IMG/VR virus record: IMGVR_UViG_2698536506_000010
Origin: a virus
Taxonomy: Duplodnaviria; Heunggongvirae; Uroviricota; Caudoviricetes
Length of the DNA: 43,693 bases
Direction: 5' to 3' (one strand)
Made by a program: the position numbers and the translations under genes. Numbering within the stretch: the stretch's first letter is position 1; each line of letters begins with the position of its first letter. Shown here in pieces: positions 1 to 43,693 of the stretch. The notes beneath the pieces were generated by a model. It was not told the DNA's origin, did not search any database, and worked only from the letters and a program-made list of their open reading frames with translations.

Positions 1-216
1 TTATTGGTTATCCGCTTTAGAAGCATTGACCTGATCTTCCCATGATGCGATCTCAGATTCCCGCCAGCGCTTAGGGTTGCCGGGAATCGTTGGTTTAGGG
101 AAGGGGCAGGTGAAGCTCGAAGGCATGCGCGCCGGTGTACTCCAAAAGTACAGCGTACTCCGGGAAATTTTGTATCGAGCCAGGATGTCACTGGTAAACA
201 AGATGCCGTCATTCAT
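1..216 (-). CDS. xis: Excisionase / AlpA-family HTH DNA-binding protein (71 aa)
   Basis: Motif ...SRSTLYFW...FPKP...G...RWRESEIASWED typical of AlpA/Xis HTH proteins; GGAG RBS upstream of ATG at 216; sits at the left edge of the prophage where int-xis is expected. Confidence 0.6.
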   Translation of the reverse strand: MNDGILFTSDILARYKISRSTLYFWSTPARMPSSFTCPFPKPTIPGNPKRWRESEIASWEDQVNASKADNQ

Positions 217-325
217 TATTCTTTACTCCAGGCAAAAAAATGCCCTCGCAATGGAGGGCAAATGGGGGATAACGTGGCAGTGCATTCGCACCCAATAGCC
301 AGCTCATAACTGGCTATCAGTTACG

Positions 326-550
326 TCATGATGTTGGTGGTTTCGGTAGAGGTATCCAGTGCGTTACATTAATCGGATACCATTCGATGCCGTAGTTTTG
401 CTCATACACCTGAGCGTACCAGCCGTCGCCTTTGGGATGGCATTCGCAGTACTGACCAATATGCAATTCAACGCCAAATTCTGGGCGTGGCCAGATATAG
501 ACAAAGTCATCGTCCTCCGGTAATCGCTCACTACAAGGCACCCATTCCAT
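326..550 (-). CDS. DUF551-like phage protein (74 aa)
   Basis: Trp/Pro-rich small protein (EWVPCSERLPEDDD...WYPINVTHWIPLP) resembling DUF551 phage proteins; GAGGAG RBS before ATG at 550. Confidence 0.55.
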   Translation of the reverse strand: MEWVPCSERLPEDDDFVYIWPRPEFGVELHIGQYCECHPKGDGWYAQVYEQNYGIEWYPINVTHWIPLPKPPTS

Positions 551-559
551 AATATCTCC

Positions 560-799
560 TCATGCCGCCCGCATAGCGCGGAGGCGTTTTAAGTGTTCTG
601 CTGTTTCGATTTCTTCGGCGATCCGCTCAGCCTGTGCTTTGGTAAGCGGCTCGAATTCATGCTGAAAGCGGCCCATGCTGGCGATACAGGTGCGACCGTT
701 TCTGATGTAGTGGATGACTTCGTTGGTAGCGCGGAGGATTTTGCAGGGCGCCCCGTGGGGATCTGCGTACCAGGTATTAGGCTGGATTATCCTGAACAT
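560..799 (-). CDS. Hypothetical phage protein (79 aa; start taken at internal ATG)
   Basis: Track ORF 560..865 starts with an alternative codon; internal ATG at 799 has an AGGA RBS and reduces the overlap with the upstream gene. Confidence 0.4.
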   Translation of the reverse strand: MFRIIQPNTWYADPHGAPCKILRATNEVIHYIRNGRTCIASMGRFQHEFEPLTKAQAERIAEEIETAEHLKRLRAMRAA

Positions 800-1124
800 T
801 GGCTGATTCCTGCAAAAGGAGGTAGACGATTGCCACGGCGCGAAGTGGGTTACGATGGATAACACTAATTCCAGATTCGTGGGATGCCTGCCATACCGTC
901 TTACCTGATGGGGAAAGTCCGATCCGGTGTTTCTTCATTACCGGGAAAAGCTCTTCAGCACGACGCAGCGGGAAATAACCGGTGTTCTGTACTGTGTTGA
1001 ACCAGTTCCATGACAGATTGGCGCCGGTAGTTTCATGCGGGTGAATGGTGGCGCTGTATTTTGGCTTGAGGAAATAGGCCAGCCTGACGCTAATCTCCCC
1101 ATCACTCAATTTGCTGTAATCCAT
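777..1124 (-). CDS. Hypothetical phage protein (115 aa)
   Basis: ORF in the early-left operon; ATG at 1124 overlaps the stop of the TraR-like gene (translational coupling). Confidence 0.45.
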   Translation of the reverse strand: MDYSKLSDGEISVRLAYFLKPKYSATIHPHETTGANLSWNWFNTVQNTGYFPLRRAEELFPVMKKHRIGLSPSGKTVWQASHESGISVIHRNPLRAVAIVYLLLQESANVQDNPA

Positions 1125-1345
1125 CACATCCTCCCAATCTTCTTACGCAACTCCATATTGCTCTGGCACTCCACACACATCGTGCATCCCGGATACGCTT
1201 TCCTGCGCTCATTGCTTAGCTGATCACCGCATTCCTCACAGTGCGTTGCTGATACTGCTGAGTGGTTGAGTCTGTGAGCCTGAATAGCATGGTCGCGCAT
1301 CATCTCTTCGAGAGCGCTGGCCTGGTCGATGATTTCTGATGTCAT
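1124..1345 (-). CDS. TraR/DksA-family C4 zinc-finger protein (73 aa)
   Basis: C-terminal CEECGDQ...CTMCVECQ four-cysteine motif typical of phage TraR/DksA zinc fingers; ATGA overlap with the upstream ORF. Confidence 0.6.
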   Translation of the reverse strand: MTSEIIDQASALEEMMRDHAIQAHRLNHSAVSATHCEECGDQLSNERRKAYPGCTMCVECQSNMELRKKIGRM

Positions 1346-1524
1346 TTGCGACTTCTCCTGCGTTTTTTGGCTGCTCGGCGTGCTGCTGCAATACCCGTCT
1401 TCCCGCCACCAACTGGATAACTGGCATCCATACGTAAAGCAGGAGATATTTCAGAGAAACTCCACGATTTTATTGACGCCATTGACGCGCCGATAAGAGC
1501 TATTGTGTTTGTTAAATGCTTCAT
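1342..1524 (-). CDS. Hypothetical small protein with basic C-terminus (60 aa)
   Basis: GGAG RBS before ATG at 1524; stop overlaps the TraR-like start. Confidence 0.4.
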   Translation of the reverse strand: MKHLTNTIALIGASMASIKSWSFSEISPALRMDASYPVGGGKTGIAAARRAAKKRRRSRK

Positions 1525-1625
1525 CAGTGCTCCATGAACTGTCGGTTAATTCGGTTGAAGGTGAACGCGAGAAAATAAAAAGGCCGACATAGCGACCTTG
1601 TGATTCGTTTGGTTAGCGTCATCCG

Positions 1626-2378
1626 TCATACCTCAAATGCTAACTGAGGGGTAAATCTGTCCCGTTCTGCATCGTAGTCAAGGGAACTGGCGCTGTTATA
1701 GGACTCTATCCTTTCCACGAGTACCGCGGCGCGTGTCTCTTTACTGGCCGGAGCGTATGCTGATTTATCCCATGCTTTGTCGATACCGATGTTTCTGGCG
1801 ACGTTCGTGCTGTCAGCTGAAGATAGCGGGATGTGGCGGAATATGTCGGCGTTCAACATGCGCAGGCCGTGAAGCTTTGTTATCGGATAACCGTTTATGT
1901 CGACAACGTGACGGATGAGATCGCGTAACTTTGCCCGACATGAGCGCGGGCGCTTCGCGTCGTATTCACCCATGCTACCGATGCATACGCGCGGAAATTC
2001 CCGACACAGGCGGAAGAAACGTTCATCGGGCTCGTTCATGTGCCACACCGGCGCGCCGACTACTTTGCCGTGCGGCCACTCCGCGATTAACGCGTCGTTC
2101 TCTTCACTGGTCCCGCCAATAACGTCAGGGATAACAGCAAAAGCAAAGCGAGGGTGATTCATCCAGCGGCCTACAAACGCGTAGTAGTCGTTCCAGTTAA
2201 CAACACGCTTTTTCGTCCAGAAACTGAATGCGCCGTTATCCAGCGCGAAAGACTGGGTGACTTCGCTGGCAAGGGCTAATTGACCGGGGTTAGCGAACGA
2301 GATGAAAGCGTGCCTGCCTTTCCATGCCTTCAGGGCGCATGTGTCCGGCGTAATTGGGCCGCCGTGAAAATGAATCAT
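1626..2378 (-). CDS. tRNA-guanine transglycosylase-like (DpdA-like) protein, candidate 7-deazaguanine DNA-modification enzyme (250 aa)
   Basis: Contains ALDNGAFSFW (compare TGT catalytic motif LTDSGGFQ) and SSADSTNVARNIG (compare TGT FDCVxPTRxARNG); strong AGGAGG RBS; located in the recombination operon. Assignment by recalled motifs only. Confidence 0.5.
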   Translation of the reverse strand: MIHFHGGPITPDTCALKAWKGRHAFISFANPGQLALASEVTQSFALDNGAFSFWTKKRVVNWNDYYAFVGRWMNHPRFAFAVIPDVIGGTSEENDALIAEWPHGKVVGAPVWHMNEPDERFFRLCREFPRVCIGSMGEYDAKRPRSCRAKLRDLIRHVVDINGYPITKLHGLRMLNADIFRHIPLSSADSTNVARNIGIDKAWDKSAYAPASKETRAAVLVERIESYNSASSLDYDAERDRFTPQLAFEV

Positions 2379-2523
2379 GCCGCCTCCTGCCTTTCCCGAT
2401 ATTCCTCAGCGAGCCGCTGCGCCTTTAAGGGATTGCTGACCACTTCACCCCATGGCATTAGCCAGCCGTTACCAATGAAGGGGAGGCACACAGTGCCAAC
2501 CCTGATGTCGTCGTGAGCGTGAG

Positions 2524-2952
2524 TCATAGGATGGACTCCATTTCGTCGATGTAGAGGCCCTGAGCAATCAGGCGGCGACGGCGGGCGGCACGTTCAATGC
2601 ACTCCTGCCGTCTTCCTTCCTGCGATTGCTGAATGGCGCGCCGGGTGAACAGGCGCGATTTTCCTTGCGGCGTTACAACCTTTGGCTTGCTGGCCAGGCT
2701 AAATGCCCGGTCGCAGATGCCGTCTTCGTTGATCCATTTTTCCGACTCAACAATCTGCGCTATCTGTCCGGTACCGCGGGTGATGCCGTTGGCTACCCGG
2801 TTAAACTCAATCAGCGTTACGCCAAACTTCTCAGCGATTTCGCTGCCGGTGACCGGGCGGCCGCGCGTCTGAATCATCCAGATAACGCGCTCACGTAGGC
2901 CTGAGAATTGCCCAGTTCGCCCGGGCCTGCGGTAGAAGGGGGTGCGTTTCAT
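2524..2952 (-). CDS. Hypothetical protein, possible HTH DNA-binding (142 aa)
   Basis: ATG at 2952 overlaps the exo stop (ATGA); segment [21 protein letters not shown] resembles a helix-turn-helix. Confidence 0.45.
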
Positions 2953-3629
2953 TTCCACTGTTCCCCGAACGTGAATCCGATCTCCGCCAGCGCCTCGTCC
3001 ATCTTCTCGATGAACTCCGGCACCATTTCGTTGAAGAGGGACATGTACTGCGGATCCCGCTCAATGACGACGTGGTGAATGCCTTCGCGCTTCATGCGCG
3101 GGTCGTAGTTGGCAAAGAACCAGGCGTCTTTTCCGGTTACCCACATGCTGTACTGCACCTGGGCCATGTACGCAGACTTGATGGCTTCGAAACCGCCAAG
3201 GCGGAATTTCATGAAGTCACGGGAGGTGAACGGGCATTTCAATTCGAGGCCGAAATCGTTACTGCACAGGCCGTCAGGGGAGCACGCGGTGCGCATGCTC
3301 TCGTCACGGAACAGGATCGGAGACTCCGTGACTTTCACGTCTGTGGTGAACTCGAAGAGGGTACGGGCGTCTTCCTCGTACTGCTTGCCCCAGGCCAGCG
3401 CCTTGGCGTTAACCTCTGGCGCGACGCCGGTGCATACCTCGGCGAGCAGCGTGTGGAAGTAGGACATTTTCATGTCTGTCCACTTCTTCCCAGATCGTGG
3501 CTTGGCGATGACGTTGTGCACTTCAGAGGCTGTGATAACGCCGAGGCGCAGCCGGTGCCACGCCTCATCGCCCTGTTGAATAGTGGTTACGTCAATGCCG
3601 GTGCGGGCAAGGATAATTTCTGGTGTCAT
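2949..3629 (-). CDS. exo: Lambda-type exonuclease (Red-alpha / YqaJ family)
   Basis: Near-identical over long stretches to lambda Exo ([61 protein letters not shown]); start placed at MTPEIIL to match the lambda Exo N-terminus. Confidence 0.9.
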
Positions 3630-3630
3630 G

Positions 3631-3918
3631 TCAGCAGTCCTTATGGTCATCCCACGGTCCGAATCCACCCACGTAAACGAAACCTCTCGATGGATCGCTC
3701 ACATGTGTTTCGCGCTGTAGTCGCTCAATTGAATTTCTGTCAATTGCCGCCTGGCGCATCTCAAGTGACTGATGACCTCTGCGACGACCATATTGCTTCC
3801 AATAGGCAGCGCAGGACTTACTGCAAAACTGTGCCCATCCTCTTTTTCGATCAGCAACGCGGGCCATGAATTTGTCCGGGCAACACTTGCAGGTCACTTC
3901 AATGGTTTTCCCAGTCAT
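3631..3918 (-). CDS. Small cysteine-rich (zinc-finger-like) protein between bet and exo (95 aa)
   Basis: CKCCPDK...CSKSC cysteine cluster; ATG at 3918 overlaps the bet stop and the ORF ends 1 nt before the exo start. Confidence 0.5.
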
Positions 3919-4760
3919 GCTGCCGCCTTAGCTTTTTTCTGAAGGAAGTTGAAACCTTTCTGTGCCTCTTCTTCAGTGAGGTCTGACGCCTCAAGAATTG
4001 GCCGTTTGAAGATGTCGCTGCACACTGGGAGGAAGTCTTGCTCCCAGTCTTTATTCAGCGATGTTAAGAGATCGGTTATCGCCTGAAGCGTTTCTTCACT
4101 TGCAGCTGGTGGAAGCGTTTCTGTGGTGTTGCGCGGCGCGACGTCTCTGATATCTACGTCCAGTGATTTGCCTTCCATTTCTTCGGCGGTAGGCTGCTGT
4201 CCAATCTCAGGCCATGCCTTACGCAACGCCTGGGCTTCCGCGCATTTCGCCAGCTGTCCGTATGGGCGCTTTTTCCACATCGCGTTCGGCGCCGTGGTGT
4301 CGCGGCCGCCGGTGGCATAGTTCTCAATCCAGTATTCTTTGGCGCTGAACTCGACGATCTCTCCACTGGGCATGCGCTTGTAGACGGTGTATTTGCACCA
4401 CTGAGGGAAAGTCACTTCGACACCAGTAAGCGTCTGAGTAACGTCAGGGCCGAACTCTGGTTCGCGGGCGCCGGCATAATCGCCGGAACGATCTGCCTGA
4501 ATACGGTAAAGCCCGATTCCCGGCATGACCACGTCGCGCCAGTCGCCTTTACCTGTTTTCGAGTCTTTGACGTACATCGGAACAAGGTGGACAGGTTTGA
4601 GCAACGGGTCGAGCTGGCGGGCGCGGCAGTAATCAAGCGCCATCATTACCGATTCGTCTTTGGCGCCAGGGTAGATGCTGTTCTTCAGTGCACTCCAGGT
4701 GGAGACGTCGACGCCTATCTCCTGAAGCGACTTCGCTGTGATTGTTAATTCGTTTGCCAT
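3915..4760 (-). CDS. bet: Bet/RecT-family single-strand annealing recombinase (Red-beta-like C-terminus)
   Basis: C-terminal region (LQAITDLLTSLNKDWEQDFLPVCSDIFKRPILEASDLTEEEAQKGFNFLQKKA) closely matches lambda Bet; gam-bet-exo order; start at ATG 4760 with GAGGGG RBS (track start at 4775 is TTG). Confidence 0.8.
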   Translation of the reverse strand: MANELTITAKSLQEIGVDVSTWSALKNSIYPGAKDESVMMALDYCRARQLDPLLKPVHLVPMYVKDSKTGKGDWRDVVMPGIGLYRIQADRSGDYAGAREPEFGPDVTQTLTGVEVTFPQWCKYTVYKRMPSGEIVEFSAKEYWIENYATGGRDTTAPNAMWKKRPYGQLAKCAEAQALRKAWPEIGQQPTAEEMEGKSLDVDIRDVAPRNTTETLPPAASEETLQAITDLLTSLNKDWEQDFLPVCSDIFKRPILEASDLTEEEAQKGFNFLQKKAKAAA

Positions 4761-4778
4761 CGTTAATCCCCTCAAAAA

Positions 4779-5063
4779 TTAAAACGGGCAGCCGGTACGG
4801 TGTTCCCAGTCGTATTCTGCCTGGGCGTAAGCAACTGCCGAAATGAAATCGTTGTAGGCCTCGCCAGCTTTATCGCTGCGAAGTCCTTCGTATGGGCTGG
4901 AGTCAATCGGAACCGTGAAGTGGAAGAGGCCGGACGGCTCTTTTGGCATCATGTCGATGATTTTCTGCGCCCGGTCGTCGATCCACTTCTCTTTCTCGTC
5001 GGTGAGCTGCTGCTCAACCCAGCGCCGATCTTCGATGCGGTCGTAAGTGAGGTATGCGTTCAT
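4779..5063 (-). CDS. Gam-like protein (putative RecBCD inhibitor) (94 aa)
   Basis: N-terminus MNAYLTYDRIEDRRW resembles lambda GamS MNAYYIQDRLEAQSW; sits immediately upstream of bet as in lambda. Confidence 0.45.
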   Translation of the reverse strand: MNAYLTYDRIEDRRWVEQQLTDEKEKWIDDRAQKIIDMMPKEPSGLFHFTVPIDSSPYEGLRSDKAGEAYNDFISAVAYAQAEYDWEHRTGCPF

Positions 5064-5070
5064 GGTTGCC

Positions 5071-6042
5071 TCAGTAATGAATTTTCGCGCAGGGGATCAG
5101 GTCATCTTTCAGAGCGGTAAGCACTTCGATAGCCTGCTCGCGGGTTAAGCTGGTTTGGCTGGTGAGCGCGTTAACGATGTTGGTGCCGACCGTTTTGCGG
5201 TGCTTCACATCGGCTTCACGTTTTGCCTGCTCATCGGCGATTCGCTTCTCTTCTGCCAGGCGTTTCTCTTCTGCCTGTTTTGCTTTGAGGCGCTCAGCTT
5301 CCACTGCCGCAGCTTTTTCTCTTTCCGCCCGGGCTTCTGCTTCCTGCTTCTCGCGTGCCGCACGCTGTTCCGCTTCAATGCGCTGGCGTTCCGCCAGTTC
5401 AGCGCGGGCTTTCTCTTCTGCTTCACGGCGCGCTGCGGCTTCAATCTCCGCTTTGTGCTTCGCTTCTGCATCTCGGCGGGCTTGCTCTGCCGCCTCCTGC
5501 TTCAGCCGCTCGTCACGCTCGCGTTGAGCCTGTTCCGCCAGGCGGCGCTGCTCTTCGCGTTCACGGTCAAACTTGTCATTCATCAGCAGAGCCATTTCGT
5601 GGTCTGCTTCGAACTGAATAGCCCGCTGTAGATCGATGCTCTCGTTCATGACCAGCGCTTCGGCGTGTAGCGCGTTCATGGCTTCTTCAGCCTTGATGCG
5701 TTCCTGCTCGGCTTCCCATTCGGTTAGAGGGCGGCGGGTGGCATCTCGCAACTCGTCGCAGGCATCAACGAATCGCTTAATTTCGGCCTCAGCCGGACGC
5801 ACAGCCTCTTTCAGTCGCTTCAGGTACTCACGGCCAGGCTTTTCGATTGCCGTCTTACTGCGGGACACCTGCGCCGCCAGAGAGGCGACACGATCACGGC
5901 CTTTCTTCGTGGACAGGTCCGGCACTTCGCTTACTGCCTGGCGGATTTGCTCGAGATAAGCATCAAGGCCGCCAGCTACGTAAAGCACTGGCGCCTGTTC
6001 CGACTTTATTTCGATGACAGTTAAGTCCGTTACTTCGCTCAT
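5071..6042 (-). CDS. Phage coiled-coil protein (DUF1351-like N-terminus, Ala/Glu/Arg/Lys-rich repeats) (324 aa)
   Basis: Start at ATG 6042 with AGGAGA RBS; long AEQARRDAEAKHKAEIEAAARREAEEKARAELAERQ-type low-complexity coiled coil. Confidence 0.6.
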   Translation of the reverse strand: MSEVTDLTVIEIKSEQAPVLYVAGGLDAYLEQIRQAVSEVPDLSTKKGRDRVASLAAQVSRSKTAIEKPGREYLKRLKEAVRPAEAEIKRFVDACDELRDATRRPLTEWEAEQERIKAEEAMNALHAEALVMNESIDLQRAIQFEADHEMALLMNDKFDREREEQRRLAEQAQRERDERLKQEAAEQARRDAEAKHKAEIEAAARREAEEKARAELAERQRIEAEQRAAREKQEAEARAEREKAAAVEAERLKAKQAEEKRLAEEKRIADEQAKREADVKHRKTVGTNIVNALTSQTSLTREQAIEVLTALKDDLIPCAKIHY

Positions 6043-6118
6043 GGTTTCTCCTGAAATTTGGATGTGCAGATCCCGCCCGCATTGAGCCAGGCCGATCGGT
6101 TGAATAGGGTGGTTGGTA

Positions 6119-6325
6119 TCAGTGAACCATCGGCTCGCCGCGCTCATTCAGCAGCACAACGACGGAATCACTTTTGATGATGGTTTTTTCGAAGATGTTG
6201 AAGGCGTACAGGCCTTTCTCAACGTTCGCAGAGGCGCGATAAGTTTTGCCGTGGTGTTGCAGCATTGTGCCAGGTAAAACCTCGCTACGTGGCACTGATG
6301 CGGTGCCGTAGTGCATTCCAATCAT
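6119..6325 (-). CDS. Hypothetical small protein (68 aa)
   Basis: GAGGTGAAGG RBS before ATG at 6325; start overlaps the stop of the unlisted upstream ORF. Confidence 0.4.
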   Translation of the reverse strand: MIGMHYGTASVPRSEVLPGTMLQHHGKTYRASANVEKGLYAFNIFEKTIIKSDSVVVLLNERGEPMVH

Positions 6326-6480
6326 ACCTTCACCTCTACCTGTACCAGGAGGCCAGCCATATGCATCTGCCAGCGGTTAAGCGTCAGCTTTTCACGCGGT
6401 GCCGATACGGACGTCAGCTGCCACTCGTTATCGTTGAGCTTTTTGGCGGTGTACTTCTTTCCGTTATGGGTGACTGTCAT
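6322..6480 (-). CDS. Hypothetical small protein (52 aa), not in the ORF track
   Basis: Read from sequence: MTVTHNGKKYTAKKLNDNEWQLTSVSAPREKLTLNRWQMHMAGLLVQVEVKV; both ends overlap neighbouring genes in ATGA fashion. Confidence 0.3.
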   Translation of the reverse strand: MTVTHNGKKYTAKKLNDNEWQLTSVSAPREKLTLNRWQMHMAGLLVQVEVKV

Positions 6481-6725
6481 GATGCCTCCCGCTTTTCTTT
6501 GATGTCGGCGCGGAGGTGAATCTCTTTCCCATCAGCTGTCGGGAATATCAGGATGTCATCGCGAACCGCGAGAAGATGGGCCACTGCAAATAGCGCCTCG
6601 TCTGTGACATCAAATTTCTCACCGGTGAACTCGCGAACACCGGGCGCCAATTTGCTCGGCTTTGAACGACCCGCGAAAATTCGCTTCGTCAGGCCTGTAA
6701 AACCTACTGTGATTGGGTTGCTCAT
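6477..6725 (-). CDS. Hypothetical protein (82 aa)
   Basis: AGAGGA RBS before ATG at 6725; first gene downstream of the putative tL1-like terminator. Confidence 0.45.
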   Translation of the reverse strand: MSNPITVGFTGLTKRIFAGRSKPSKLAPGVREFTGEKFDVTDEALFAVAHLLAVRDDILIFPTADGKEIHLRADIKEKREAS

Positions 6726-6844
6726 AAATCCTCTTGGCCTTATCGCGGCGAACGGAACGGTTAATACAAGACTTCTGCGCTAATGGGCGGTGGATGGCCG
6801 CCGGTTGTCATAACTAAGCCGCCTCGGTGAAGCGACTGAGGTAT

Positions 6845-6869
6845 GAAAAAAGCCGCTGGTTAGGCGGCT
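6845..6869 (-). terminator. Rho-independent terminator (tL1-like) on the minus strand
   Basis: Stem AGCCGC/GCGGCT with a 7-nt loop, followed on the minus strand by a U-run (plus-strand AAAAAA at 6845-6850). Confidence 0.45.
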
Positions 6870-7239
6870 ATTGATTGAAATTAAATGAGCGGGGAGATAT
6901 TTGGCTTGCAGCCCTGCAAAATGTGCTATCAAGGAATTGATACTTATGTCGCCACACTCTGCCGCGCTGATCACCATGCTTTGCACAATCAGGTCGGCGC
7001 ATCATGGTGAAATGAACCACTGTTTCGCTTGTAGCTTTAGGTTTACGCATGCTCTTACCCTCTGTCGTTACCCGCTGATGCGGGAGAAATGCTTTGTGGT
7101 GCAGCGCCGGGTGCTTATCTTCCGGTTGCCGTCGATGCAGCTGCAATTCACTGCACTACAAAACATTCCAGTTATTGCCGGGGTATTTATCCGCGCCCGG
7201 CGCGCGCTTTCCCGCTATTCCCCAACAGCAAGAAATCGC

Positions 7240-7581
7240 TTACTCTTTAAGCTCCCCAACAGTAGAAAGGATATGTTCATGCAAACCATGCGGACCGTGT
7301 GCCCTGACTGCGGAAGTGAGATGTTCAACCAGCCCGATGATTTTGACTTTGAGACAAATTTCACCGGCGTCAGTTGTGCTGACTGTGGTCGCGAAATCAC
7401 TAAGGACGATGTTGTCAATCAGGCCACGGACACGGTCAAAAAACAGATCGACGACATGCTCAGGAATTCCCTGAAAGGAGCTGGCTGGAAGTTCAAGTAA
7501 CTTTAAAAGCTCCCCGGTCTGGGTAAGCACTTCGCTGGCGTCTACATTGAGCAGTAGTGGCGCCATTTTTTTATCTGACAT
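7240..7581 (-). CDS. Hypothetical protein in the N-antiterminator position (113 aa); mutually exclusive with 7273..7500 plus
   Basis: First ORF downstream of the OL/pL region, GAGGGG RBS, followed by the 6845..6869 terminator; but no Arg-rich N-terminus like lambda N. Confidence 0.3.
   Translation of the reverse strand: MSDKKMAPLLLNVDASEVLTQTGELLKLLELPASSFQGIPEHVVDLFFDRVRGLIDNIVLSDFATTVSTTDAGEICLKVKIIGLVEHLTSAVRAHGPHGLHEHILSTVGELKE
7273..7500 (+). CDS. Alternative call: small zinc-ribbon protein (75 aa) antisense to the N-position ORF
   Basis: Two CxxC pairs (CPDCG...CADCG), AGGA RBS, protein-like sequence; same codon register as the minus-strand ORF, so composition cannot decide between them. 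Confidence 0.3.
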   Translation: MFMQTMRTVCPDCGSEMFNQPDDFDFETNFTGVSCADCGREITKDDVVNQATDTVKKQIDDMLRNSLKGAGWKFK

Positions 7582-7777
7582 ATACACCCCTCTGATTGTT
7601 TACCGTCAGCCCCTCGCAAAGAGCTGCTGGTAAATCGTTTAGCCATAATTGCCGCTCTTCCTGAGCCCGCCTATGGTCCGACGCATGGTTTACTGTCGCG
7701 CCGTTCGACTGACCGAATCTCCACTTCGCCGCTGGCTAACTTCGCTCAGCTGTCGATGTTTCGTTTCGATGGGGTAA

Positions 7778-7854
7778 ATTTAGCGTGATGCTAAATTATG
7801 CGCAATAGCAAAATGCTAAATTGTTGAATGGTTTTATTTAGCGTATTGATTAAT
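7778..7854. promoter_or_regulatory. OL operator cluster (three 19-bp palindromes) with leftward pL
   Basis: ATTTAGCgtgatGCTAAAT (7778-7796), cAATAGCaaaatGCTAAAT (about 7803-7821), ATTTAGCgtattGATTAAT (7836-7854); the same half-site recurs in OR. Confidence 0.6.
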
Positions 7855-7892
7855 AAGCGATTAAAAATTTACAGCGAAGGAATTCGGGACGT

Positions 7893-7916
7893 AAAAAAGC
7901 CCGCGCGATGGCGGGC
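7893..7916 (-). terminator. Rho-independent terminator downstream of the repressor gene
   Basis: GCCCGC-gcgatg-GCGGGC hairpin with flanking A/T runs, 20 nt after the cI stop. Confidence 0.5.
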
Positions 7917-7936
7917 TTGAGGGGTTTTGCGTGAGG

Positions 7937-8614
7937 TTATGGGATGTTTAGTATTTTGGCATCAACCACAACGCCGATGATTTTGCAGTTTCCATTAATT
8001 TCTAGCATTGGATATGCGGGGTTAAGGGGCTTTAGGAAGCGTCTGCCGGCATCGATTACAAGCTTCTTAAAGGTCGCTTCGTTATCGCCTTCTAGCTTCG
8101 CGACAACCAGCTTTCCGTTGCGCGGCTCGACTTCAGGATCAACAAGTATCGCTGCTCCCTCGGGTATGCTCAGTCCAGCCGGGGAGGTCATAGAATCCCC
8201 TTTAACGTCCAGCCAGAATGAATCTTCTGAGCAGTCAACAGTCGTGTCATACCAGCGATCTATCGCTCTTCGGTGATAAGGTTCTACAGCTTCCATCCAT
8301 TGCCCCGCGCTTACCCAGCTGATTACAGGATAACTTCCTTTTGTCTCGTTCAGTCCTCGAAATGCAACGTTCGAAGGTTCTTCACTGGCGTGTAAAACAT
8401 CCATCCAGCCAAAAGGCAGATCAAGCGCAGTTTCAATTTTGCGAGCCATCTTATCGCCGATATTGCGATGAGGGTTTGGTCCCAGTAGCTGGCTAAGCGC
8501 AGCCGGACTTGTCTCGATGAGCTCGGCAAACTGCGCTTTGGTCATTCCAGACTCGTGCTGACGCTTCTCGTACAGCGCTTCCAGGTTGGCTTTTCTGATT
8601 TCTTTATTTTCCAT
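7937..8614 (-). CDS. cI: CI-like prophage repressor (N-terminal HTH, C-terminal S24/LexA-like peptidase domain) (226 aa)
   Basis: HTH region (MTKAQFAELIETSPAALSQLLG) plus S24-type C-terminus (GDSMTSP...GKLVVAKLEG); divergent from the cro-like gene with operators between; start placed at internal ATG 8614 to leave the operator region non-coding. Confidence 0.8.
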   Translation of the reverse strand: MENKEIRKANLEALYEKRQHESGMTKAQFAELIETSPAALSQLLGPNPHRNIGDKMARKIETALDLPFGWMDVLHASEEPSNVAFRGLNETKGSYPVISWVSAGQWMEAVEPYHRRAIDRWYDTTVDCSEDSFWLDVKGDSMTSPAGLSIPEGAAILVDPEVEPRNGKLVVAKLEGDNEATFKKLVIDAGRRFLKPLNPAYPMLEINGNCKIIGVVVDAKILNIP

Positions 8615-8631
8615 ACCTGCATTGTTACTGC

Positions 8632-8699
8632 TTTTAGCAAAATGATAAATGTGCAAATTGCTAAATGATGCTTGCGTAGTATTTAGCATAACGCTAAAC
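8632..8699. promoter_or_regulatory. OR operator cluster with divergent pRM and pR
   Basis: TTTTAGCaaaatGATAAAT (8632-8650), a GCTAAAT half-site (8660-8666), ATTTAGCataacGCTAAAC (8681-8699); candidate pR TTGCGT-N17-TAAACT reading toward cro. Confidence 0.6.
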
Positions 8700-8730
8700 T
8701 CCAAATCAAACGACTCACCCGGAGACACCA

Positions 8731-8964
8731 ATGAGAACTGAACTACACCGCTGGCGCAAGGCCGCCACTACCGACGAATGGGCGCAGCTCGCAAAGTTGG
8801 CTAACACGACGCCAGGTTACCTGGACCAGATCGCCTACGGAAATCGCCGGGCATTTCCAGAAATGGCATCTGCTATCGAGAAAGGCACGAAGAATTTTCA
8901 CCGCCAGGCTCCGGTCCTAAAAGAAAGCCTGGTATTCGCATCGCCGCGTGATACTGCGGCCTAA
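8731..8964 (+). CDS. cro: Cro-like HTH regulator (YdaS-family resemblance) (77 aa)
   Basis: First rightward gene after OR, GGAG RBS; motif AKLANTTPGYLDQIAYGNRR...PEMASAIEKGTKN resembles YdaS/Cro-type HTH proteins. Confidence 0.65.
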   Translation: MRTELHRWRKAATTDEWAQLAKLANTTPGYLDQIAYGNRRAFPEMASAIEKGTKNFHRQAPVLKESLVFASPRDTAA

Positions 8965-8981
8965 CCACGAAAGGGAAAGCA

Positions 8982-9527
8982 ATGCATTCACTTGCGTATC
9001 AACAAGGTAACAAATTTTCGCCAACGGCGATGATTTACCAGAATCGCCGGGAGCCTGATTCCGCGGCGTTAAACATCGATGGGATCCGCGCTGCTGTTCG
9101 CGCCTGGGCAGCTGATTGCCGAAGCCGTGAATTTGTCGCCGCGCTGATCGTGGAAGAGTGGCGGGCGTCCGGCGGAACCGGTCTAGATATCCCGACTGAC
9201 TCGCACCGCCAGATGCAGAAAGTGTTTCGATGGATTGATGGCGATACCGAATACGCCGCCAACAACATTCGCCAGCTGGCCCCGGCAATCATGTCGGTCC
9301 TGCCGCTGGAGTACCGAAACCGTCTGGCGCCGCAGAACGACACGATGTCGCTGATCGCCTCTGCGATGAAAGAGTGTGCCGAGGCTAAACAGGCCGTGCT
9401 GCTGGACGCTCCAGAGCATCAGAAGCTCAAAGAGGTAAGCGAGGGTATAGCGTCGCTGTTCCGCCTCATGCCGGAGCAGGTAGGACCGCTGATGACGATG
9501 GTTACATCGATGCTGGGGGTTATATGA
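8982..9527 (+). CDS. YdaT-family protein in the cII position (181 aa)
   Basis: Pattern WRASGGTGLDIP...QKVFRWIDGDTEYAANNIRQLAPAIMSVLPLEYRNRL matches recalled E. coli YdaT; immediately follows the YdaS-like gene. Confidence 0.55.
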   Translation: MHSLAYQQGNKFSPTAMIYQNRREPDSAALNIDGIRAAVRAWAADCRSREFVAALIVEEWRASGGTGLDIPTDSHRQMQKVFRWIDGDTEYAANNIRQLAPAIMSVLPLEYRNRLAPQNDTMSLIASAMKECAEAKQAVLLDAPEHQKLKEVSEGIASLFRLMPEQVGPLMTMVTSMLGVI

Positions 9528-9612
9528 GAGGCACAAGAAAAGAAAAAGCCCTTGAAGCGGTAACTTCAAAGGCCCTTATCACACTGTGTTACGGCAAGTA
9601 ACGGGAGTAAGT

Positions 9613-10521
9613 ATGTCAAACACCGCTGAAATAATCAATTTCCCAAATAAAACCGAACAACCGGGAGGTCGTATGGCCGACCTGTCGAACGGGTATACCA
9701 AGGTCGCTAACGAGATCCAACAGCTTAAGCCTCGCCTGAGACTGTCAGGCCGGGAATGGCAATGTTTTGAGGCGGTGATCTGGCTTACCTACGGCTGGAA
9801 CAAGAAACAGGACCGCGTGACAAATACGGTTATTGCCGAGCTTACGGGCCTGAGCGATACGCATGTATCGGACGCGCTTAAGTCTCTCGCAGAACGCAAA
9901 ATCATCTTTTCACAGAAGCAGGGCATGATGAAAATCGTCGGTGTAAACACTGACCTTTCAGCATGGATTTTAGACAAACCGGAAACGGGAAGAAAATTCC
10001 CGAAAACGGGAAAATCCTTCCCAAAATCAGGAATAACCTTCCCGAAAACGGTAGACACCCAATACAAGAACAAGAACAGTATTAAAAGATCTTCGTCCGA
10101 GAATTCTGACGAATCCTCTGACGCACGTCTGAAGAAATTTTTATCAACTCATCCTGAAGCTGCGGTCTACACACCATCCGGTGCGAAGTGGGGCTCTGCT
10201 GAAGACCTCGAGACAGCTAAGTGGATTTCCTCCAGGGTGAAGCTGATTAACCCAACCTGCAAAGCCCCGGACATGACCTCCTGGTCTAACACTGTTCGCC
10301 TGATGCGCCAGATAGACAACCGGTCGCACCAGGACATCTGCGCGCTGTATGACTGGGCTAGCAAACACCACTTCTGGCAGACCAACATCCTGAGTCCCGA
10401 AAGCCTGCGTAAGCAGTGGGACAAGCTGACAATGCAGCGTAACGCCGGAGGTGAGCAGCGCGCTGTCAAGCCAGATCTGGACTTCAACAACACTGACTGG
10501 GCCTATGGGGTGATCCGATGA
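9613..10521 (+). CDS. O: Replication initiator O-like protein (replisome organizer)
   Basis: Position directly upstream of and overlapping P; internal iteron repeats encoding FPKTGKSFPKSGITFPKT as in lambda O; GGGAG RBS. Confidence 0.7.
   Translation: MSNTAEIINFPNKTEQPGGRMADLSNGYTKVANEIQQLKPRLRLSGREWQCFEAVIWLTYGWNKKQDRVTNTVIAELTGLSDTHVSDALKSLAERKIIFSQKQGMMKIVGVNTDLSAWILDKPETGRKFPKTGKSFPKSGITFPKTVDTQYKNKNSIKRSSSENSDESSDARLKKFLSTHPEAAVYTPSGAKWGSAEDLETAKWISSRVKLINPTCKAPDMTSWSNTVRLMRQIDNRSHQDICALYDWASKHHFWQTNILSPESLRKQWDKLTMQRNAGGEQRAVKPDLDFNNTDWAYGVIR
9979..10051. repeat. Candidate replication origin iterons inside the O gene
   Basis: Four direct repeats of the type (T)TCCCGAAAACGG (9979-9990, 9998-10010, 10016-10031, 10037-10051) followed by an A-rich stretch. 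Confidence 0.45.
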
Positions 10522-11207
10522 AATCTCTTGCAGAGCAGATGCGTAACCACGACCGCGAGCAGATGAGCCGCATGGCCCATAACCTGCCAGAGCAGTACCA
10601 GGAGTGCGCGCCGGTCGAGCAGGTGGCGCAGGTATTCAACAAGCTGTTCAACGAGCTGCGCGCCGCGTTCCCGGCCAGCATGGCGAACTTCCGCACCCAG
10701 GAAGACCTGAACGAATTCCGCCGTCAGTGGCTGCTGGCGTTTCAGGAGAACGGGATCCACACCATGGCTCAGGTCGATGCCGGCATGCGCATTGCCCGCC
10801 GCCAGGAGCGCCCATTCCTGCCGTCGCCGGGCCAGTTCGTCGCCTGGTGCAAGCAGAGCGGCGGCGCGCTGGGCGTCAACGTTGACCAGGTGATCGCCGA
10901 ATACTGGGACTGGCGTAACCGCTCGTTCGAATTCATCTCCAGCGAGCAATTTCCATGGTCGCAGCCGGTCATGTACCACATTTGCGTAGAATTGCGCCAC
11001 CGCAGCACCGAGCGCCAGTTAACGCATGGTGAACTGGCACGCGAGGCAGGCGATCTGCTGGACATGTGGGAAAGGCGCGTCACCGAGGGTAAGCCAGTGC
11101 CGCCGGTACGCCGGGCTATTGCCGCACCAGCTGCCGAGCAAGGGCCGACGCCGATCCAGCTGCTGCTGGCCAAGTACAACCGCAACAAGTCGAACGGGAT
11201 GGTGTGA
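10518..11207 (+). CDS. P: Replication protein P (helicase loader)
   Basis: Strong similarity to lambda P (MKSLAEQMRNHDREQM..., PASMANF..., RPFLPSPGQFVAWC); start overlaps the O stop. Confidence 0.9.
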   Translation: MKSLAEQMRNHDREQMSRMAHNLPEQYQECAPVEQVAQVFNKLFNELRAAFPASMANFRTQEDLNEFRRQWLLAFQENGIHTMAQVDAGMRIARRQERPFLPSPGQFVAWCKQSGGALGVNVDQVIAEYWDWRNRSFEFISSEQFPWSQPVMYHICVELRHRSTERQLTHGELAREAGDLLDMWERRVTEGKPVPPVRRAIAAPAAEQGPTPIQLLLAKYNRNKSNGMV

Positions 11208-11208
11208 C

Positions 11209-11553
11209 ATGAACATAACAATCCGTGAGCAGGTGCTGGCAGCCCTGCGCAACAACCCAGGGTTGAACAACGCCAAACTGGCAGGGCTTATCGGCATGGA
11301 CACCAAAAAGATATCCGGAACGGTGAGCACGCTGCTGGCAGACGGCCTGATCCGCTGCGAAGGAAAATACGGCCAGCGCCTTTACAGCCTGACCAGCTAC
11401 GGAATGCGCTTCGCCCCTGACACGATACCTGGCATGAAGCAGGGTAAGTCGAAGTTAATTCAGCGGACGGACACAAACGTGATCTGCCAGGAGTGCCGCA
11501 ACAGCGCGGCGATGAGAAGGGTATTGATGGTTTGGGGGAGGGTAGGGGTATGA
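11209..11553 (+). CDS. Hypothetical protein, possible winged-helix DNA-binding (114 aa)
   Basis: ATG 1 nt after the P stop; REQVLAALRNNPGLNNAKLAGLIG resembles a winged-helix regulator. Confidence 0.45.
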   Translation: MNITIREQVLAALRNNPGLNNAKLAGLIGMDTKKISGTVSTLLADGLIRCEGKYGQRLYSLTSYGMRFAPDTIPGMKQGKSKLIQRTDTNVICQECRNSAAMRRVLMVWGRVGV

Positions 11554-11747
11554 AAATCGAAGATATCAAAAACGTTGCGGTGTTCTTCAATATGAACGGC
11601 AAGACAGTAGCGTTACGAATGGATGCTGAGCAGAAGCGGATCGTCGCATTAATGGCGCTTAACACGGCTGATGCTCGGGCAGAACTGATTGAAGTGCCGC
11701 ACATGACTTTACCAGCAGACCCAGCCATGGAGGAGGCCGCCCAATGA
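11550..11747 (+). CDS. Hypothetical small protein (65 aa)
   Basis: ATGA overlap with the upstream gene; internal ATG chosen over the track start. Confidence 0.4.
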   Translation: MKIEDIKNVAVFFNMNGKTVALRMDAEQKRIVALMALNTADARAELIEVPHMTLPADPAMEEAAQ

Positions 11748-12118
11748 GCAACATCGACAAACGTGGATTACGGGAAGCAGCGGAGAAGGCGACGAAAGGC
11801 CGGTGGGCTGTTGAGTTCGACGATGAGATTTACTCCACTGACGGCGTGAACCATGAGCAAATAGCCATGGTATTCAGTGAAAACGAAGCGCGTGATGCTG
11901 CATTTATCGCCGCAGCCAACCCCGCCACCGTGCTGGCGCTGCTGGATGAGCTGGAATCCAAAGACAGGCGCAACGCTGAGCTGGAGGCGAAACTCCAAGC
12001 CACTGACAAATTGCATGATAGCGCGTTCCGTCATGGTCTCCAGCATGGTTTTAGTTACGGTCAGACAGATGATCAAGCAGGATTTGAGAAAGCCATCCAA
12101 GCGTATGGGCAGCAGTGA
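11744..12118 (+). CDS. Ead/Ea22-like phage protein (124 aa)
   Basis: Motifs KGRWAVEFDDE... and ARDAAFIAAANPATVLALLDELE typical of Ead/Ea22-like proteins; GGAGGAGG RBS. Confidence 0.5.
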   Translation: MSNIDKRGLREAAEKATKGRWAVEFDDEIYSTDGVNHEQIAMVFSENEARDAAFIAAANPATVLALLDELESKDRRNAELEAKLQATDKLHDSAFRHGLQHGFSYGQTDDQAGFEKAIQAYGQQ

Positions 12119-12132
12119 AAAGGAGAGTGAGT

Positions 12133-12309
12133 ATGAAATACGAAATCCCGGAATCAGAAGATATTGAATGGCAGCAGGCTATGCTCCGTGAAATAGACAG
12201 CGCCCTTGACGTCTTGCGTGATGAGCATGAGCACGCAGTGGTGGTAGAAGAAATCATCAATGATATCACCGCGAGAATAGCATCACTCCGCGCGTACTCT
12301 GGATACTGA
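12133..12309 (+). CDS. Hypothetical small acidic protein (58 aa)
   Basis: AGGAGA RBS before ATG at 12133. Confidence 0.4.
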   Translation: MKYEIPESEDIEWQQAMLREIDSALDVLRDEHEHAVVVEEIINDITARIASLRAYSGY

Positions 12310-12319
12310 GGACTAACCC

Positions 12320-12988
12320 ATGAGCACCTTCACCAAAGAGCAGTTAATCGAAAAGCTTCAGCACAGAATTTCTGTCGCATCAAGATTTCCGGAGTCAGAA
12401 AAAGCGCAAATGGATCTTGAACTGGCGCGTATCGCTCTGGCATCGCTCGAAGCGGATGGTACCCTCGCCAATGAGGGCACCATAACAGCCACACAGTTTA
12501 AGCCGGTAGCAGACCTGTACGGCTTAACCTCACCAACTGGCAGCGAAACATCATTCACTTTCGACGCTGTTGAAGCTCGTGATTTCATTGATGGCGGTTG
12601 GTCATGCCAGGAGTACGTGGAGCTTGAACGCTTTCAGGAAGCGATAACCAACCATACCGGTGACTCCAACAATATGGTTGAACCTGTAACGACGGCTTAC
12701 AAATTGCCAGATGATTTTATTTGCATGCTTACTGGTAGAGCTAAATATCTTCGAGAAAAAGGAGAGATCAAATCACCTGAGCTTTTGGAGCGAGCCGCTG
12801 CCGCGCTTCAGGGGGAAAGCGTTAATACCTCCTCCATTCCTAATGGATGGAAACTCGTTCCGATTGACCCAACAAAAGATATGTTGCGTGCGGGGCAATC
12901 GGTGGTTGGGTTCTGGCTGAATACAGTGCATTGCTACTCGAAAATGCTCGCCGCTGCACCAGCAGCACCGCGGCAGGAGGTGAAGTGA
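12320..12988 (+). CDS. Hypothetical phage protein (222 aa)
   Basis: Long ORF with coding-like composition in the early-right operon; no family recognised. Confidence 0.5.
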   Translation: MSTFTKEQLIEKLQHRISVASRFPESEKAQMDLELARIALASLEADGTLANEGTITATQFKPVADLYGLTSPTGSETSFTFDAVEARDFIDGGWSCQEYVELERFQEAITNHTGDSNNMVEPVTTAYKLPDDFICMLTGRAKYLREKGEIKSPELLERAAAALQGESVNTSSIPNGWKLVPIDPTKDMLRAGQSVVGFWLNTVHCYSKMLAAAPAAPRQEVK

Positions 12989-13026
12989 CGAACAAGATGA
13001 CGAGAGTTACCATAGATATAAATCAA

Positions 13027-13047
13027 GGCCCTTAGGGGCCTTTTATT
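13027..13047 (+). terminator. Rho-independent terminator
   Basis: GGCCC-tta-GGGCC hairpin followed by TTTTATT. Confidence 0.45.
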
Positions 13048-13081
13048 CTATGATAAACGGACTTTGTTTGAGAGTGACGCC

Positions 13082-13408
13082 ATGAAGCCCAAGAAGCTAA
13101 ATGCTGAGCAGCAATACAAATTAGACCTTGAATTGGTCAAGAAGAAGCCTGCGAACCGGACCGAGGCAAAAGCCCATTTGGCCGCACAGTTACGGATCAG
13201 CAAGTACAAGACGCAGACCTCTTCCAAAATCCGCGTAGGCAGTTTTAAGGGGCGGAAGAAGGTACATTTCAGTAAGGCGGAACAAGCAGCCAGGGCAGCA
13301 CTAAATAAAGCAAATGCCATTAGATTTTCCGAAGGGGAGGTCGAGTCCGTCGATACGGATAGAATCTCAGAAAGTAACAAACGCTGGCGCGGGAGAACTG
13401 CTGACTAA
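13082..13408 (+). CDS. Hypothetical basic protein (108 aa)
   Basis: Lys/Arg-rich ORF; internal ATG with GAGAG RBS. Confidence 0.4.
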
Positions 13409-13662
13409 TGTCTGACTGGAATATTGCTGCAAAGCCGCAGGAAGAACGCGACAAGGTTAATGTTGACCTGGCAGCCTCCGGCGTGGCCTACAAAGAGCGC
13501 CTGAATATGCCGGTTATCGCCGAGCAGGTAGCTCGTGAGCAACCAGAGCATCTACGAGAGTATTTCATGGATCGCGTGCGGCACTATCGCGAGCAGAGCG
13601 TTGCATTGCCTAAGGCATCTGATCCTCGCTACATTGAAATGACTGAGCAAAATGCAAAATAA
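13408..13662 (+). CDS. Hypothetical protein (84 aa)
   Basis: ATG overlaps the upstream stop. Confidence 0.4.
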
Positions 13663-13678
13663 ATTTCAGGAGATTCAA

Positions 13679-13939
13679 ATGGAAAATAGCATGAGCATCA
13701 CAACGATTCTTGAAAGAGAAAGGGAGCTTGATGATCTTGTTAAGGTGTGCCTCGATGAGCTTGAGGTGATTGACATCCATGGACAGGTTTACTCAATTCC
13801 TCTTTCCCACCTAACGAACGCAGAGCAGGTGGTACATTGGGTCTGGAAGATTGCTGAGAGAGGTGATTTCGCCATGGATGTTGTTCGTAAATTTACTGAA
13901 GTTGCGTCCCATCATGTGGGGTTTGACGCTAAAAAATAA
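13679..13939 (+). CDS. Hypothetical protein (86 aa)
   Basis: AGGAG RBS before the internal ATG at 13679. Confidence 0.4.
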   Translation: MENSMSITTILERERELDDLVKVCLDELEVIDIHGQVYSIPLSHLTNAEQVVHWVWKIAERGDFAMDVVRKFTEVASHHVGFDAKK

Positions 13940-13989
13940 ATCGCCAAGGACCGATTTAATAGCTATACACATGTTTTACATTCCGCTCG

Positions 13990-14018
13990 CATCTTAACCA
14001 AATCTTTCTTGGTATAAT
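13990..14018 (+). promoter_or_regulatory. Candidate sigma-70 promoter with extended -10 (TGgTATAAT)
   Basis: TATAAT at about 14013-14018 preceded by TG; weak -35; about 40 nt upstream of the 14058 ORF. Confidence 0.4.
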
Positions 14019-14057
14019 GATTTTTTACAGGCGAATGACGTGTGAGGTCCGGGATTT

Positions 14058-14255
14058 ATGACTTGTGAAGTATGTAACAAACAACCCCTTGGACGAAGGG
14101 ACCCGCCTCTTCCATGCATGGTCTTGCAAGGCGATAAATCCGTTAACTTCAGCCATCACGGACGCGAAGCAAACGAGCGTTATTACAAATGCTCGGAATG
14201 CGGTCATGAGTGGATGAGAGAGACAGGAAATTGCGGCGAAGGCTGGATTCCTTAA
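14058..14255 (+). CDS. Small zinc-ribbon protein (65 aa)
   Basis: CEVCN...C...CSECGH cysteine pairs; own candidate promoter upstream. Confidence 0.45.
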   Translation: MTCEVCNKQPLGRRDPPLPCMVLQGDKSVNFSHHGREANERYYKCSECGHEWMRETGNCGEGWIP

Positions 14256-14458
14256 CTATATATTGTCGCTATTCGCAAATTGATTTTCTCAAATCATCCC
14301 GCCATAATTAAGTCGCAGTCGGCCTGAACACCCGATTGTGACTTCTGCGCATTTAAGGGGACTTAAATGCGACCACAATCTGAAATCCTCACCTTGTCAC
14401 AGATGCAGAAATGCACCTGCGATTTTCTGCATTCTGCGGTTTCCGTTAAGGAGGCCGT

Positions 14459-14914
14459 ATGACTCTTCCAGTAGACGGCATCAAGCTCCATCGCGGCAAC
14501 TTCGCAGCCATCGGTCAGCAGATTCAGCCCTTGCTTGATGCCGGGCAATGCTTTCGCCTTCAGGTTAAGCCGTGGCGCGAGAAGCGCAGCCTGTCGCAGA
14601 ACGCTCTCAGCCACATGTGGTACACGGAAATCAGCGAATGCCTCATCACCCGCGGCAAGACCTTCGCTACGCCTGAATGGGTCAAAGACGCGATGAAGCA
14701 CACCTATCTCGGCTACGAAAGCAAGGACAGGGTAGACGTCGTGTCCGGAGAGGTAACCACGGTCCAATCCCTCCGCCATACGTCAGAGCTGGAAACCGGC
14801 GAGATGTACATCTTCCTGTGCAAAGTCGAAGCCTGGGCGATGAATATTGGATGCCACCTGACCATTCCGCAGAGCTGCGAGTACCAGCAGCTGCGCGATA
14901 AGCAGGAGGCCTGA
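14459..14914 (+). CDS. ninB: NinB-like recombination protein
   Basis: Core KPWREKRSLSQNALSHMWYTEISECL resembles lambda NinB (ERNRSLDQNRKLWACLGDVS); nin-region position. Confidence 0.65.
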   Translation: MTLPVDGIKLHRGNFAAIGQQIQPLLDAGQCFRLQVKPWREKRSLSQNALSHMWYTEISECLITRGKTFATPEWVKDAMKHTYLGYESKDRVDVVSGEVTTVQSLRHTSELETGEMYIFLCKVEAWAMNIGCHLTIPQSCEYQQLRDKQEA

Positions 14915-15084
14915 TGTCTACTCCACTTTCCCGCGTCATCACCAACGAAATCTTCCGCGTTCCGGCGCGCCGCAAGCGTAAGCCAGCGGTTAAGCCGTCC
15001 GACATCCCGACTTTCAAGGACTACACCGCCCGCCTGGTCGATCAGAAATGGCTGCGTCTCGCAGCGAGGAGAAAATCCGCATGA
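14914..15084 (+). CDS. ninE: NinE-like small protein (56 aa), not in the ORF track
   Basis: Read from sequence: [56 protein letters not shown], resembling NinE; overlaps the ninB stop and the phosphatase start. Confidence 0.5.
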
Positions 15085-15749
15085 GCATGTATCAACGCAT
15101 TAATGGCGCTGACTGGCGCAATATCTTCGTTGTGGGCGATCTGCATGGGTGCTACACGCTGCTGATGAGTGAGCTCGAAAAAGCTTCGTTCGACCCGGCG
15201 CGTGATTTGCTGATCTCGGTTGGAGACCTTGTTGACCGCGGCGCGGAAAACGTCGAGTGCCTGGAGCTGATTACTATGCCGTGGTTCCGGGCTGTGCGAG
15301 GAAACCATGAGCAGATGATGATTGATGGGCTATCGGAGTATGGGAACGTCAATCACTGGTTGGCAAATGGTGGCGGCTGGTTCTTCAATCTCGACTATGA
15401 CAAAGAAGTGCTGGCTAAGGCTCTGGTTCACAAAGCAGCTGAGCTGCCACTCGTCATCGAGCTGGTTACCGCTGAGCGTAAAATCGTTATCTGCCACGCT
15501 GACTACCCGCATAACGAATATGCGTTCGATAAGCCCATCCCGAAAGATATGGTCATCTGGAATCGTGAGAGGGTTAGCGACGCACAGGACGGCATAGTAT
15601 CGACGATAGCCGGTGCTGATCTGTTTATCTTCGGCCACACCCCAGCGCGCCAGCCCCTGAAGTATGCCAACCAGATGTACATCGACACCGGCGCCGTGTT
15701 CTGCGGAAACCTCACGCTGGTAAAGGTGCAAGGCGGTGAACATGCGTAA
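15081..15749 (+). CDS. Lambda-type Ser/Thr protein phosphatase (metallophosphoesterase, NinI-like)
   Basis: Near-identical blocks to lambda PPase ([84 protein letters not shown]). Confidence 0.9.
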
Positions 15750-16383
15750 ACCATCCCGCCGTAAGTGCAAAGTATGCGGGGAATACTTCGTGCCGAAATT
15801 CCACGATATCCGGATCCGCTGGTGCAGCCCGGAGCACGGCGCAATCCTCGCGATGGAAGAACGTCAAAAGGAGAAGGTGAAAGCCGCTGCTAAGCGCATT
15901 AAGGAGCAGAAGGAGGCAGAGAAGGCCGGGCGCAAACGCCGCAAGGAGAGGCTGGCAGAGCTACGCCCAGCAGGTTACTACAAAGCGCAGGCTCAGCAGG
16001 CATTCAACGCCTACATCCGTGCGCGCGATGCTGATTTGCCATGCATCAGCTGCGGAGAGACCAACCCGCCAGATCTGCATGGCGGCCAATGGGACTGCGG
16101 CCACTTCAAAACGGTCGGCGCTAACCCTGAACTGCGCTTTGAAGAGCGCAATGCCCATAAGCAGTGCAAATCCTGTAATGCCGGAGCGGGCAAATATACC
16201 GCCAAAGAGGCGACGGTAGCGCAGCAATACGAAGCTGGTCTGGTCGCTCGTTACGGGCAGGAGTACGTGGACTGGCTCAACGGCCCCCACGAAATGACCA
16301 ACTACCGCCGTGAAGACTTCATTCGGATCCGCGATGAATACCGCGCCAAGCTCAAAGCACTGAAACAGTGGGAGGCCGCATGA
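15742..16383 (+). CDS. ninG: NinG (Rap)-like recombination-associated protein
   Basis: Matches lambda NinG along its length ([11 protein letters not shown], QWDxGH, NERNxHKQCxxCN). Confidence 0.85.
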
Positions 16384-16496
16384 ACCAAGCCGATTTCCTC
16401 CGTTACCAGGCAGAAAGCGTTAAGCGCGCCAGCATGCCGCCAGTAGCAAAGCACAGCCAGACCAAAACCAACCAGCCTCAGAAGGAAGCCGCATAA
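16380..16496 (+). CDS. Hypothetical small ORF (38 aa) between ninG and Q
   Basis: ATG overlaps the ninG stop and its stop overlaps the Q start; no similarity recognised. Confidence 0.25.
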   Translation: MNQADFLRYQAESVKRASMPPVAKHSQTKTNQPQKEAA

Positions 16497-16996
16497 TGAA
16501 ACTGGAATTAACCAACGACCAGCATCAATGGGTAGACCAGTGGCTCCAGTTGTGGGGCGCATGGTGCCAGACCGGCAAGATTGATAAAGCGATGATCAAC
16601 ATGATTGCCAGATTCATGGCTACCGTCGAGCCCCAGCAAGCATCACGACCGGTATGTAGTGATGATGACGGGATGCTCATTGATGCTGTCATTCGTCACT
16701 ATCTGAAGAATGTGGATGAAAATGCCTGGCGGGTTGTCTTCGCCTACTACGTTTGTAACTCCAGCGAGATCCGAATTGCATCATGGCAGCATGCAGTAAG
16801 TAAGCCTCGCCTGATGAAGACGCGTGGCGGAAATCAGTATAAACACCCAAGCATCTCGACAATCCGTAGAGAGGTGAAGCAAATCATCAATGCCTCACTG
16901 TTCTGTTTGTACCAACCGCTGCAAAATGCGTTTAACAATCGCGAAAATGTGAGGAAAATTGCAAAAAATCCTCATAACGCGCTTGCTTTTCAATGA
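16496..16996 (+). CDS. Q: Putative late-gene antiterminator Q (166 aa)
   Basis: Last gene before the terminator cluster and the lysis cassette; GAAGGAAG RBS; family assignment mostly positional. Confidence 0.5.
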   Translation: MKLELTNDQHQWVDQWLQLWGAWCQTGKIDKAMINMIARFMATVEPQQASRPVCSDDDGMLIDAVIRHYLKNVDENAWRVVFAYYVCNSSEIRIASWQHAVSKPRLMKTRGGNQYKHPSISTIRREVKQIINASLFCLYQPLQNAFNNRENVRKIAKNPHNALAFQ

Positions 16997-17048
16997 ACAA
17001 ATGAGCAGAATAAATCGTATATGTTGCCGTTGTTGTGTGTGACATGAA

Positions 17049-17078
17049 TGAATGCCAAGCCTCGCCATCGTGCGGGGC
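17049..17078 (+). terminator. Rho-independent terminator (first of a tandem pair downstream of Q)
   Basis: Imperfect 8-bp stem (AGCCTCGC/GCGGGGCT) followed by TTTTTATTT. Confidence 0.45.
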
Positions 17079-17162
17079 TTTTTTATTTGCGGTACGCCGC
17101 ACACAGAACCCACTACCTGGGACCCTTCGGCCAGAGAGCCGACATTGCCTTACCCTCATCTT

Positions 17163-17187
17163 CCTGGCTTGTCGCCAGGTTTTTTAT
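17163..17187 (+). terminator. Rho-independent terminator (tR'-like)
   Basis: CCTGGC-ttgtc-GCCAGG perfect stem followed by TTTTTTATT. Confidence 0.55.
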
Positions 17188-17285
17188 TCCAGGCCGCAGA
17201 CAATCAATTCCAGATGCCACGTAGCTAACGTGTCTGACGGCCTTTCCCCTACTACCACACAGCACCCCGGAACCGGAGGTGTGGA

Positions 17286-17606
17286 ATGCAACGTATGAAC
17301 CCAACAGATGGACACAATCTGCCTTACTGGTGGTCAACTCTTCTGGGGTTATTTTCCGTTCTCAGTTTACAGGACTACGTCTTTATTCTCGGCGCGCTGG
17401 TCTCTGCATACTTCACGATTAAGACCTATTACGCGAAACGGAAAGAAGAGCGTGAACGGCTGGAAGAAGAAAAGAAACGTACACAGTTACTGGCTAAATA
17501 CCTTGCTGAGGTAAGCGAGAAACCCCACTCCGAACGTCCGGCATCTGCCGAGGTTGTAACGGAGGCAATGCGGAGAATGTCCAGTGGCGAACTTGAAGCT
17601 GAGTAA
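17286..17606 (+). CDS. Holin-like protein with two predicted transmembrane segments (106 aa)
   Basis: Hydrophobic WWSTLLGLFSVLSL and YVFILGALVSAYFTI then a charged tail; GGAGGTG RBS; directly precedes the endolysin. Confidence 0.55.
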   Translation: MQRMNPTDGHNLPYWWSTLLGLFSVLSLQDYVFILGALVSAYFTIKTYYAKRKEERERLEEEKKRTQLLAKYLAEVSEKPHSERPASAEVVTEAMRRMSSGELEAE

Positions 17607-18114
17607 GAAGAGTGGCGCGGCCGGGATCGTTTGTTCAGTGGCTACAATTATCGCAATCGTGATGAATGCGGGCCATGTCAGGACTAACGAGCGCGGGCTG
17701 GAGTTAATCGGCAACGCTGAATCTTGCCGACGTGATCCGTATGTGTGCCCGGCAGGTGTGCTTACTGACGGAATGGGTAATACGCATGGCGTAAAGCTCG
17801 GAACCGTTAAGTCTGACCAGCAGATCGCAGCCGAGTGGGAGCGCAACATCCTTGATGCTGAGTTCTGTGTTAACCGCTACGGGAATGGCAGAAAGCTATC
17901 TGACAATACTTTCTCGGCAGCTGTATCGGTAACGTTTCGTGCTGGCTGCGGAAACATGCGCACCTCCACGATGTTCTCTCTTCTCAGAAGTGGGGATATC
18001 ACGGCGGCATGCAACCAGTTCCCTCGCTGGGTATGGGGGGGAGGCAAGGTTCTGCCTGGTCTGGTTACTCGTGCCGGAAAAGAAGAAGCGCTCTGCCTGG
18101 ACGGTGTGAAATGA
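17584..18114 (+). CDS. Endolysin, lysozyme type with putative N-terminal SAR (signal-anchor-release) segment
   Basis: Gly/Ala-rich hydrophobic N-terminus ([20 protein letters not shown]) followed by lysozyme-like E...C/D...T region; GTG start overlapping the holin end. Confidence 0.75.
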
Positions 18115-18572
18115 GCCGGTTAACAGCAATCATCTGTGCTTTCGTTATATGTCTGCTGGTCTCCATGGACTGGGCGATTAACCATTACCGCGAAAACGCC
18201 ATCACCTACAAAGAACAGCGCGATAAAGCCACTGAGAAACTCAGCCTGGCTAACGCCACCATAAAAGACATGCAGACCCGCCAGCGAGAGGTGGCTGCAC
18301 TGGATGCCAAATACACCGGAGAACTGGCTGATGCGAAAGAAACCATTGAGCGTCTGCATAGCGATGTCATTGCTGGCCGTAAGCGGCTGCAGCTCAACGC
18401 AAACTGTCCCGCGAACGGAACGGCCGGCGCCAGCAGCATGGGCGATGCTTCCGGCCCCCGACTTACTGACTCCGCTGAACGGGATTATTTCACCCTCAGA
18501 GAGCGAATCGTCACAGTGACGAAGCAGGTCGGCTATCTGCAGGACTACATCAAAGAGCAATGTATTGAGTGA
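18111..18572 (+). CDS. Rz: Rz i-spanin
   Basis: Strong similarity to lambda Rz ([16 protein letters not shown]..., [31 protein letters not shown]); ATGA overlap with the endolysin. Confidence 0.9.
18331..18519 (+). CDS. Rz1: Rz1 o-spanin lipoprotein, embedded in Rz in the +1 frame
   Basis: Lipobox LLAVSGC, Pro-rich, C-terminal [11 protein letters not shown] as in lambda Rz1. Confidence 0.8.
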
Positions 18573-18635
18573 TTTGGCTTTCAATAATTTGGGAATGTGC
18601 AATATATTAACCACCAAAACTATATGGAGGTTAAT

Positions 18636-19319
18636 ATGTCTGCTTGGGAGTGTCCTTTTTGCGGTAGGTTGGCTGTTTATGATTCAATGCAGAAAAAACG
18701 TGATAGCTTCTCAGTTTCTGGGGATACCAAGTTTGGAGTCCTCGTTTTCGAGTCTTTCGTAAACATCTGCCCAAACCCAGAATGCAAAGAATTTACATAC
18801 ATTACAACGATGTCTACAGGAAAATATCAGGCCGGTTACTATATACCTGATGATCTCCTAGAGACGTGGGTTAACAGGCCTAACGGAATTTTTAAACAGT
18901 TTCCTGATTATGTGCCGAAGCCGATTTTAGATGACTATAAAGAGGCGGTCTTAATCAAAAACCTTTCACCTAAAGCTTCTGCAACTTTGTCACGCAGGTG
19001 TCTTCAAGGAATGATTAGGAGCGTCTGGAATGTTAAGCCCGCGAGACTTGTTGACGAAATAAAAGCCATCGAGGGGCAGATTGAATCGAATGTTTGGAAA
19101 GCAATCGATGCCGTAAGGAATATTGGCAACATTGGCGCTCATATGGAAAATGATATCAATATCATTGTTGATGTCGATCCAGACGAAGCTGAGATGCTGA
19201 TAGGCCTCCTCGAGCTTCTGATTCAAGAGTGGTATGTTGAAAAGCATGAAAGGCAACTACGAATTGACGCCATTACCGCTTTAGCGGCTGAGAAAAAAGC
19301 ATTAAAACAAACAAAATAA
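18636..19319 (+). CDS. Zinc-ribbon plus DUF4145-domain protein, candidate defence or abortive-infection effector (227 aa)
   Basis: N-terminal CPFCG...CPNPEC zinc ribbon; C-terminus matches the DUF4145 pattern (LSPKASATLSRRCLQGMIRSV...AIDAVRNIGNIGAHMEND...DPDEAEMLIGLLELLIQEW); AT-rich relative to the backbone; GGAGG RBS; own terminator. Confidence 0.6.
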   Translation: MSAWECPFCGRLAVYDSMQKKRDSFSVSGDTKFGVLVFESFVNICPNPECKEFTYITTMSTGKYQAGYYIPDDLLETWVNRPNGIFKQFPDYVPKPILDDYKEAVLIKNLSPKASATLSRRCLQGMIRSVWNVKPARLVDEIKAIEGQIESNVWKAIDAVRNIGNIGAHMENDINIIVDVDPDEAEMLIGLLELLIQEWYVEKHERQLRIDAITALAAEKKALKQTK

Positions 19320-19341
19320 ACCGCCTACGGGCGGTTTTTTG
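19318..19341 (+). terminator. Rho-independent terminator, possibly bidirectional
   Basis: CCGCC-tacg-GGCGG hairpin flanked by an A-run upstream and TTTTTT downstream. Confidence 0.6.
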
Positions 19342-19406
19342 TTGCCATCACCATGGGGTAGCCCATCGTAATGGCAATATCCACATAAGCGGATAGAGAG
19401 GCCTCA

Positions 19407-19610
19407 ATGTCCGACACCTACCAAATCACTATCACCACTACATCGAAAGATACGTTCACTGGCACGATGAATCGAAGCCAGCCTGAAATCGTTAATGGGT
19501 TCGTGGCATTGGCTACCGACACGGGTGAATGGCGTTACTTTCGGCCGGACAGCGTGGAGCAGTTCCACTTTGTACCAGTGTTAGAAGAAAAAGCATCAGA
19601 GGACGCTTAG
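19407..19610 (+). CDS. Hypothetical small protein (67 aa) in the accessory island
   Basis: GAGAGG RBS; Thr-rich N-terminus; no family recognised. Confidence 0.4.
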   Translation: MSDTYQITITTTSKDTFTGTMNRSQPEIVNGFVALATDTGEWRYFRPDSVEQFHFVPVLEEKASEDA

Positions 19611-19633
19611 TTGCCGCCCCCTGATGGGATTTG

Positions 19634-19807
19634 TTACTGATCTACCATTACACTATGAATAGTAAGGCCGTTCTTATCTTTGAAAACCACCGTTAAAGGC
19701 AATTCTTTGTCTTGTTCTGGGTTCCCTGTTTTGAGAGAGAGGACATCAATTTTCAATTCATAATTCCCAGTACTGATAAGCATTTTTGCGAAGTCTTCGA
19801 GTGTCAT
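19634..19807 (-). CDS. Hypothetical small protein (57 aa), AT-rich, minus strand
   Basis: Perfect AGGAGG RBS 5 nt before the internal ATG at 19807 (track start is TTG); convergent with the 19407 ORF. Confidence 0.4.
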   Translation of the reverse strand: MTLEDFAKMLISTGNYELKIDVLSLKTGNPEQDKELPLTVVFKDKNGLTIHSVMVDQ

Positions 19808-19865
19808 TATTCCTCCTGTTAAAACCATATTATCGGGAAGTGGCACATAACCTTTAAGGAAATAT

Positions 19866-20303
19866 ATGGCGACCAAACAAAAAACTGGCCGCCCTTCTGA
19901 TTATTTACCAGAGGTGGCTGCTGACATCTGCTCACTGCTTGCCGATGGGGAAAGCCTGCGCAAAGTTTGTGATCGACCAGGGATGCCTAACAAGGCGACG
20001 GTGTTCCGCTGGCTGGCGCAGCATGCAGAGTTTCGCGACCAATACGCGAAAGCCACTGAGACACGCGCTGATGCGATTTTCGAAGATATGTTCGATATTG
20101 CTGACGGTGTGAATGAAGAGGCTGCCGCAGTAGCTAAAGCACGTCTTCGCATTGACACGCGAAAATGGGCCCTGGCCCGCATGAACCCGAAGAAGTACGG
20201 CGACAAAGTCAGCCAGGAAATCGACCACAAATCATCTGACGGAACCATGACCCCAAAGCCAACAATCATCCAGCTACTACCTGTTGAGCCAAAGCATGAG
20301 TAA
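19866..20303 (+). CDS. terS: Terminase small subunit
   Basis: Immediately upstream of and overlapping the large terminase; HTH-like N-terminus (GRPSDYLPEVAADICSLLADGESLRKVC). Confidence 0.7.
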   Translation: MATKQKTGRPSDYLPEVAADICSLLADGESLRKVCDRPGMPNKATVFRWLAQHAEFRDQYAKATETRADAIFEDMFDIADGVNEEAAAVAKARLRIDTRKWALARMNPKKYGDKVSQEIDHKSSDGTMTPKPTIIQLLPVEPKHE

Positions 20304-21543
20304 CGCCGTTCAACTGCCGATCCCCGCCAAGCTTGCACCACTGTTCACCGCCGTGAATAAGCGTTACCGGTGCTCTCACGGCGGACGCGGTAGCGCCAAG
20401 ACGCGCACATTTGCGCTGATGACTGCAGTTAAGGCGTATCAGTCGATGATGAACGGTGAAAGCGGCGTAGTGCTCTGTGCGCGTGAATTCATGAACTCGC
20501 TGGAAGAGTCGAGTATGCAGGAGGTGAAACAGGCGATCCTGTCTGTACCGTGGCTGGCTTCCAACTTTGATATCGGCGAGAAGTACATCCGCACCATCGA
20601 CAAGAGCGTTAACTACGTGTTCTGCGGTCTGCGGCATAACCTCGACAGCATCAAGTCGAAAGCGCGCATCCTGCTGTGCTGGGTTGATGAAGCGGAATCA
20701 GTCAGCGAAATTGCCTGGCAGAAGCTGAGCCCGACCGTTCGTGAAGAGGGGTCAGAGATTTGGGTGACGTGGAACCCGGAGCGAGACGGTAGCGCCACGG
20801 ATAAGCGTTTCCGCAAAGAGGCAGGCGACGACTGCATCACCGTTGAAATGAACTATACGGATAACCCGTGGTTCCCTGATGTGCTGGAAGGCGAGCGACA
20901 GAACGATCAGCGCCGCCTCGACCCGGCAACATACGCATGGGTGTGGGAAGGGGCTTATCTCGAAAACTCCGATAAGCAGGTACTGGCCGGGAAATACCGG
21001 ATTGCTGAGTTCTCGGACCAACTATGGAAAGAGGCCGAACGTCTGTTCTTCGGTGCTGACTTCGGTTTCGCCAAAGACCCTAACACGTTGGTGCGTTCGT
21101 TCATCCTGCATAACCGGCTGTACATCGAATACGAGGCATACGGTCAGCAAACTGAGCTCGACCACATGCCAAAGCTGTACGACACGATTCCAGGTGCGCG
21201 TGACTGGCCCATTAAAGCCGACTCCGCTCGACCCGAGACGATCAGCTATCTAAAGCGGCAGGGCTTCAACATCTCAGCCGCTGAGAAATGGCAAGGAAGC
21301 GTTGAGGACGGGATCGCACACCTTCGCGGATTCGACGAAATCATTATCCATCCGCGCTGCAAGAATGTGGCGCGAGAGGCCCGCATGTGGTCGTACAAAA
21401 CAGACCGCATTACTGGCGAGGTGCTGCCGAAACTGGCCGACGGCTATGAACACTGCTGGGACGGTATCCGCTACAGCCTAGACGGGCACATTAAGCGTAA
21501 AGGCCAGATGGCCGGGATGATGATCCCAAAACGGCTGCGATAA
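20296..21543 (+). CDS. terL: Terminase large subunit (ATPase/nuclease)
   Basis: Walker A-like CSHGGRGSAKT, Walker B-like LLCWVDEAE, C-terminal nuclease-like region; ATG at 20296 (track start is TTG). Confidence 0.85.
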   Translation: MSNAVQLPIPAKLAPLFTAVNKRYRCSHGGRGSAKTRTFALMTAVKAYQSMMNGESGVVLCAREFMNSLEESSMQEVKQAILSVPWLASNFDIGEKYIRTIDKSVNYVFCGLRHNLDSIKSKARILLCWVDEAESVSEIAWQKLSPTVREEGSEIWVTWNPERDGSATDKRFRKEAGDDCITVEMNYTDNPWFPDVLEGERQNDQRRLDPATYAWVWEGAYLENSDKQVLAGKYRIAEFSDQLWKEAERLFFGADFGFAKDPNTLVRSFILHNRLYIEYEAYGQQTELDHMPKLYDTIPGARDWPIKADSARPETISYLKRQGFNISAAEKWQGSVEDGIAHLRGFDEIIIHPRCKNVAREARMWSYKTDRITGEVLPKLADGYEHCWDGIRYSLDGHIKRKGQMAGMMIPKRLR

Positions 21544-21544
21544 T

Positions 21545-21573
21545 TTGTACGAATACCAAGCGAAGTCATAATT
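21545..21573 (+). promoter_or_regulatory. Candidate sigma-70 promoter (TTGTAC-N17-ATAATT) for the 21603 moron
   Basis: Good -35/-10 spacing about 30 nt upstream of the moron start. Confidence 0.4.
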
Positions 21574-21602
21574 AAACTCCCGCCATATGATTCGGAGGTT
21601 TT

Positions 21603-21836
21603 ATGCATAGCTTTGAGCACTTGGTTGCAGAAATAAGAGAAGAGTTAAGGCTTAGAGGGCTTGAGCATTCATCGCTAATTTTTACTAAGCTTGCTCAGCA
21701 ATACGCCCCTTACTATCAATCATTCGAACCTGAAAGAAAAGAGGCGTTACTGCTAAAGCTTAAGGCGCTTGAGAGAAGCGTGGGGCTACAGAAACCATTT
21801 GATTGGGAATCAGCCCTCTCAACGAAAAAAGAATAG
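21603..21836 (+). CDS. Hypothetical small protein (77 aa), moron between terminase and portal
   Basis: GGAGG RBS, own candidate promoter and terminator, AT-richer than flanking structural genes. Confidence 0.45.
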   Translation: MHSFEHLVAEIREELRLRGLEHSSLIFTKLAQQYAPYYQSFEPERKEALLLKLKALERSVGLQKPFDWESALSTKKE

Positions 21837-21857
21837 GTCGCTCAGGCGGCCTTTTTT
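21836..21857 (+). terminator. Rho-independent terminator after the moron
   Basis: GGTCGC-tcag-GCGGCC hairpin (one G-U pair) followed by TTTTTT. Confidence 0.5.
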
Positions 21858-21886
21858 ATTGCCATAAATCCACCACCGGACAATCC

Positions 21887-23236
21887 ATGAATGACAAATT
21901 AACTCTCGCCGTCAACCATGCGTTGAACGATGCGCGGATGGCTCGCGCCCGTATGGGGCTGATGGCGCCTACAATGGGGCTGGACAACAAGCGCCACTCT
22001 GCATGGTGCGAGTATGGATTCCCTGAGCAGGTAACCTACGAAAACCTTTATGCCCTGTACCGACGCGGTGGTATTGCCCACGGCGCAGTAGAGAAACTGG
22101 TGGGCAAGTGCTGGCAGACTAACCCGGAAATCATCGAGGGTGATCAGGCAGACAAAAAGCGCAAAGAAACCGCCTGGGAGAAAAAGGCCAAACAGGTATT
22201 CACCAACCGATTCTGGCGCTCATTCTCTGAGGCCGATCGCCGTCGTCTGGTGGGCCGTTATGCTGGCATCCTTCTGCACGTCCGCGATGAAAAAGACTGG
22301 AACCTTCCGGTAACCAAAGGGCGAGGTCTTCAGAAAATATCGGTGGCGTGGGCAGGATCGCTTACGGTGAGCGAGTGGGACACTGGCCTGAACTCGAAGA
22401 CGTACGGCCAGCCTCAGATGTGGCAGTACGCCGAACGCTTGCCGAATGGTTCAAGTCGCCGCGTCAATATCCACCCCGATCGCGTTTTCATCCTTGGTGA
22501 TTACTCAGACGATGCTATTGGCTTCCTTGAGCCAGCTTATAACGCCTTTGTAAGCCTGGAGAAGGTAGAGGGTGGATCCGGCGAGTCATTCCTGAAGAAC
22601 GCCGCGCGCCAGCTTAATGTCAACTTTGAGAAGGAAATCGACTTCAACAATCTTGCGTCACTTTATGGCGTGAGCATTGACGAGTTGCAGGATAAGTTTA
22701 ACGAAGTTGCCGGGGAAATGAACCGTGGCAACGATGTTTTGATGACAACCCAAGGGGCCACGGTCACACCGCTGGTGACTGCTGTAGCTGATCCTTCAGC
22801 GACCTATAACGTCAACCTGCAAACGGCTGCCGCCGGTGTTGATATCCCGACGCGCATTCTGGTTGGTAATCAGCAGGCCGAGCGCTCCAGCACCGAAGAC
22901 CAGAAATACTTTAATGCTCGTTGTCAGTCGCGACGCGTAGACCTCTCTTTCGAAATAGAGGACTTCTGCGACAAGCTTATCGATCTACAAATCGTAGACT
23001 CAGTCAGTCAGAAGGCTGTTATCTGGGATGACCTTAACGAACAGACCGGTACTGAGAAGCTCACTAACGCCAAGACCATGGGCGAAATTAACCAGACCAT
23101 GCAGGGCAGCGGCGAAGAGCCAGCGTTCAGCCGTGAAGAGATTCGTACAGCTGCGGGTTATGACAATGACGACGAAGAGCCGTTAGGAGAAGAGGATGGC
23201 GACGAACAAGACGAAGCCACCAATTCTACCGCGTAA
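21887..23236 (+). CDS. Putative portal protein (449 aa)
   Basis: Large protein immediately after the terminase with an acidic C-terminal tail; start placed after the moron terminator; assignment mainly positional. Confidence 0.6.
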   Translation: MNDKLTLAVNHALNDARMARARMGLMAPTMGLDNKRHSAWCEYGFPEQVTYENLYALYRRGGIAHGAVEKLVGKCWQTNPEIIEGDQADKKRKETAWEKKAKQVFTNRFWRSFSEADRRRLVGRYAGILLHVRDEKDWNLPVTKGRGLQKISVAWAGSLTVSEWDTGLNSKTYGQPQMWQYAERLPNGSSRRVNIHPDRVFILGDYSDDAIGFLEPAYNAFVSLEKVEGGSGESFLKNAARQLNVNFEKEIDFNNLASLYGVSIDELQDKFNEVAGEMNRGNDVLMTTQGATVTPLVTAVADPSATYNVNLQTAAAGVDIPTRILVGNQQAERSSTEDQKYFNARCQSRRVDLSFEIEDFCDKLIDLQIVDSVSQKAVIWDDLNEQTGTEKLTNAKTMGEINQTMQGSGEEPAFSREEIRTAAGYDNDDEEPLGEEDGDEQDEATNSTA

Positions 23237-24122
23237 CTATCAGGATCCTACCGGAGCCGATGCGCTGGAACGACGGACAATGAAAGACTTCGCCAGGCGG
23301 ATGAAAAAGATTGGCAAGGCGTACAAATCAGCACTCGACAAAATACCTTCCTCCCTCGCAGTAAACGCCAGATACGAATACCAGTTAAACCCAACGCTAC
23401 TCTCCATCATCCTGAACGATGCCAGTTACCTGGTGGATCAGGTGCTGCTTGAAGGTGGCGATTATGACCTGTGGTTTTACGAGTACATCGATCTGGCTTC
23501 GGAGAAGGGGACCGGGCAGTCATTCTACAACCTCAGCCAGCAGTCGCCGGTGTACGCCGCCGGTCGTGAGTCGCTGGCCTCCATCCTCGCAAGCGACCCT
23601 TACCAGCAACGCATGGCGCTGGTGCATGCCCGTGTGTTTGAGGAAATGAAGGGGCTGACGGCTGACGTTAAGCGCGACATGGCGCGCGTGCTGACTGATG
23701 GTGTGGGGCGCGGTCTCAATCCGCTGGACATTGCCCGCAACCTCACAGAACAGACCGGCATCGAGAAGCGCCGGGCGAACCGGATAGCGCGCACTGAAGT
23801 GACTACCGCGCTGCGCCGGGCCAAGTGGGATGAAGACCAGGAGGCGAATGACCTCTTCGGCCTGAAAACTCTGCTGGTTCACATCTCGGCTCTGTCGCCG
23901 ACAACGCGACATACCCACGCAGTGCGCCATGCCCACCTCTACACCAACGAAGAGGTGCGTGACTGGTACAGCAAAGATGGCAACTCCATCAACTGCAAAT
24001 GCAGCCAGCAGTCGGTGCTGGTGGATGCGGACGGCAAGCCGGAATACCCGGACACCATTACCAAACTCAAACAGGAATATAAATCGATGCAGGCGCGCGG
24101 TTACGCCTGGGCGGAGAAATAA
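23196..24122 (+). CDS. Head morphogenesis protein (Mu gpF / SPP1 gp7-like minor head protein)
   Basis: Follows the portal; strong AGGAGAAGAGG RBS; minor-head-protein-like motifs (RIARTEVTTALRRAKWDE). Confidence 0.6.
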   Translation: MATNKTKPPILPRNYQDPTGADALERRTMKDFARRMKKIGKAYKSALDKIPSSLAVNARYEYQLNPTLLSIILNDASYLVDQVLLEGGDYDLWFYEYIDLASEKGTGQSFYNLSQQSPVYAAGRESLASILASDPYQQRMALVHARVFEEMKGLTADVKRDMARVLTDGVGRGLNPLDIARNLTEQTGIEKRRANRIARTEVTTALRRAKWDEDQEANDLFGLKTLLVHISALSPTTRHTHAVRHAHLYTNEEVRDWYSKDGNSINCKCSQQSVLVDADGKPEYPDTITKLKQEYKSMQARGYAWAEK

Positions 24123-24125
24123 CCT

Positions 24126-25448
24126 ATGAAATTCCAGGTAAACCACGAAGCAAAGCGTCCGATCCCGGCACCGCAAAATGGTGAGCATATTCAGGTCAAC
24201 ATCACCACGAAGGTGAACAGCCAGTCTATCCGGCGCGAAACACATAACGGTCGTGAGCATCTGGTGCTGCCGAGCTACACGCTGCCGGCGAACGTCGTCA
24301 TGAATGGCGGGCTGTACACAGAAGATGAAATCAACGCCCACTATCAGGGGCTGGAAGGCACGCTCGCGCCGCTGGGTCATCCACAGGTTAACGGTCAGTT
24401 CGTGTCGGCCTTCTCTCCTGAAGGTCTTAACGTCGGCTACGTAGGCGCGTGGAACCGTAACGTTAAGAAGTCCGGCAATCGTATCTACGTAGAAAAATGG
24501 GTGGATGTGGCTCGAGCTGAAGAGTCGGAAGGCGGGCGAGAACTACTTGAGCGCGTCGCTGCCATTGAGCGTGGAGATGACGTGCCGCCGATTCATACCA
24601 GCGTGGCCGCTTTCCTCGACCAACTTGAACCGAACGAACAGCAACGCGCTACCGGCGCCGACTGGGTGGCGAAGATTCACAGCATGGACCATGACGCCAT
24701 TCTGCTGCATGAGGTTGGCGCGGCGACACCAGAGCAGGGCGTGGGCCTGATGGTCAACGCAGACCTCGCGCAGCCTCTGAGGGCTAATTCAGGCGCGTTG
24801 GTGGGTGAATCCTACAGGGAGCGCGAACAGCGTCTCGATCGCGCAGCCAAAGCGAAGTTTGCGGCGGGCGCGGATGAATACGCCTGGATTGCTGATTTTA
24901 CTGACTCGCAAGCTGTAATCATCCGCAACGGCGGCAGCGCTGAGGTGTTTGGCTACAAGTCTGATGGTGGGGTAATCACCTTCGACGATACCGGCACCGC
25001 AGTCGCACGACAGGAGTCGTGGGTGGCTGTCGTTACTAACAAACTAAAAGCTCTATTCACACCGCAGGAACAGCCTGCACCAAACCACAAAACGGAGGGC
25101 GACATGCCTTTAACCAAAGAAGAACTGGAACAAATCGGCAGCATGATCGGCCAGGCTGTTGCGACCAATACTGAAGCGGCTATTAAGCCTCTCGCGGAAA
25201 AGGTTGATGCGCTACAGGCCAACCAGAAGCAACTCGCTGACACCCTGACCGCCAACTCACGCGCTGAAGAGAAAGCCAAACGTGATGCGGTTGCCAAGGT
25301 CCATGGCGACATCGTGGCCAACGCGCTTTCTGGCGATGCGCTGGACGCAATGTTCAAGTCGCTGGGCGAAGCTGCTCCGCTGGGCACCAACAATGCTCAA
25401 CAGCACAAAGAAACCGGCGCACCTGCCGCAGACGAACACTTCAAGTAA
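24126..25448 (+). CDS. Putative capsid scaffolding protein (440 aa)
   Basis: Between head morphogenesis and capsid genes; coiled-coil-rich C-terminus (LAEKVDALQANQKQLADTLTANSRAEEKAKRD). Confidence 0.4.
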   Translation: MKFQVNHEAKRPIPAPQNGEHIQVNITTKVNSQSIRRETHNGREHLVLPSYTLPANVVMNGGLYTEDEINAHYQGLEGTLAPLGHPQVNGQFVSAFSPEGLNVGYVGAWNRNVKKSGNRIYVEKWVDVARAEESEGGRELLERVAAIERGDDVPPIHTSVAAFLDQLEPNEQQRATGADWVAKIHSMDHDAILLHEVGAATPEQGVGLMVNADLAQPLRANSGALVGESYREREQRLDRAAKAKFAAGADEYAWIADFTDSQAVIIRNGGSAEVFGYKSDGGVITFDDTGTAVARQESWVAVVTNKLKALFTPQEQPAPNHKTEGDMPLTKEELEQIGSMIGQAVATNTEAAIKPLAEKVDALQANQKQLADTLTANSRAEEKAKRDAVAKVHGDIVANALSGDALDAMFKSLGEAAPLGTNNAQQHKETGAPAADEHFK

Positions 25449-25460
25449 GGAGCCGGAATA

Positions 25461-25910
25461 ATGCCACGTTATCGTCGCGTTAATATCGACGGTCAGTCTC
25501 TGTACAAGACCGAAACCCGCACTACGGCCGCAGCGCTACTTCCGGGTACCGCCGCAACCATCAACTCCTCAGATGAATTCGCTCAGGCCACTGCGCTAAC
25601 CGGACGCCTGTACATCATCGATGTCGGTTACCACCAGGGCCTGACAATCACCGAAGAAATCCCTGCCGGGGATTCGGCAGTAGGTAACTACGTCGAAGAA
25701 GGTCGTGAGCTGGCGCTGCGTTGCCTGCCTGGTGCGTATAAAAAAGACAGCCCGATCAAGCTGGGCACTGCCGGTCAGTTTACCCTGGCAACCGATGACA
25801 CTGATTCAGTGATCGGATACAGCCAGGATGAATACACCATCGCGGCCAGCACTACCGACTTCATCCGCGTGCGCATGCGCGTTGGCACTGCCGCCGCTGC
25901 TGGCGCGTAA
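25461..25910 (+). CDS. Putative capsid-associated structural protein (149 aa)
   Basis: Small ORF immediately upstream of the major capsid gene. Confidence 0.4.
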   Translation: MPRYRRVNIDGQSLYKTETRTTAAALLPGTAATINSSDEFAQATALTGRLYIIDVGYHQGLTITEEIPAGDSAVGNYVEEGRELALRCLPGAYKKDSPIKLGTAGQFTLATDDTDSVIGYSQDEYTIAASTTDFIRVRMRVGTAAAAGA

Positions 25911-25927
25911 CAAAAGGACAAAAACAT

Positions 25928-27004
25928 ATGTACTTCTCAAAAGAGACGCTGGCGACTAATTCCCGCCTTGGCGGGCACTGGAGTGAGCTGTGGGCAAACC
26001 GCAACATGTGGAACCTACAGAACGATTCCATCATTGCAGCTAACCGCGCGATGATGACTGCTGACATGCTGGCCTGTAACGCAGTGGGCGGTTTCTCCCG
26101 TGACTTCTGGGCTGAGATTGACAACCAGGTGCTGCTACTGCGGGATCAGGAAGTTGGCATGGAAATCGTGAACGACCTGATCGGTGTTCAGACGGTGCTG
26201 CCGGTCGGTAAAACCGCCAAGCTGTATAACGTGGTAGGCGACATCGCTGACGACGTGTCAGTAAGCATCGATGGCCAGGCGCCGTTCTCCTTCGACCACA
26301 CTGACTACGCGAGCGACGGCGACCCGATTCCGGTGTTCACTGCTGGTTACGGTGTTAACTGGCGTCATGCTGCTGGCCTGAACTCTGTGGGCATCGATCT
26401 GGTGCTGGACTCGCAGATGGCGAAGATGCGCAAGTTCAACCAGAAGCGCGTTAACTACTACCTCAACGGCGATTCAAAAATTCAGGTTCAGTCCTACCCG
26501 GCGCAGGGCATTAAGAACCACCGAAACACCAAGAAGATCAACCTCGGTTCCGGTGCTGGTGGCGCGAATATCGACCTGACTACTGCCGACATGACCGCGC
26601 TCTTTGCGTTCTTCGGTAAAGGCGCGTTCGGTACTACCGCCCGCACGAACAAAGTCGCCGCATACGATGTGATGTGGGTTTCCCCGGAAATCTGGGCAAA
26701 CCTGGCACAGCCGTACGTGGTGAATGGCGTTGTAAGCGGCACTGTATTGCAGGCGGTTCTGCCGTTCGCGCCGGTGAAGGAAATCCGCATGAGCTTCGCG
26801 CTGACCGGTAACGAGTTTATCGCGTACGTTCGTCGCCGTGACGTGATCTCTCCACTGGTGGGTATGGCTGTCGGTGTTGTTCCGCTGCCGCGCCCACTGC
26901 CTAACGTTAACTACAACTTCCAGATTATGTCTGCTGAAGGTCTGCAAATCACCGCAGATGATCAGGGTCTGTCCGGCGTTGTCTACGGCGCTAACCTGGC
27001 GTAA
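25928..27004 (+). CDS. Putative major capsid protein (358 aa)
   Basis: Size and position after the scaffold-like gene; followed by a small ORF and a strong terminator, typical of a highly expressed capsid gene. Confidence 0.55.
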   Translation: MYFSKETLATNSRLGGHWSELWANRNMWNLQNDSIIAANRAMMTADMLACNAVGGFSRDFWAEIDNQVLLLRDQEVGMEIVNDLIGVQTVLPVGKTAKLYNVVGDIADDVSVSIDGQAPFSFDHTDYASDGDPIPVFTAGYGVNWRHAAGLNSVGIDLVLDSQMAKMRKFNQKRVNYYLNGDSKIQVQSYPAQGIKNHRNTKKINLGSGAGGANIDLTTADMTALFAFFGKGAFGTTARTNKVAAYDVMWVSPEIWANLAQPYVVNGVVSGTVLQAVLPFAPVKEIRMSFALTGNEFIAYVRRRDVISPLVGMAVGVVPLPRPLPNVNYNFQIMSAEGLQITADDQGLSGVVYGANLA

Positions 27005-27013
27005 GGAATCAGC

Positions 27014-27307
27014 ATGGCTAAATACGAAGTTGTGCGCCCATGGTTCGGCGTGAAGGTTGGCGACGTGGTGGAGTTGAAAGAGCTTCATCAGGCGCTGAAG
27101 TCTAACGTCCGGCTGATGAAAGGCGAGGCTGGTGGCGAGCTGAAACCCGCAACACCTGATGCCGGTACCGGTGAGAAATCTCGCAAAGAGATTATTCAGA
27201 ACCGCCTTACTGAACTGGGCATTGATTTCAAAGGCACCCTGGGCGCTGAAAAGCTCAGTGAGCTGTTGCCGGATGGCGAACTCGAAAAGCTTTTCCCTGC
27301 TGAATAA
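27014..27307 (+). CDS. Hypothetical head-region protein with HeH-like motif (97 aa)
   Basis: C-terminal EIIQNRLTELGIDFKGTLGAEKL resembles a HeH/SAP-like helix-hairpin. Confidence 0.4.
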   Translation: MAKYEVVRPWFGVKVGDVVELKELHQALKSNVRLMKGEAGGELKPATPDAGTGEKSRKEIIQNRLTELGIDFKGTLGAEKLSELLPDGELEKLFPAE

Positions 27308-27310
27308 CAG

Positions 27311-27332
27311 CCGCCGCTAAGGCGGTTTTTTT
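27311..27332 (+). terminator. Rho-independent terminator after the capsid genes
   Basis: CCGCC-gctaa-GGCGG hairpin followed by TTTTTTT. Confidence 0.55.
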
Positions 27333-27369
27333 ATGCCCCGCTCCGGCGGGGTATTTCACGGAGTCGATA

Positions 27370-27771
27370 ATGGTAACTCTCGAACAGGCGAAGGAGTATC
27401 TGGAGAGCCAGGGAATTACCATTCCCGATTTTGTTCTTCAGGCTCTCGTCGACCAGGCCAACAGCATACAGGAGTGTCTCGATGCACATTATCCTGCATC
27501 GACCTCGCTGTTGATTCAGCTCTATCTGCTGGCGCTTATGGGGCTCGGGCAGGGGGATAAATACATCTCCAGCCAGACGGCTCCAAGCGGGGCGTCGCGC
27601 TCTTTCAGGTACCAGTCGTTTACCGATCGCTGGAAGGCCTCGGTTAACCTGTTGCGAGGGCTGGATAAATACGGTTGTGCCACCTCCCTGATCCCTGCCG
27701 ACCCTACCGCCACCCCGGCATTCGCTGGTATCTGGATCGGTAAGGGCGGCTGCATGTGCGGGGATAAGTGA
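27370..27771 (+). CDS. Putative head-tail connector / head completion protein (133 aa)
   Basis: Position between capsid and tail genes. Confidence 0.35.
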   Translation: MVTLEQAKEYLESQGITIPDFVLQALVDQANSIQECLDAHYPASTSLLIQLYLLALMGLGQGDKYISSQTAPSGASRSFRYQSFTDRWKASVNLLRGLDKYGCATSLIPADPTATPAFAGIWIGKGGCMCGDK

Positions 27772-27944
27772 TGACGTACAAATCAGTTAAGCACGGGCTG
27801 CCACGTTCGTTTACCCGCGTCTGGGTGATTACCGACACAGGGCGGGAGACTACCGGCTACGTGAAATCGGACGGCGAGTGGCATATCAACTGCCCGCGCA
27901 TCCGGGCGACTGGCGCGAAGGTGCTGCGCTGGAAGGAGGGCTGA
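27771..27944 (+). CDS. Hypothetical small protein (57 aa), not in the ORF track
   Basis: ATG overlaps the upstream stop; its stop overlaps the ATG of the next gene. Confidence 0.3.
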   Translation: MTYKSVKHGLPRSFTRVWVITDTGRETTGYVKSDGEWHINCPRIRATGAKVLRWKEG

Positions 27945-28300
27945 TGTCGTCTACAGCTTCATGGTCCTACAACAAGCCGTGCACGATATGGCGTAAGGGC
28001 GCGGGCGGTAATGACGAGTGGGGCGATCCTGTCGACCCATACGAACCGCCTGAAACCATCATGTGCGACTACATCGGCGGTCTGTCAGCAAAGCTCGGGT
28101 CAATCGGTAAAGAGGTTGTCGTTAAGAACACCTTCTTTACTGCGTATGCGTTGGCTGATGAGGGCGATTACATCCTGATTGGTGTGAGCACTGAACCGGA
28201 CCCGGTCGTGGCCGGTGCCGATGAGGTGCGTCACGTGACGCGCTGGAACGATACTCTCGACGGTCTGGAAGATGACTGGGCGATAATTACGGGAGTGTAG
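27944..28300 (+). CDS. Hypothetical head-tail joining protein (118 aa)
   Basis: Internal ATG at 27944 coupled to the upstream ORF. Confidence 0.4.
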   Translation: MSSTASWSYNKPCTIWRKGAGGNDEWGDPVDPYEPPETIMCDYIGGLSAKLGSIGKEVVVKNTFFTAYALADEGDYILIGVSTEPDPVVAGADEVRHVTRWNDTLDGLEDDWAIITGV

Positions 28301-28302
28301 CC

Positions 28303-28671
28303 ATGGGCATCAAAGTGCGCGGCGTTAAGCAGTCGAAAGTCGGGCTCAACCGCATCATAAACGACGTCAAAGGGCGCAAGGTCGTCAGGGCGCTACAGTC
28401 AGCAATGATAATCGGCAGCTCCCAGGCCGCGCTTTACACGCCGATCGACACCTCGACGCTGTTGAATAGCCAGTATCGGGAGTTGATAAACAGCGGCGTT
28501 CGGCTGACAGGGCGTGTCGGATACACGGCGAACTACGCTGTGTTCGTTCATGATCCGAATGTGCCGCAAACCTTCCGCCGCGCAACCGCGCAGAAAGAGT
28601 TCCTCACAAAAGGCTTTGAAGATACCCGCAGCCAGATTGATGCCGTAATGCGCAAGGAGCTTTCAGTATGA
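28303..28671 (+). CDS. Putative tail completion protein (HK97 gp10-like) (122 aa)
   Basis: Position and size; motif AALYTPIDTSTLLNS. Confidence 0.4.
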   Translation: MGIKVRGVKQSKVGLNRIINDVKGRKVVRALQSAMIIGSSQAALYTPIDTSTLLNSQYRELINSGVRLTGRVGYTANYAVFVHDPNVPQTFRRATAQKEFLTKGFEDTRSQIDAVMRKELSV

Positions 28672-29051
28672 CGCCTGCCATGTATGAGCGCGTGCGTAAC
28701 TACTTCGTTGATGCCGGGCTTACCACTGGCTTCATTGTTCAGTTGCTGGCATGGGACGACACAAAGAAGCTAACCGATGCATTCATAGTTTTCCGGCCCA
28801 ACGGCGGGTCGAACATCCGTAACGACCTTGGCGCCGATCACTATGTATTGGTAGATATCATCTCCGCCAAGGACAAACGCCGCGCGGCAGCAGAGAAGGC
28901 TCAGGAAATCATCAATTATGTCGAACAGAACGACATTGCCGACGAGTGCCTTGGTCTGATTCAAAACCTCGGCAATATGCCTGCACCCATCCTGACCGAA
29001 GAGGGGCGCCTGGTCTTCAGACTCCAGTTCATGTGCGTTTACGGCGAATAA
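28668..29051 (+). CDS. Putative tail terminator / minor tail protein (127 aa)
   Basis: Overlaps the upstream stop; immediately precedes the major tail protein gene. Confidence 0.4.
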   Translation: MTPAMYERVRNYFVDAGLTTGFIVQLLAWDDTKKLTDAFIVFRPNGGSNIRNDLGADHYVLVDIISAKDKRRAAAEKAQEIINYVEQNDIADECLGLIQNLGNMPAPILTEEGRLVFRLQFMCVYGE

Positions 29052-29070
29052 CCCAATCACCAACCCATCA

Positions 29071-29096
29071 GGCTGCCATCCGGCGGCCTTTTTTAT
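29071..29096 (+). terminator. Rho-independent terminator or attenuator
   Basis: GGCTGCC-atcc-GGCGGCC hairpin (one G-U pair) followed by TTTTTTATTT. Confidence 0.45.
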
Positions 29097-29109
29097 TTGA
29101 GAGGTACAC

Positions 29110-29865
29110 ATGCAAGGCTGTGCTAATGATTTTGGCAAGCTGATCGGGAAAGTAGCTGTGCTACGCATGGCCTTTGGCTGCCCCGACGCAGTGCCAGCGC
29201 TTTCTGAGTGGAAGCGTCTCGGCGCTATGACGACCAAGGGTATCGACTATTCGATGAACACCATTAACTCCGAAGCTGATGATGCTAAAGGGCTGGTGGA
29301 AAACTTGGTCAACAACATGGATCTGACGATCTCCGGTGAAGGGGAGTTCCGCAAATCTGATAAAGATAACGAGATCGGCGCGTGGCGTCTGTCGAAGTAC
29401 ATCTTTGACGAAGTTCAGGCAGGCCGTCAGCCTAACCTGTGGGTGCGTTTCGACTTCGCTGGTGAGAACGCCGGTACTTACATCCAGGGTTACATGAACA
29501 CAACGTCATGGTCTGGTGATTTCGGAACCAACGATATCTCCACGTTCTCCGGCGAGTGGAAGGTATATGACGCCGACACCGTTGTGTTTGAAGTCGCTGA
29601 TTCCATCGCGGCCACTGGCGTCGAAGTTACCCCTGCAACTGCTTCCCTGGTCGTTGGCGCAACCCAGCAGCTGAGCGGCGCAGTTCAGCCAACCGATGCG
29701 ACTAACAAGGCGATCACCTGGACGACTTCGGCGGCCTCTATCGCCACTGTCAGCTCAACCGGCCTGGTAACGGCCGTCTCCGCCGGCACCGCGACTATTA
29801 CGGCTACCACTGCTGACGGTGACTTCACCGATACCTGCGCTGTTACCGTGACAGCCGCGCCGTAA
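29110..29865 (+). CDS. Major tail protein with C-terminal Ig-like (Big_2-type) domain
   Basis: C-terminal TATGVEVTPATASLVVGATQQL...ITWTTSAASIATVSSTGLVTAVSAGTATITATTADGDFTDTCAVTV is a classic Big_2 pattern; located before chaperone and tape measure. Confidence 0.7.
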   Translation: MQGCANDFGKLIGKVAVLRMAFGCPDAVPALSEWKRLGAMTTKGIDYSMNTINSEADDAKGLVENLVNNMDLTISGEGEFRKSDKDNEIGAWRLSKYIFDEVQAGRQPNLWVRFDFAGENAGTYIQGYMNTTSWSGDFGTNDISTFSGEWKVYDADTVVFEVADSIAATGVEVTPATASLVVGATQQLSGAVQPTDATNKAITWTTSAASIATVSSTGLVTAVSAGTATITATTADGDFTDTCAVTVTAAP

Positions 29866-29915
29866 TCACTACAAAGGGCGGCGTGCTGCCCTTGATACTG
29901 GTTATGGAGAACGAT

Positions 29916-30659
29916 ATGACACCCTTGAAAGAGATTGGCGAGTGCATGATTGGTGCTGGAGAGCGGGAATATTTCTTCCGGCCATCGTTCCGTAACATGA
30001 CGCGGATCGGTGAACCAGAGCATATCGTCCGCACTTTCTACGCGCTGTTCAATGACGACGTGGCGAAGATGCTTGAGGCGGCGCGCGAAATTCACAGTGC
30101 GATACCAGAGCATCAGCGCAGATTTTACGCCCACTATATCGGTGACGTTTCGCTGCCACGCTGGGCACTTGATGCAGCAGGCTCTGCCGCGTTTGTGCGT
30201 GAGGCATTACTCTCGGCTATTAACGTCATTCAGTCCTGCTGTGAAGAGGAAGTTTCAGAGCTGACAGGCTGGCATGAGCCATCACGCACTGGACGGCGCA
30301 CATTCGTATGGCACCGCGGCGCGCTTCCGCCTGAGAACCTTATTCTGATAGCGCAGTCGCTGATCATGCATGGTGTTATCGGCAGGGCCAAGGTTCGTAA
30401 ATTGCAGAAGCACGAAAGCAAGGAAACGACGCCGGAGTTTCACGCGACTGAATACATCATGGCGGCGAGAAACCATTTCGGGATCAGCAGGGAAGAGGCT
30501 GAAAACCTTACCATGACCGAATTCGCCATGATGCTTAACGCCAAATACCCTGACCAGAAAGGCTTCACCAGGGAAGAGTACGACGCTGTTATGGACGATG
30601 ACGATCGCCGCTGGCAGGAAATGGTTGAGCGCGAAAAATCAGCAAAAAAAGCGGCCTGA
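29916..30659 (+). CDS. Putative tail assembly chaperone (247 aa)
   Basis: Between major tail and tape-measure genes; start could also be ATG 29904. Confidence 0.45.
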   Translation: MTPLKEIGECMIGAGEREYFFRPSFRNMTRIGEPEHIVRTFYALFNDDVAKMLEAAREIHSAIPEHQRRFYAHYIGDVSLPRWALDAAGSAAFVREALLSAINVIQSCCEEEVSELTGWHEPSRTGRRTFVWHRGALPPENLILIAQSLIMHGVIGRAKVRKLQKHESKETTPEFHATEYIMAARNHFGISREEAENLTMTEFAMMLNAKYPDQKGFTREEYDAVMDDDDRRWQEMVEREKSAKKAA

Positions 30660-30731
30660 GTTAATAATGAATGTACCGTAATCGCCTGACCGGGCGTAAT
30701 ATGGCTCGACAATAAAACTCAGGGGATAAGA

Positions 30732-31106
30732 GTGAAGAAAATACTTTTGGCTTTGGCTATTCCGCTGGCTCTGGCTGGCTGCAAGCCGGGTGAAGAAAAG
30801 GCAATTTCTTTGGCGCAATCAGAAGTTTCAGCAAACCTGCTTGATCCAAGCAGTGCGCAATTCCGCAACGTGAAAGTTGCAAAAATGATGGATGCTGACG
30901 AGGGCCGGGTCTTTGCTGTAGTTTGCGGGGAAATTAACGGCAAGAACGGTTTTGGGGCCTATGCAGGGTTTCATCCATTCTTCGTTGAGCTCAAAATGAA
31001 ATCGAAGGGGATGTTCTCAAAAGGTGTCGACTACACCCTTGGTGATCACTTCCTCAGCTCGAAAGATACGCCACCACCGCCGGCCTACATCGAACGATGC
31101 CAATAA
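30732..31106 (+). CDS. Lipoprotein moron inside the tail gene cluster (124 aa)
   Basis: Signal peptide with lipobox (MKKILLALAIPLALAGC); GTG start with AGGGGA RBS; own terminator. Confidence 0.55.
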   Translation: MKKILLALAIPLALAGCKPGEEKAISLAQSEVSANLLDPSSAQFRNVKVAKMMDADEGRVFAVVCGEINGKNGFGAYAGFHPFFVELKMKSKGMFSKGVDYTLGDHFLSSKDTPPPPAYIERCQ

Positions 31107-31122
31107 ACGACACGAATAACAA

Positions 31123-31147
31123 ACCCACCAACCGGTGGGTTTTTTTA
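31123..31147 (+). terminator. Rho-independent terminator after the lipoprotein gene
   Basis: CCCACC-aacc-GGTGGG hairpin followed by TTTTTTT. Confidence 0.6.
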
Positions 31148-31163
31148 TGCCCGGAGAAAACTG

Positions 31164-33467
31164 ATGTCTGAGAAAGCAGGCGAGATTTATTACGACATCG
31201 AGGCCGATGTATCTGGCTTGCTCAAGGCCCAGGGAAAGGCTAATAAGTCGCTCGACTCCATCGGCAACTCGGCGACCAATGCAGCCAAAAAGATGGATGA
31301 GTTGCAGACGAACATCAACCGCGTCGCCGGGGCAATTGCCGCCTCACTCGTTGTTGACTGGGGTAAGGCGTTTCTCGTAGCTGCTGACAACATGAGCCAG
31401 CTCAACGCGCGTATAGAGAGGCTCACTGGTAGCGCAGCGACAGCCTCGCAGACTATGCAGAATCTGATGCGCATCAGTTCGGCAACGGGTGGTTCGCTAC
31501 AGGATACAGCAAAGCTGTGGGAGACTCTCAGCACGGCGTTGCGCGATACCGGAGCGACCAACGGCCAGATAATCCAGCTTACCGAAACACTTCAGAAAAT
31601 AGGTCGCATTGGCGGATCCTCGACAGAAGAAATGGCGAATGCTCTTCGTCAGTTCGGCCAGTCAATTTCATCAGGTACTGTCCGGGCGGAGGAGTTCAAC
31701 TCCATCCTTGAGCAAATGCCGGAACTGGCGCGCCAGATTGCCGCCGGGATGGGTGTAAGCATCGGAGAGCTTCGTCAGCTCATGCTGGACGGGAAACTGA
31801 CGGCAGAAGATGCTCTCAACGCCATTCAGAAGCAAACCGGCTCAGTGAATGCAGAGTTCGAGAAACTCCCGCGCACGCTTTCACAGGCTAATACCGCGCT
31901 GACAAACTCATTCCTGTCGATGATTGACTCTGTTAACCAGGCGACTGGAGCAAGCACAGGGCTGGTTGCGGTTATCGATTCAATGACTGCTGCACTCGAC
32001 CGGCTGGTGGGTAAAGCGGCGTCGGCAGATGCTCAGATATCGGATCTGAACAGCACCGCTGAAATGTTTACCCGCCGCGCGCGCACCTGGTCATGGCTTG
32101 GGCTTGATGGTTGGGAGGCGCAAAACAAAGCGCTGGCCGGGCTGAGTAATAAAGCCGCCATGCTGGTTGGCGACCTGGCCGCTGTTTCCAAAGCATCGCA
32201 GACCGCGGCTAACACAAAGCCGATCGAGATTAAAACGACCGCCTCAGCTACTGGCGGCAAAGCGAAAGGCGGAAAGTCTGCTGCACAGAAAGAAGCTGAG
32301 CAATACGCTAAAGCGCAGGACTCGATAAACGAAAAATTGGAAGCCCTGAGACAAGAATCTATTCTTGCAGCAGGTTCAACCAGCGAATTAACCCGTGAGC
32401 AGCAACTACTAAGGGCAGAGATGTCTCTTGGTGCCGATGCAACGGATGAACAGCGACAGAAGGCAAGAGAGTACAAAGCACAGGCTTTGGATACTGCTGA
32501 AGCATTGAAAAAGCAAGCCCAGGCAGAAAGAGATAAGCAAGCTGCGCAGTCCAACTTCAGCAGCCTACAAAGCCAAGCTTCTCCTGTGGCTAGCGTTGAA
32601 AGCCAGTTTCAGCAGCAGATTGAGCAACTCAACCAGTACGCTGCGCTCTATCCTCAGAAAATAGCTGAGGTAGAGGCTGTAAGGGCTAGCATTGAGGAGC
32701 AATATCGCCAAAAAAGACTCGATGCTCAGTGGCAAGAATTAAGTCAAATGAATATCGGCTTCGGCATGCTAACGAGTGCCGTGGATGCCTTTGGCGGAAA
32801 CGCATCAAACGTCATAACTGGACTGATCACAGGAACGATGTCAGCTCAGGATGCTATGCGCTCACTCGGTAACACGATGCTGAATAGCGTGGTAAATGCG
32901 CTAGTCCAGGTTGGGGTTGAGGCTCTCAAAAACTTCATTATCGGTCAGACATTGGGCGCAGCAGCTACTGCTGCTGGAGCATCTCAGGCTGCAATCTTGG
33001 CTACAGCTTGGGCTCCTGCCGCCGCCATGGCTAGCCTCGCTTCATTTGGGGCCAACTCAGTTCCTGCCATGACAGGAATTGCTTCAACGGTAGGCCTGGC
33101 ACAGGGCCTTGCTTTAACCGGTATGCGTTACAATGGCGGCCCGGTGAATGCAGGAGGTCTTTATCAGGTCGGTGAGCGAGGGAAACCTGAGATTTACCAG
33201 GCCAGTACCGGTAAGCAGTACATGATACCGGGCGACAACGGCAGGGTGATCAGCAATAAGGACATGACTTCGGGTGGAGGGGGCGGTGCTCCGATTCTCA
33301 ACATCTACAACTACTCATCCGCGTCTGTAGATGCTCAGGCTACACAGAACGGTGATGGTTCATGGACGCTTGAAGCTTTTATAGCTGACATGAATAACGG
33401 CGGCCCGGCAAGCAACGCCATTACCAGCAACATGAACGTTAAACGCACGCCAAGAGGGCAGGGCTGA
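31164..33467 (+). CDS. Tail tape measure protein (767 aa)
   Basis: Long Ala/Gln-rich alpha-helical protein at the expected tail position; lambda gpH-like N-terminal region (GELRQLMLDGKLTAEDALNAIQKQTG). Confidence 0.85.
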   Translation: MSEKAGEIYYDIEADVSGLLKAQGKANKSLDSIGNSATNAAKKMDELQTNINRVAGAIAASLVVDWGKAFLVAADNMSQLNARIERLTGSAATASQTMQNLMRISSATGGSLQDTAKLWETLSTALRDTGATNGQIIQLTETLQKIGRIGGSSTEEMANALRQFGQSISSGTVRAEEFNSILEQMPELARQIAAGMGVSIGELRQLMLDGKLTAEDALNAIQKQTGSVNAEFEKLPRTLSQANTALTNSFLSMIDSVNQATGASTGLVAVIDSMTAALDRLVGKAASADAQISDLNSTAEMFTRRARTWSWLGLDGWEAQNKALAGLSNKAAMLVGDLAAVSKASQTAANTKPIEIKTTASATGGKAKGGKSAAQKEAEQYAKAQDSINEKLEALRQESILAAGSTSELTREQQLLRAEMSLGADATDEQRQKAREYKAQALDTAEALKKQAQAERDKQAAQSNFSSLQSQASPVASVESQFQQQIEQLNQYAALYPQKIAEVEAVRASIEEQYRQKRLDAQWQELSQMNIGFGMLTSAVDAFGGNASNVITGLITGTMSAQDAMRSLGNTMLNSVVNALVQVGVEALKNFIIGQTLGAAATAAGASQAAILATAWAPAAAMASLASFGANSVPAMTGIASTVGLAQGLALTGMRYNGGPVNAGGLYQVGERGKPEIYQASTGKQYMIPGDNGRVISNKDMTSGGGGGAPILNIYNYSSASVDAQATQNGDGSWTLEAFIADMNNGGPASNAITSNMNVKRTPRGQG

Positions 33468-33964
33468 TGCCAATTATCGACTATCCCGACTGGCTGCCGC
33501 TGGCGCAGAAGGCCAGCAAAAACATGACTCTCGATACCGGGTTCCAGACCGATCAGCCAGCGGTCGGCCCGGCTATCTTCGAGAATCAAACCGACGACCT
33601 GAAAGTGACCTGGTCGCTGACGTGGATCTTCACTCTGGCTGAGGAGCGAGCATTCCAGCAGTGGCTGCGCAGCCCAAACTATCTCAACCGGGGCCTGAAC
33701 TGGTTCAGGATGAATATCAATCTGGGCGGCAGTGGTCTCCAGTTGCAAGAGCTTCACTTCACGCAGATGCCGGTGCAAACCAGTATCGACGGCGGGGTGG
33801 TGACATGGACAGGAACCGTTATTGCCAACCATCTGTACAACGCTGACGACGAGTTTGACGACGTAATTGTTGAGCTGCCGCCGCCGTGGCCTTCAGTGCT
33901 TGATATCGTGGTGACTGGCTATCCGGACGGACGCGATCCAGAAAGTCTTCCGAGGGTTCCCTGA
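33467..33964 (+). CDS. Minor tail protein (lambda gpM position) (165 aa)
   Basis: Start overlaps the tape-measure stop. Confidence 0.45.
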   Translation: MPIIDYPDWLPLAQKASKNMTLDTGFQTDQPAVGPAIFENQTDDLKVTWSLTWIFTLAEERAFQQWLRSPNYLNRGLNWFRMNINLGGSGLQLQELHFTQMPVQTSIDGGVVTWTGTVIANHLYNADDEFDDVIVELPPPWPSVLDIVVTGYPDGRDPESLPRVP

Positions 33965-34434
33965 TGCCTTCATATCGTGAATATAATCAGAAGCGCCCGA
34001 TTAGCGGCTGTTACAACACCATCACGTTCTATCACCCCTCCTTTGGTTACGTCCGCCTCGTCGACAAACAGTTCTTCCCGAAGACGCTTGGCGGCCAGAC
34101 GTACACGCCTGCGCGGTTTGAAATCGAAGAGAGCCAGCAGAGCGGAACTCCGGTAATCGACGCAACGGTGAAGCTTGGGCGACTGTCTTCAGATATCAAA
34201 ACGCTGATGAAGAAGTGGAGTGGTGTTTCCAGGCTGTCGCCTATCACGGCAACTCGTCAGGTTTTCGATAGAGTTGATACCTCTACGCCAATGAAGAATT
34301 GGACATTATTTGTAAAAACTGTCGATGTTGTTTCAGATAACGCATCAGTTACTTTATCAATGACAAACCCGCTAAATAACAACATTGGCCAACCATATGA
34401 TCCAGTCGAATACACGGGGCTTCAGTACCTCTGA
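33964..34434 (+). CDS. Minor tail protein (lambda gpL position) (156 aa)
   Basis: Start overlaps the upstream stop. Confidence 0.45.
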   Translation: MPSYREYNQKRPISGCYNTITFYHPSFGYVRLVDKQFFPKTLGGQTYTPARFEIEESQQSGTPVIDATVKLGRLSSDIKTLMKKWSGVSRLSPITATRQVFDRVDTSTPMKNWTLFVKTVDVVSDNASVTLSMTNPLNNNIGQPYDPVEYTGLQYL

Positions 34435-34447
34435 TTTTATCAGCAGG

Positions 34448-34813
34448 ATGATCGGCGTGCCGTGGTCTAACCGCGCCTGCTCATTCGAAAAGACTGATTG
34501 CTGGGGGCTGGTTGTGCTGTATTACCGACATGTGCTCGACATTGAGCTGCACCAGACGCCGGGTTACGAAGCCGGGGAGGATTTCTTCACCTGCTATCAG
34601 GGAGACGTCGTTTTCTGGCGCAAGGTCGATAAACCGGTCGACGGGGGGATATTTGTCGGGTACCGCGGCGCGCAACCGGCGCACGTTGGCCTGGTACTGA
34701 ACCGGCAGGCGCTGCACTCGCGTGGAGAGAACGGAAGCGTGCGCATGGACTCGTTGCTGGTCATTCAGCGGGCATTCACCAAAGTGGAGTTTTTCGAATA
34801 TGGCGCTGGTTGA
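34448..34813 (+). CDS. NlpC/P60-family tail protein (lambda gpK-like) (121 aa)
   Basis: Candidate catalytic Cys (TDCWGLV) and His (PAHVGLV) in NlpC/P60-like spacing; gpK position. Confidence 0.5.
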   Translation: MIGVPWSNRACSFEKTDCWGLVVLYYRHVLDIELHQTPGYEAGEDFFTCYQGDVVFWRKVDKPVDGGIFVGYRGAQPAHVGLVLNRQALHSRGENGSVRMDSLLVIQRAFTKVEFFEYGAG

Positions 34814-37277
34814 GATATCGAATTTTCCAGGAACGCCTAAGCTGCGTTGCAGGGTGCCAAACGGCACCCTTTTTTATGACTGGCTGGCGGCCAATGACGC
34901 CACTTTCCACCGCGATCTGCTGATCGTCCGCAACGGCGTAAAGCTGGGCGACGATGATGAGCTGGCGTTTGAGCTGAGCGAGCTGGACCACATCCAGATA
35001 TTCGACCAGCCAAAGGGTATTGTCGATGACATCCTGAGCCCGATCTTTAAAGTGGTTGGTCAGGTATTTTCTTTCCTGGCGCCGAAGCCAGCTATTGCAA
35101 ACAACGGCGGTAATACCGTCGACTCGCCCAACAATAGCCTGACCGGTCAGACAAACACCGCGCGCGTCTACAAAGCCAAGCCGGACATCTACGGGCAGAT
35201 TCGTTCGTTCCCGGATCTGATCCAGGAATCAGTATTCGAATCCGTACACCAGACTTCCACAGACGGCGGCCTGAAGTACGTCACTGAATGGATGTGTATT
35301 GGGATCGGCAAATACGATTACGAGTCTGTGCGCTACTCAGAATCAAGCCTGGGCTCTCTGGCTGGTGCCGAATTCCAGTTCTTCCAGCCAGGAGAAGTTA
35401 TCCCGCAGATCGTCGAGGGATACGGGTTCGATGACGTTGACGGCCAGGAGGTTCCCGGGCAGAACGAAGCCAGCGACTTCCCGATCGAAACAGCAACGGC
35501 AAACACGGTGGTCAGCGGAACGTATTCCGGCGGCCAGATAGCGATGAAAATCGTGAAACAAGCCGAGTTCGATTATTTCATGGGGCTGGTTCTGCCGCAC
35601 GCTGTGACTTTCACCATCAACGTGACGTACAGCACGGCCTCAGGCAGCGTCACCACCGACGCGACATTCTCAGGCACGCTGATTTCAGCGGTTGAAACAA
35701 ACGACGGTGCAGTGGTTAACCCGGTGCGCTGGTACACGTTTACGATGAACCAGCTCGAGGGACCACAGGACATCCCGGCGAATGCCACTATCAACACCAC
35801 GAAATTCATCCTCAACGATAACGAGGCGCTGGTGGTTGGGCCGTTCTTTTCCCCGGTCGAGTCAACGCAGCTGTGGCTGCATACCCAGTCCAGCCTCGGT
35901 GGTAAGAAGGAGACAAACTGGAAGGTTGTCATCTGGAAAATCGACGACGACTACAACCAGGTGCCGGGAACGCAGCAGACGTTTACGTACCGGCAGACGA
36001 CGCCGCACCAGTCGACGAGCGAGGTGTTTTATCGCACTGACAAGATCACTCCGACCGGCGGGTTCGGGAAATACGCGGTCAGCTTCCAGCGCACGGATAA
36101 CTCCGGTGACGCGTCACTGCTGAAGGTAGAAGAGATCCACAGCATCAACATCAGGACAAACGTCGTTCACCCGACCGACACGCTTGTGCGAGTAAAAGTC
36201 CGGGCGACAGAGAACGCTCTTGGCAGCCGCGAGCGCAAATATAACGCACTGGTGACGCGCCATACCATTACGTACGACCTGGACACGCAGACGGTGGATT
36301 ACACCCTGAGGCCGTCGCGCTCGTTCGCTGATGCAGTGGCTCACACCTGGCTCATCATGGGTGAGCAGCCGGTAAGCAGCATTGACCTGTACGGGCTGTA
36401 CTCGATCGCCGAAAGCCTGCCTGATGAGCGACTGGGCTACTTCGACTACACGTTTGACGACGAGAACGACTCACTCGGCGACCGCGTGCAGGCGATCTGC
36501 AATGCGGCGTCGGTGGTGGCGTACTGGGATGACGGCGTGCTGACGTTTACTCGAGACCAGAAGGTTGATTACCCGGCGGCCGTATTCAACCGGGCCAACA
36601 TGAAGACGGACGAGTACAAAATGACGTACGAAGCTACTCTTCCAGGCGGTTATGACGGCGTGCAGGTGTCCTACGTTCACCCGACCACGAACAACAAGAC
36701 GTACATCAACTACCGCGTGCTGAACGGCGCTATCGTTGAACAGGAAGCGGAGAACCCGAACAAGCTGGAGATCGTCGGCTTCCGTAATGAGTATCAGGCC
36801 AGGGAGCGAGCTCTGCGCGAAACCAAGCGCCTGATCTACTCGCGCGTGAAGATGAACGCGAAAGTGTTTGAGGACGGCATTATCCAGGTCGGTAGCGTCA
36901 TCCAGATGCCAGACATCTATGACAGCAACCAGCAGGGTGGTTACGTCACCGGCCGCTCCGGGAATGACTTCGATACCAGCGAGCCGATCACGTTTACCGG
37001 CTCGATGTATGTGCTGGTTACCGACAGCCTGGGTAACCCAACTCTGCGTTATCCGGCCACCGCCCGTAGCGACACGAAGTACGGATTCACCGCGGCTATC
37101 CCTAACATTCAGCTCAACATATGGAACGGTGACACTGTGCAGCTACCGTCGCGCTATCTCATCGCGACAGTGGAAGAGCTGGACAGTCAGCTATGGACGG
37201 TCAACAGCATCAAACCGAACACAGACAATACGGTTTCCCTGACGATCGCAGAGTACAGCGACGCCATCTACCAATAA
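34800..37277 (+). CDS. Tail tip / host specificity protein (J-like) with possible gpI-like N-terminal domain (825 aa)
   Basis: Large protein after the K-like gene; N-terminal about 90 aa (LFYDWLAANDATFHRDLLIVRNGVKLGDDDELAFELSELDHIQIF) resembles tail assembly protein I. Confidence 0.55.
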   Translation: MALVEISNFPGTPKLRCRVPNGTLFYDWLAANDATFHRDLLIVRNGVKLGDDDELAFELSELDHIQIFDQPKGIVDDILSPIFKVVGQVFSFLAPKPAIANNGGNTVDSPNNSLTGQTNTARVYKAKPDIYGQIRSFPDLIQESVFESVHQTSTDGGLKYVTEWMCIGIGKYDYESVRYSESSLGSLAGAEFQFFQPGEVIPQIVEGYGFDDVDGQEVPGQNEASDFPIETATANTVVSGTYSGGQIAMKIVKQAEFDYFMGLVLPHAVTFTINVTYSTASGSVTTDATFSGTLISAVETNDGAVVNPVRWYTFTMNQLEGPQDIPANATINTTKFILNDNEALVVGPFFSPVESTQLWLHTQSSLGGKKETNWKVVIWKIDDDYNQVPGTQQTFTYRQTTPHQSTSEVFYRTDKITPTGGFGKYAVSFQRTDNSGDASLLKVEEIHSINIRTNVVHPTDTLVRVKVRATENALGSRERKYNALVTRHTITYDLDTQTVDYTLRPSRSFADAVAHTWLIMGEQPVSSIDLYGLYSIAESLPDERLGYFDYTFDDENDSLGDRVQAICNAASVVAYWDDGVLTFTRDQKVDYPAAVFNRANMKTDEYKMTYEATLPGGYDGVQVSYVHPTTNNKTYINYRVLNGAIVEQEAENPNKLEIVGFRNEYQARERALRETKRLIYSRVKMNAKVFEDGIIQVGSVIQMPDIYDSNQQGGYVTGRSGNDFDTSEPITFTGSMYVLVTDSLGNPTLRYPATARSDTKYGFTAAIPNIQLNIWNGDTVQLPSRYLIATVEELDSQLWTVNSIKPNTDNTVSLTIAEYSDAIYQ

Positions 37278-37299
37278 GAACCGTCCCCGACCAACCGAA

Positions 37300-37323
37300 C
37301 CCGGCCACCGCGCCGGGTTTTTT
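37300..37323 (+). terminator. Rho-independent terminator between J-like and tailspike genes
   Basis: CCCGGC-caccgc-GCCGGG hairpin followed by TTTTTT. Confidence 0.55.
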
Positions 37324-37334
37324 ATGGAACTAAT

Positions 37335-39311
37335 ATGGCTACGACACCTACCAACCTGTCAGTACCGAGCGAGTCCCCCCGCGATCTGAAATTTAACGCA
37401 GGGAAAATTGATGAATTTGTGACATCGCTGGCACTTCAGTACATTGATCGCTTTGGCAATGCTCATTACACCATCGAAGGCCTGCGCTGGATGGCGCAGC
37501 AGGCTATTTCCCAGTATGGGTGGGTTCCGATCGGAACATTCCAGGATGGTGCAACATTAACTCTGCCTAACCAAATCCTGAAAGACACCACCGACGGTGA
37601 ATACTATCGCTGGGACGGTTCATTTTTGCCATCAGGGAAGGTTGTGCCAAATGGTTCTACGCCAGGATCAACAGGTGGGGTTGGTGTAGGTGCATGGATA
37701 AGTGTTGGTGATTCGGCATTGCGCTCAATGCTTGCTTCTGAGCAAGGAGTTTCCATGGTTGGCGGCATTGCCATGGAGCTCGACTCTCAGGCCGATTTGG
37801 CAACAAACACAACTGTTCAGGGACGGCTGGTGGCAGTAAAGAACACTGTCGGTAGTTACAATAAATACTCCATAATTCCAAACTCTGGTGTGCTTGGCGA
37901 TGGCGATGTAATCATCGACAGGGTGGATGGATTGCAGGCAGAGCTTCAGATTGAAGGGGTTCTGGATGTACGGGCTTTTGCAAAGTCTGGTAGGACAGAC
38001 CAACAAATAATTCAGGCGGAATTAGATTACGCTGGATCTAAATCAGGTCATTGGGTTGTTGGCTTGACGGCCAAAGATAAAACCGGAACACCATGGAGAT
38101 TCAGCACACTTAACGTACCTGACAGCACTGTTTTTCAGGGGCATGGTGGCGCTCTTAAGCTAAATGACAATGTCTGTGTCGATGCTTCAGTTAGCTATTA
38201 CTTGCTGCATAACATAAACGGCAATGATGTATGGCTGGACGGGTTATATATCGATGGCAATATGAGCAATAACTCCTTGTTCACCGTTGCTGATCTTGTA
38301 ACCCTCATCGGAGAAGGGTCAAAAATCACCAATTGCACCCTTATGAATGCCCCCGACTCTGGTCTAATGTTCTCAGGTGTAAAGAATGGTCTAGCGTCTG
38401 CAAACACCATCGGCAATGGCAGAGATGTTGCTATCTATGCAAATGCAAGCGCAGACGGCAGCGCAAGGAACAATGTGTTATCTGACAATGTTCTGTACGG
38501 ATTCCCGGCAGGAGGAATAGGATTTAAACGTTATTTTGCTGATTGTGTAGCCAGCGGGAACGCAATTTATCTCTGTGGAAACGGCGTGACATTTGAGGAC
38601 TTTACTGTTGAGACCGAAGGTAAATTCCCCAAAAGGATTACGCTGTCTGGTACTTTTATGCGAGACATCGGCTTTCCACACCGCGCCACTGCTAACGTAG
38701 CAGAGCGAGGAATTAGCATTCAGCGTGCCTCTGATATCAGCATCACTGGTCTTCAGACAGTTAACGTTTCTGGCAATATATTATACATTGGAAATGGCAC
38801 AGATATCTGCGTTGATAACGCCATGCTTAGAGGTTATGTTGCAAGTCCACAAAGCAACGGAAATAACGGAGTGCTAGTCGTTAATGCCCAAGGAGGGCAC
38901 CTGAGTAATGTGAATGTTACCGCAGTGGCAAGCAGGGCAGGATATTTCCAGACCGTTAATGGCATGTCCGTTCGTGGCGGAAGATGGGTCAGTTCAGGGA
39001 CTCAGTCTGGCATCAGGGTAGATGCTACCGCTCAATTTTCAATATTTAATCCTGACTATATTTCTGGTGGATCTGGAGCTGACGAAGAGTGGTTTGAAGG
39101 AGCAACAGGGATATCGAACGGATACATCCGGGCTAATGCAACAGGCCCAGGCAGATACGGAATAAGAGAGCTTTCTGCTGGGCAGGGCACTAACCCAAAT
39201 ACAAGGCTTATCCCCAGATTTATTGGAGAGAAATGCGTTACCTTGTCAGATAGCGCAATCTGGATGGCAAAAGGTATGTCTAACTCTGATTGGGTTAAGT
39301 TATCTAACTGA
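37335..39311 (+). CDS. Tailspike / receptor-binding protein with beta-helix polysaccharide depolymerase-like domain (658 aa)
   Basis: Gly/Asn/Ser/Val-rich repeats (NAIYLCGNG, ITGLQTVNVSGNILYIGNG, NGNNGVLVVNAQGG) typical of right-handed beta-helix tailspikes; lower GC in the C-terminal two-thirds. Confidence 0.65.
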   Translation: MATTPTNLSVPSESPRDLKFNAGKIDEFVTSLALQYIDRFGNAHYTIEGLRWMAQQAISQYGWVPIGTFQDGATLTLPNQILKDTTDGEYYRWDGSFLPSGKVVPNGSTPGSTGGVGVGAWISVGDSALRSMLASEQGVSMVGGIAMELDSQADLATNTTVQGRLVAVKNTVGSYNKYSIIPNSGVLGDGDVIIDRVDGLQAELQIEGVLDVRAFAKSGRTDQQIIQAELDYAGSKSGHWVVGLTAKDKTGTPWRFSTLNVPDSTVFQGHGGALKLNDNVCVDASVSYYLLHNINGNDVWLDGLYIDGNMSNNSLFTVADLVTLIGEGSKITNCTLMNAPDSGLMFSGVKNGLASANTIGNGRDVAIYANASADGSARNNVLSDNVLYGFPAGGIGFKRYFADCVASGNAIYLCGNGVTFEDFTVETEGKFPKRITLSGTFMRDIGFPHRATANVAERGISIQRASDISITGLQTVNVSGNILYIGNGTDICVDNAMLRGYVASPQSNGNNGVLVVNAQGGHLSNVNVTAVASRAGYFQTVNGMSVRGGRWVSSGTQSGIRVDATAQFSIFNPDYISGGSGADEEWFEGATGISNGYIRANATGPGRYGIRELSAGQGTNPNTRLIPRFIGEKCVTLSDSAIWMAKGMSNSDWVKLSN

Positions 39312-40572
39312 AGTCAGGCCGCTGATGCGGCCTTTTCTCTGATAAAAACTGATTTATTAACTGCATAGTGTAAATAAGCATTAATACTTGAAAAACGAAA
39401 AGTACTCTCTTGCCTGAGCCATATGCTGAAGGCGAGAACATAATCATCATCACTGACGCACACGCCAGGAGAATGGTGAAACAACTGTAAAATGCATCAT
39501 TTTTACACCTGGCATTAAAAACTGCGAGGCATATCATTGAACTAATTGTCAGTAGAGTCACTGCGTGAGATATGTAAACAGTAGTTCCAGCCCAATTACT
39601 TCCTGATAGATAATTAGAGTTTACCATTCCTTTGAATATATTCGCCCCAAGGAGAAAAGATAAGAACATTATTAATTTTACGGCTACAATCGCAGCCGAA
39701 ATTGATGGCAGGACTTTAAAATCTTTTCTTTTCACATAGAGTAACAACAAAGTAAGCATAGCGATATTGATTAGTACGTTGCCAGAAGATGATACGTGAC
39801 TGCTTAAGACATCCACACCTATTGATAGTTTTTGAAAGATGCCATAGCTAACGTAATCTGGAAGCCAGTTTTTTGACTCACTAAAATATCTTAACTTATT
39901 ACCGGGAGCAGAAAAAAGAATAATGGCGCAAGCAATAGTTGTAACGAACATTGCGGCTATGATTGGAGTTATCCTTTTGAGATAGATAGCTCTGCATGCT
40001 AGAAATATCAAGAAGCAGATAGATATCTGTTCGTTGAACCCAAAGTACATAGCAGGTAAAACAGAGAGTGACTTAAGTATAATATTTAATGATTTCTCGT
40101 TAAGTACTGCATAAACAGACAGTAGGCAAAGAGTTGCTGGCATTAGATAGTTATATGACCCTGCGATCCACCATGATGCATCCGCATTAACTTCAGGTTC
40201 TATTAAGAAAAACATAAATAAAGAAACTGTGAAAGGAATCATCGCTCCTTGCTTTTCTCGAAGAGTTATCTTACTTATAATAAAAGATATCAAAATAACA
40301 CATGCTGGTATGAAAGTTTTCCAAAAGTATTCATAACGTATTGTATAGACCATGAGAGCATCTATAGTTAATCTCCCACTCCATTTTATATATCTGTCAT
40401 ATATAACATCATATACATTAGAGTTTAAAAGCAAGCGTGAGAAATTTAAATCATCTCCTGAGTGACGCAAGGATAAACCAGAAAAAAGAAATGCAATAAT
40501 AGCGATAATAAGCATGGCGGCAGTGACTTTTATGGCCACTATCATTTTATTTGCATTGGTAATGGATTTCAT
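39304..40572 (-). CDS. Polytopic membrane protein, putative serotype-specific component of the O-antigen modification operon (422 aa)
   Basis: Many predicted transmembrane segments, very AT-rich, last gene of the gtrA-gtrB operon; overlaps the upstream ORF by 26 nt in another frame. Confidence 0.5.
   Translation of the reverse strand: MKSITNANKMIVAIKVTAAMLIIAIIAFLFSGLSLRHSGDDLNFSRLLLNSNVYDVIYDRYIKWSGRLTIDALMVYTIRYEYFWKTFIPACVILISFIISKITLREKQGAMIPFTVSLFMFFLIEPEVNADASWWIAGSYNYLMPATLCLLSVYAVLNEKSLNIILKSLSVLPAMYFGFNEQISICFLIFLACRAIYLKRITPIIAAMFVTTIACAIILFSAPGNKLRYFSESKNWLPDYVSYGIFQKLSIGVDVLSSHVSSSGNVLINIAMLTLLLLYVKRKDFKVLPSISAAIVAVKLIMFLSFLLGANIFKGMVNSNYLSGSNWAGTTVYISHAVTLLTISSMICLAVFNARCKNDAFYSCFTILLACASVMMIMFSPSAYGSGKRVLFVFQVLMLIYTMQLINQFLSEKRPHQRPDFS
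39316..39340 (+). terminator. Rho-independent terminator after the tailspike gene
   Basis: AGGCCGC-tgat-GCGGCCT hairpin followed by TTTCTCT. Confidence 0.5.
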
Positions 40573-41011
40573 AATTATGGAGTCCGTCGTTAATCAATAT
40601 AGCAATATTGCCAGTGAATTTTTTAACCTTTTTGTTTCTTACTTGAGAGTTAAACCCAGAGCGATCATAAAGCAATGGTTTTCCAAAAGCTCGACTTACA
40701 TCACTTCTTCTGGTCATTGACTTGGGTATGCGCAACCATTTATCTCCGCCTATGCCAGCATAGATATTAACACTATAAAGTGTTTGCAAATTGTAGTTTT
40801 TTACTGCTGCCCAACCATTAACTACAAGTCTGCCGTCCTCAACCCGGCATCTATCTATATGATATATAATTCCTGAACTTGTTTTAGCATTGTCAAATTT
40901 AAATGTCGAAACGTCTGCTTTGTTAATATAAAAATAAAAGCCAGCAGGCAACATAATAGATGTTACAAACAATCCGACAAGTAATGTTTTTACAGGTAGT
41001 GAGACCTTCAT
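40547..41011 (-). CDS. Membrane-anchored protein (154 aa), possible N-terminal part or partner of the serotype-specific component
   Basis: N-terminal transmembrane helix then soluble domain; ATG overlaps the gtrB stop. Confidence 0.4.
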
Positions 41012-41925
41012 CCTTTCCTCTTCAAAATATATCTAGGACGGCTCTTTACTTCGGTGTAAATTCTTCCGATGTACTCACCAAGCACCCCGATACCAATCAA
41101 TTGGACTCCACCAAGGAAAAGGATAGAAACAAGAAGTGACGGGTAGCCCCGCACTGCGTTACCAAAAGCAAGGGTATCAACTATCATCCATGAGCCATAG
41201 AGGAGCGCCACGCCTGCAACCAGAAGGCCGATGTAAGTCCACATGCGAAGCGGGAAAGTAGAGAAACTCGTGATACCCTCAAGTGCCAGGTTCCACAACT
41301 TCCAGCCGTTAAATTTCGTACTTCCTGCGACGCGTTCTGCGCGGGCATATTCAACGACATCTGTACGGCCGCCAACCCAGCTCAATACGCCCTTCATGAA
41401 CAGGTTGCGCTCTGGCATGAGCTTAATGTTTTCCACCACCTCGCGGGACATAAGGCGGAAGTCACCAACGTTTTCTTCAATCTTCGGGTTGCTGATTTTG
41501 TTGTGCAGCTTATAGAACCATTCAGCGGTCTTGCGCTTCAGTCTGCCATCTGTAGAGCGATCAGAGCGTTTAGCGAGAACCATATCAGCACCGGCCTGCC
41601 ATTTCTCGATAAGGTGAGGAATGACTTCGATAGGGTCCTGCAAGTCTACGTCAATCGGGATAATTGCTTCACCGGTCGCGTGGTCAAGGCCGGCGAACAG
41701 GGCTGGTTCTTTCCCAAAGTTACGAGTAAATGACAATGGAACAACAAGCGTATCGGCAACAGCAAGCGCGTTAATAATTGATTCTGTCGCGTCTTTGCTG
41801 CCGTCATTGATGAATACTATCTCGACTTCATGCTGCTGAAGGCCTTCAAATTCCCGAACCGTTTTATAAAAAATCGGTATCGCGTCTTCTTCGTTGAAGA
41901 CGGGAACGACCAGAGAAATTTTCAT
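41008..41925 (-). CDS. gtrB: GtrB-like bactoprenol glucosyltransferase (GT2 family)
   Basis: GT2 hallmarks ([25 protein letters not shown]), C-terminal transmembrane helices, length about 305 aa; coupled to gtrA. Confidence 0.85.
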
Positions 41926-42284
41926 TTCGCATCCCTAAAGACAATAAACTTAGAATAGAAAAAGCCACATACAAGACTAATGGCGGAGAACGCCACCAGT
42001 GTGACGATTGGCGGTAAGCCACACCTGTCAGCAGCCCAACCTACAGCAGCACTCAGCGTTCCCATAAACCCAACGTAAAGCATGTAACGCAGCGTGGAAG
42101 TGGATGCTTTAAAAGTGAAGCGTGCGTTAGCGTAGAAACTAAAGCTGACGGCTACCACGAAACCTGCAAAGTTAGCCAATGCCTGACTTGTGGATAGGCC
42201 ATACACGCAAACACCAAACACGACCCAGTGAATGAGTGTGTTCAGTACGCCAATCGATGTGTACTTAGCAAAAAGTTTTAACAT
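41922..42284 (-). CDS. gtrA: GtrA-like flippase for bactoprenol-linked glucose
   Basis: About 120 aa, four predicted transmembrane helices, begins [20 protein letters not shown] as in GtrA-family proteins; first gene of the operon. Confidence 0.8.
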
Positions 42285-42360
42285 TAGAAAAATCAGTCAA
42301 TTCTGAGAAGGCAGAAGTTTAGCACCAACAAACAACTTGATCGACTATCAGAATAAGATG

Positions 42361-42380
42361 TACTGTATATGTGTACAGTA
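42361..42380. promoter_or_regulatory. LexA (SOS) box
   Basis: TACTGTATATGTGTACAGTA matches the CTGT-N8-ACAG consensus closely; about 20 nt upstream of the ATG at 42400. Confidence 0.7.
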
Positions 42381-42399
42381 TTTATTTTTGGGTGACTAT

Positions 42400-42639
42400 A
42401 TGCCGCGTCGTTCAGATATCGTGATCGCCTTCAGAGCCTCTATTGTGCATGAAAGGTCAGGCCGCAGGATTGTGAAAACTGCTGATTTTGTTCAGGAACT
42501 ACTAAAGGTCAACTGGGACCTAAGTATGGAAGAGGCGAATCAGTGGATAGATAGGTACACAACCTGCTTCAAAGACATCACTCCTGACCACGGAGAGAAC
42601 AAGACGTGGTTCATGTACAACCCGAATGGAGGGCTTTGA
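42400..42639 (+). CDS. Hypothetical SOS-regulated small protein (80 aa)
   Basis: First ORF after the LexA box; stop lies 1 nt before the UmuD'-like start; no family recognised. Confidence 0.4.
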   Translation: MPRRSDIVIAFRASIVHERSGRRIVKTADFVQELLKVNWDLSMEEANQWIDRYTTCFKDITPDHGENKTWFMYNPNGGL

Positions 42640-42640
42640 T

Positions 42641-43024
42641 ATGGCATTTGCATCCCCGGCTAAGGACTATGTGGAGCGCGGCATCTCTTTAGATGCTGAG
42701 TTGATTAGCCATCCATCGGCGACTTACTATGTCAGGTCTGATGTGGCTATTTTGCGTGCCGGCATTAAGCAAGGCGCGCTGCTTGTCGTGGACTCAGCAG
42801 TAAATCCATGTGATGGCTCGATCGTTCTCTGTTCCATCGATGGCCAGTTTGTCCTGAGGTATTACCGTATGTTCCCATGCTTGCATCTGGAGAACATGGA
42901 GACAGGTCGGAAGGAAAGGGCGCGCGGACTCGACGACGGAAGTGCAATCGATGTTTTCGGCGTGGTGACATACATCATTAACAATGCGCGCACCGGTGAA
43001 TTCGACGACAACCCGGTTATTTAA
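42641..43024 (+). CDS. UmuD'-like protein (HumD-like), pre-truncated and lacking the Ser/Lys catalytic dyad (127 aa)
   Basis: Aligns with E. coli UmuD from about residue 25 (SPAKDYVE..., HPSATYYV, LLVVDSA, DVFGVV); Ser60 and Lys97 positions are Ala/Val and Arg; GGAGGG RBS. Confidence 0.65.
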   Translation: MAFASPAKDYVERGISLDAELISHPSATYYVRSDVAILRAGIKQGALLVVDSAVNPCDGSIVLCSIDGQFVLRYYRMFPCLHLENMETGRKERARGLDDGSAIDVFGVVTYIINNARTGEFDDNPVI

Positions 43025-43693
43025 TCAGACGGGCTCGATTAACTCCGGGCCCTGATTCTTCACATTACCAACAGCGCGCGACACTGCGTGCCAGATAAAT
43101 GCATCTGCTGGCACCGAACCGTCGGAAACAATCTCCTCTGCTTCTTTCCCGCCCACATCCTGCCGCATCCATTCGCGTGCTGCTTCCGGTGACAGAACGA
43201 GTTGCCTGCGGTCGTGAATATCGACCAGTCCTTTATCGGCAGCCGCCGTGACTATCATAAAGCCTTCCGCTTCATCATCACGCTCAAACGGCGTACTGCC
43301 TATCGCCGCCATGAATATCGGCTTACCGTCCGCCCGATGAATGAAGTACGGCTGCTTCTTTTCGCCTTGCTTCTTCCATTCGAACCAGCCATCAGCAAAG
43401 ACTATCGCCCGGCCATGTTGCCAGAGCGGTTTGAACATCCGACTGGTGGCCGCAGTTTCCACACGTGCGTTTATCAGAGGCGGCTTATCCCACCATCCTG
43501 GAGCATAGCCCCAGTAAACCGGATCGAGGTGTAGTTGTTCATCTCGTTCGCTCAGCAGCAAAACTTTAGTGCCTGGCGCCACGTTGTACCGGCCAATGGG
43601 TTCCGGGTCGAACGGAATGTCACACTCGGCCTCTTCAGCGATTAACGCCAGATAATCTTCACGGGTCATTGATTGAGAGAAACGTCCGCACAT
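43025..43693 (-). CDS. yedK: YedK-like SOS-response-associated peptidase (SRAP / abasic-site processing protein)
   Basis: Canonical N-terminus MCGRF with Cys2, conserved blocks (RYNVAPGT, PLINARVET, FADGWFEWKK); ATG occupies the last three bases of the window. Confidence 0.8.
   Translation of the reverse strand: MCGRFSQSMTREDYLALIAEEAECDIPFDPEPIGRYNVAPGTKVLLLSERDEQLHLDPVYWGYAPGWWDKPPLINARVETAATSRMFKPLWQHGRAIVFADGWFEWKKQGEKKQPYFIHRADGKPIFMAAIGSTPFERDDEAEGFMIVTAAADKGLVDIHDRRQLVLSPEAAREWMRQDVGGKEAEEIVSDGSVPADAFIWHAVSRAVGNVKNQGPELIEPV

Follow-up and report, generated by a model that had tools for sequence, protein, structure and literature searches.

A minus-strand block of viral record IMGVR_UViG_2698536506_000010 (Caudoviricetes), a stretch of 43,693 nt that we refer to in full as the window, carries four translationally coupled genes. 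We interpret these as a prophage O-antigen glucosyltransferase (Gtr) operon in which the last two genes, one small (154 aa) and one large (422 aa), would together encode a bipartite serotype-specific glucosyltransferase, a reading to which we assign a probability of roughly 0.6. The small gene is conserved together with that of its transferase partner in distant bacteria, and the Gtr subclass represented here is probably four-part, not three-part.

Organisation of the gtr operon

All four minus-strand open reading frames (ORFs) listed in a first-pass annotation of this DNA are present (Table 1). The assignment of the first two to a gtrA-gtrB serotype-conversion operon was borne out by profile searches. 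The gtrA product matches PF04138 (9.8e-15) and phrog_2224, 'GtrA-like O-antigen conversion' (1.3e-67), while the gtrB product matches the GT2 family PF00535 (2.6e-29) and the PHROG GtrB families phrog_34335/phrog_841 (7e-179). The two proteins share 85 and 88% amino-acid identity with GtrA and GtrB of phage SfV, respectively. The descriptions of the 154-aa protein as membrane-anchored and the 422-aa protein as polytopic also agree with our predictions of one hydrophobic helix in the former and at least eight strongly hydrophobic segments in the latter.

Table 1. Features of the gtr operon and its surroundings (positions in the window).
Feature	Coordinates	Strand	Description
Tailspike gene	37335-39311	+	658 aa; Tail_spike_N 1.6e-16, Beta_helix 2e-6
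Large ORF	39304-40572	-	422 aa, polytopic, DUF6056 match
GC-rich hairpin followed by T-run	39316-39333	+	terminator-like; directly past tailspike stop, inside last codons of large ORF
Small ORF	40547-41011	-	154 aa, single N-terminal hydrophobic helix
Overlap of small ORF end and large ORF start	40547-40572	-	26 nt, dual-coding in different frames
gtrB	41008-41925	-	305 aa; GT2 bactoprenol (Und-P) glucosyltransferase by family match
gtrA	41922-42284	-	120 aa; small membrane protein, putative Und-P-glucose flippase
Intergenic region upstream of gtrA	42285-42399		presumed promoter location

The gtrA/gtrB and gtrB/small ORF junctions are both 4-nt overlaps (ATGA). The overlap between the small and large ORFs, also reported previously, encodes the C-terminus of the small protein (...YEIHYQCK-stop) and the N-terminus of the large protein (MKSITNANK...). 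Its size depends on the start codon, because the large ORF has a second in-frame ATG at codon 10 (40545-40543), 1 nt past the TAA of the small ORF (40549-40547). An NCBI record of the same large protein (P0002) is 413 aa long, which is the length expected from this ATG. Under either start codon, the two genes are separate and tightly coupled.

The block is AT-rich, as first described. The small ORF has a GC content of 35.3% and the large ORF one of 35.8%, compared with roughly 50-58% for most of the backbone of the prophage, where a few 1-kb segments fall to 45-49%; gtrA (46.6%) and gtrB (48.9%) are intermediate. Upstream of gtrA, the intergenic region contains a single GATC (42339-42342) and a perfect LexA-box palindrome (42361-42380), which may control gtr or only the divergent operon.

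The tailspike gene and the gtr operon are convergent, and the tailspike stop overlaps that of the large ORF by 8 nt. Similarity of the backbone to sister prophages stops at about window position 37545, within the N-terminus of the tailspike. In a sister E. coli prophage, the same slot holds a different (esterase) tailspike together with an O-antigen acyltransferase, which upholds the earlier suggestion of horizontally acquired cargo beside the tailspike. A matching convergent tailspike layout is found in the related locus L019. The tailspike belongs with the gtr operon to one swappable cassette combining receptor recognition and receptor modification.

The large protein is a DUF6056 transferase candidate

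The large ORF matches PF19528/DUF6056 at 1.3e-13, its 51 bits exceeding the family cut-off of 27, and the alignment runs from its own N-terminus and from profile position 10 onward. It also matches GtrC of phage epsilon34, both by BLASTP (2e-11 over the N-terminal transmembrane region) and by tblastn. By sequence, the large ORF encodes a short member of the DUF6056 family, to which epsilon34 GtrC and Salmonella Typhimurium STM0557 also belong; the epsilon34/STM0557 family mediates O-antigen glucosylation (PMC3688519). A DD motif (residues 40-41) directly follows the first transmembrane helix (TM1). It is kept in all five aligned partners that have an N-terminus (the partner in L010 is truncated), and the partners in L017 and L019 carry it too, as does epsilon34 GtrC. 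A search for PDB sequence matches to the large protein returned none. We propose that this protein is the catalytic core of a serotype-specific glucosyltransferase. Short DUF6056 proteins that have no small partner occur in Gram-positive phages, such as VEsP-1.

The small protein founds a new family

No match to the small protein was found in Pfam, NCBIfam, PHROGs or PADLOC. A profile search (E<=1e-3) gathered 166 representatives, and every named member is labelled "hypothetical"; judged from these searches, the small ORF founds a protein family that is absent from all four resources. The protein consists of an N-terminal transmembrane helix (about residues 5-29) followed by an Ig/CBM-like beta-sandwich of ~115 aa, and the AF2 model (pLDDT 93.9; 65-sequence alignment) has the same helix and sandwich. 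Conserved features include C55...C153, the motifs IDxC, GWA, RxDV and YDxSGF, and a terminal Cys-Lys-stop. The two cysteines co-occur, with both present in 62 members, one in 9 and neither in 35, and this co-variation indicates an extracytoplasmic disulfide. The positive-inside rule gives no orientation (K/R 1 vs 1 in the transmembrane flanks).

Proteins with 7-9 TM helices (DUF6311) carry the same domain C-terminally, and it is also fused in an AlgX-like SGNH protein, a glucosaminidase/SH3 autolysin and a surface protein with a KxYKxGKxW signal. The DUF6056 partner profile retrieved none of the 55 longer matches of the small family, and the fusions are to DUF6311-type proteins. The family profile also matches the C-terminal domain of EfAmi1, an E. 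faecium prophage amidase (8c4d_A residues 217-306; E=1.5e-4), and a Foldseek search matched the small protein to the endolysin of Enterococcus phage vB_EfaP_Zip (E=6.7e-4). In the structural study of EfAmi1, the C-terminal domain was put forward as a new carbohydrate-binding module (PMC10167349). The small protein is probably glycan-binding, and we propose that it is a periplasmic subunit of the serotype-specific transferase.

Conservation of the gene pair and alternative explanations

The first-pass annotation offered two explanations for the last two ORFs: a novel two-component module, or a single gtrC-type gene split by a frameshift, possibly phase-variable or a pseudogene. The overlap in different frames and the presence of only one gene at this position in classical gtr clusters (SfV, epsilon34) would fit a split gene, but homologous loci carry two conserved genes. 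In locus L004, both ORFs are intact at 48% (small) and 46% (large) amino-acid identity, and their overlap is likewise 26 nt. In this comparison dS is saturated, and both genes, whose alternative frames hold 11-40 stops, have a pN/pS of about 0.5.

In seven more distant arrangements (nine loci: L008-L013 and L017-L019), a ~150-aa homologue is directly followed by a polytopic membrane gene. The product of the latter is 407-410 aa long where complete (407-422 aa including nearer loci), the partner in L011 being interrupted by the contig end. The two genes overlap in the five intact arrangements, by 14 nt in L009, L011, L012 and L013, 17 nt in L019 and 26 nt in L017/L018, while L008 and L010 carry shortened copies with no overlap. 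Two of the distant arrangements adjoin phage tail or tailspike genes.

Both ORFs are intact in loci more distant than L004 as well. Further against a split gene, the large ORF has its own N-terminus, TM1 and DD motif and aligns to the start of DUF6056, and the small ORF is a member of a separate family, made up of stand-alone ~150-aa proteins that end in Cys-Lys. No homopolymer longer than 4 nt is found in the overlap. Joining the C-terminus of the small protein, which we infer to be periplasmic, to the presumably cytoplasmic N-terminus of the large protein would also be topologically inconsistent. The reading as a frameshift-split gene, whether a pseudogene or phase-variable through slippage, was therefore rejected as highly improbable, and the two-component module was retained.

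The small protein could instead be an independent lysogenic-conversion or superinfection-exclusion envelope factor that rides in the gtr operon and acts on another phage or a host structure. Prophage moron slots often gather unrelated small membrane proteins, and the domain also occurs in non-Gtr proteins, such as the autolysins and surface repeat proteins. More distant relatives that have no Cys pair are not always beside a polytopic gene (L022/L023), and other glycan genes adjoin them there. We nevertheless consider this explanation unlikely, as adjacency to and overlap with a DUF6056-like gene persist across ~25-47% identity in phage and non-phage contexts, and the small protein has no PADLOC or PHROG match. 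Wherever the contig extends that far, Cys-type relatives have a polytopic DUF6056-like gene directly after the small gene. The small and large proteins also diverge in step (Pearson 0.87, Spearman 0.52; six loci).

A role elsewhere in the pathway, which we regard as slightly less likely still, would have the small protein stimulate GtrB or GtrA, or would have it interact with Wzy, Wzz or WaaL, thereby setting the timing of modification or changing the chain length. Its gene is translationally coupled to gtrB by the 4-nt overlap. GtrB-like enzymes with small membrane activators are known, an example being streptococcal GacI, which is stimulated by GacJ. A link to O-antigen length has been published for the gtrC of one Salmonella prophage (PMC4413052). 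Against such a role, the small protein co-diverges with the type-specific gene, whereas GtrB is nearly invariant (94% identity; pN/pS of gtrB 0.07 vs L004). Most of the small protein is a disulfide-type extracytoplasmic domain, whereas the catalytic domain of GtrB is cytoplasmic. In L017/L018, the pair is found in a chromosomal context with no adjacent gtrA or gtrB, an arrangement that connects the small protein with its large partner rather than with GtrA or GtrB.

Proposed mechanism

In the bipartite transferase that we favour, GtrB would make undecaprenyl-phosphate-glucose at the cytoplasmic face, GtrA would move it to the periplasmic face, and the two-part enzyme would attach the glucose at one particular site in each O-antigen repeat. 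One component would be the short (422-aa) DUF6056-type membrane glycosyltransferase, with its catalytic-type DD in the first periplasmic loop. The other would be the 154-aa single-pass protein, with its disulfide-bonded Ig/CBM-like beta-sandwich in the periplasm. The small protein would most likely dock on the transferase and assist in binding or positioning the acceptor O-antigen; failing that, it would serve purely in stabilisation or assembly. Once modified, the O-antigen would be expected to block recognition of the lysogen by the tailspikes of its own and related phages. The sequence and model data establish the gene identities, the fold class, and that the two genes are distinct, conserved and inherited together, whereas the physical complex, periplasmic orientation, glycan binding, glucose as the sugar and the exclusion phenotype are predictions. 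Counting against the bipartite reading are the short DUF6056 proteins of Gram-positive phages that have no small partner, the fusion of the domain to DUF6311-type proteins, and the Cys-less relatives that are not always beside a polytopic gene.

Comparison with known systems

The classical gtrA-gtrB-gtr(type) clusters of Shigella phages SfV, SfII, SfX and SfI, Salmonella phage P22 and E. coli KpLE1 (yfdGHI) have orthologous gtrA and gtrB genes and the same operon order. They also resemble the present operon in their prophage location beside tail or tailspike genes, their AT-rich type-specific part and their expected chemistry, in which Und-P-Glc donates the sugar and the O-antigen receives it in the periplasm. 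In the present operon, by contrast, gtrB and the polytopic transferase gene are separated by a fourth, conserved gene, and the transferase has no sequence relation to GtrV of SfV. Reviews describe Gtr systems with three genes only (PMC7685785; PMC11194591), and our literature search found no paper describing this bipartite (small plus large) transferase.

GtrC of epsilon34 and STM0557 (PF19528, 'GT_STM0557_N') share their Pfam family with the large ORF. Epsilon34 GtrC also has the acidic DD after TM1, and its gene likewise follows gtrB and is convergent with the tailspike gene. It differs in being 551 aa long, its C-terminus reaching ~160 aa past DUF6056, and in having no small gene before gtrC, whereas the 422-aa protein here has no such extension and has the 154-aa protein as its partner. 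A sequence comparison between the epsilon34 extension and the small family found no homology (hhalign probability 0.06), so that a 'domain supplied in trans' is an analogy only.

The C-terminal domains of EfAmi1 (PDB 8C4D) and the vB_EfaP_Zip endolysin match the beta-sandwich of the small protein, although that of EfAmi1 is absent from the resolved crystal structure and its carbohydrate-binding role is a proposal. These endolysins of Gram-positive phages carry the domain as a fusion with an amidase and have no transmembrane anchor, whereas the small protein is stand-alone, membrane-anchored and encoded in a Gram-negative gtr operon.

GT-C enzymes of the ArnT, PglB and PMT/Emb types have a polytopic core, an acidic motif in the first loop and a built-in periplasmic domain that contacts the acceptor. 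In the present system the extracytoplasmic domain would be encoded separately and carry an anchor of its own, and the GT-C fold of DUF6056 is putative. The proposed analogy is to the same overall design: a membrane core with an acidic first-loop motif plus a soluble extracytoplasmic domain.

Organization of the gtr operon and its surroundings

The window carries a lambdoid E. coli prophage with RecE/RecT-like proteins, a CI-like repressor, CII and O/P-like replication proteins, together with a siphovirus tail that includes a tape-measure protein and TipJ. Four minus-strand ORFs lie at its right end, exactly where the first-pass annotation had placed a serotype-conversion operon. The first gene encodes a small membrane protein that matches PF04138 and the PHROG GtrA family, and the second encodes a protein that matches the GT2 and PHROG GtrB families and has a hydrophobic C-terminus visible in its sequence. 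They are followed by a 154-aa ORF (hereafter small ORF) and a 422-aa ORF (large ORF), which we refer to together as the type-specific pair. The gtrA/gtrB and gtrB/small ORF junctions are 4-nt ATGA overlaps, whereas the overlap between the small and large ORFs is 26 nt long and the two are read in different frames, as had been noted from the sequence at first pass. The large ORF has a second in-frame ATG at codon 10, 1 nt past the stop of the small ORF, and the 413 aa given in an NCBI record of the large protein is the length expected from this start. The exact overlap thus depends on the start codon, and the two ORFs are separate and tightly coupled whichever is used. The AT-richness remarked on earlier was borne out for the type-specific pair, which has a GC content of 35-36%, compared with 47-49% for gtrA and gtrB and roughly 50-58% for most of the prophage backbone. 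Coordinates of the features and the layouts of related loci are collected in the table.

The large ORF and the convergent tailspike gene overlap by 8 nt at their stops. A terminator-like hairpin followed by a T-run lies within the last, non-conserved codons of the large ORF, and is probably a bidirectional terminator shared by both genes. The PHROG profile for GtrB (phrog_34335) is 825 positions long, and the GtrB of the window matches positions 1-304 only; this may mean that in some phages GtrB is fused to another domain or protein. At its left end, the prophage carries a moron that matches the PHROG family of queuine tRNA-ribosyltransferases at 9.7e-95 and may be linked to 7-deazaguanine DNA modification.

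The gap between gtrA and the divergent operon is 115 nt long. It contains a perfect LexA (SOS) box palindrome, TACTGTATATGTGTACAGTA, with 0 mismatches to TACTGT-N8-ACAGTA, which may place the divergent operon, and possibly also gtr, under SOS control. Phase variation of the Salmonella Dam/OxyR type was considered from the GATC pattern alone. The paired GATC of that system is absent; the gap has a single GATC and the next, at 42423, is inside the divergent ORF, which speaks against a phase-variable operon of this type.

Features of the gtr region and layouts of related loci. L-numbers denote loci compared with the window; L024 is a sister prophage in the chromosome of E. coli 20A24.
Sequence	Feature	Position	Strand	Length	Remarks
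Window	gtrA	41922-42284	minus	120 aa	
Window	gtrB	41008-41925	minus	305 aa	
Window	Small ORF	40547-41011	minus	154 aa	
Window	Large ORF	39304-40572	minus	422 aa	
Window	Tailspike gene	37335-39311	plus		Tail_spike_N plus beta-helix; convergent with gtr operon
Window	Terminator-like hairpin	39316-39333			GGCCGC-TGAT-GCGGCC and T-run
Window	GATC	42339-42342			upstream of gtrA
Window	LexA box	42361-42380			between gtrA and divergent operon
Window	ORF of divergent operon	42400-42639		79 aa	phrog_3893
Window	UmuD-like S24 peptidase gene	42626-43024			in divergent operon
Window	Queuine tRNA-ribosyltransferase-like ORF	1626-2378	minus	250 aa	
L008	gtrA, gtrB, small gene, shortened DUF6056-like gene	5809-6666 (DUF6056-like gene)		285 aa	no overlap
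L009	Small gene, partner			410 aa (partner)	14-nt overlap
L010	Small gene, DUF6056 gene	904-1932 (DUF6056 gene)		342 aa	no overlap
L011	Small gene, downstream ORF				14-nt overlap; ORF cut by contig end
L012/L013	gtrA, gtrB, small gene, partner			407 aa (partner)	14-nt overlap; Mu-like baseplate/tail genes adjoin
L017/L018	Small gene, partner			407 aa (partner)	26-nt overlap; chromosomal; carotenoid genes adjoin; gtrAB not adjacent
L019	Truncated ORF (gtrB position), small gene, DUF6056 gene			408 aa (DUF6056 gene)	17-nt overlap
L020/L021	Small gene (Cys-less, more distant), overlapping ORF				ORF truncated by contig
L022/L023	Small gene (Cys-less, more distant)				adjoins large GT2/methyltransferase gene and IS21 element

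The type-specific pair consists of two genes

The first-pass annotation had proposed either a two-component type-specific module or a single gene split by a frameshift, possibly phase-variable or a pseudogene. Several draft assemblies of E. coli and one IMG/VR contig contain the exact locus (L001-L003, L006). A diverged homologous locus, L004, has gtrA, gtrB, a 152-aa ORF and a 416-aa ORF, the last two being separate genes with the same 26-nt overlap as in the window. The small proteins of the two loci share 48% amino acid identity and the large proteins 46%, compared with 94% for gtrB. Synonymous sites are saturated between them, yet both reading frames are open, and alternative frames contain 11-40 stops. 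The pN/pS ratio is ~0.5 for both genes, with a dN of 0.48 against a dS of ~2 for the small gene. The alignment of the large ORF to DUF6056 begins at the N-terminus of that ORF itself, and the small ORF belongs to a separate, stand-alone family, with its Cys-Lys-stop end conserved in dozens of stand-alone relatives. No slippery homopolymer is present in the 26-nt overlap. That the two ORFs are a frameshift artefact is therefore highly improbable, and the pseudogene and phase-variable readings are contradicted by the intact ORFs of L004, the open frames, the position of the DUF6056 alignment and the lack of a homopolymer. The two-component reading of the first-pass annotation was upheld, the pair being conserved in L004 and in more distant loci.

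The small protein represents an undescribed domain family

Pfam, NCBIfam and PHROGs contain nothing that matches the small protein, and neither do the PADLOC defence models. When 5.8 billion proteins were searched by word index, either with the small protein or with a two-sequence profile, the only clusters returned were that of the small protein and that of the L004 type. The same profile, used in an exhaustive HMMER search, recovered at least 166 representatives at E<=1e-3, and ~90 of the 150 best-scoring matches are proteins of 130-175 aa with the layout of the small protein: an N-terminal TM helix, then IDxC, GWA, RxDV and YDxSGF motifs and a penultimate Cys. Among 65 members tested, there was no consistent match to a Pfam family. 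Members come from Escherichia, Rahnella, Chimaeribacter and Phytobacter, and the named ones (from E. coli, Rahnella, Chimaeribacter arupi and Phytobacter diazotrophicus) are, every one, labelled “hypothetical protein”.

An AlphaFold2 model built on a 65-sequence alignment (pLDDT 93.9, pTM 0.82) has a TM helix spanning residues 5-29 and, after it, a beta-sandwich with about eight strands; with two sequences only, the pLDDT was 55 and the model unusable. Of 106 short sequences, 62 have both cysteines of the conserved pair, which are C55 and C153 in the small protein of the window, 35 have neither and only nine have one. Such co-occurrence is the pattern of a structural disulfide and hence of an extracytoplasmic domain, so the beta-sandwich is predicted to be disulfide-bonded and extracytoplasmic.

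Fold searches gave nothing beyond generic Ig/FnIII/CBM-like matches, and Foldseek against PDB gave only Ig-like domains. Two matches were more specific. Against viral models, Foldseek matched an Enterococcus phage endolysin (E=6.7e-4). The family profile also matches EfAmi1, a prophage amidase of E. faecium, in its C-terminal domain (8c4d_A residues 217-306, E=1.5e-4), a domain that is uncharacterised and unresolved in the 8c4d structure, and which the authors of the structure proposed to be a new carbohydrate-binding module (PMC10167349). Other architectures were read from the HMMER matches P0035, P0065, P0120, P0046, P0084, P0093, P0062 and P0015. The domain forms two to six tandem repeats in other TM-anchored proteins, and is present in two or three copies at the C-termini of proteins with 7-9 TM segments, several of which have DUF6311. 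An AlgX-like SGNH protein and a glucosaminidase/SH3 autolysin contain it too; over the DUF6311 proteins and these two, the C-terminal copies number two to four. A further protein that has the domain begins with a KxYKxGKxW signal peptide. Each of these settings has to do with cell-surface glycans, and the domain appears to be a widespread, unannotated component of cell-surface glycan enzymes. No direct (Rosetta-stone) fusion to DUF6056 is present among the 55 longer matches listed, whose fusions are to DUF6311-type and other proteins.

The large protein is a DUF6056 transferase candidate

The large ORF matches PF19528 (DUF6056) over residues 18-414 with 51 bits against a cut-off of 27, and its counterparts in L004 and L012 likewise score above the threshold. 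Newer Pfam labels name this family “GT_STM0557_N”. Judged by sequence similarity (tblastn 5e-5, BLASTP 2e-11), the large ORF is distantly related to GtrC from Salmonella phage epsilon34, whose annotation notes similarity to STM0557. In S. Typhimurium, the STM0557-0559 locus adds glucose onto galactose of the O-antigen (PMC3688519). At least eight strongly hydrophobic segments are present, and a DD motif at residues 40-41 directly follows TM1. All five aligned partners with an intact N-terminus keep this motif, as do L017, L019 and epsilon34 GtrC. A multi-TM core with DD after TM1 is the arrangement expected of a GT-C-type enzyme, with the loop orientation being predicted. Searches of PDB sequences with the large-protein profile, epsilon34 GtrC and a DUF6311 fusion protein gave no matches.

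The small gene is paired with the polytopic gene

Genomic context was compared for every family member for which it was available, and the small gene is followed by a polytopic partner in a series of diverged loci (table). The shortened partners in L008 and L010 may be decaying copies or have mis-called starts, and the Cys-less relatives in L020-L023 are less informative on pairing. Across six complete pairs, identities of the small proteins (25-47%) track those of the large proteins (28-46%), with a Pearson correlation of 0.87 and a Spearman correlation of 0.52. L019 also has a convergent tailspike with Tail_spike_N, which is the layout of the window. In L012, an S24 peptidase and a Y-family polymerase are encoded upstream of the gtr operon. 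A two-sequence alignment of the small protein found no related loci in genome contigs, and a match in the viral contig L007 was spurious, being in a DNA ligase region with no ORF at that place.

The pair in L017/L018 matters most, because there the small gene stays with the polytopic gene in the absence of adjacent gtrA and gtrB. This argues that the partner of the small protein would be the transferase rather than GtrB. That the small protein works instead with GtrA, GtrB or the Wzy/Wzz machinery seems quite unlikely. The small protein could also be an independent moron that happens to lie within the operon, which we regard as unlikely; in the loci above, the small gene and its partner recur together and their identities track.

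A slot for tailspikes and O-antigen modifiers

Similarity to the backbones of other E. coli prophages (~90%) ends near window position 37545, inside the N-terminus of the tailspike. The sister prophage L024, with ~91% backbone identity, has the same yciB/yciC/ompW-side insertion site as the window prophage, and its segment 27037-30741 occupies the slot of window 37335-42284. In L024, the slot holds a GDSL-esterase tailspike and a convergent acyltransferase gene; in the window, it instead holds the beta-helix tailspike and the gtr genes. Different contents in one slot indicate interchangeable pairs of an O-antigen-recognising tailspike and an O-antigen-modifying enzyme, and the swap looks like that of a modular “tailspike plus O-antigen modifier” cassette. 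The gtr block presumably serves O-antigen modification and self-exclusion, a role that the cassette swap supports.

Beyond this slot, L024 encodes an S24 peptidase, a Y-family DNA polymerase (umuDC-like) and a SRAP peptidase (31094-33397). In the window (42626-43693), the S24 gene directly abuts the SRAP gene, without a polymerase gene. An “anti-CBASS protein Acb1 family protein” is annotated in RefSeq among the head genes of the sister prophages H59-H65, in a region whose equivalent in the window is somewhere within 20000-37500.

The type-specific module is rare. It was detected at the DNA level in none of 5,426 complete E. coli genomes; tblastn of the small protein against phage GenBank records gave no match, and the large ORF gave distant matches only.

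Proposed mechanism and implications

The four-gene Gtr operon is real and conserved, and its extra component represents the undescribed domain family; the role of the fourth protein is what we infer. GtrB would make Und-P-Glc and GtrA would flip it, after which a bipartite transferase, with DUF6056 as its catalytic core and a TM-anchored beta-sandwich as its other subunit, would glucosylate the O-antigen in the periplasm. It seems reasonably probable that the small and large proteins act together in this transfer step. The most likely contribution of the small subunit would be acceptor recognition or positioning, an assignment we make tentatively; failing that, it could have a role in stability or assembly.

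In its widest form, to which we give a probability of roughly 0.4, our reading is that an unrecognised family of single-pass, disulfide-bonded, Ig/CBM-like periplasmic proteins would serve as the obligate second subunit in one subclass of the DUF6056 (GtrC-type) transferases. The result would be a Gtr system of four components, with acceptor or linkage specificity residing partly in a separate, swappable polypeptide, and the domain would be a general recognition module for cell-surface glycans in glycan-modifying and glycan-cleaving enzymes of both Gram-negative and Gram-positive bacteria.

Gtr is the textbook route by which prophages alter O-serotype, vaccine epitopes and phage susceptibility, and its descriptions uniformly have three components. 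If there is indeed a conserved fourth component, both genes would have to be included for gtrC-based in silico serotyping and functional reconstitution to succeed in this subclass. The system would also offer a tractable model of polymeric acceptor recognition by membrane GT-C-type enzymes, the recognition subunit being separable. An unannotated domain family, also found in endolysin C-termini of interest for enzybiotic targeting, would be placed in a functional context for the first time. Should the small protein prove dispensable, the finding would shrink to a new family of accessory morons. The four-gene gtr finding is experimentally tractable.

Comparison with known Gtr systems

The reviews and primary papers that we found describe Gtr systems as three genes (PMC11194591, PMC3688519, PMC7685785), and our literature searches, which covered four-gene and bipartite gtr modules, bipartite GtrC and DUF6056, yielded nothing relevant. 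Compared with Shigella phage SfV, the window GtrA and GtrB share 85% and 88% amino acid identity, respectively, whereas SfV GtrV has no sequence relation to the large ORF. Because GtrA and GtrB are orthologous to the SfV proteins, the lipid-linked donor is almost certainly undecaprenyl-phosphate-glucose.

Phage epsilon34 has gtrA, gtrB and gtrC without an intervening gene. Its GtrC is 551 aa long, compared with 422 aa for the large protein of the window. DUF6056 spans residues 8-393 of epsilon34 GtrC and is followed by a C-terminal extension of ~160 aa without a Pfam assignment, which is absent from the window protein. The partners of the small protein, where complete, are all 407-422 aa long and all lack an epsilon34-type extension. 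This suggests that the small protein may supply in trans an extracytoplasmic module that long DUF6056 enzymes carry in cis. Homology between the two was considered and set aside, as hhalign of the small-protein family against the epsilon34 GtrC extension detected no sequence homology (probability 0.06). Short DUF6056 proteins that have no such partner are known from Gram-positive phages, and the in-trans idea is meant as an analogy. With the gtrABC type, the window operon shares GtrA and a GT2 polyprenyl-phosphate glucosyltransferase, GtrB, with C-terminal TM helices; it departs from the three-gene type in having a conserved 154-aa gene between gtrB and the polytopic transferase, which brings the number of genes to four.

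Follow-up and report, generated by a model that had tools for sequence, protein, structure and literature searches.

The gene at 37335..39311 (+ strand) almost certainly encodes a tailspike with a beta-helix receptor-binding domain, and we are just as confident that this domain is a module exchanged among phages. It lies in a window of 43,693 nt, the whole stretch of viral DNA that was analysed (IMG/VR record IMGVR_UViG_2698536506_000010). Taken together, a modular siphophage tailspike with a docking anchor, a mobile beta-helix domain and the O-antigen as its target is a very probable explanation of the locus. A conserved docking front end with a swappable beta-helix is an ordinary, well-known design.

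The coding sequence is a single open reading frame of 658 aa, its coordinates including the stop codon, and its start was set by a residue-1-to-residue-1 alignment with gp13, the tailspike of the Shigella siphophage Sf11. The protein is identical to E. coli WP_061351796.1 / KXQ82766.1, matches PHROG tail fiber and tail spike families, and gives Pfam matches to Tail_spike_N and Beta_helix. Its gene is the last of the tail genes, after those for the tape measure (TMP), the distal tail protein (DTP), the hub and TipJ. The initial annotation had placed the gene end at 39340, but the stop codon ends at 39311 and positions 39312-39340 contain a terminator-like hairpin. Together with its U-rich tail this element was scored at 39316..39343 (+), just past the tailspike stop; the fold of 39316-39333 has a dG of -15.7 (z -3.27) and is contained in the 3'-terminal coding sequence of the gtrC-like gene, which runs convergently. 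Another terminator-like hairpin, followed by U6, occupies 37297..37323 (+), within the 57 nt that separate the stop of TipJ (37277) from the tailspike ATG. Absent from the listing of the simple pattern scan, it was read from the sequence as a 9-bp stem with a GC core (37300-37305 / 37312-37317), and it folds with a dG of -18.2 kcal/mol (z -3.66; 0 of 200 shuffles equally good). It is kept in an Enterobacter hormaechei prophage (L004). We also observed that its site coincides with a compositional change-point at 37318.

By its tail module the carrier is a temperate siphophage of ES18/CobraSix/Sf11-like type. As a prophage it is integrated beside yciB-yciC-ompW-trpA in the E. coli chromosome, and complete E. 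coli genomes match the chromosomal flank at 99.8% identity, which identifies the host as E. coli.

The N-terminal part of the protein is a conserved attachment module, as initially proposed, although its length is ~130-149 rather than ~100 aa. Residues 1-144 align to residues 1-144 of Sf11 gp13 (phmmer, PDB 9occ_G, E=4.5e-44), and by this homology the docking module (+ strand), which contains Tail_spike_N, spans aa 1-~136. Its first 60 residues (37335..37514, +) form a tail-docking segment homologous to the N-terminal helices of gp13 (aa 4-59), which in Sf11 form a bundle together with the distal tail protein's adaptor helix (PMC12724387). Arg16 and Lys19 of gp13 are conserved in this segment, which was modelled with low confidence in the AF2 monomer (pLDDT 27-53; <50 at aa 1-33). 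The Tail_spike_N (PF18668) beta domain follows at aa 67-126 (37533..37712, +). Its Pfam match (1.6e-16) scores 60.6 bits against a cut-off of 25, above the gathering threshold, and the model places strands at aa 64-123 (pLDDT 66-84). This domain is common to CBA120 TSP1, TSP3, TSP4 and many other tailspikes, and PDB sequence matches to 4oj5, 5w6h, 5w6f and 6nw9 cover aa 55-171. Head_binding (PF09008) gave no Pfam match in the tailspike, so the N-terminus is not of the P22-like type.

By analogy with Sf11, the docking partner of this N-terminus is predicted to be the distal tail protein of 165 aa encoded at 33467..33964 (+), whose residues 1-150 align to residues 1-150 of 9occ_C (phmmer, E=3.5e-62). 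Six tailspike trimers would then hang from the distal-tail-protein ring. Compared with the 457 aa of Sf11 gp17, the protein is a short form without the C-terminal appendage. In Sf11, the acidic residues Glu129 and Glu136 of the distal tail protein contact Arg16 and Lys19 of the tailspike (PMC12724387). Both glutamates are kept here, whereas Glu147 is replaced by Ile, Glu152 is missing as well, and the helix is broken by Pro138-140 in the adaptor segment. Since two of the four acidic contacts are lost and the adaptor segment carries Pro-Pro-Pro, the docking geometry may differ from that of Sf11.

The putative polysaccharide-binding and -cleaving body of the tailspike is a right-handed parallel beta-helix at aa ~211-600 (37965..39134, +). 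Structure prediction bore out the fold expected in the initial annotation: the AF2 monomer reached a pLDDT >90 over most of aa 220-658, and Pfam Beta_helix matched aa 309-422 (2e-6; 27.9 bits versus a cut-off of 25.9), as it also did in 20 of 24 relatives. The richness in Gly, Asn, Ser and Val remarked on earlier was evident as well (13.0%, 8.2%, 8.6% and 8.6% of aa 137-658), but sequence repeats were absent (Tandem Repeats Finder, 0 rows) and the supposed repeats are structural coils only. An acidic/basic ladder is invariant in the family (D307, D320, D341, D364, R399, D403, R443, D444, E457 and R458). When the profile of the family alignment A1 was compared with all PDB sequences, matches were found in the N-terminal module only. 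As the beta-helix part is without a solved sequence relative in the PDB, no catalytic residues are transferable to it. An NCBIfam search returned no named family for the domain. According to the fold search, capsule lyases and an alginate epimerase are among the closest solved folds, the nearest being an alginate epimerase/lyase module and not any tailspike; the search of a viral structure library added only uncharacterised relatives. The receptor-binding-domain family is small: in 1.84 billion representatives it makes up 116 clusters (50% identity).

A C-terminal cap or small beta domain at aa 601-658 (39135..39308, +) completes the protein, delimited by sliding identity and by model strands at aa 611-655 (pLDDT 82-92). 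Over this region the identity of two relatives (P0003 and P0005) falls from ~80% to 35%, and DNA homology to a podovirus-type prophage (L006) ends at 39127. Such identity profiles indicate that the cap is swapped independently in some relatives.

Homolog end points place the junction between the two modules at aa 129-149 (37719..37781, +; motif ...LRSMLASEQGVSMVGGIAMELD...). While 82 of the 96 homologs that share only the N-terminus stop aligning at aa 130-149, homologs sharing only the distal domain start at aa 129-133. DNA homology to the podovirus-type prophages L002 and L006 begins exactly at 37759, and the DNA breakpoints among relatives lie at 37759, at about 38000-38170 and at 39127. 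Judged from these alignments, exchange points cluster at aa 129-149, with others at ~aa 205-255 and ~aa 600. A conserved neck at aa 137-210 (37743..37964, +) was recognized by sliding identity in alignment A1; its identity is 80-97% among receptor-binding-domain variants that match each other at just 40-55% in the beta-helix. This neck probably serves as hinge and trimeric neck, and the Sf11 tailspike has a hinge near residue 162 (PMC12724387). The AF2 monomer pLDDT drops below 50 at aa 126-206, which is compatible with an intertwined trimeric neck. The neck also provides shared sequence through which recombination can occur to its left or right. Phage host-range engineering can profit from this, as fusions are naturally placed at the splice point (aa 129-149) and in the conserved neck.

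Modular exchange of the receptor-binding domain, postulated in the initial annotation, was seen directly in homologs that carry the domain on P22, T7-like and Ackermannviridae anchors. In other prophages the same domain (79-87% aa and 76-77% nt identity) is joined to P22-type and T7-type N-termini. An E. fergusonii prophage has it fused to a P22 Head_binding N-terminus, with 87% aa identity over aa 210-658 and a DNA match of 76% nt from 37759 to the stop. Head_binding (PF09008) is present in three same-domain relatives (P0002, P0010 and P0019). A podovirus-type prophage carries the domain on another N-terminus with a weak Phage_T7_tail match and has a T7_gp14 homolog among the neighbouring genes, and the tailspike of the Agtrevirus MK-13 bears a 44%-identical copy. 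Genomic contexts agree: P22-like virion genes and Head_binding for P0002, a T7_gp14-type setting for P0003, and the same siphophage backbone as here for P0004. At least five beta-helix variants exist in the family, and several of them occur with two to four kinds of N-terminal anchor, namely the siphophage type, the P22 head-binding type, a T7-like type, that of the Ackermannviridae and others. Variant A is represented in E. coli, E. fergusonii and Enterobacter hormaechei. The N-terminal module in turn is joined to many unrelated distal domains, among them GDSL esterases, Pectate_lyase_3 and pectinesterase, so that the comparison of N- and C-terminal domains across related phages found both modules with other partners. 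A whole-gene megablast against 50,697 phage records gave no match. Among 5,426 complete E. coli genomes, only the first 89-210 nt were matched, there on GDSL esterase-type spikes. A recent donor of the receptor-binding domain was not found by megablast in these phage records and complete E. coli genomes.

Directly downstream of the tailspike, on the opposite strand, lie gtrA, gtrB and a gtrC-like gene, in keeping with the adjacent gtr operon named in the initial annotation (ORFs, Pfam). This O-antigen-modification cluster (39304..42284, -) is convergent with the tailspike and comprises gtrA (41922-42284, -; Pfam GtrA_DPMS_TM, 9.8e-15), gtrB (41008-41925, -; Glycos_transf_2, 2.6e-29), orf154 (40547-41011, -) and the gtrC-like gene (39304-40572, -; DUF6056 / GT_STM0557_N, with DUF6056 at 1.3e-13). 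The gene calls agree with those of the source contig, and the GC content of the gtrC-like gene and orf154 is 0.35-0.36. All 4 of the prophage contexts examined have either a gtr cluster or a gene for an O-acyltransferase after the tailspike, with gtrABC after P0002 and P0004 and Acyl_transf_3 after P0003. We considered whether the receptor-binding domain and gtrC form one cassette, and rejected this. The gtrC-like protein encoded beside the closest domain relative (L002) belongs to the same Pfam family, but it is only 24% identical and its gene has no DNA similarity, so tailspike specificity and modification gene are not inherited as one unit. Likewise rejected was orf154 as a split-off piece of GtrC, as it has no significant similarity to the 555-aa GtrC of L002.

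This gtr/acyltransferase context suggests that the receptor is probably the O-antigen rather than another glycan. The beta-helix would bind, and probably cleave, the O-antigen polysaccharide of the host so that the tail tip reaches the outer membrane. After lysogeny, the gtrA-gtrB-orf154-gtrC cluster would glucosylate the O-antigen, and lysogen and released virions would be protected. It is unlikely, in our view, that the beta-helix instead targets a capsule (K antigen) or other exopolysaccharide and is a beta-elimination lyase for uronic-acid sugars, not an O-antigen hydrolase. Numerous Arg and Tyr positions are invariant in the family (R378, R399, R443, R450, R458, Y288 and Y368), which would fit acidic sugars, but in every prophage context examined the gene directly after the tailspike is O-antigen-modifying (gtrABC or acyltransferase) and not capsule-related. 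MK-13, which carries a relative of the domain, is a Shigella phage, and Shigella boydii has no known capsule. Furthermore, the catalytic site of AlgE4 consists of Tyr/Asp/His/Asp on a beta-helix, and, unlike this site, the family has no invariant or nearly invariant His among the 24 aligned relatives.

For the beta-helix, conservation tilts the balance towards an enzymatically active depolymerase. The invariant Asp/Glu/Arg ladder on successive coils (D320, D341, D364, D403, D444 and E457) is kept in homologs that are 39-55% identical, and a conserved acidic ladder of this kind is what an active groove typically shows. Among the beta-helix tailspikes characterised from O-antigen-specific phages (P22, Sf6, HK620, CBA120), most are enzymes. 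The Sf11 tailspike has also been described as an enzyme (PMC12724387). These observations argue against a non-catalytic domain that only binds and recognizes the receptor, which we regard as quite improbable even though no catalytic motif could be assigned to the beta-helix and it has neither a sequence relative with a solved or characterised active site nor a named NCBIfam family. It is a long shot that the family, a small and wholly uncharacterised beta-helix group, uses glycan-processing chemistry new for O-antigen tailspikes, as might be the case given that the nearest solved fold is an alginate epimerase/lyase and not a tailspike, and that the neck is a universal adaptor or recombination linker. 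If true, such a neck would allow a single domain family to pass among the tails of sipho-, podo- and myoviruses.

The gene is AT-richer than the backbone, a trait initially noted for its distal part, with a GC content of 0.475 versus a backbone mean of 0.548 (sd 0.017, 1566-nt windows). The compositional junction that had been claimed at the domain boundary was not recovered. Over 34800-39311 the maximum-likelihood change-point is 37318, in the gap between TipJ and the tailspike (GC 0.565 to 0.472, LLR 19); this step at the gene start is the only significant one, and the best split inside the gene, at 37837 (GC 0.518 to 0.460), is not significant (permutation p=0.36; GC3 p=0.19). In five different backbones, the DNA of the receptor-binding domain has a GC content of 0.42-0.47, and the upstream regions 0.48-0.565. 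That only the C-terminal domain is recently foreign, with an in-gene compositional junction marking the splice point, is very improbable: GC does drop from 0.507 (aa 1-136) to 0.467 (aa 137-658), and L004, L006 and MK-13 show a difference in the same direction, but the only strong step precedes the ATG, the N-terminal module itself has a GC3 of 0.47 versus 0.73 in TipJ, the exchange with podovirus-type relatives is old at 76-77% nt identity, and at megablast level the domain is absent from the complete E. coli genomes and deposited phages searched.

No concept is changed by these results, since modular tailspikes beside O-antigen-modifying genes are already known and are textbook matter for temperate enterobacterial phages. 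They settle the annotation as a prophage tailspike, delimit its domains and supply a docking model built on the Sf11 structure. They also provide a clean example, with mapped junctions, in which one family of receptor-binding domains has moved among three tail morphotypes, and help to predict host range from sequence.

Among known systems, Sf11 shares the gene order (tape measure, distal tail protein, hub 1, TipJ-like hub 2, tailspike) and the N-terminal 144 aa of gp13, among them Arg16 and Lys19 with their contacts to the distal tail protein. The homology ends at ~aa 144, however, and the distal domain is unrelated in sequence. Tailspikes of the Ackermannviridae (CBA120 TSP1-4, MK-13, ChubbyThor) have the same architecture of Tail_spike_N (PF18668) and beta-helix; MK-13 gp201 (964 aa) and the ChubbyThor protein belong to the same receptor-binding-domain family (44% identity over aa 129-658), whereas between the CBA120 beta-helices and the one described here no sequence similarity is detectable. 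In contrast to our prophage, these phages are lytic myoviruses, in which several tailspikes are joined in branched complexes and the N-termini are of XD type. Similarity to the A-module of the mannuronan C-5 epimerase AlgE4 (PDB 2PYG), a secreted bacterial enzyme and not a phage protein, exists at the fold level only, with no significant sequence match. P22 gp9, Sf6 and HK620 combine a short virion-binding N-terminus with a beta-helix O-antigen domain and are temperate, with O-antigen-modifying genes adjoining. The tailspike analysed here differs from them in lacking Head_binding and in sitting on a siphophage tail, yet its distal domain recurs, at 87% aa identity (P0002), in P22-like prophages of E. 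fergusonii and E. coli.

The tailspike is encoded by a single open reading frame on the + strand (37335-39311, 658 aa). Its start codon was confirmed, since gp13, the tailspike of Shigella siphophage Sf11, aligns with it residue 1 to residue 1. The end at 39340 given in the initial annotation lies 29 nt past the stop codon, and these extra nucleotides contain a terminator-like hairpin (39316-39333; dG -15.7 kcal/mol, z -3.27) and, after it, a run rich in U. An identical protein has been recorded from E. coli (KXQ82766.1 / WP_061351796.1, contig LOPE01000015.1), for which NCBI and UniRef use the names 'right-handed parallel beta-helix repeat-containing protein' or 'tail fiber/spike domain-containing protein'. 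At 90% identity, its protein cluster includes members from both E. coli and Enterobacter. At 99.8% identity, the chromosomal flank (yciB, yciC, ompW, trpA, trpB) matches complete E. coli genomes, and the host is therefore E. coli. On the 5' side lie genes for a tape-measure protein, a distal tail protein (165 aa), a hub protein (156 aa), an NlpC/P60 protein and a TipJ-type protein (825 aa). Enterobacter phage CobraSix and other ES18-like temperate siphophages share 83-91% DNA identity with this virion module. The initial annotation identified the gene and its modular make-up essentially correctly but misplaced the junctions.

The N-terminal module was proposed to span roughly 100 aa. Among the 120 best homologs, 96 matched the N-terminus only, and 82 of these alignments ended at aa 130-149, while homologs of the distal part alone began to align at aa 129-133. 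At the DNA level, homology to two prophage loci starts at exactly 37759 (codon 142) in both: L002, a P22-like prophage of E. fergusonii whose tailspike P0002 has a Head_binding N-terminus, and L006, a prophage of podovirus type that carries a T7_gp14 homolog and encodes tailspike P0003. The junction is therefore located at aa 129-149.

Tailspike residues 1-144 align with Sf11 gp13 (PDB 9OCC, E=4.5e-44), and Pfam Tail_spike_N, a domain in common with the CBA120 tailspikes, was found at aa 67-126 (60.6 bits). According to cryo-EM, each Sf11 tail carries six gp13 trimers; gp13 residues 4-59 are helical and form a bundle together with one adaptor helix contributed by gp17, the distal tail protein, with Arg16 and Lys19 pairing with gp17 Glu129, Glu136, Glu147 and Glu152 (PMC12724387). 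Both Arg16 and Lys19 are kept in our tailspike. For the distal tail protein of the window (33467-33964, + strand, 165 aa), homology to gp17 covers residues 1-150 (E=3.5e-62), with Glu129 and Glu136 retained. Ile147 and Pro138-140 stand in the segment corresponding to the tailspike-binding adaptor helix of Sf11, and, compared with the 457-aa gp17, the protein is a short form without the large C-terminal appendage. With these contacts partly conserved and the appendage absent, docking probably resembles that of Sf11 without being identical to it.

To check the beta-helix assigned to the distal domain, structure prediction was employed. An AlphaFold2 monomer model, built from a 24-sequence alignment (mean pLDDT 77.9), reached high confidence from roughly aa 220 up to the C-terminus, a region whose regularly spaced strands are those of a beta-helix; pLDDT was <50 for aa 1-33 and 126-206. 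Foldseek returned CBA120 TSP3 as top match. The model and the fold searches agree on a beta-helix, which rules out a distal part lacking this fold. The claimed Gly/Asn/Ser/Val richness holds as an enrichment (13.0%, 8.2%, 8.6% and 8.6% in aa 137-658), not as repeats, none of which were detected in the tailspike at sequence level.

The beta-helix family is small: out of 1.84 billion representatives, 116 clusters (50% identity) belong to it, and 54 of these reach E<=1e-30. A search for a solved or named sequence relative found none, and at megablast level the domain occurred in no deposited phage and no complete E. coli genome. We distinguished at least five variants (79-98% identity within, 37-56% between), several of which were each found on two to four different N-termini. 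Variant A comprises our tailspike on a siphophage anchor, P0002 on a P22 anchor, and P0003 and P0005 on a T7-like anchor. Variant B unites P0004 (siphophage anchor) and P0010 (P22 anchor), which are 94% identical, and variant C P0006 (siphophage anchor), P0019 (P22 anchor), P0020 with P0022, and P0018. More distant copies were present in the 964-aa tailspike of Agtrevirus MK-13 and in ChubbyThor (44% identity), and in Vibrio phages (35%). Conversely, the anchor module is elsewhere joined to a GDSL esterase, Pectate_lyase_3, a pectinesterase and further distal domains. One domain family on several anchors and one anchor with several distal domains bear out the modular exchange first proposed. 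The podovirus-form exchanges are old (76-77% nt identity).

Between anchor and beta-helix, aa 137-~210 are 80-97% identical across all variants, regardless of divergence on either side. This neck may act structurally, as a hinge, and may also provide a homology patch at which recombination can take place; we infer the latter role. In Sf11, a hinge lies near residue 162 (PMC12724387). Using L004, an Enterobacter hormaechei prophage with the same backbone, as reference, DNA identity was 88-96% in the tail genes, 97-100% at 37275-37650, and collapsed from 78% to ~52% across 37950-38170 (aa ~205-280). Patches of 100% identity at 36150-36450 and 37425-37575 suggest that prophages of E. coli and Enterobacter have recombined recently. 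At the other end, homology to L006 stops at 39127 (aa ~598), the last ~55 aa coming from another lineage. The prophage end (42337-43693) holds a 100-aa ORF, a 132-aa S24 peptidase resembling UmuD/LexA, and a YedK-like SRAP gene. L004 has a UmuC-like (IMS) gene followed by SRAP at the equivalent place; no UmuC partner was seen within the window.

As stated initially, the tailspike gene is AT-richer than the backbone (GC 0.475 versus a mean of 0.548; GC3 0.436), with the upstream TipJ gene at GC 0.561 and GC3 0.731. The compositional junction is real but was misplaced. Over 34800-39311, the best single change-point fell at 37318, in the intergenic gap (GC 0.565 to 0.472, LLR 19), and the best in-gene split was not significant (p=0.36; GC3 p=0.19). 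That is, the entire gene, anchor included, is compositionally unlike the backbone. Exactly at this change-point, directly upstream of the ATG and within the late tail operon, lies a strong terminator-like hairpin with U6 (37297-37323, dG -18.2, z -3.66), which is kept in L004 and was not picked up by a simple consensus scan. DNA coding for the beta-helix domain had a GC of 0.42-0.47 across five genomic backgrounds, consistent with a module that has had a history of its own.

The adjacent gtr operon was confirmed as a convergent gtrA-gtrB-orf154-gtrC-like cluster directly 3' of the tailspike. The tailspike and gtrC-like reading frames share 8 nt (39304-39311), and the hairpin downstream of the tailspike falls within the last ~10 codons of gtrC; in L002 and L004, 28-44 nt separate the two genes. 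Orf154 (40547-41011, - strand, 154 aa), also gene-called in the source contig, shares 4 nt with gtrB and 26 nt with gtrC. With a GC of 0.353 it is strongly AT-rich; its N-terminus is hydrophobic, and it is without Pfam, PHROG or NCBIfam match. Sequence comparison rejected it as a fragment of a longer GtrC, and it may be a fourth component of this gtr cluster. The gtrC-like/orf154 part (39304-41011) has a GC of 0.30-0.39, against 0.47-0.49 for gtrA and gtrB and a window mean of 0.524, and gives the impression of foreign DNA that was inserted separately.

Tailspikes adjoined by O-antigen-modifying genes are classic in temperate enterobacterial phages. In L002 and L004 the tailspike is likewise followed by gtrABC, and in L006 by an Acyl_transf_3 gene. 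These neighbours, the Shigella host of MK-13 and a ladder of invariant Asp, Glu and Arg residues across successive coils support the O-antigen as putative target. Co-inheritance of the gtrC-like gene with the beta-helix domain was ruled out (gtrC-like genes 24% identical, no DNA match). The best fold matches of the beta-helix mix lyases, an epimerase and hydrolases. A catalytic site of the AlgE4 type is expected to contain His, and the absence of a conserved His from the family alignment argues against such a site.

Movement of beta-helix domains between phage families in modular tailspikes is well documented, as for Det7/P22, CUS-3/K1F and the swaps among Kuttervirus tailspikes (PMC8432352). 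The tailspike described here is a new, uncharacterised example of this known modular type.

Follow-up and report, generated by a model that had tools for sequence, protein, structure and literature searches.

The right-hand end of the window, by which we mean the whole 43,693-nt stretch of viral DNA analysed here, carries an Escherichia coli prophage copy of a known and widespread LexA-controlled phage cassette, and in principle it holds nothing new. Downstream of a LexA (SOS) box lie two genes, the first encoding a 79-residue protein of the family phrog_3893 and the second a member of the known HumD family of UmuD′ analogues, already so annotated in databases. No umuC gene accompanies them, and the gene of an SRAP/YedK-type protein faces them from the opposite strand. 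We regard the cassette as probably being an SOS-inducible accessory (‘moron’) module, which would give a pre-cut UmuD′ to the UmuC protein of the host, together with a 79-residue partner or modulator.

Architecture and prophage location of the cassette

The two-gene operon occupies positions 42400-43024 of the plus strand and is translationally coupled, as the TGA stop codon of the first gene and the ATG of the second are 1 nt apart. The gene of the 79-residue protein (42400-42639) is preceded by a GGTGA-like ribosome-binding site, and that of the 127-residue HumD-type protein (42641-43024) by a GGAGG motif located 8 nt before its ATG. The coordinates, the 1-nt spacing and the two ribosome-binding sites bear out the original prediction of a two-gene operon behind an SOS box. 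To the left of the operon and on the minus strand are found gtrA (41922-42284), separated from the first open reading frame by a gap of 115 bp, and gtrB (41008-41925), with a gtrC-like gene and tail genes on the same side. To the right, the SRAP gene (43025-43693, minus strand, 222 residues) is convergent on the HumD gene. The stop codons of these two genes abut tail to tail with zero intergenic bases, and the ATG start codon of the SRAP gene forms the last bases of the window (43,693). Within the 3′ end of the SRAP gene, a GC-rich hairpin followed by a T-rich tract (43031-43052, plus strand) is a possible terminator of the LexA-controlled operon. A megablast search with the module against the phage collection returned no match.

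The LexA box, TACTGTATATGTGTACAGTA (42361-42380), ends 19 nt before the first start codon (42400). It has two mismatches to the 20-mer TACTG(TA)5CAGTA, and its CTGT/ACAG arms are both perfect. It is the sole such site in the 43.7-kb window, and none of 100 shuffled sequences yielded one, which supports its earlier description as a near-consensus SOS box. Equivalent LexA-type boxes were found upstream in 95 of the 99 HumD-type loci and 63 of the 67 full-length UmuD loci that we surveyed, as well as in 163 of the 167 IMG/VR loci found through the small gene, and LexA sites are annotated upstream in the records of phages P1 and phiKO2. In E. coli M171-1, which harbours the closest E. coli relative of the module, the box carries a mutation in its right half (CAG to TAG). 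We infer from the sequence that LexA represses the operon. A consensus scan of the plus strand revealed no canonical sigma-70 promoter; TTGATC (42337-42342), followed after 18 nt by TACTGT and overlapping the box, is a possible promoter, proposed as a guess and not from the scan.

Whether this locus represents host DNA at the prophage junction or prophage cargo had been left undecided by the original prediction, which had suggested placing attR by comparison with a prophage-free strain. E. coli K-12 served for this purpose, and of the two options only cargo stands. In the empty site of K-12, yciA and yciB are adjacent, and in lysogens the integrase gene lies by yciA and the SRAP gene by yciB. 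Alignment of the junctions places the integration site within the final codons at the 3′ end of yciB, with a core of about TCTTCCTG. Host sequence (attR) begins again 166-167 bp past the start codon of the SRAP gene, i.e. beyond the window. Because the empty and occupied sites put attR some 167 bp past the window, the box, both operon genes and the SRAP gene are prophage cargo adjoining attR, and the comparison excludes a host origin of the SRAP gene and the operon. On long contigs that encode the exact HumD protein, yciB, yciC, ompW and the trp operon come after the module, in a flank 100% identical to E. coli. In M171-1, a 91% identical module is located at one end of a lambdoid prophage whose integrase gene is at the other end, beside yciA.

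No umuC gene is present in the window or just beyond it, as gtr and tail genes are found on the left and the SRAP gene, attR and the host yciB gene follow on the right in the source contigs. The earlier claim that no umuC-like gene is adjacent to the operon therefore stands, and the DNA immediately past the window does not refute it, since attR and yciB come after the SRAP gene.

As for the SRAP protein, which is of the abasic-site crosslinking type and is assigned to phrog_1599, it matches Pfam PF02586 (175 bits, cut-off 27.1) and NCBIfam NF007413 (458 bits, cut-off 349), and it aligns over its full length (residues 1-222, 446 bits) with the solved E. coli YedK. Together with its location on the minus strand, these matches agree with the YedK/SRAP gene that had been predicted to converge on the operon. 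The protein keeps the Cys2 nucleophile (MCGRF), and its LINARVE, GWFEWKK and DIHDRR segments are identical to those of YedK. It thus resembles E. coli YedK and human HMCES in having an SRAP domain with Cys2 and, in the aligned catalytic segments, identity to YedK. Unlike YedK, it is a prophage-borne second copy encoded beside a umuC-less HumD gene. In the region upstream of the SRAP gene, which lies beyond the window and was inspected in locus L007, no LexA box was found, and the gene is probably expressed on its own, separately from the LexA-controlled operon. By annotation, the yedK gene of K-12 has only yedF and yedL beside it. Aravind et al. 2013 (PMC3765255) reported that SRAP genes are associated with umuDC and occur in prophages.

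The HumD-type protein and its family

The 127-residue protein matches the NCBIfam equivalog model NF051876, ‘HumD family translesion DNA polymerase’, with 164.5 bits (cut-off 120) and over its full length (residues 1-127 on profile positions 1-129). It scores below the cut-off of the NCBIfam UmuD model NF007621 (80.9 bits vs. 110) and far below that of the LexA model TIGR00498 (18.6 bits vs. 110.95). A DNA-binding domain is absent, and the protein does not qualify as a repressor of the LexA/CI type. A HMMER search also matched it to the UmuD′ structure PDB 1i4v (E=3.8e-21). Its identity to P1 HumD is 54% over the full length, the same value as for N15 gp26 and phiKO2 gp23. The NF051876 score and this level of identity bear out the view of the protein as a pre-activated UmuD′ analogue of the P1 HumD kind.

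Positions were mapped onto E. coli UmuD in two independent alignments, made with HMMER and MAFFT, which proved concordant. In both, Met1 takes the place of Cys24 of UmuD, and the 127-residue protein therefore begins at the N-terminus of UmuD′, as had been predicted. The N-terminal pro-peptide of about 24 residues, with its Cys/Ala-Gly cleavage site, is absent from the alignments, and an alternative ATG (42626) would add only five residues and has no ribosome-binding site. Both residues of the self-cleavage dyad are replaced: Ala36 (codon 42746-42748, plus strand) is found at the position of Ser60, such that the nucleophile is lost, and Arg73 (codon 42857-42859, plus strand) replaces the general base Lys97. 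The alignment to the UmuD and HumD families that had been suggested as a check thus confirms the loss of the dyad, foreseen as Ala or Val and Arg, and reveals no full-length N-terminal arm. The arm segment that follows Met1, AFASPAKDYVE (42644-42676, plus strand), corresponds to the family consensus GFPSPAxDYVE, and across the HumD family a Met stands directly before the arm motif ([GA]F[PA]SPA). In a modelled role, the N-terminal arm of UmuD′ inserts into UmuC (PMC12926913). The AF2 model of the HumD protein predicts the β-core with a pLDDT of about 85 and a flexible N-arm and C-tail. HumD proteins are acidic, with a pI of about 5.

At its C-terminus, the window protein has the tail GEFDDNPVI (42995-43021, plus strand; family tail E-F-D-D-[CN]-P-V-[MI]-COOH). 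HumD-length proteins end in AR[SNT][GA]-E-F-D-D-[CN]-P-V-[MI], and among 103 unique proteins each of the E, F, D, D and P residues occurs in 93-97; a comparable tail was found in none of 67 chromosomal UmuD proteins. The short variants of 103-110 residues end in DD-x-P-[VI] or DD-R-V-V. With a pLDDT below 50 in the AF2 model, the HumD tail is predicted to be flexible. The EFDDxPV[MI] tail as a feature of the HumD family was derived in this analysis and is absent from the published definition. It is similarly acidic to the SSB tip, DFDDDIPF, but its Pro is displaced by one position, and it ends in Met or Ile rather than Phe. We consider this likeness in sequence a lead rather than a finding.

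Our HumD-seeded survey comprised 99 loci (86 unique proteins) in which the gene has a HumD-type start, with 67 full-length UmuD loci as controls. None of the 99 has umuC within 3-4 kb on either side, whereas 59 of the 67 controls do. Likewise, the Ser/Lys dyad is present in 66 of the 67 UmuD proteins but in only about half of the HumD-type proteins (S/K 51, T/K 32, A/R 11, T/R 6, T/M 4, A/C 1 and G/R 1, where the A/R count of 11 represents the clade of the window protein, duplicate source contigs included). The Ala/Arg state is confined to that clade, and P1 HumD retains Ser/Lys. The reading of ‘catalytically dead’ in the original prediction thus holds for the window protein with its Ala36 and Arg73, but it is not a trait of the HumD family, in which P1 HumD has Ser/Lys and many proteins have Thr/Lys. 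This spread is consistent with the pattern expected under relaxed constraint, with the pro-peptide gone: since HumD needs no cleavage, the dyad would be free to drift.

With respect to gene neighbours, dinI is present in 36 of the 99 HumD-type loci and, where annotated (phiKO2, HK140 and HK225), it runs in the opposite direction from the same regulatory region. An SRAP gene is present in 10 of the 99; in three of the loci (L098, L099 and L112) it abuts the HumD stop codon as in the window, and the HumD protein there is only 57% identical. The exact 127-residue protein was found on 21 contigs, and several phages (mEp234, Sf101 and Stx2 phages) carry truncated humD fragments at their ends. Of 5426 complete E. 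coli genomes, 5423 have umuC on the chromosome, and a host partner for HumD is therefore available.

The window protein shares with P1 HumD, N15 gp26 and phiKO2 gp23 the start at the UmuD′ position, a length of about 127-129 residues, a LexA box directly upstream, the lack of umuC and the EFDDxPV[MI] tail. It differs from P1 HumD by its Ala/Arg pair, in contrast with Ser/Lys, and by the AFASPA rather than GFPSPA sequence of its arm. Both the upstream 79-residue gene and the convergent SRAP gene of the window are missing in P1, N15 and phiKO2. The humD gene of P1 is paired divergently with lxr, and that of phiKO2 with dinI. The annotation of the P1 record states that humD functionally complements E. 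coli UmuD′, and within the family P1 HumD is the only protein known to substitute for UmuD′ in SOS mutagenesis alongside host UmuC, as reported by McLenigan 1999. As for E. coli UmuD and UmuD′ (PDB 1i4v, 1umu and 8gmt), the S24-like β-core, the N-terminal arm, about 40% identity and a LexA-type box are common features. Unlike UmuD, the window protein has neither the 24-residue pro-peptide nor the Cys-Gly site, Ser60/Lys97 or a umuC operon, and it has the additional acidic C-terminal tail.

The upstream phrog_3893 protein

The original prediction referred to the product of the first gene as an uncharacterised protein of 80 residues. Its length is 79 residues, and it belongs to a large phage family, phrog_3893, whose genes are nearly always coupled to a UmuD′-like gene. 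The match to phrog_3893 is full-length (113 bits, residues 1-78 of a 79-position profile), and no Pfam or NCBIfam family was matched. RefSeq names the protein ‘DNA polymerase V’; no model supports this name, which was apparently transferred from the annotation of the adjacent gene. When 1.84 billion cluster representatives were scanned in full with HMMER, 127 of them proved to represent the protein, mostly with a length of about 79 residues, and pattern scans confirmed more than 1,000 IMG/VR loci encoding it.

A survey seeded with the small gene yielded 167 IMG/VR loci, 157 of which have enough downstream DNA. A UmuD′-like open reading frame with a MGFPSPAxDY-like start is located −1 to +2 nt from the stop codon of the small gene in 138 of these 157 loci by the strict motif, and in about 154 of them after inspection by eye. 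Most of these partners are a shorter UmuD′-like form of 103-110 residues, in which the arm and the C-terminal strand are kept and the Ser60 loop is deleted. Seen from the HumD side, the small gene is found immediately upstream, with a gap of −1 to +5 nt, in 31 of the 99 HumD-type loci, and about two thirds of the HumD-length genes, those of P1, N15 and phiKO2 among them, do not have it. Rare variants include a small gene before a full umuDC operon (L039) and another directly before umuC (L183, a noisy assembly), and in a divergent subgroup the small gene lies in the phage early region, after a pol III theta-like gene. Judged from gene coupling alone, the 79-residue protein most likely serves the UmuD′-like protein as a dedicated partner or modulator.

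Apparent fusions of the two proteins were also considered. Five of them (P0064, P0102, P0137, P0075 and P0108) were rejected as Rosetta-stone evidence, being read-throughs in noisy assemblies, and three others (P0224, P0231 and P0251) are not fusions. A 207-residue Pseudocitrobacter product that joins the small protein to the UmuD′-like protein was discarded as well. It arises from a frameshift at about codon 65 and is probably a mutation, because the frameshift removes the last wing strand.

The AF2 model of the 79-residue protein, built from a 48-sequence alignment, has a pLDDT of 87.6 and an α1-β-β-α2-α3-β-β layout, i.e. a predicted winged-helix fold. On this model, it is the β-hairpin that carries the positive charge, helix 3 being neutral to acidic. 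The sequence has no match to LexA_DNA_bind or to any HTH family, and a Foldseek search of the model against the PDB and viral libraries returned only a member of its own family. An identity as DinI or ImpC was rejected, as there is no match to Pfam DinI and phmmer searches with DinI find other, divergent open reading frames and never the small gene; the DinI-like genes of the surveyed loci are separate open reading frames. The arrangement nevertheless resembles those of ImpC/DinI (impCAB), DdrR-UmuDAb in Acinetobacter and GIL01 gp7-LexA, in each of which a small protein of about 80 residues is encoded beside a UmuD- or LexA-type gene and is controlled by DNA damage. The impCAB operon is mentioned in PMC7092418, and DdrR and gp7 work through binding to the S24 protein with which they are paired (PMC11332147). 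The 79-residue protein differs in that no sequence relationship was found by the Pfam scans and the searches with DinI, and in its predicted winged helix.

Proposed role and alternatives

In the reading that we prefer, the cassette belongs to a lambdoid E. coli prophage that has inserted into the 3′ end of yciB, and it lies at the end near attR. Host LexA bound to the box would keep the two-gene operon off in the lysogen. DNA damage, which also induces the prophage, would remove LexA, and the putative winged-helix protein and HumD would then be made together by coupled translation. HumD would serve as a UmuD′ that does not need RecA-stimulated self-cleavage, with the UmuC-binding arm and the dimeric β-core retained. 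Combined with host UmuC, it would form a pol V-like translesion polymerase earlier than the host UmuD permits, and damaged phage or host DNA could be copied at the cost of mutations. The SRAP protein, as separately expressed cargo, would shield abasic sites in single-stranded DNA. P1 HumD has been presented as an already activated UmuD (PMC7092418, citing McLenigan 1999). By analogy with P1 HumD, the window protein is expected to activate UmuC, and this expectation is an extrapolation from a 54% identical relative because the arm of the window protein deviates (AFASPA vs. GFPSPA).

It is conceivable, if rather unlikely, that the cassette restrains pol V of the host instead. HumD and the 79-residue protein would titrate UmuC or form heterodimers with UmuD or UmuD′, and mutagenesis would be blocked or delayed, or a UmuD2C-like replication checkpoint would operate during phage replication. 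The non-consensus arm of the window clade (AFASPA) fits such a role, but the arm and the β-core that make UmuD′ an activator are conserved. The loss of the dyad could be read in the same manner; however, according to Nohmi et al. 1988, the cleavage of UmuD reportedly serves only activation, and a pre-cut protein would thus have no need of the dyad. Furthermore, P1 HumD reportedly promotes SOS mutagenesis and does not block it (McLenigan 1999). Other observations remain in favour of restraint. The shorter UmuD′-like partners have no Ser60 loop and may therefore not be normal pol V subunits, and the gene of the RecA modulator DinI is often a divergent neighbour (36 of 99 loci). In addition, the neighbouring SRAP protein belongs to a family said to inhibit mutagenic TLS at abasic sites (PMC9436759).

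We give much less credence to a split regulator of the LexA/CI kind, in which the 79-residue winged helix would bind DNA and the S24-like protein would dimerise, the pair forming a transcription factor, timed by the SOS response, for genes of the phage or the host. LexA is composed of a winged helix and an S24 domain, and the predicted layout of helices and strands in the 79-residue protein fits the former; yet its sequence matches neither LexA_DNA_bind nor any HTH family, and the charge on helix 3 is neutral to acidic, with the positive charge in the β-hairpin. The near-obligate gene pairing is compatible with such a device, and DdrR-UmuDAb and GIL01 gp7-LexA are known cases of a small protein working together with an S24-family regulator (PMC11332147). 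Nevertheless, a repressor would have no use for the GFPSPAxDYVE arm, a strictly conserved feature for the binding of UmuC. The Pseudocitrobacter read-through product of 207 residues might be taken as a natural fusion of the two halves, but as a frameshift product without the last wing strand it is probably a mutation.

Finally, it is very improbable that the lost dyad marks a decaying remnant on its way to a pseudogene: the catalytic residues are gone, a LexA half-site is mutated in one relative and truncated humD fragments lie at several phage ends (mEp234, Sf101 and Stx2 phages), but neither reading frame is interrupted and each has a good ribosome-binding site, 21 contigs encode the identical protein, conservation of the arm, the core and the C-terminal tail is obvious among 103 unique proteins, and the family score is well above the cut-off.

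Beyond the supply of a pre-cut UmuD′ to host UmuC, which we continue to favour, we tentatively raise the idea, with more doubt than conviction, that phrog_3893 proteins are dedicated subunits or chaperones of phage UmuD′-like proteins. With the SSB-tip-like tail, the pair of the two proteins would make up a two-component device that captures host UmuC and/or SSB-interaction hubs in the SOS response. If true, this would be a distinct and very common way for temperate enterobacterial phages to control translesion synthesis, going beyond simple substitution of UmuD′.

With a pre-activated UmuD′ analogue from a phage, SOS mutagenesis no longer has to wait for its slowest checkpoint, the RecA-dependent cleavage of UmuD, and such proteins can therefore raise the supply of mutations in lysogens exposed to DNA-damaging antibiotics. 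Our survey indicates that the dyad decays once the pro-peptide is gone. The co-translation of a small protein with UmuD′-like proteins and the acidic tail of HumD could change our view of how mobile elements regulate pol V.

A short class of UmuD′-like proteins and the settings of the 79-aa gene

The survey of loci revealed a second class of UmuD′-like proteins of 103-110 aa, which retain the N-terminal GFPSPAxDYVE arm and the final β-strand and in which the Ser60 loop is deleted. Their genes were located in five surveyed loci (L177:1743-2069, L178:1743-2066, L179:1740-2057, L180:1727-2065 and L181:1743-2069), and the class is also present in approximately 113 IMG/VR loci (within L194-L353). 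These short proteins have no match in Pfam. Within this sample, collected with the 79-aa gene as the seed, the short UmuD′-like gene lies directly 3′ of that gene in every case.

The 79-aa gene is found in other arrangements with umuD or umuC (L039:3630-5610, L093:2469-5870 and L183:3894-5647). At two loci, umuC or umuDC stands between it and a C-terminal fragment of a short UmuD′-like gene, an arrangement that points to the shared arm sequence as a site of recombination. A complete umuD-umuC operon can also stand 3′ of the 79-aa gene, as seen in Pantoea. In a divergent subgroup of the 79-aa family (P0042, 76 aa; L184:3767-4231 and L185:3767-4231), the gene is immediately 3′ of a gene for the DNA polymerase III theta subunit (HolE/hot-like), within the early recombination region of phages, and no UmuD′-like gene adjoins it.

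Variation within the HumD cassette

HumD-length proteins end in a nearly invariant E-F-D-D-[CN]-P-V-[MI]-COOH tail (loci L002-L006, L016-L031 and L097-L176), and the tail encoded at 42995-43021 of the window is a member of this family-wide motif. Chromosomal UmuD, in contrast, lacks it. The tail resembles the C-terminal tip of SSB, DFDDDIPF, although the HumD Pro is one position off and the terminal Phe is absent.

Two 207-aa RefSeq entries of Pseudocitrobacter faecalis annotated as 'HumD family' (P0156 and P0165) consist of the 79-aa protein joined to HumD. They result from a shift of the small gene's reading frame, at about codon 65, into that of HumD, where no stop codon interrupts the 25-30 or so codons upstream of the HumD ATG. 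The frameshift costs the 79-aa protein its last wing strand.

In E. coli M171-1, the closest complete-genome relative, the LexA box (L001:8001-8020, TACTGTATGTATGTATAGTT) carries a change from CAG to TAG in its right half-site. This copy of the cassette may have escaped LexA control.

The attR side and the prophage backbone

Beyond the window, the region upstream of the YedK-type SRAP gene (L007:11054-11220, window end +1 to +167) precedes attR, which lies at the 3′ end of yciB; the yciB C-terminus there is phage-supplied and slightly different. This region contains a bidirectional terminator-like hairpin with a 14-bp stem (L007:11168-11199), and an 11-bp inverted repeat, GACACACAATG-N14-CATTGTGTGTC, is found upstream of SRAP.

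A 250-aa protein encoded in the prophage's early region (1626-2378, minus strand) matches phrog_887, 'queuine tRNA-ribosyltransferase' (319 bits); it may act in 7-deazaguanine DNA modification as a DpdA-like enzyme. A 154-aa ORF (40547-41011, minus strand) is flanked by gtrB and the GT_STM0557-type gtrC-like gene and overlaps one of them at each end; it has no PHROG match, yet the source contigs have it annotated as a gene.

A full version of the module, approximately 91% identical, is present in only three of 5426 complete E. coli genomes. Over 20200-37500, the structural and tail region shares 88.6% identity with Enterobacter phage vB_EclS_CobraSix, and some stretches of it share approximately 92% with Enterobacter phages ENT1 and BHUENT3/6. 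These identities indicate that the prophage backbone is common to more than one genus.
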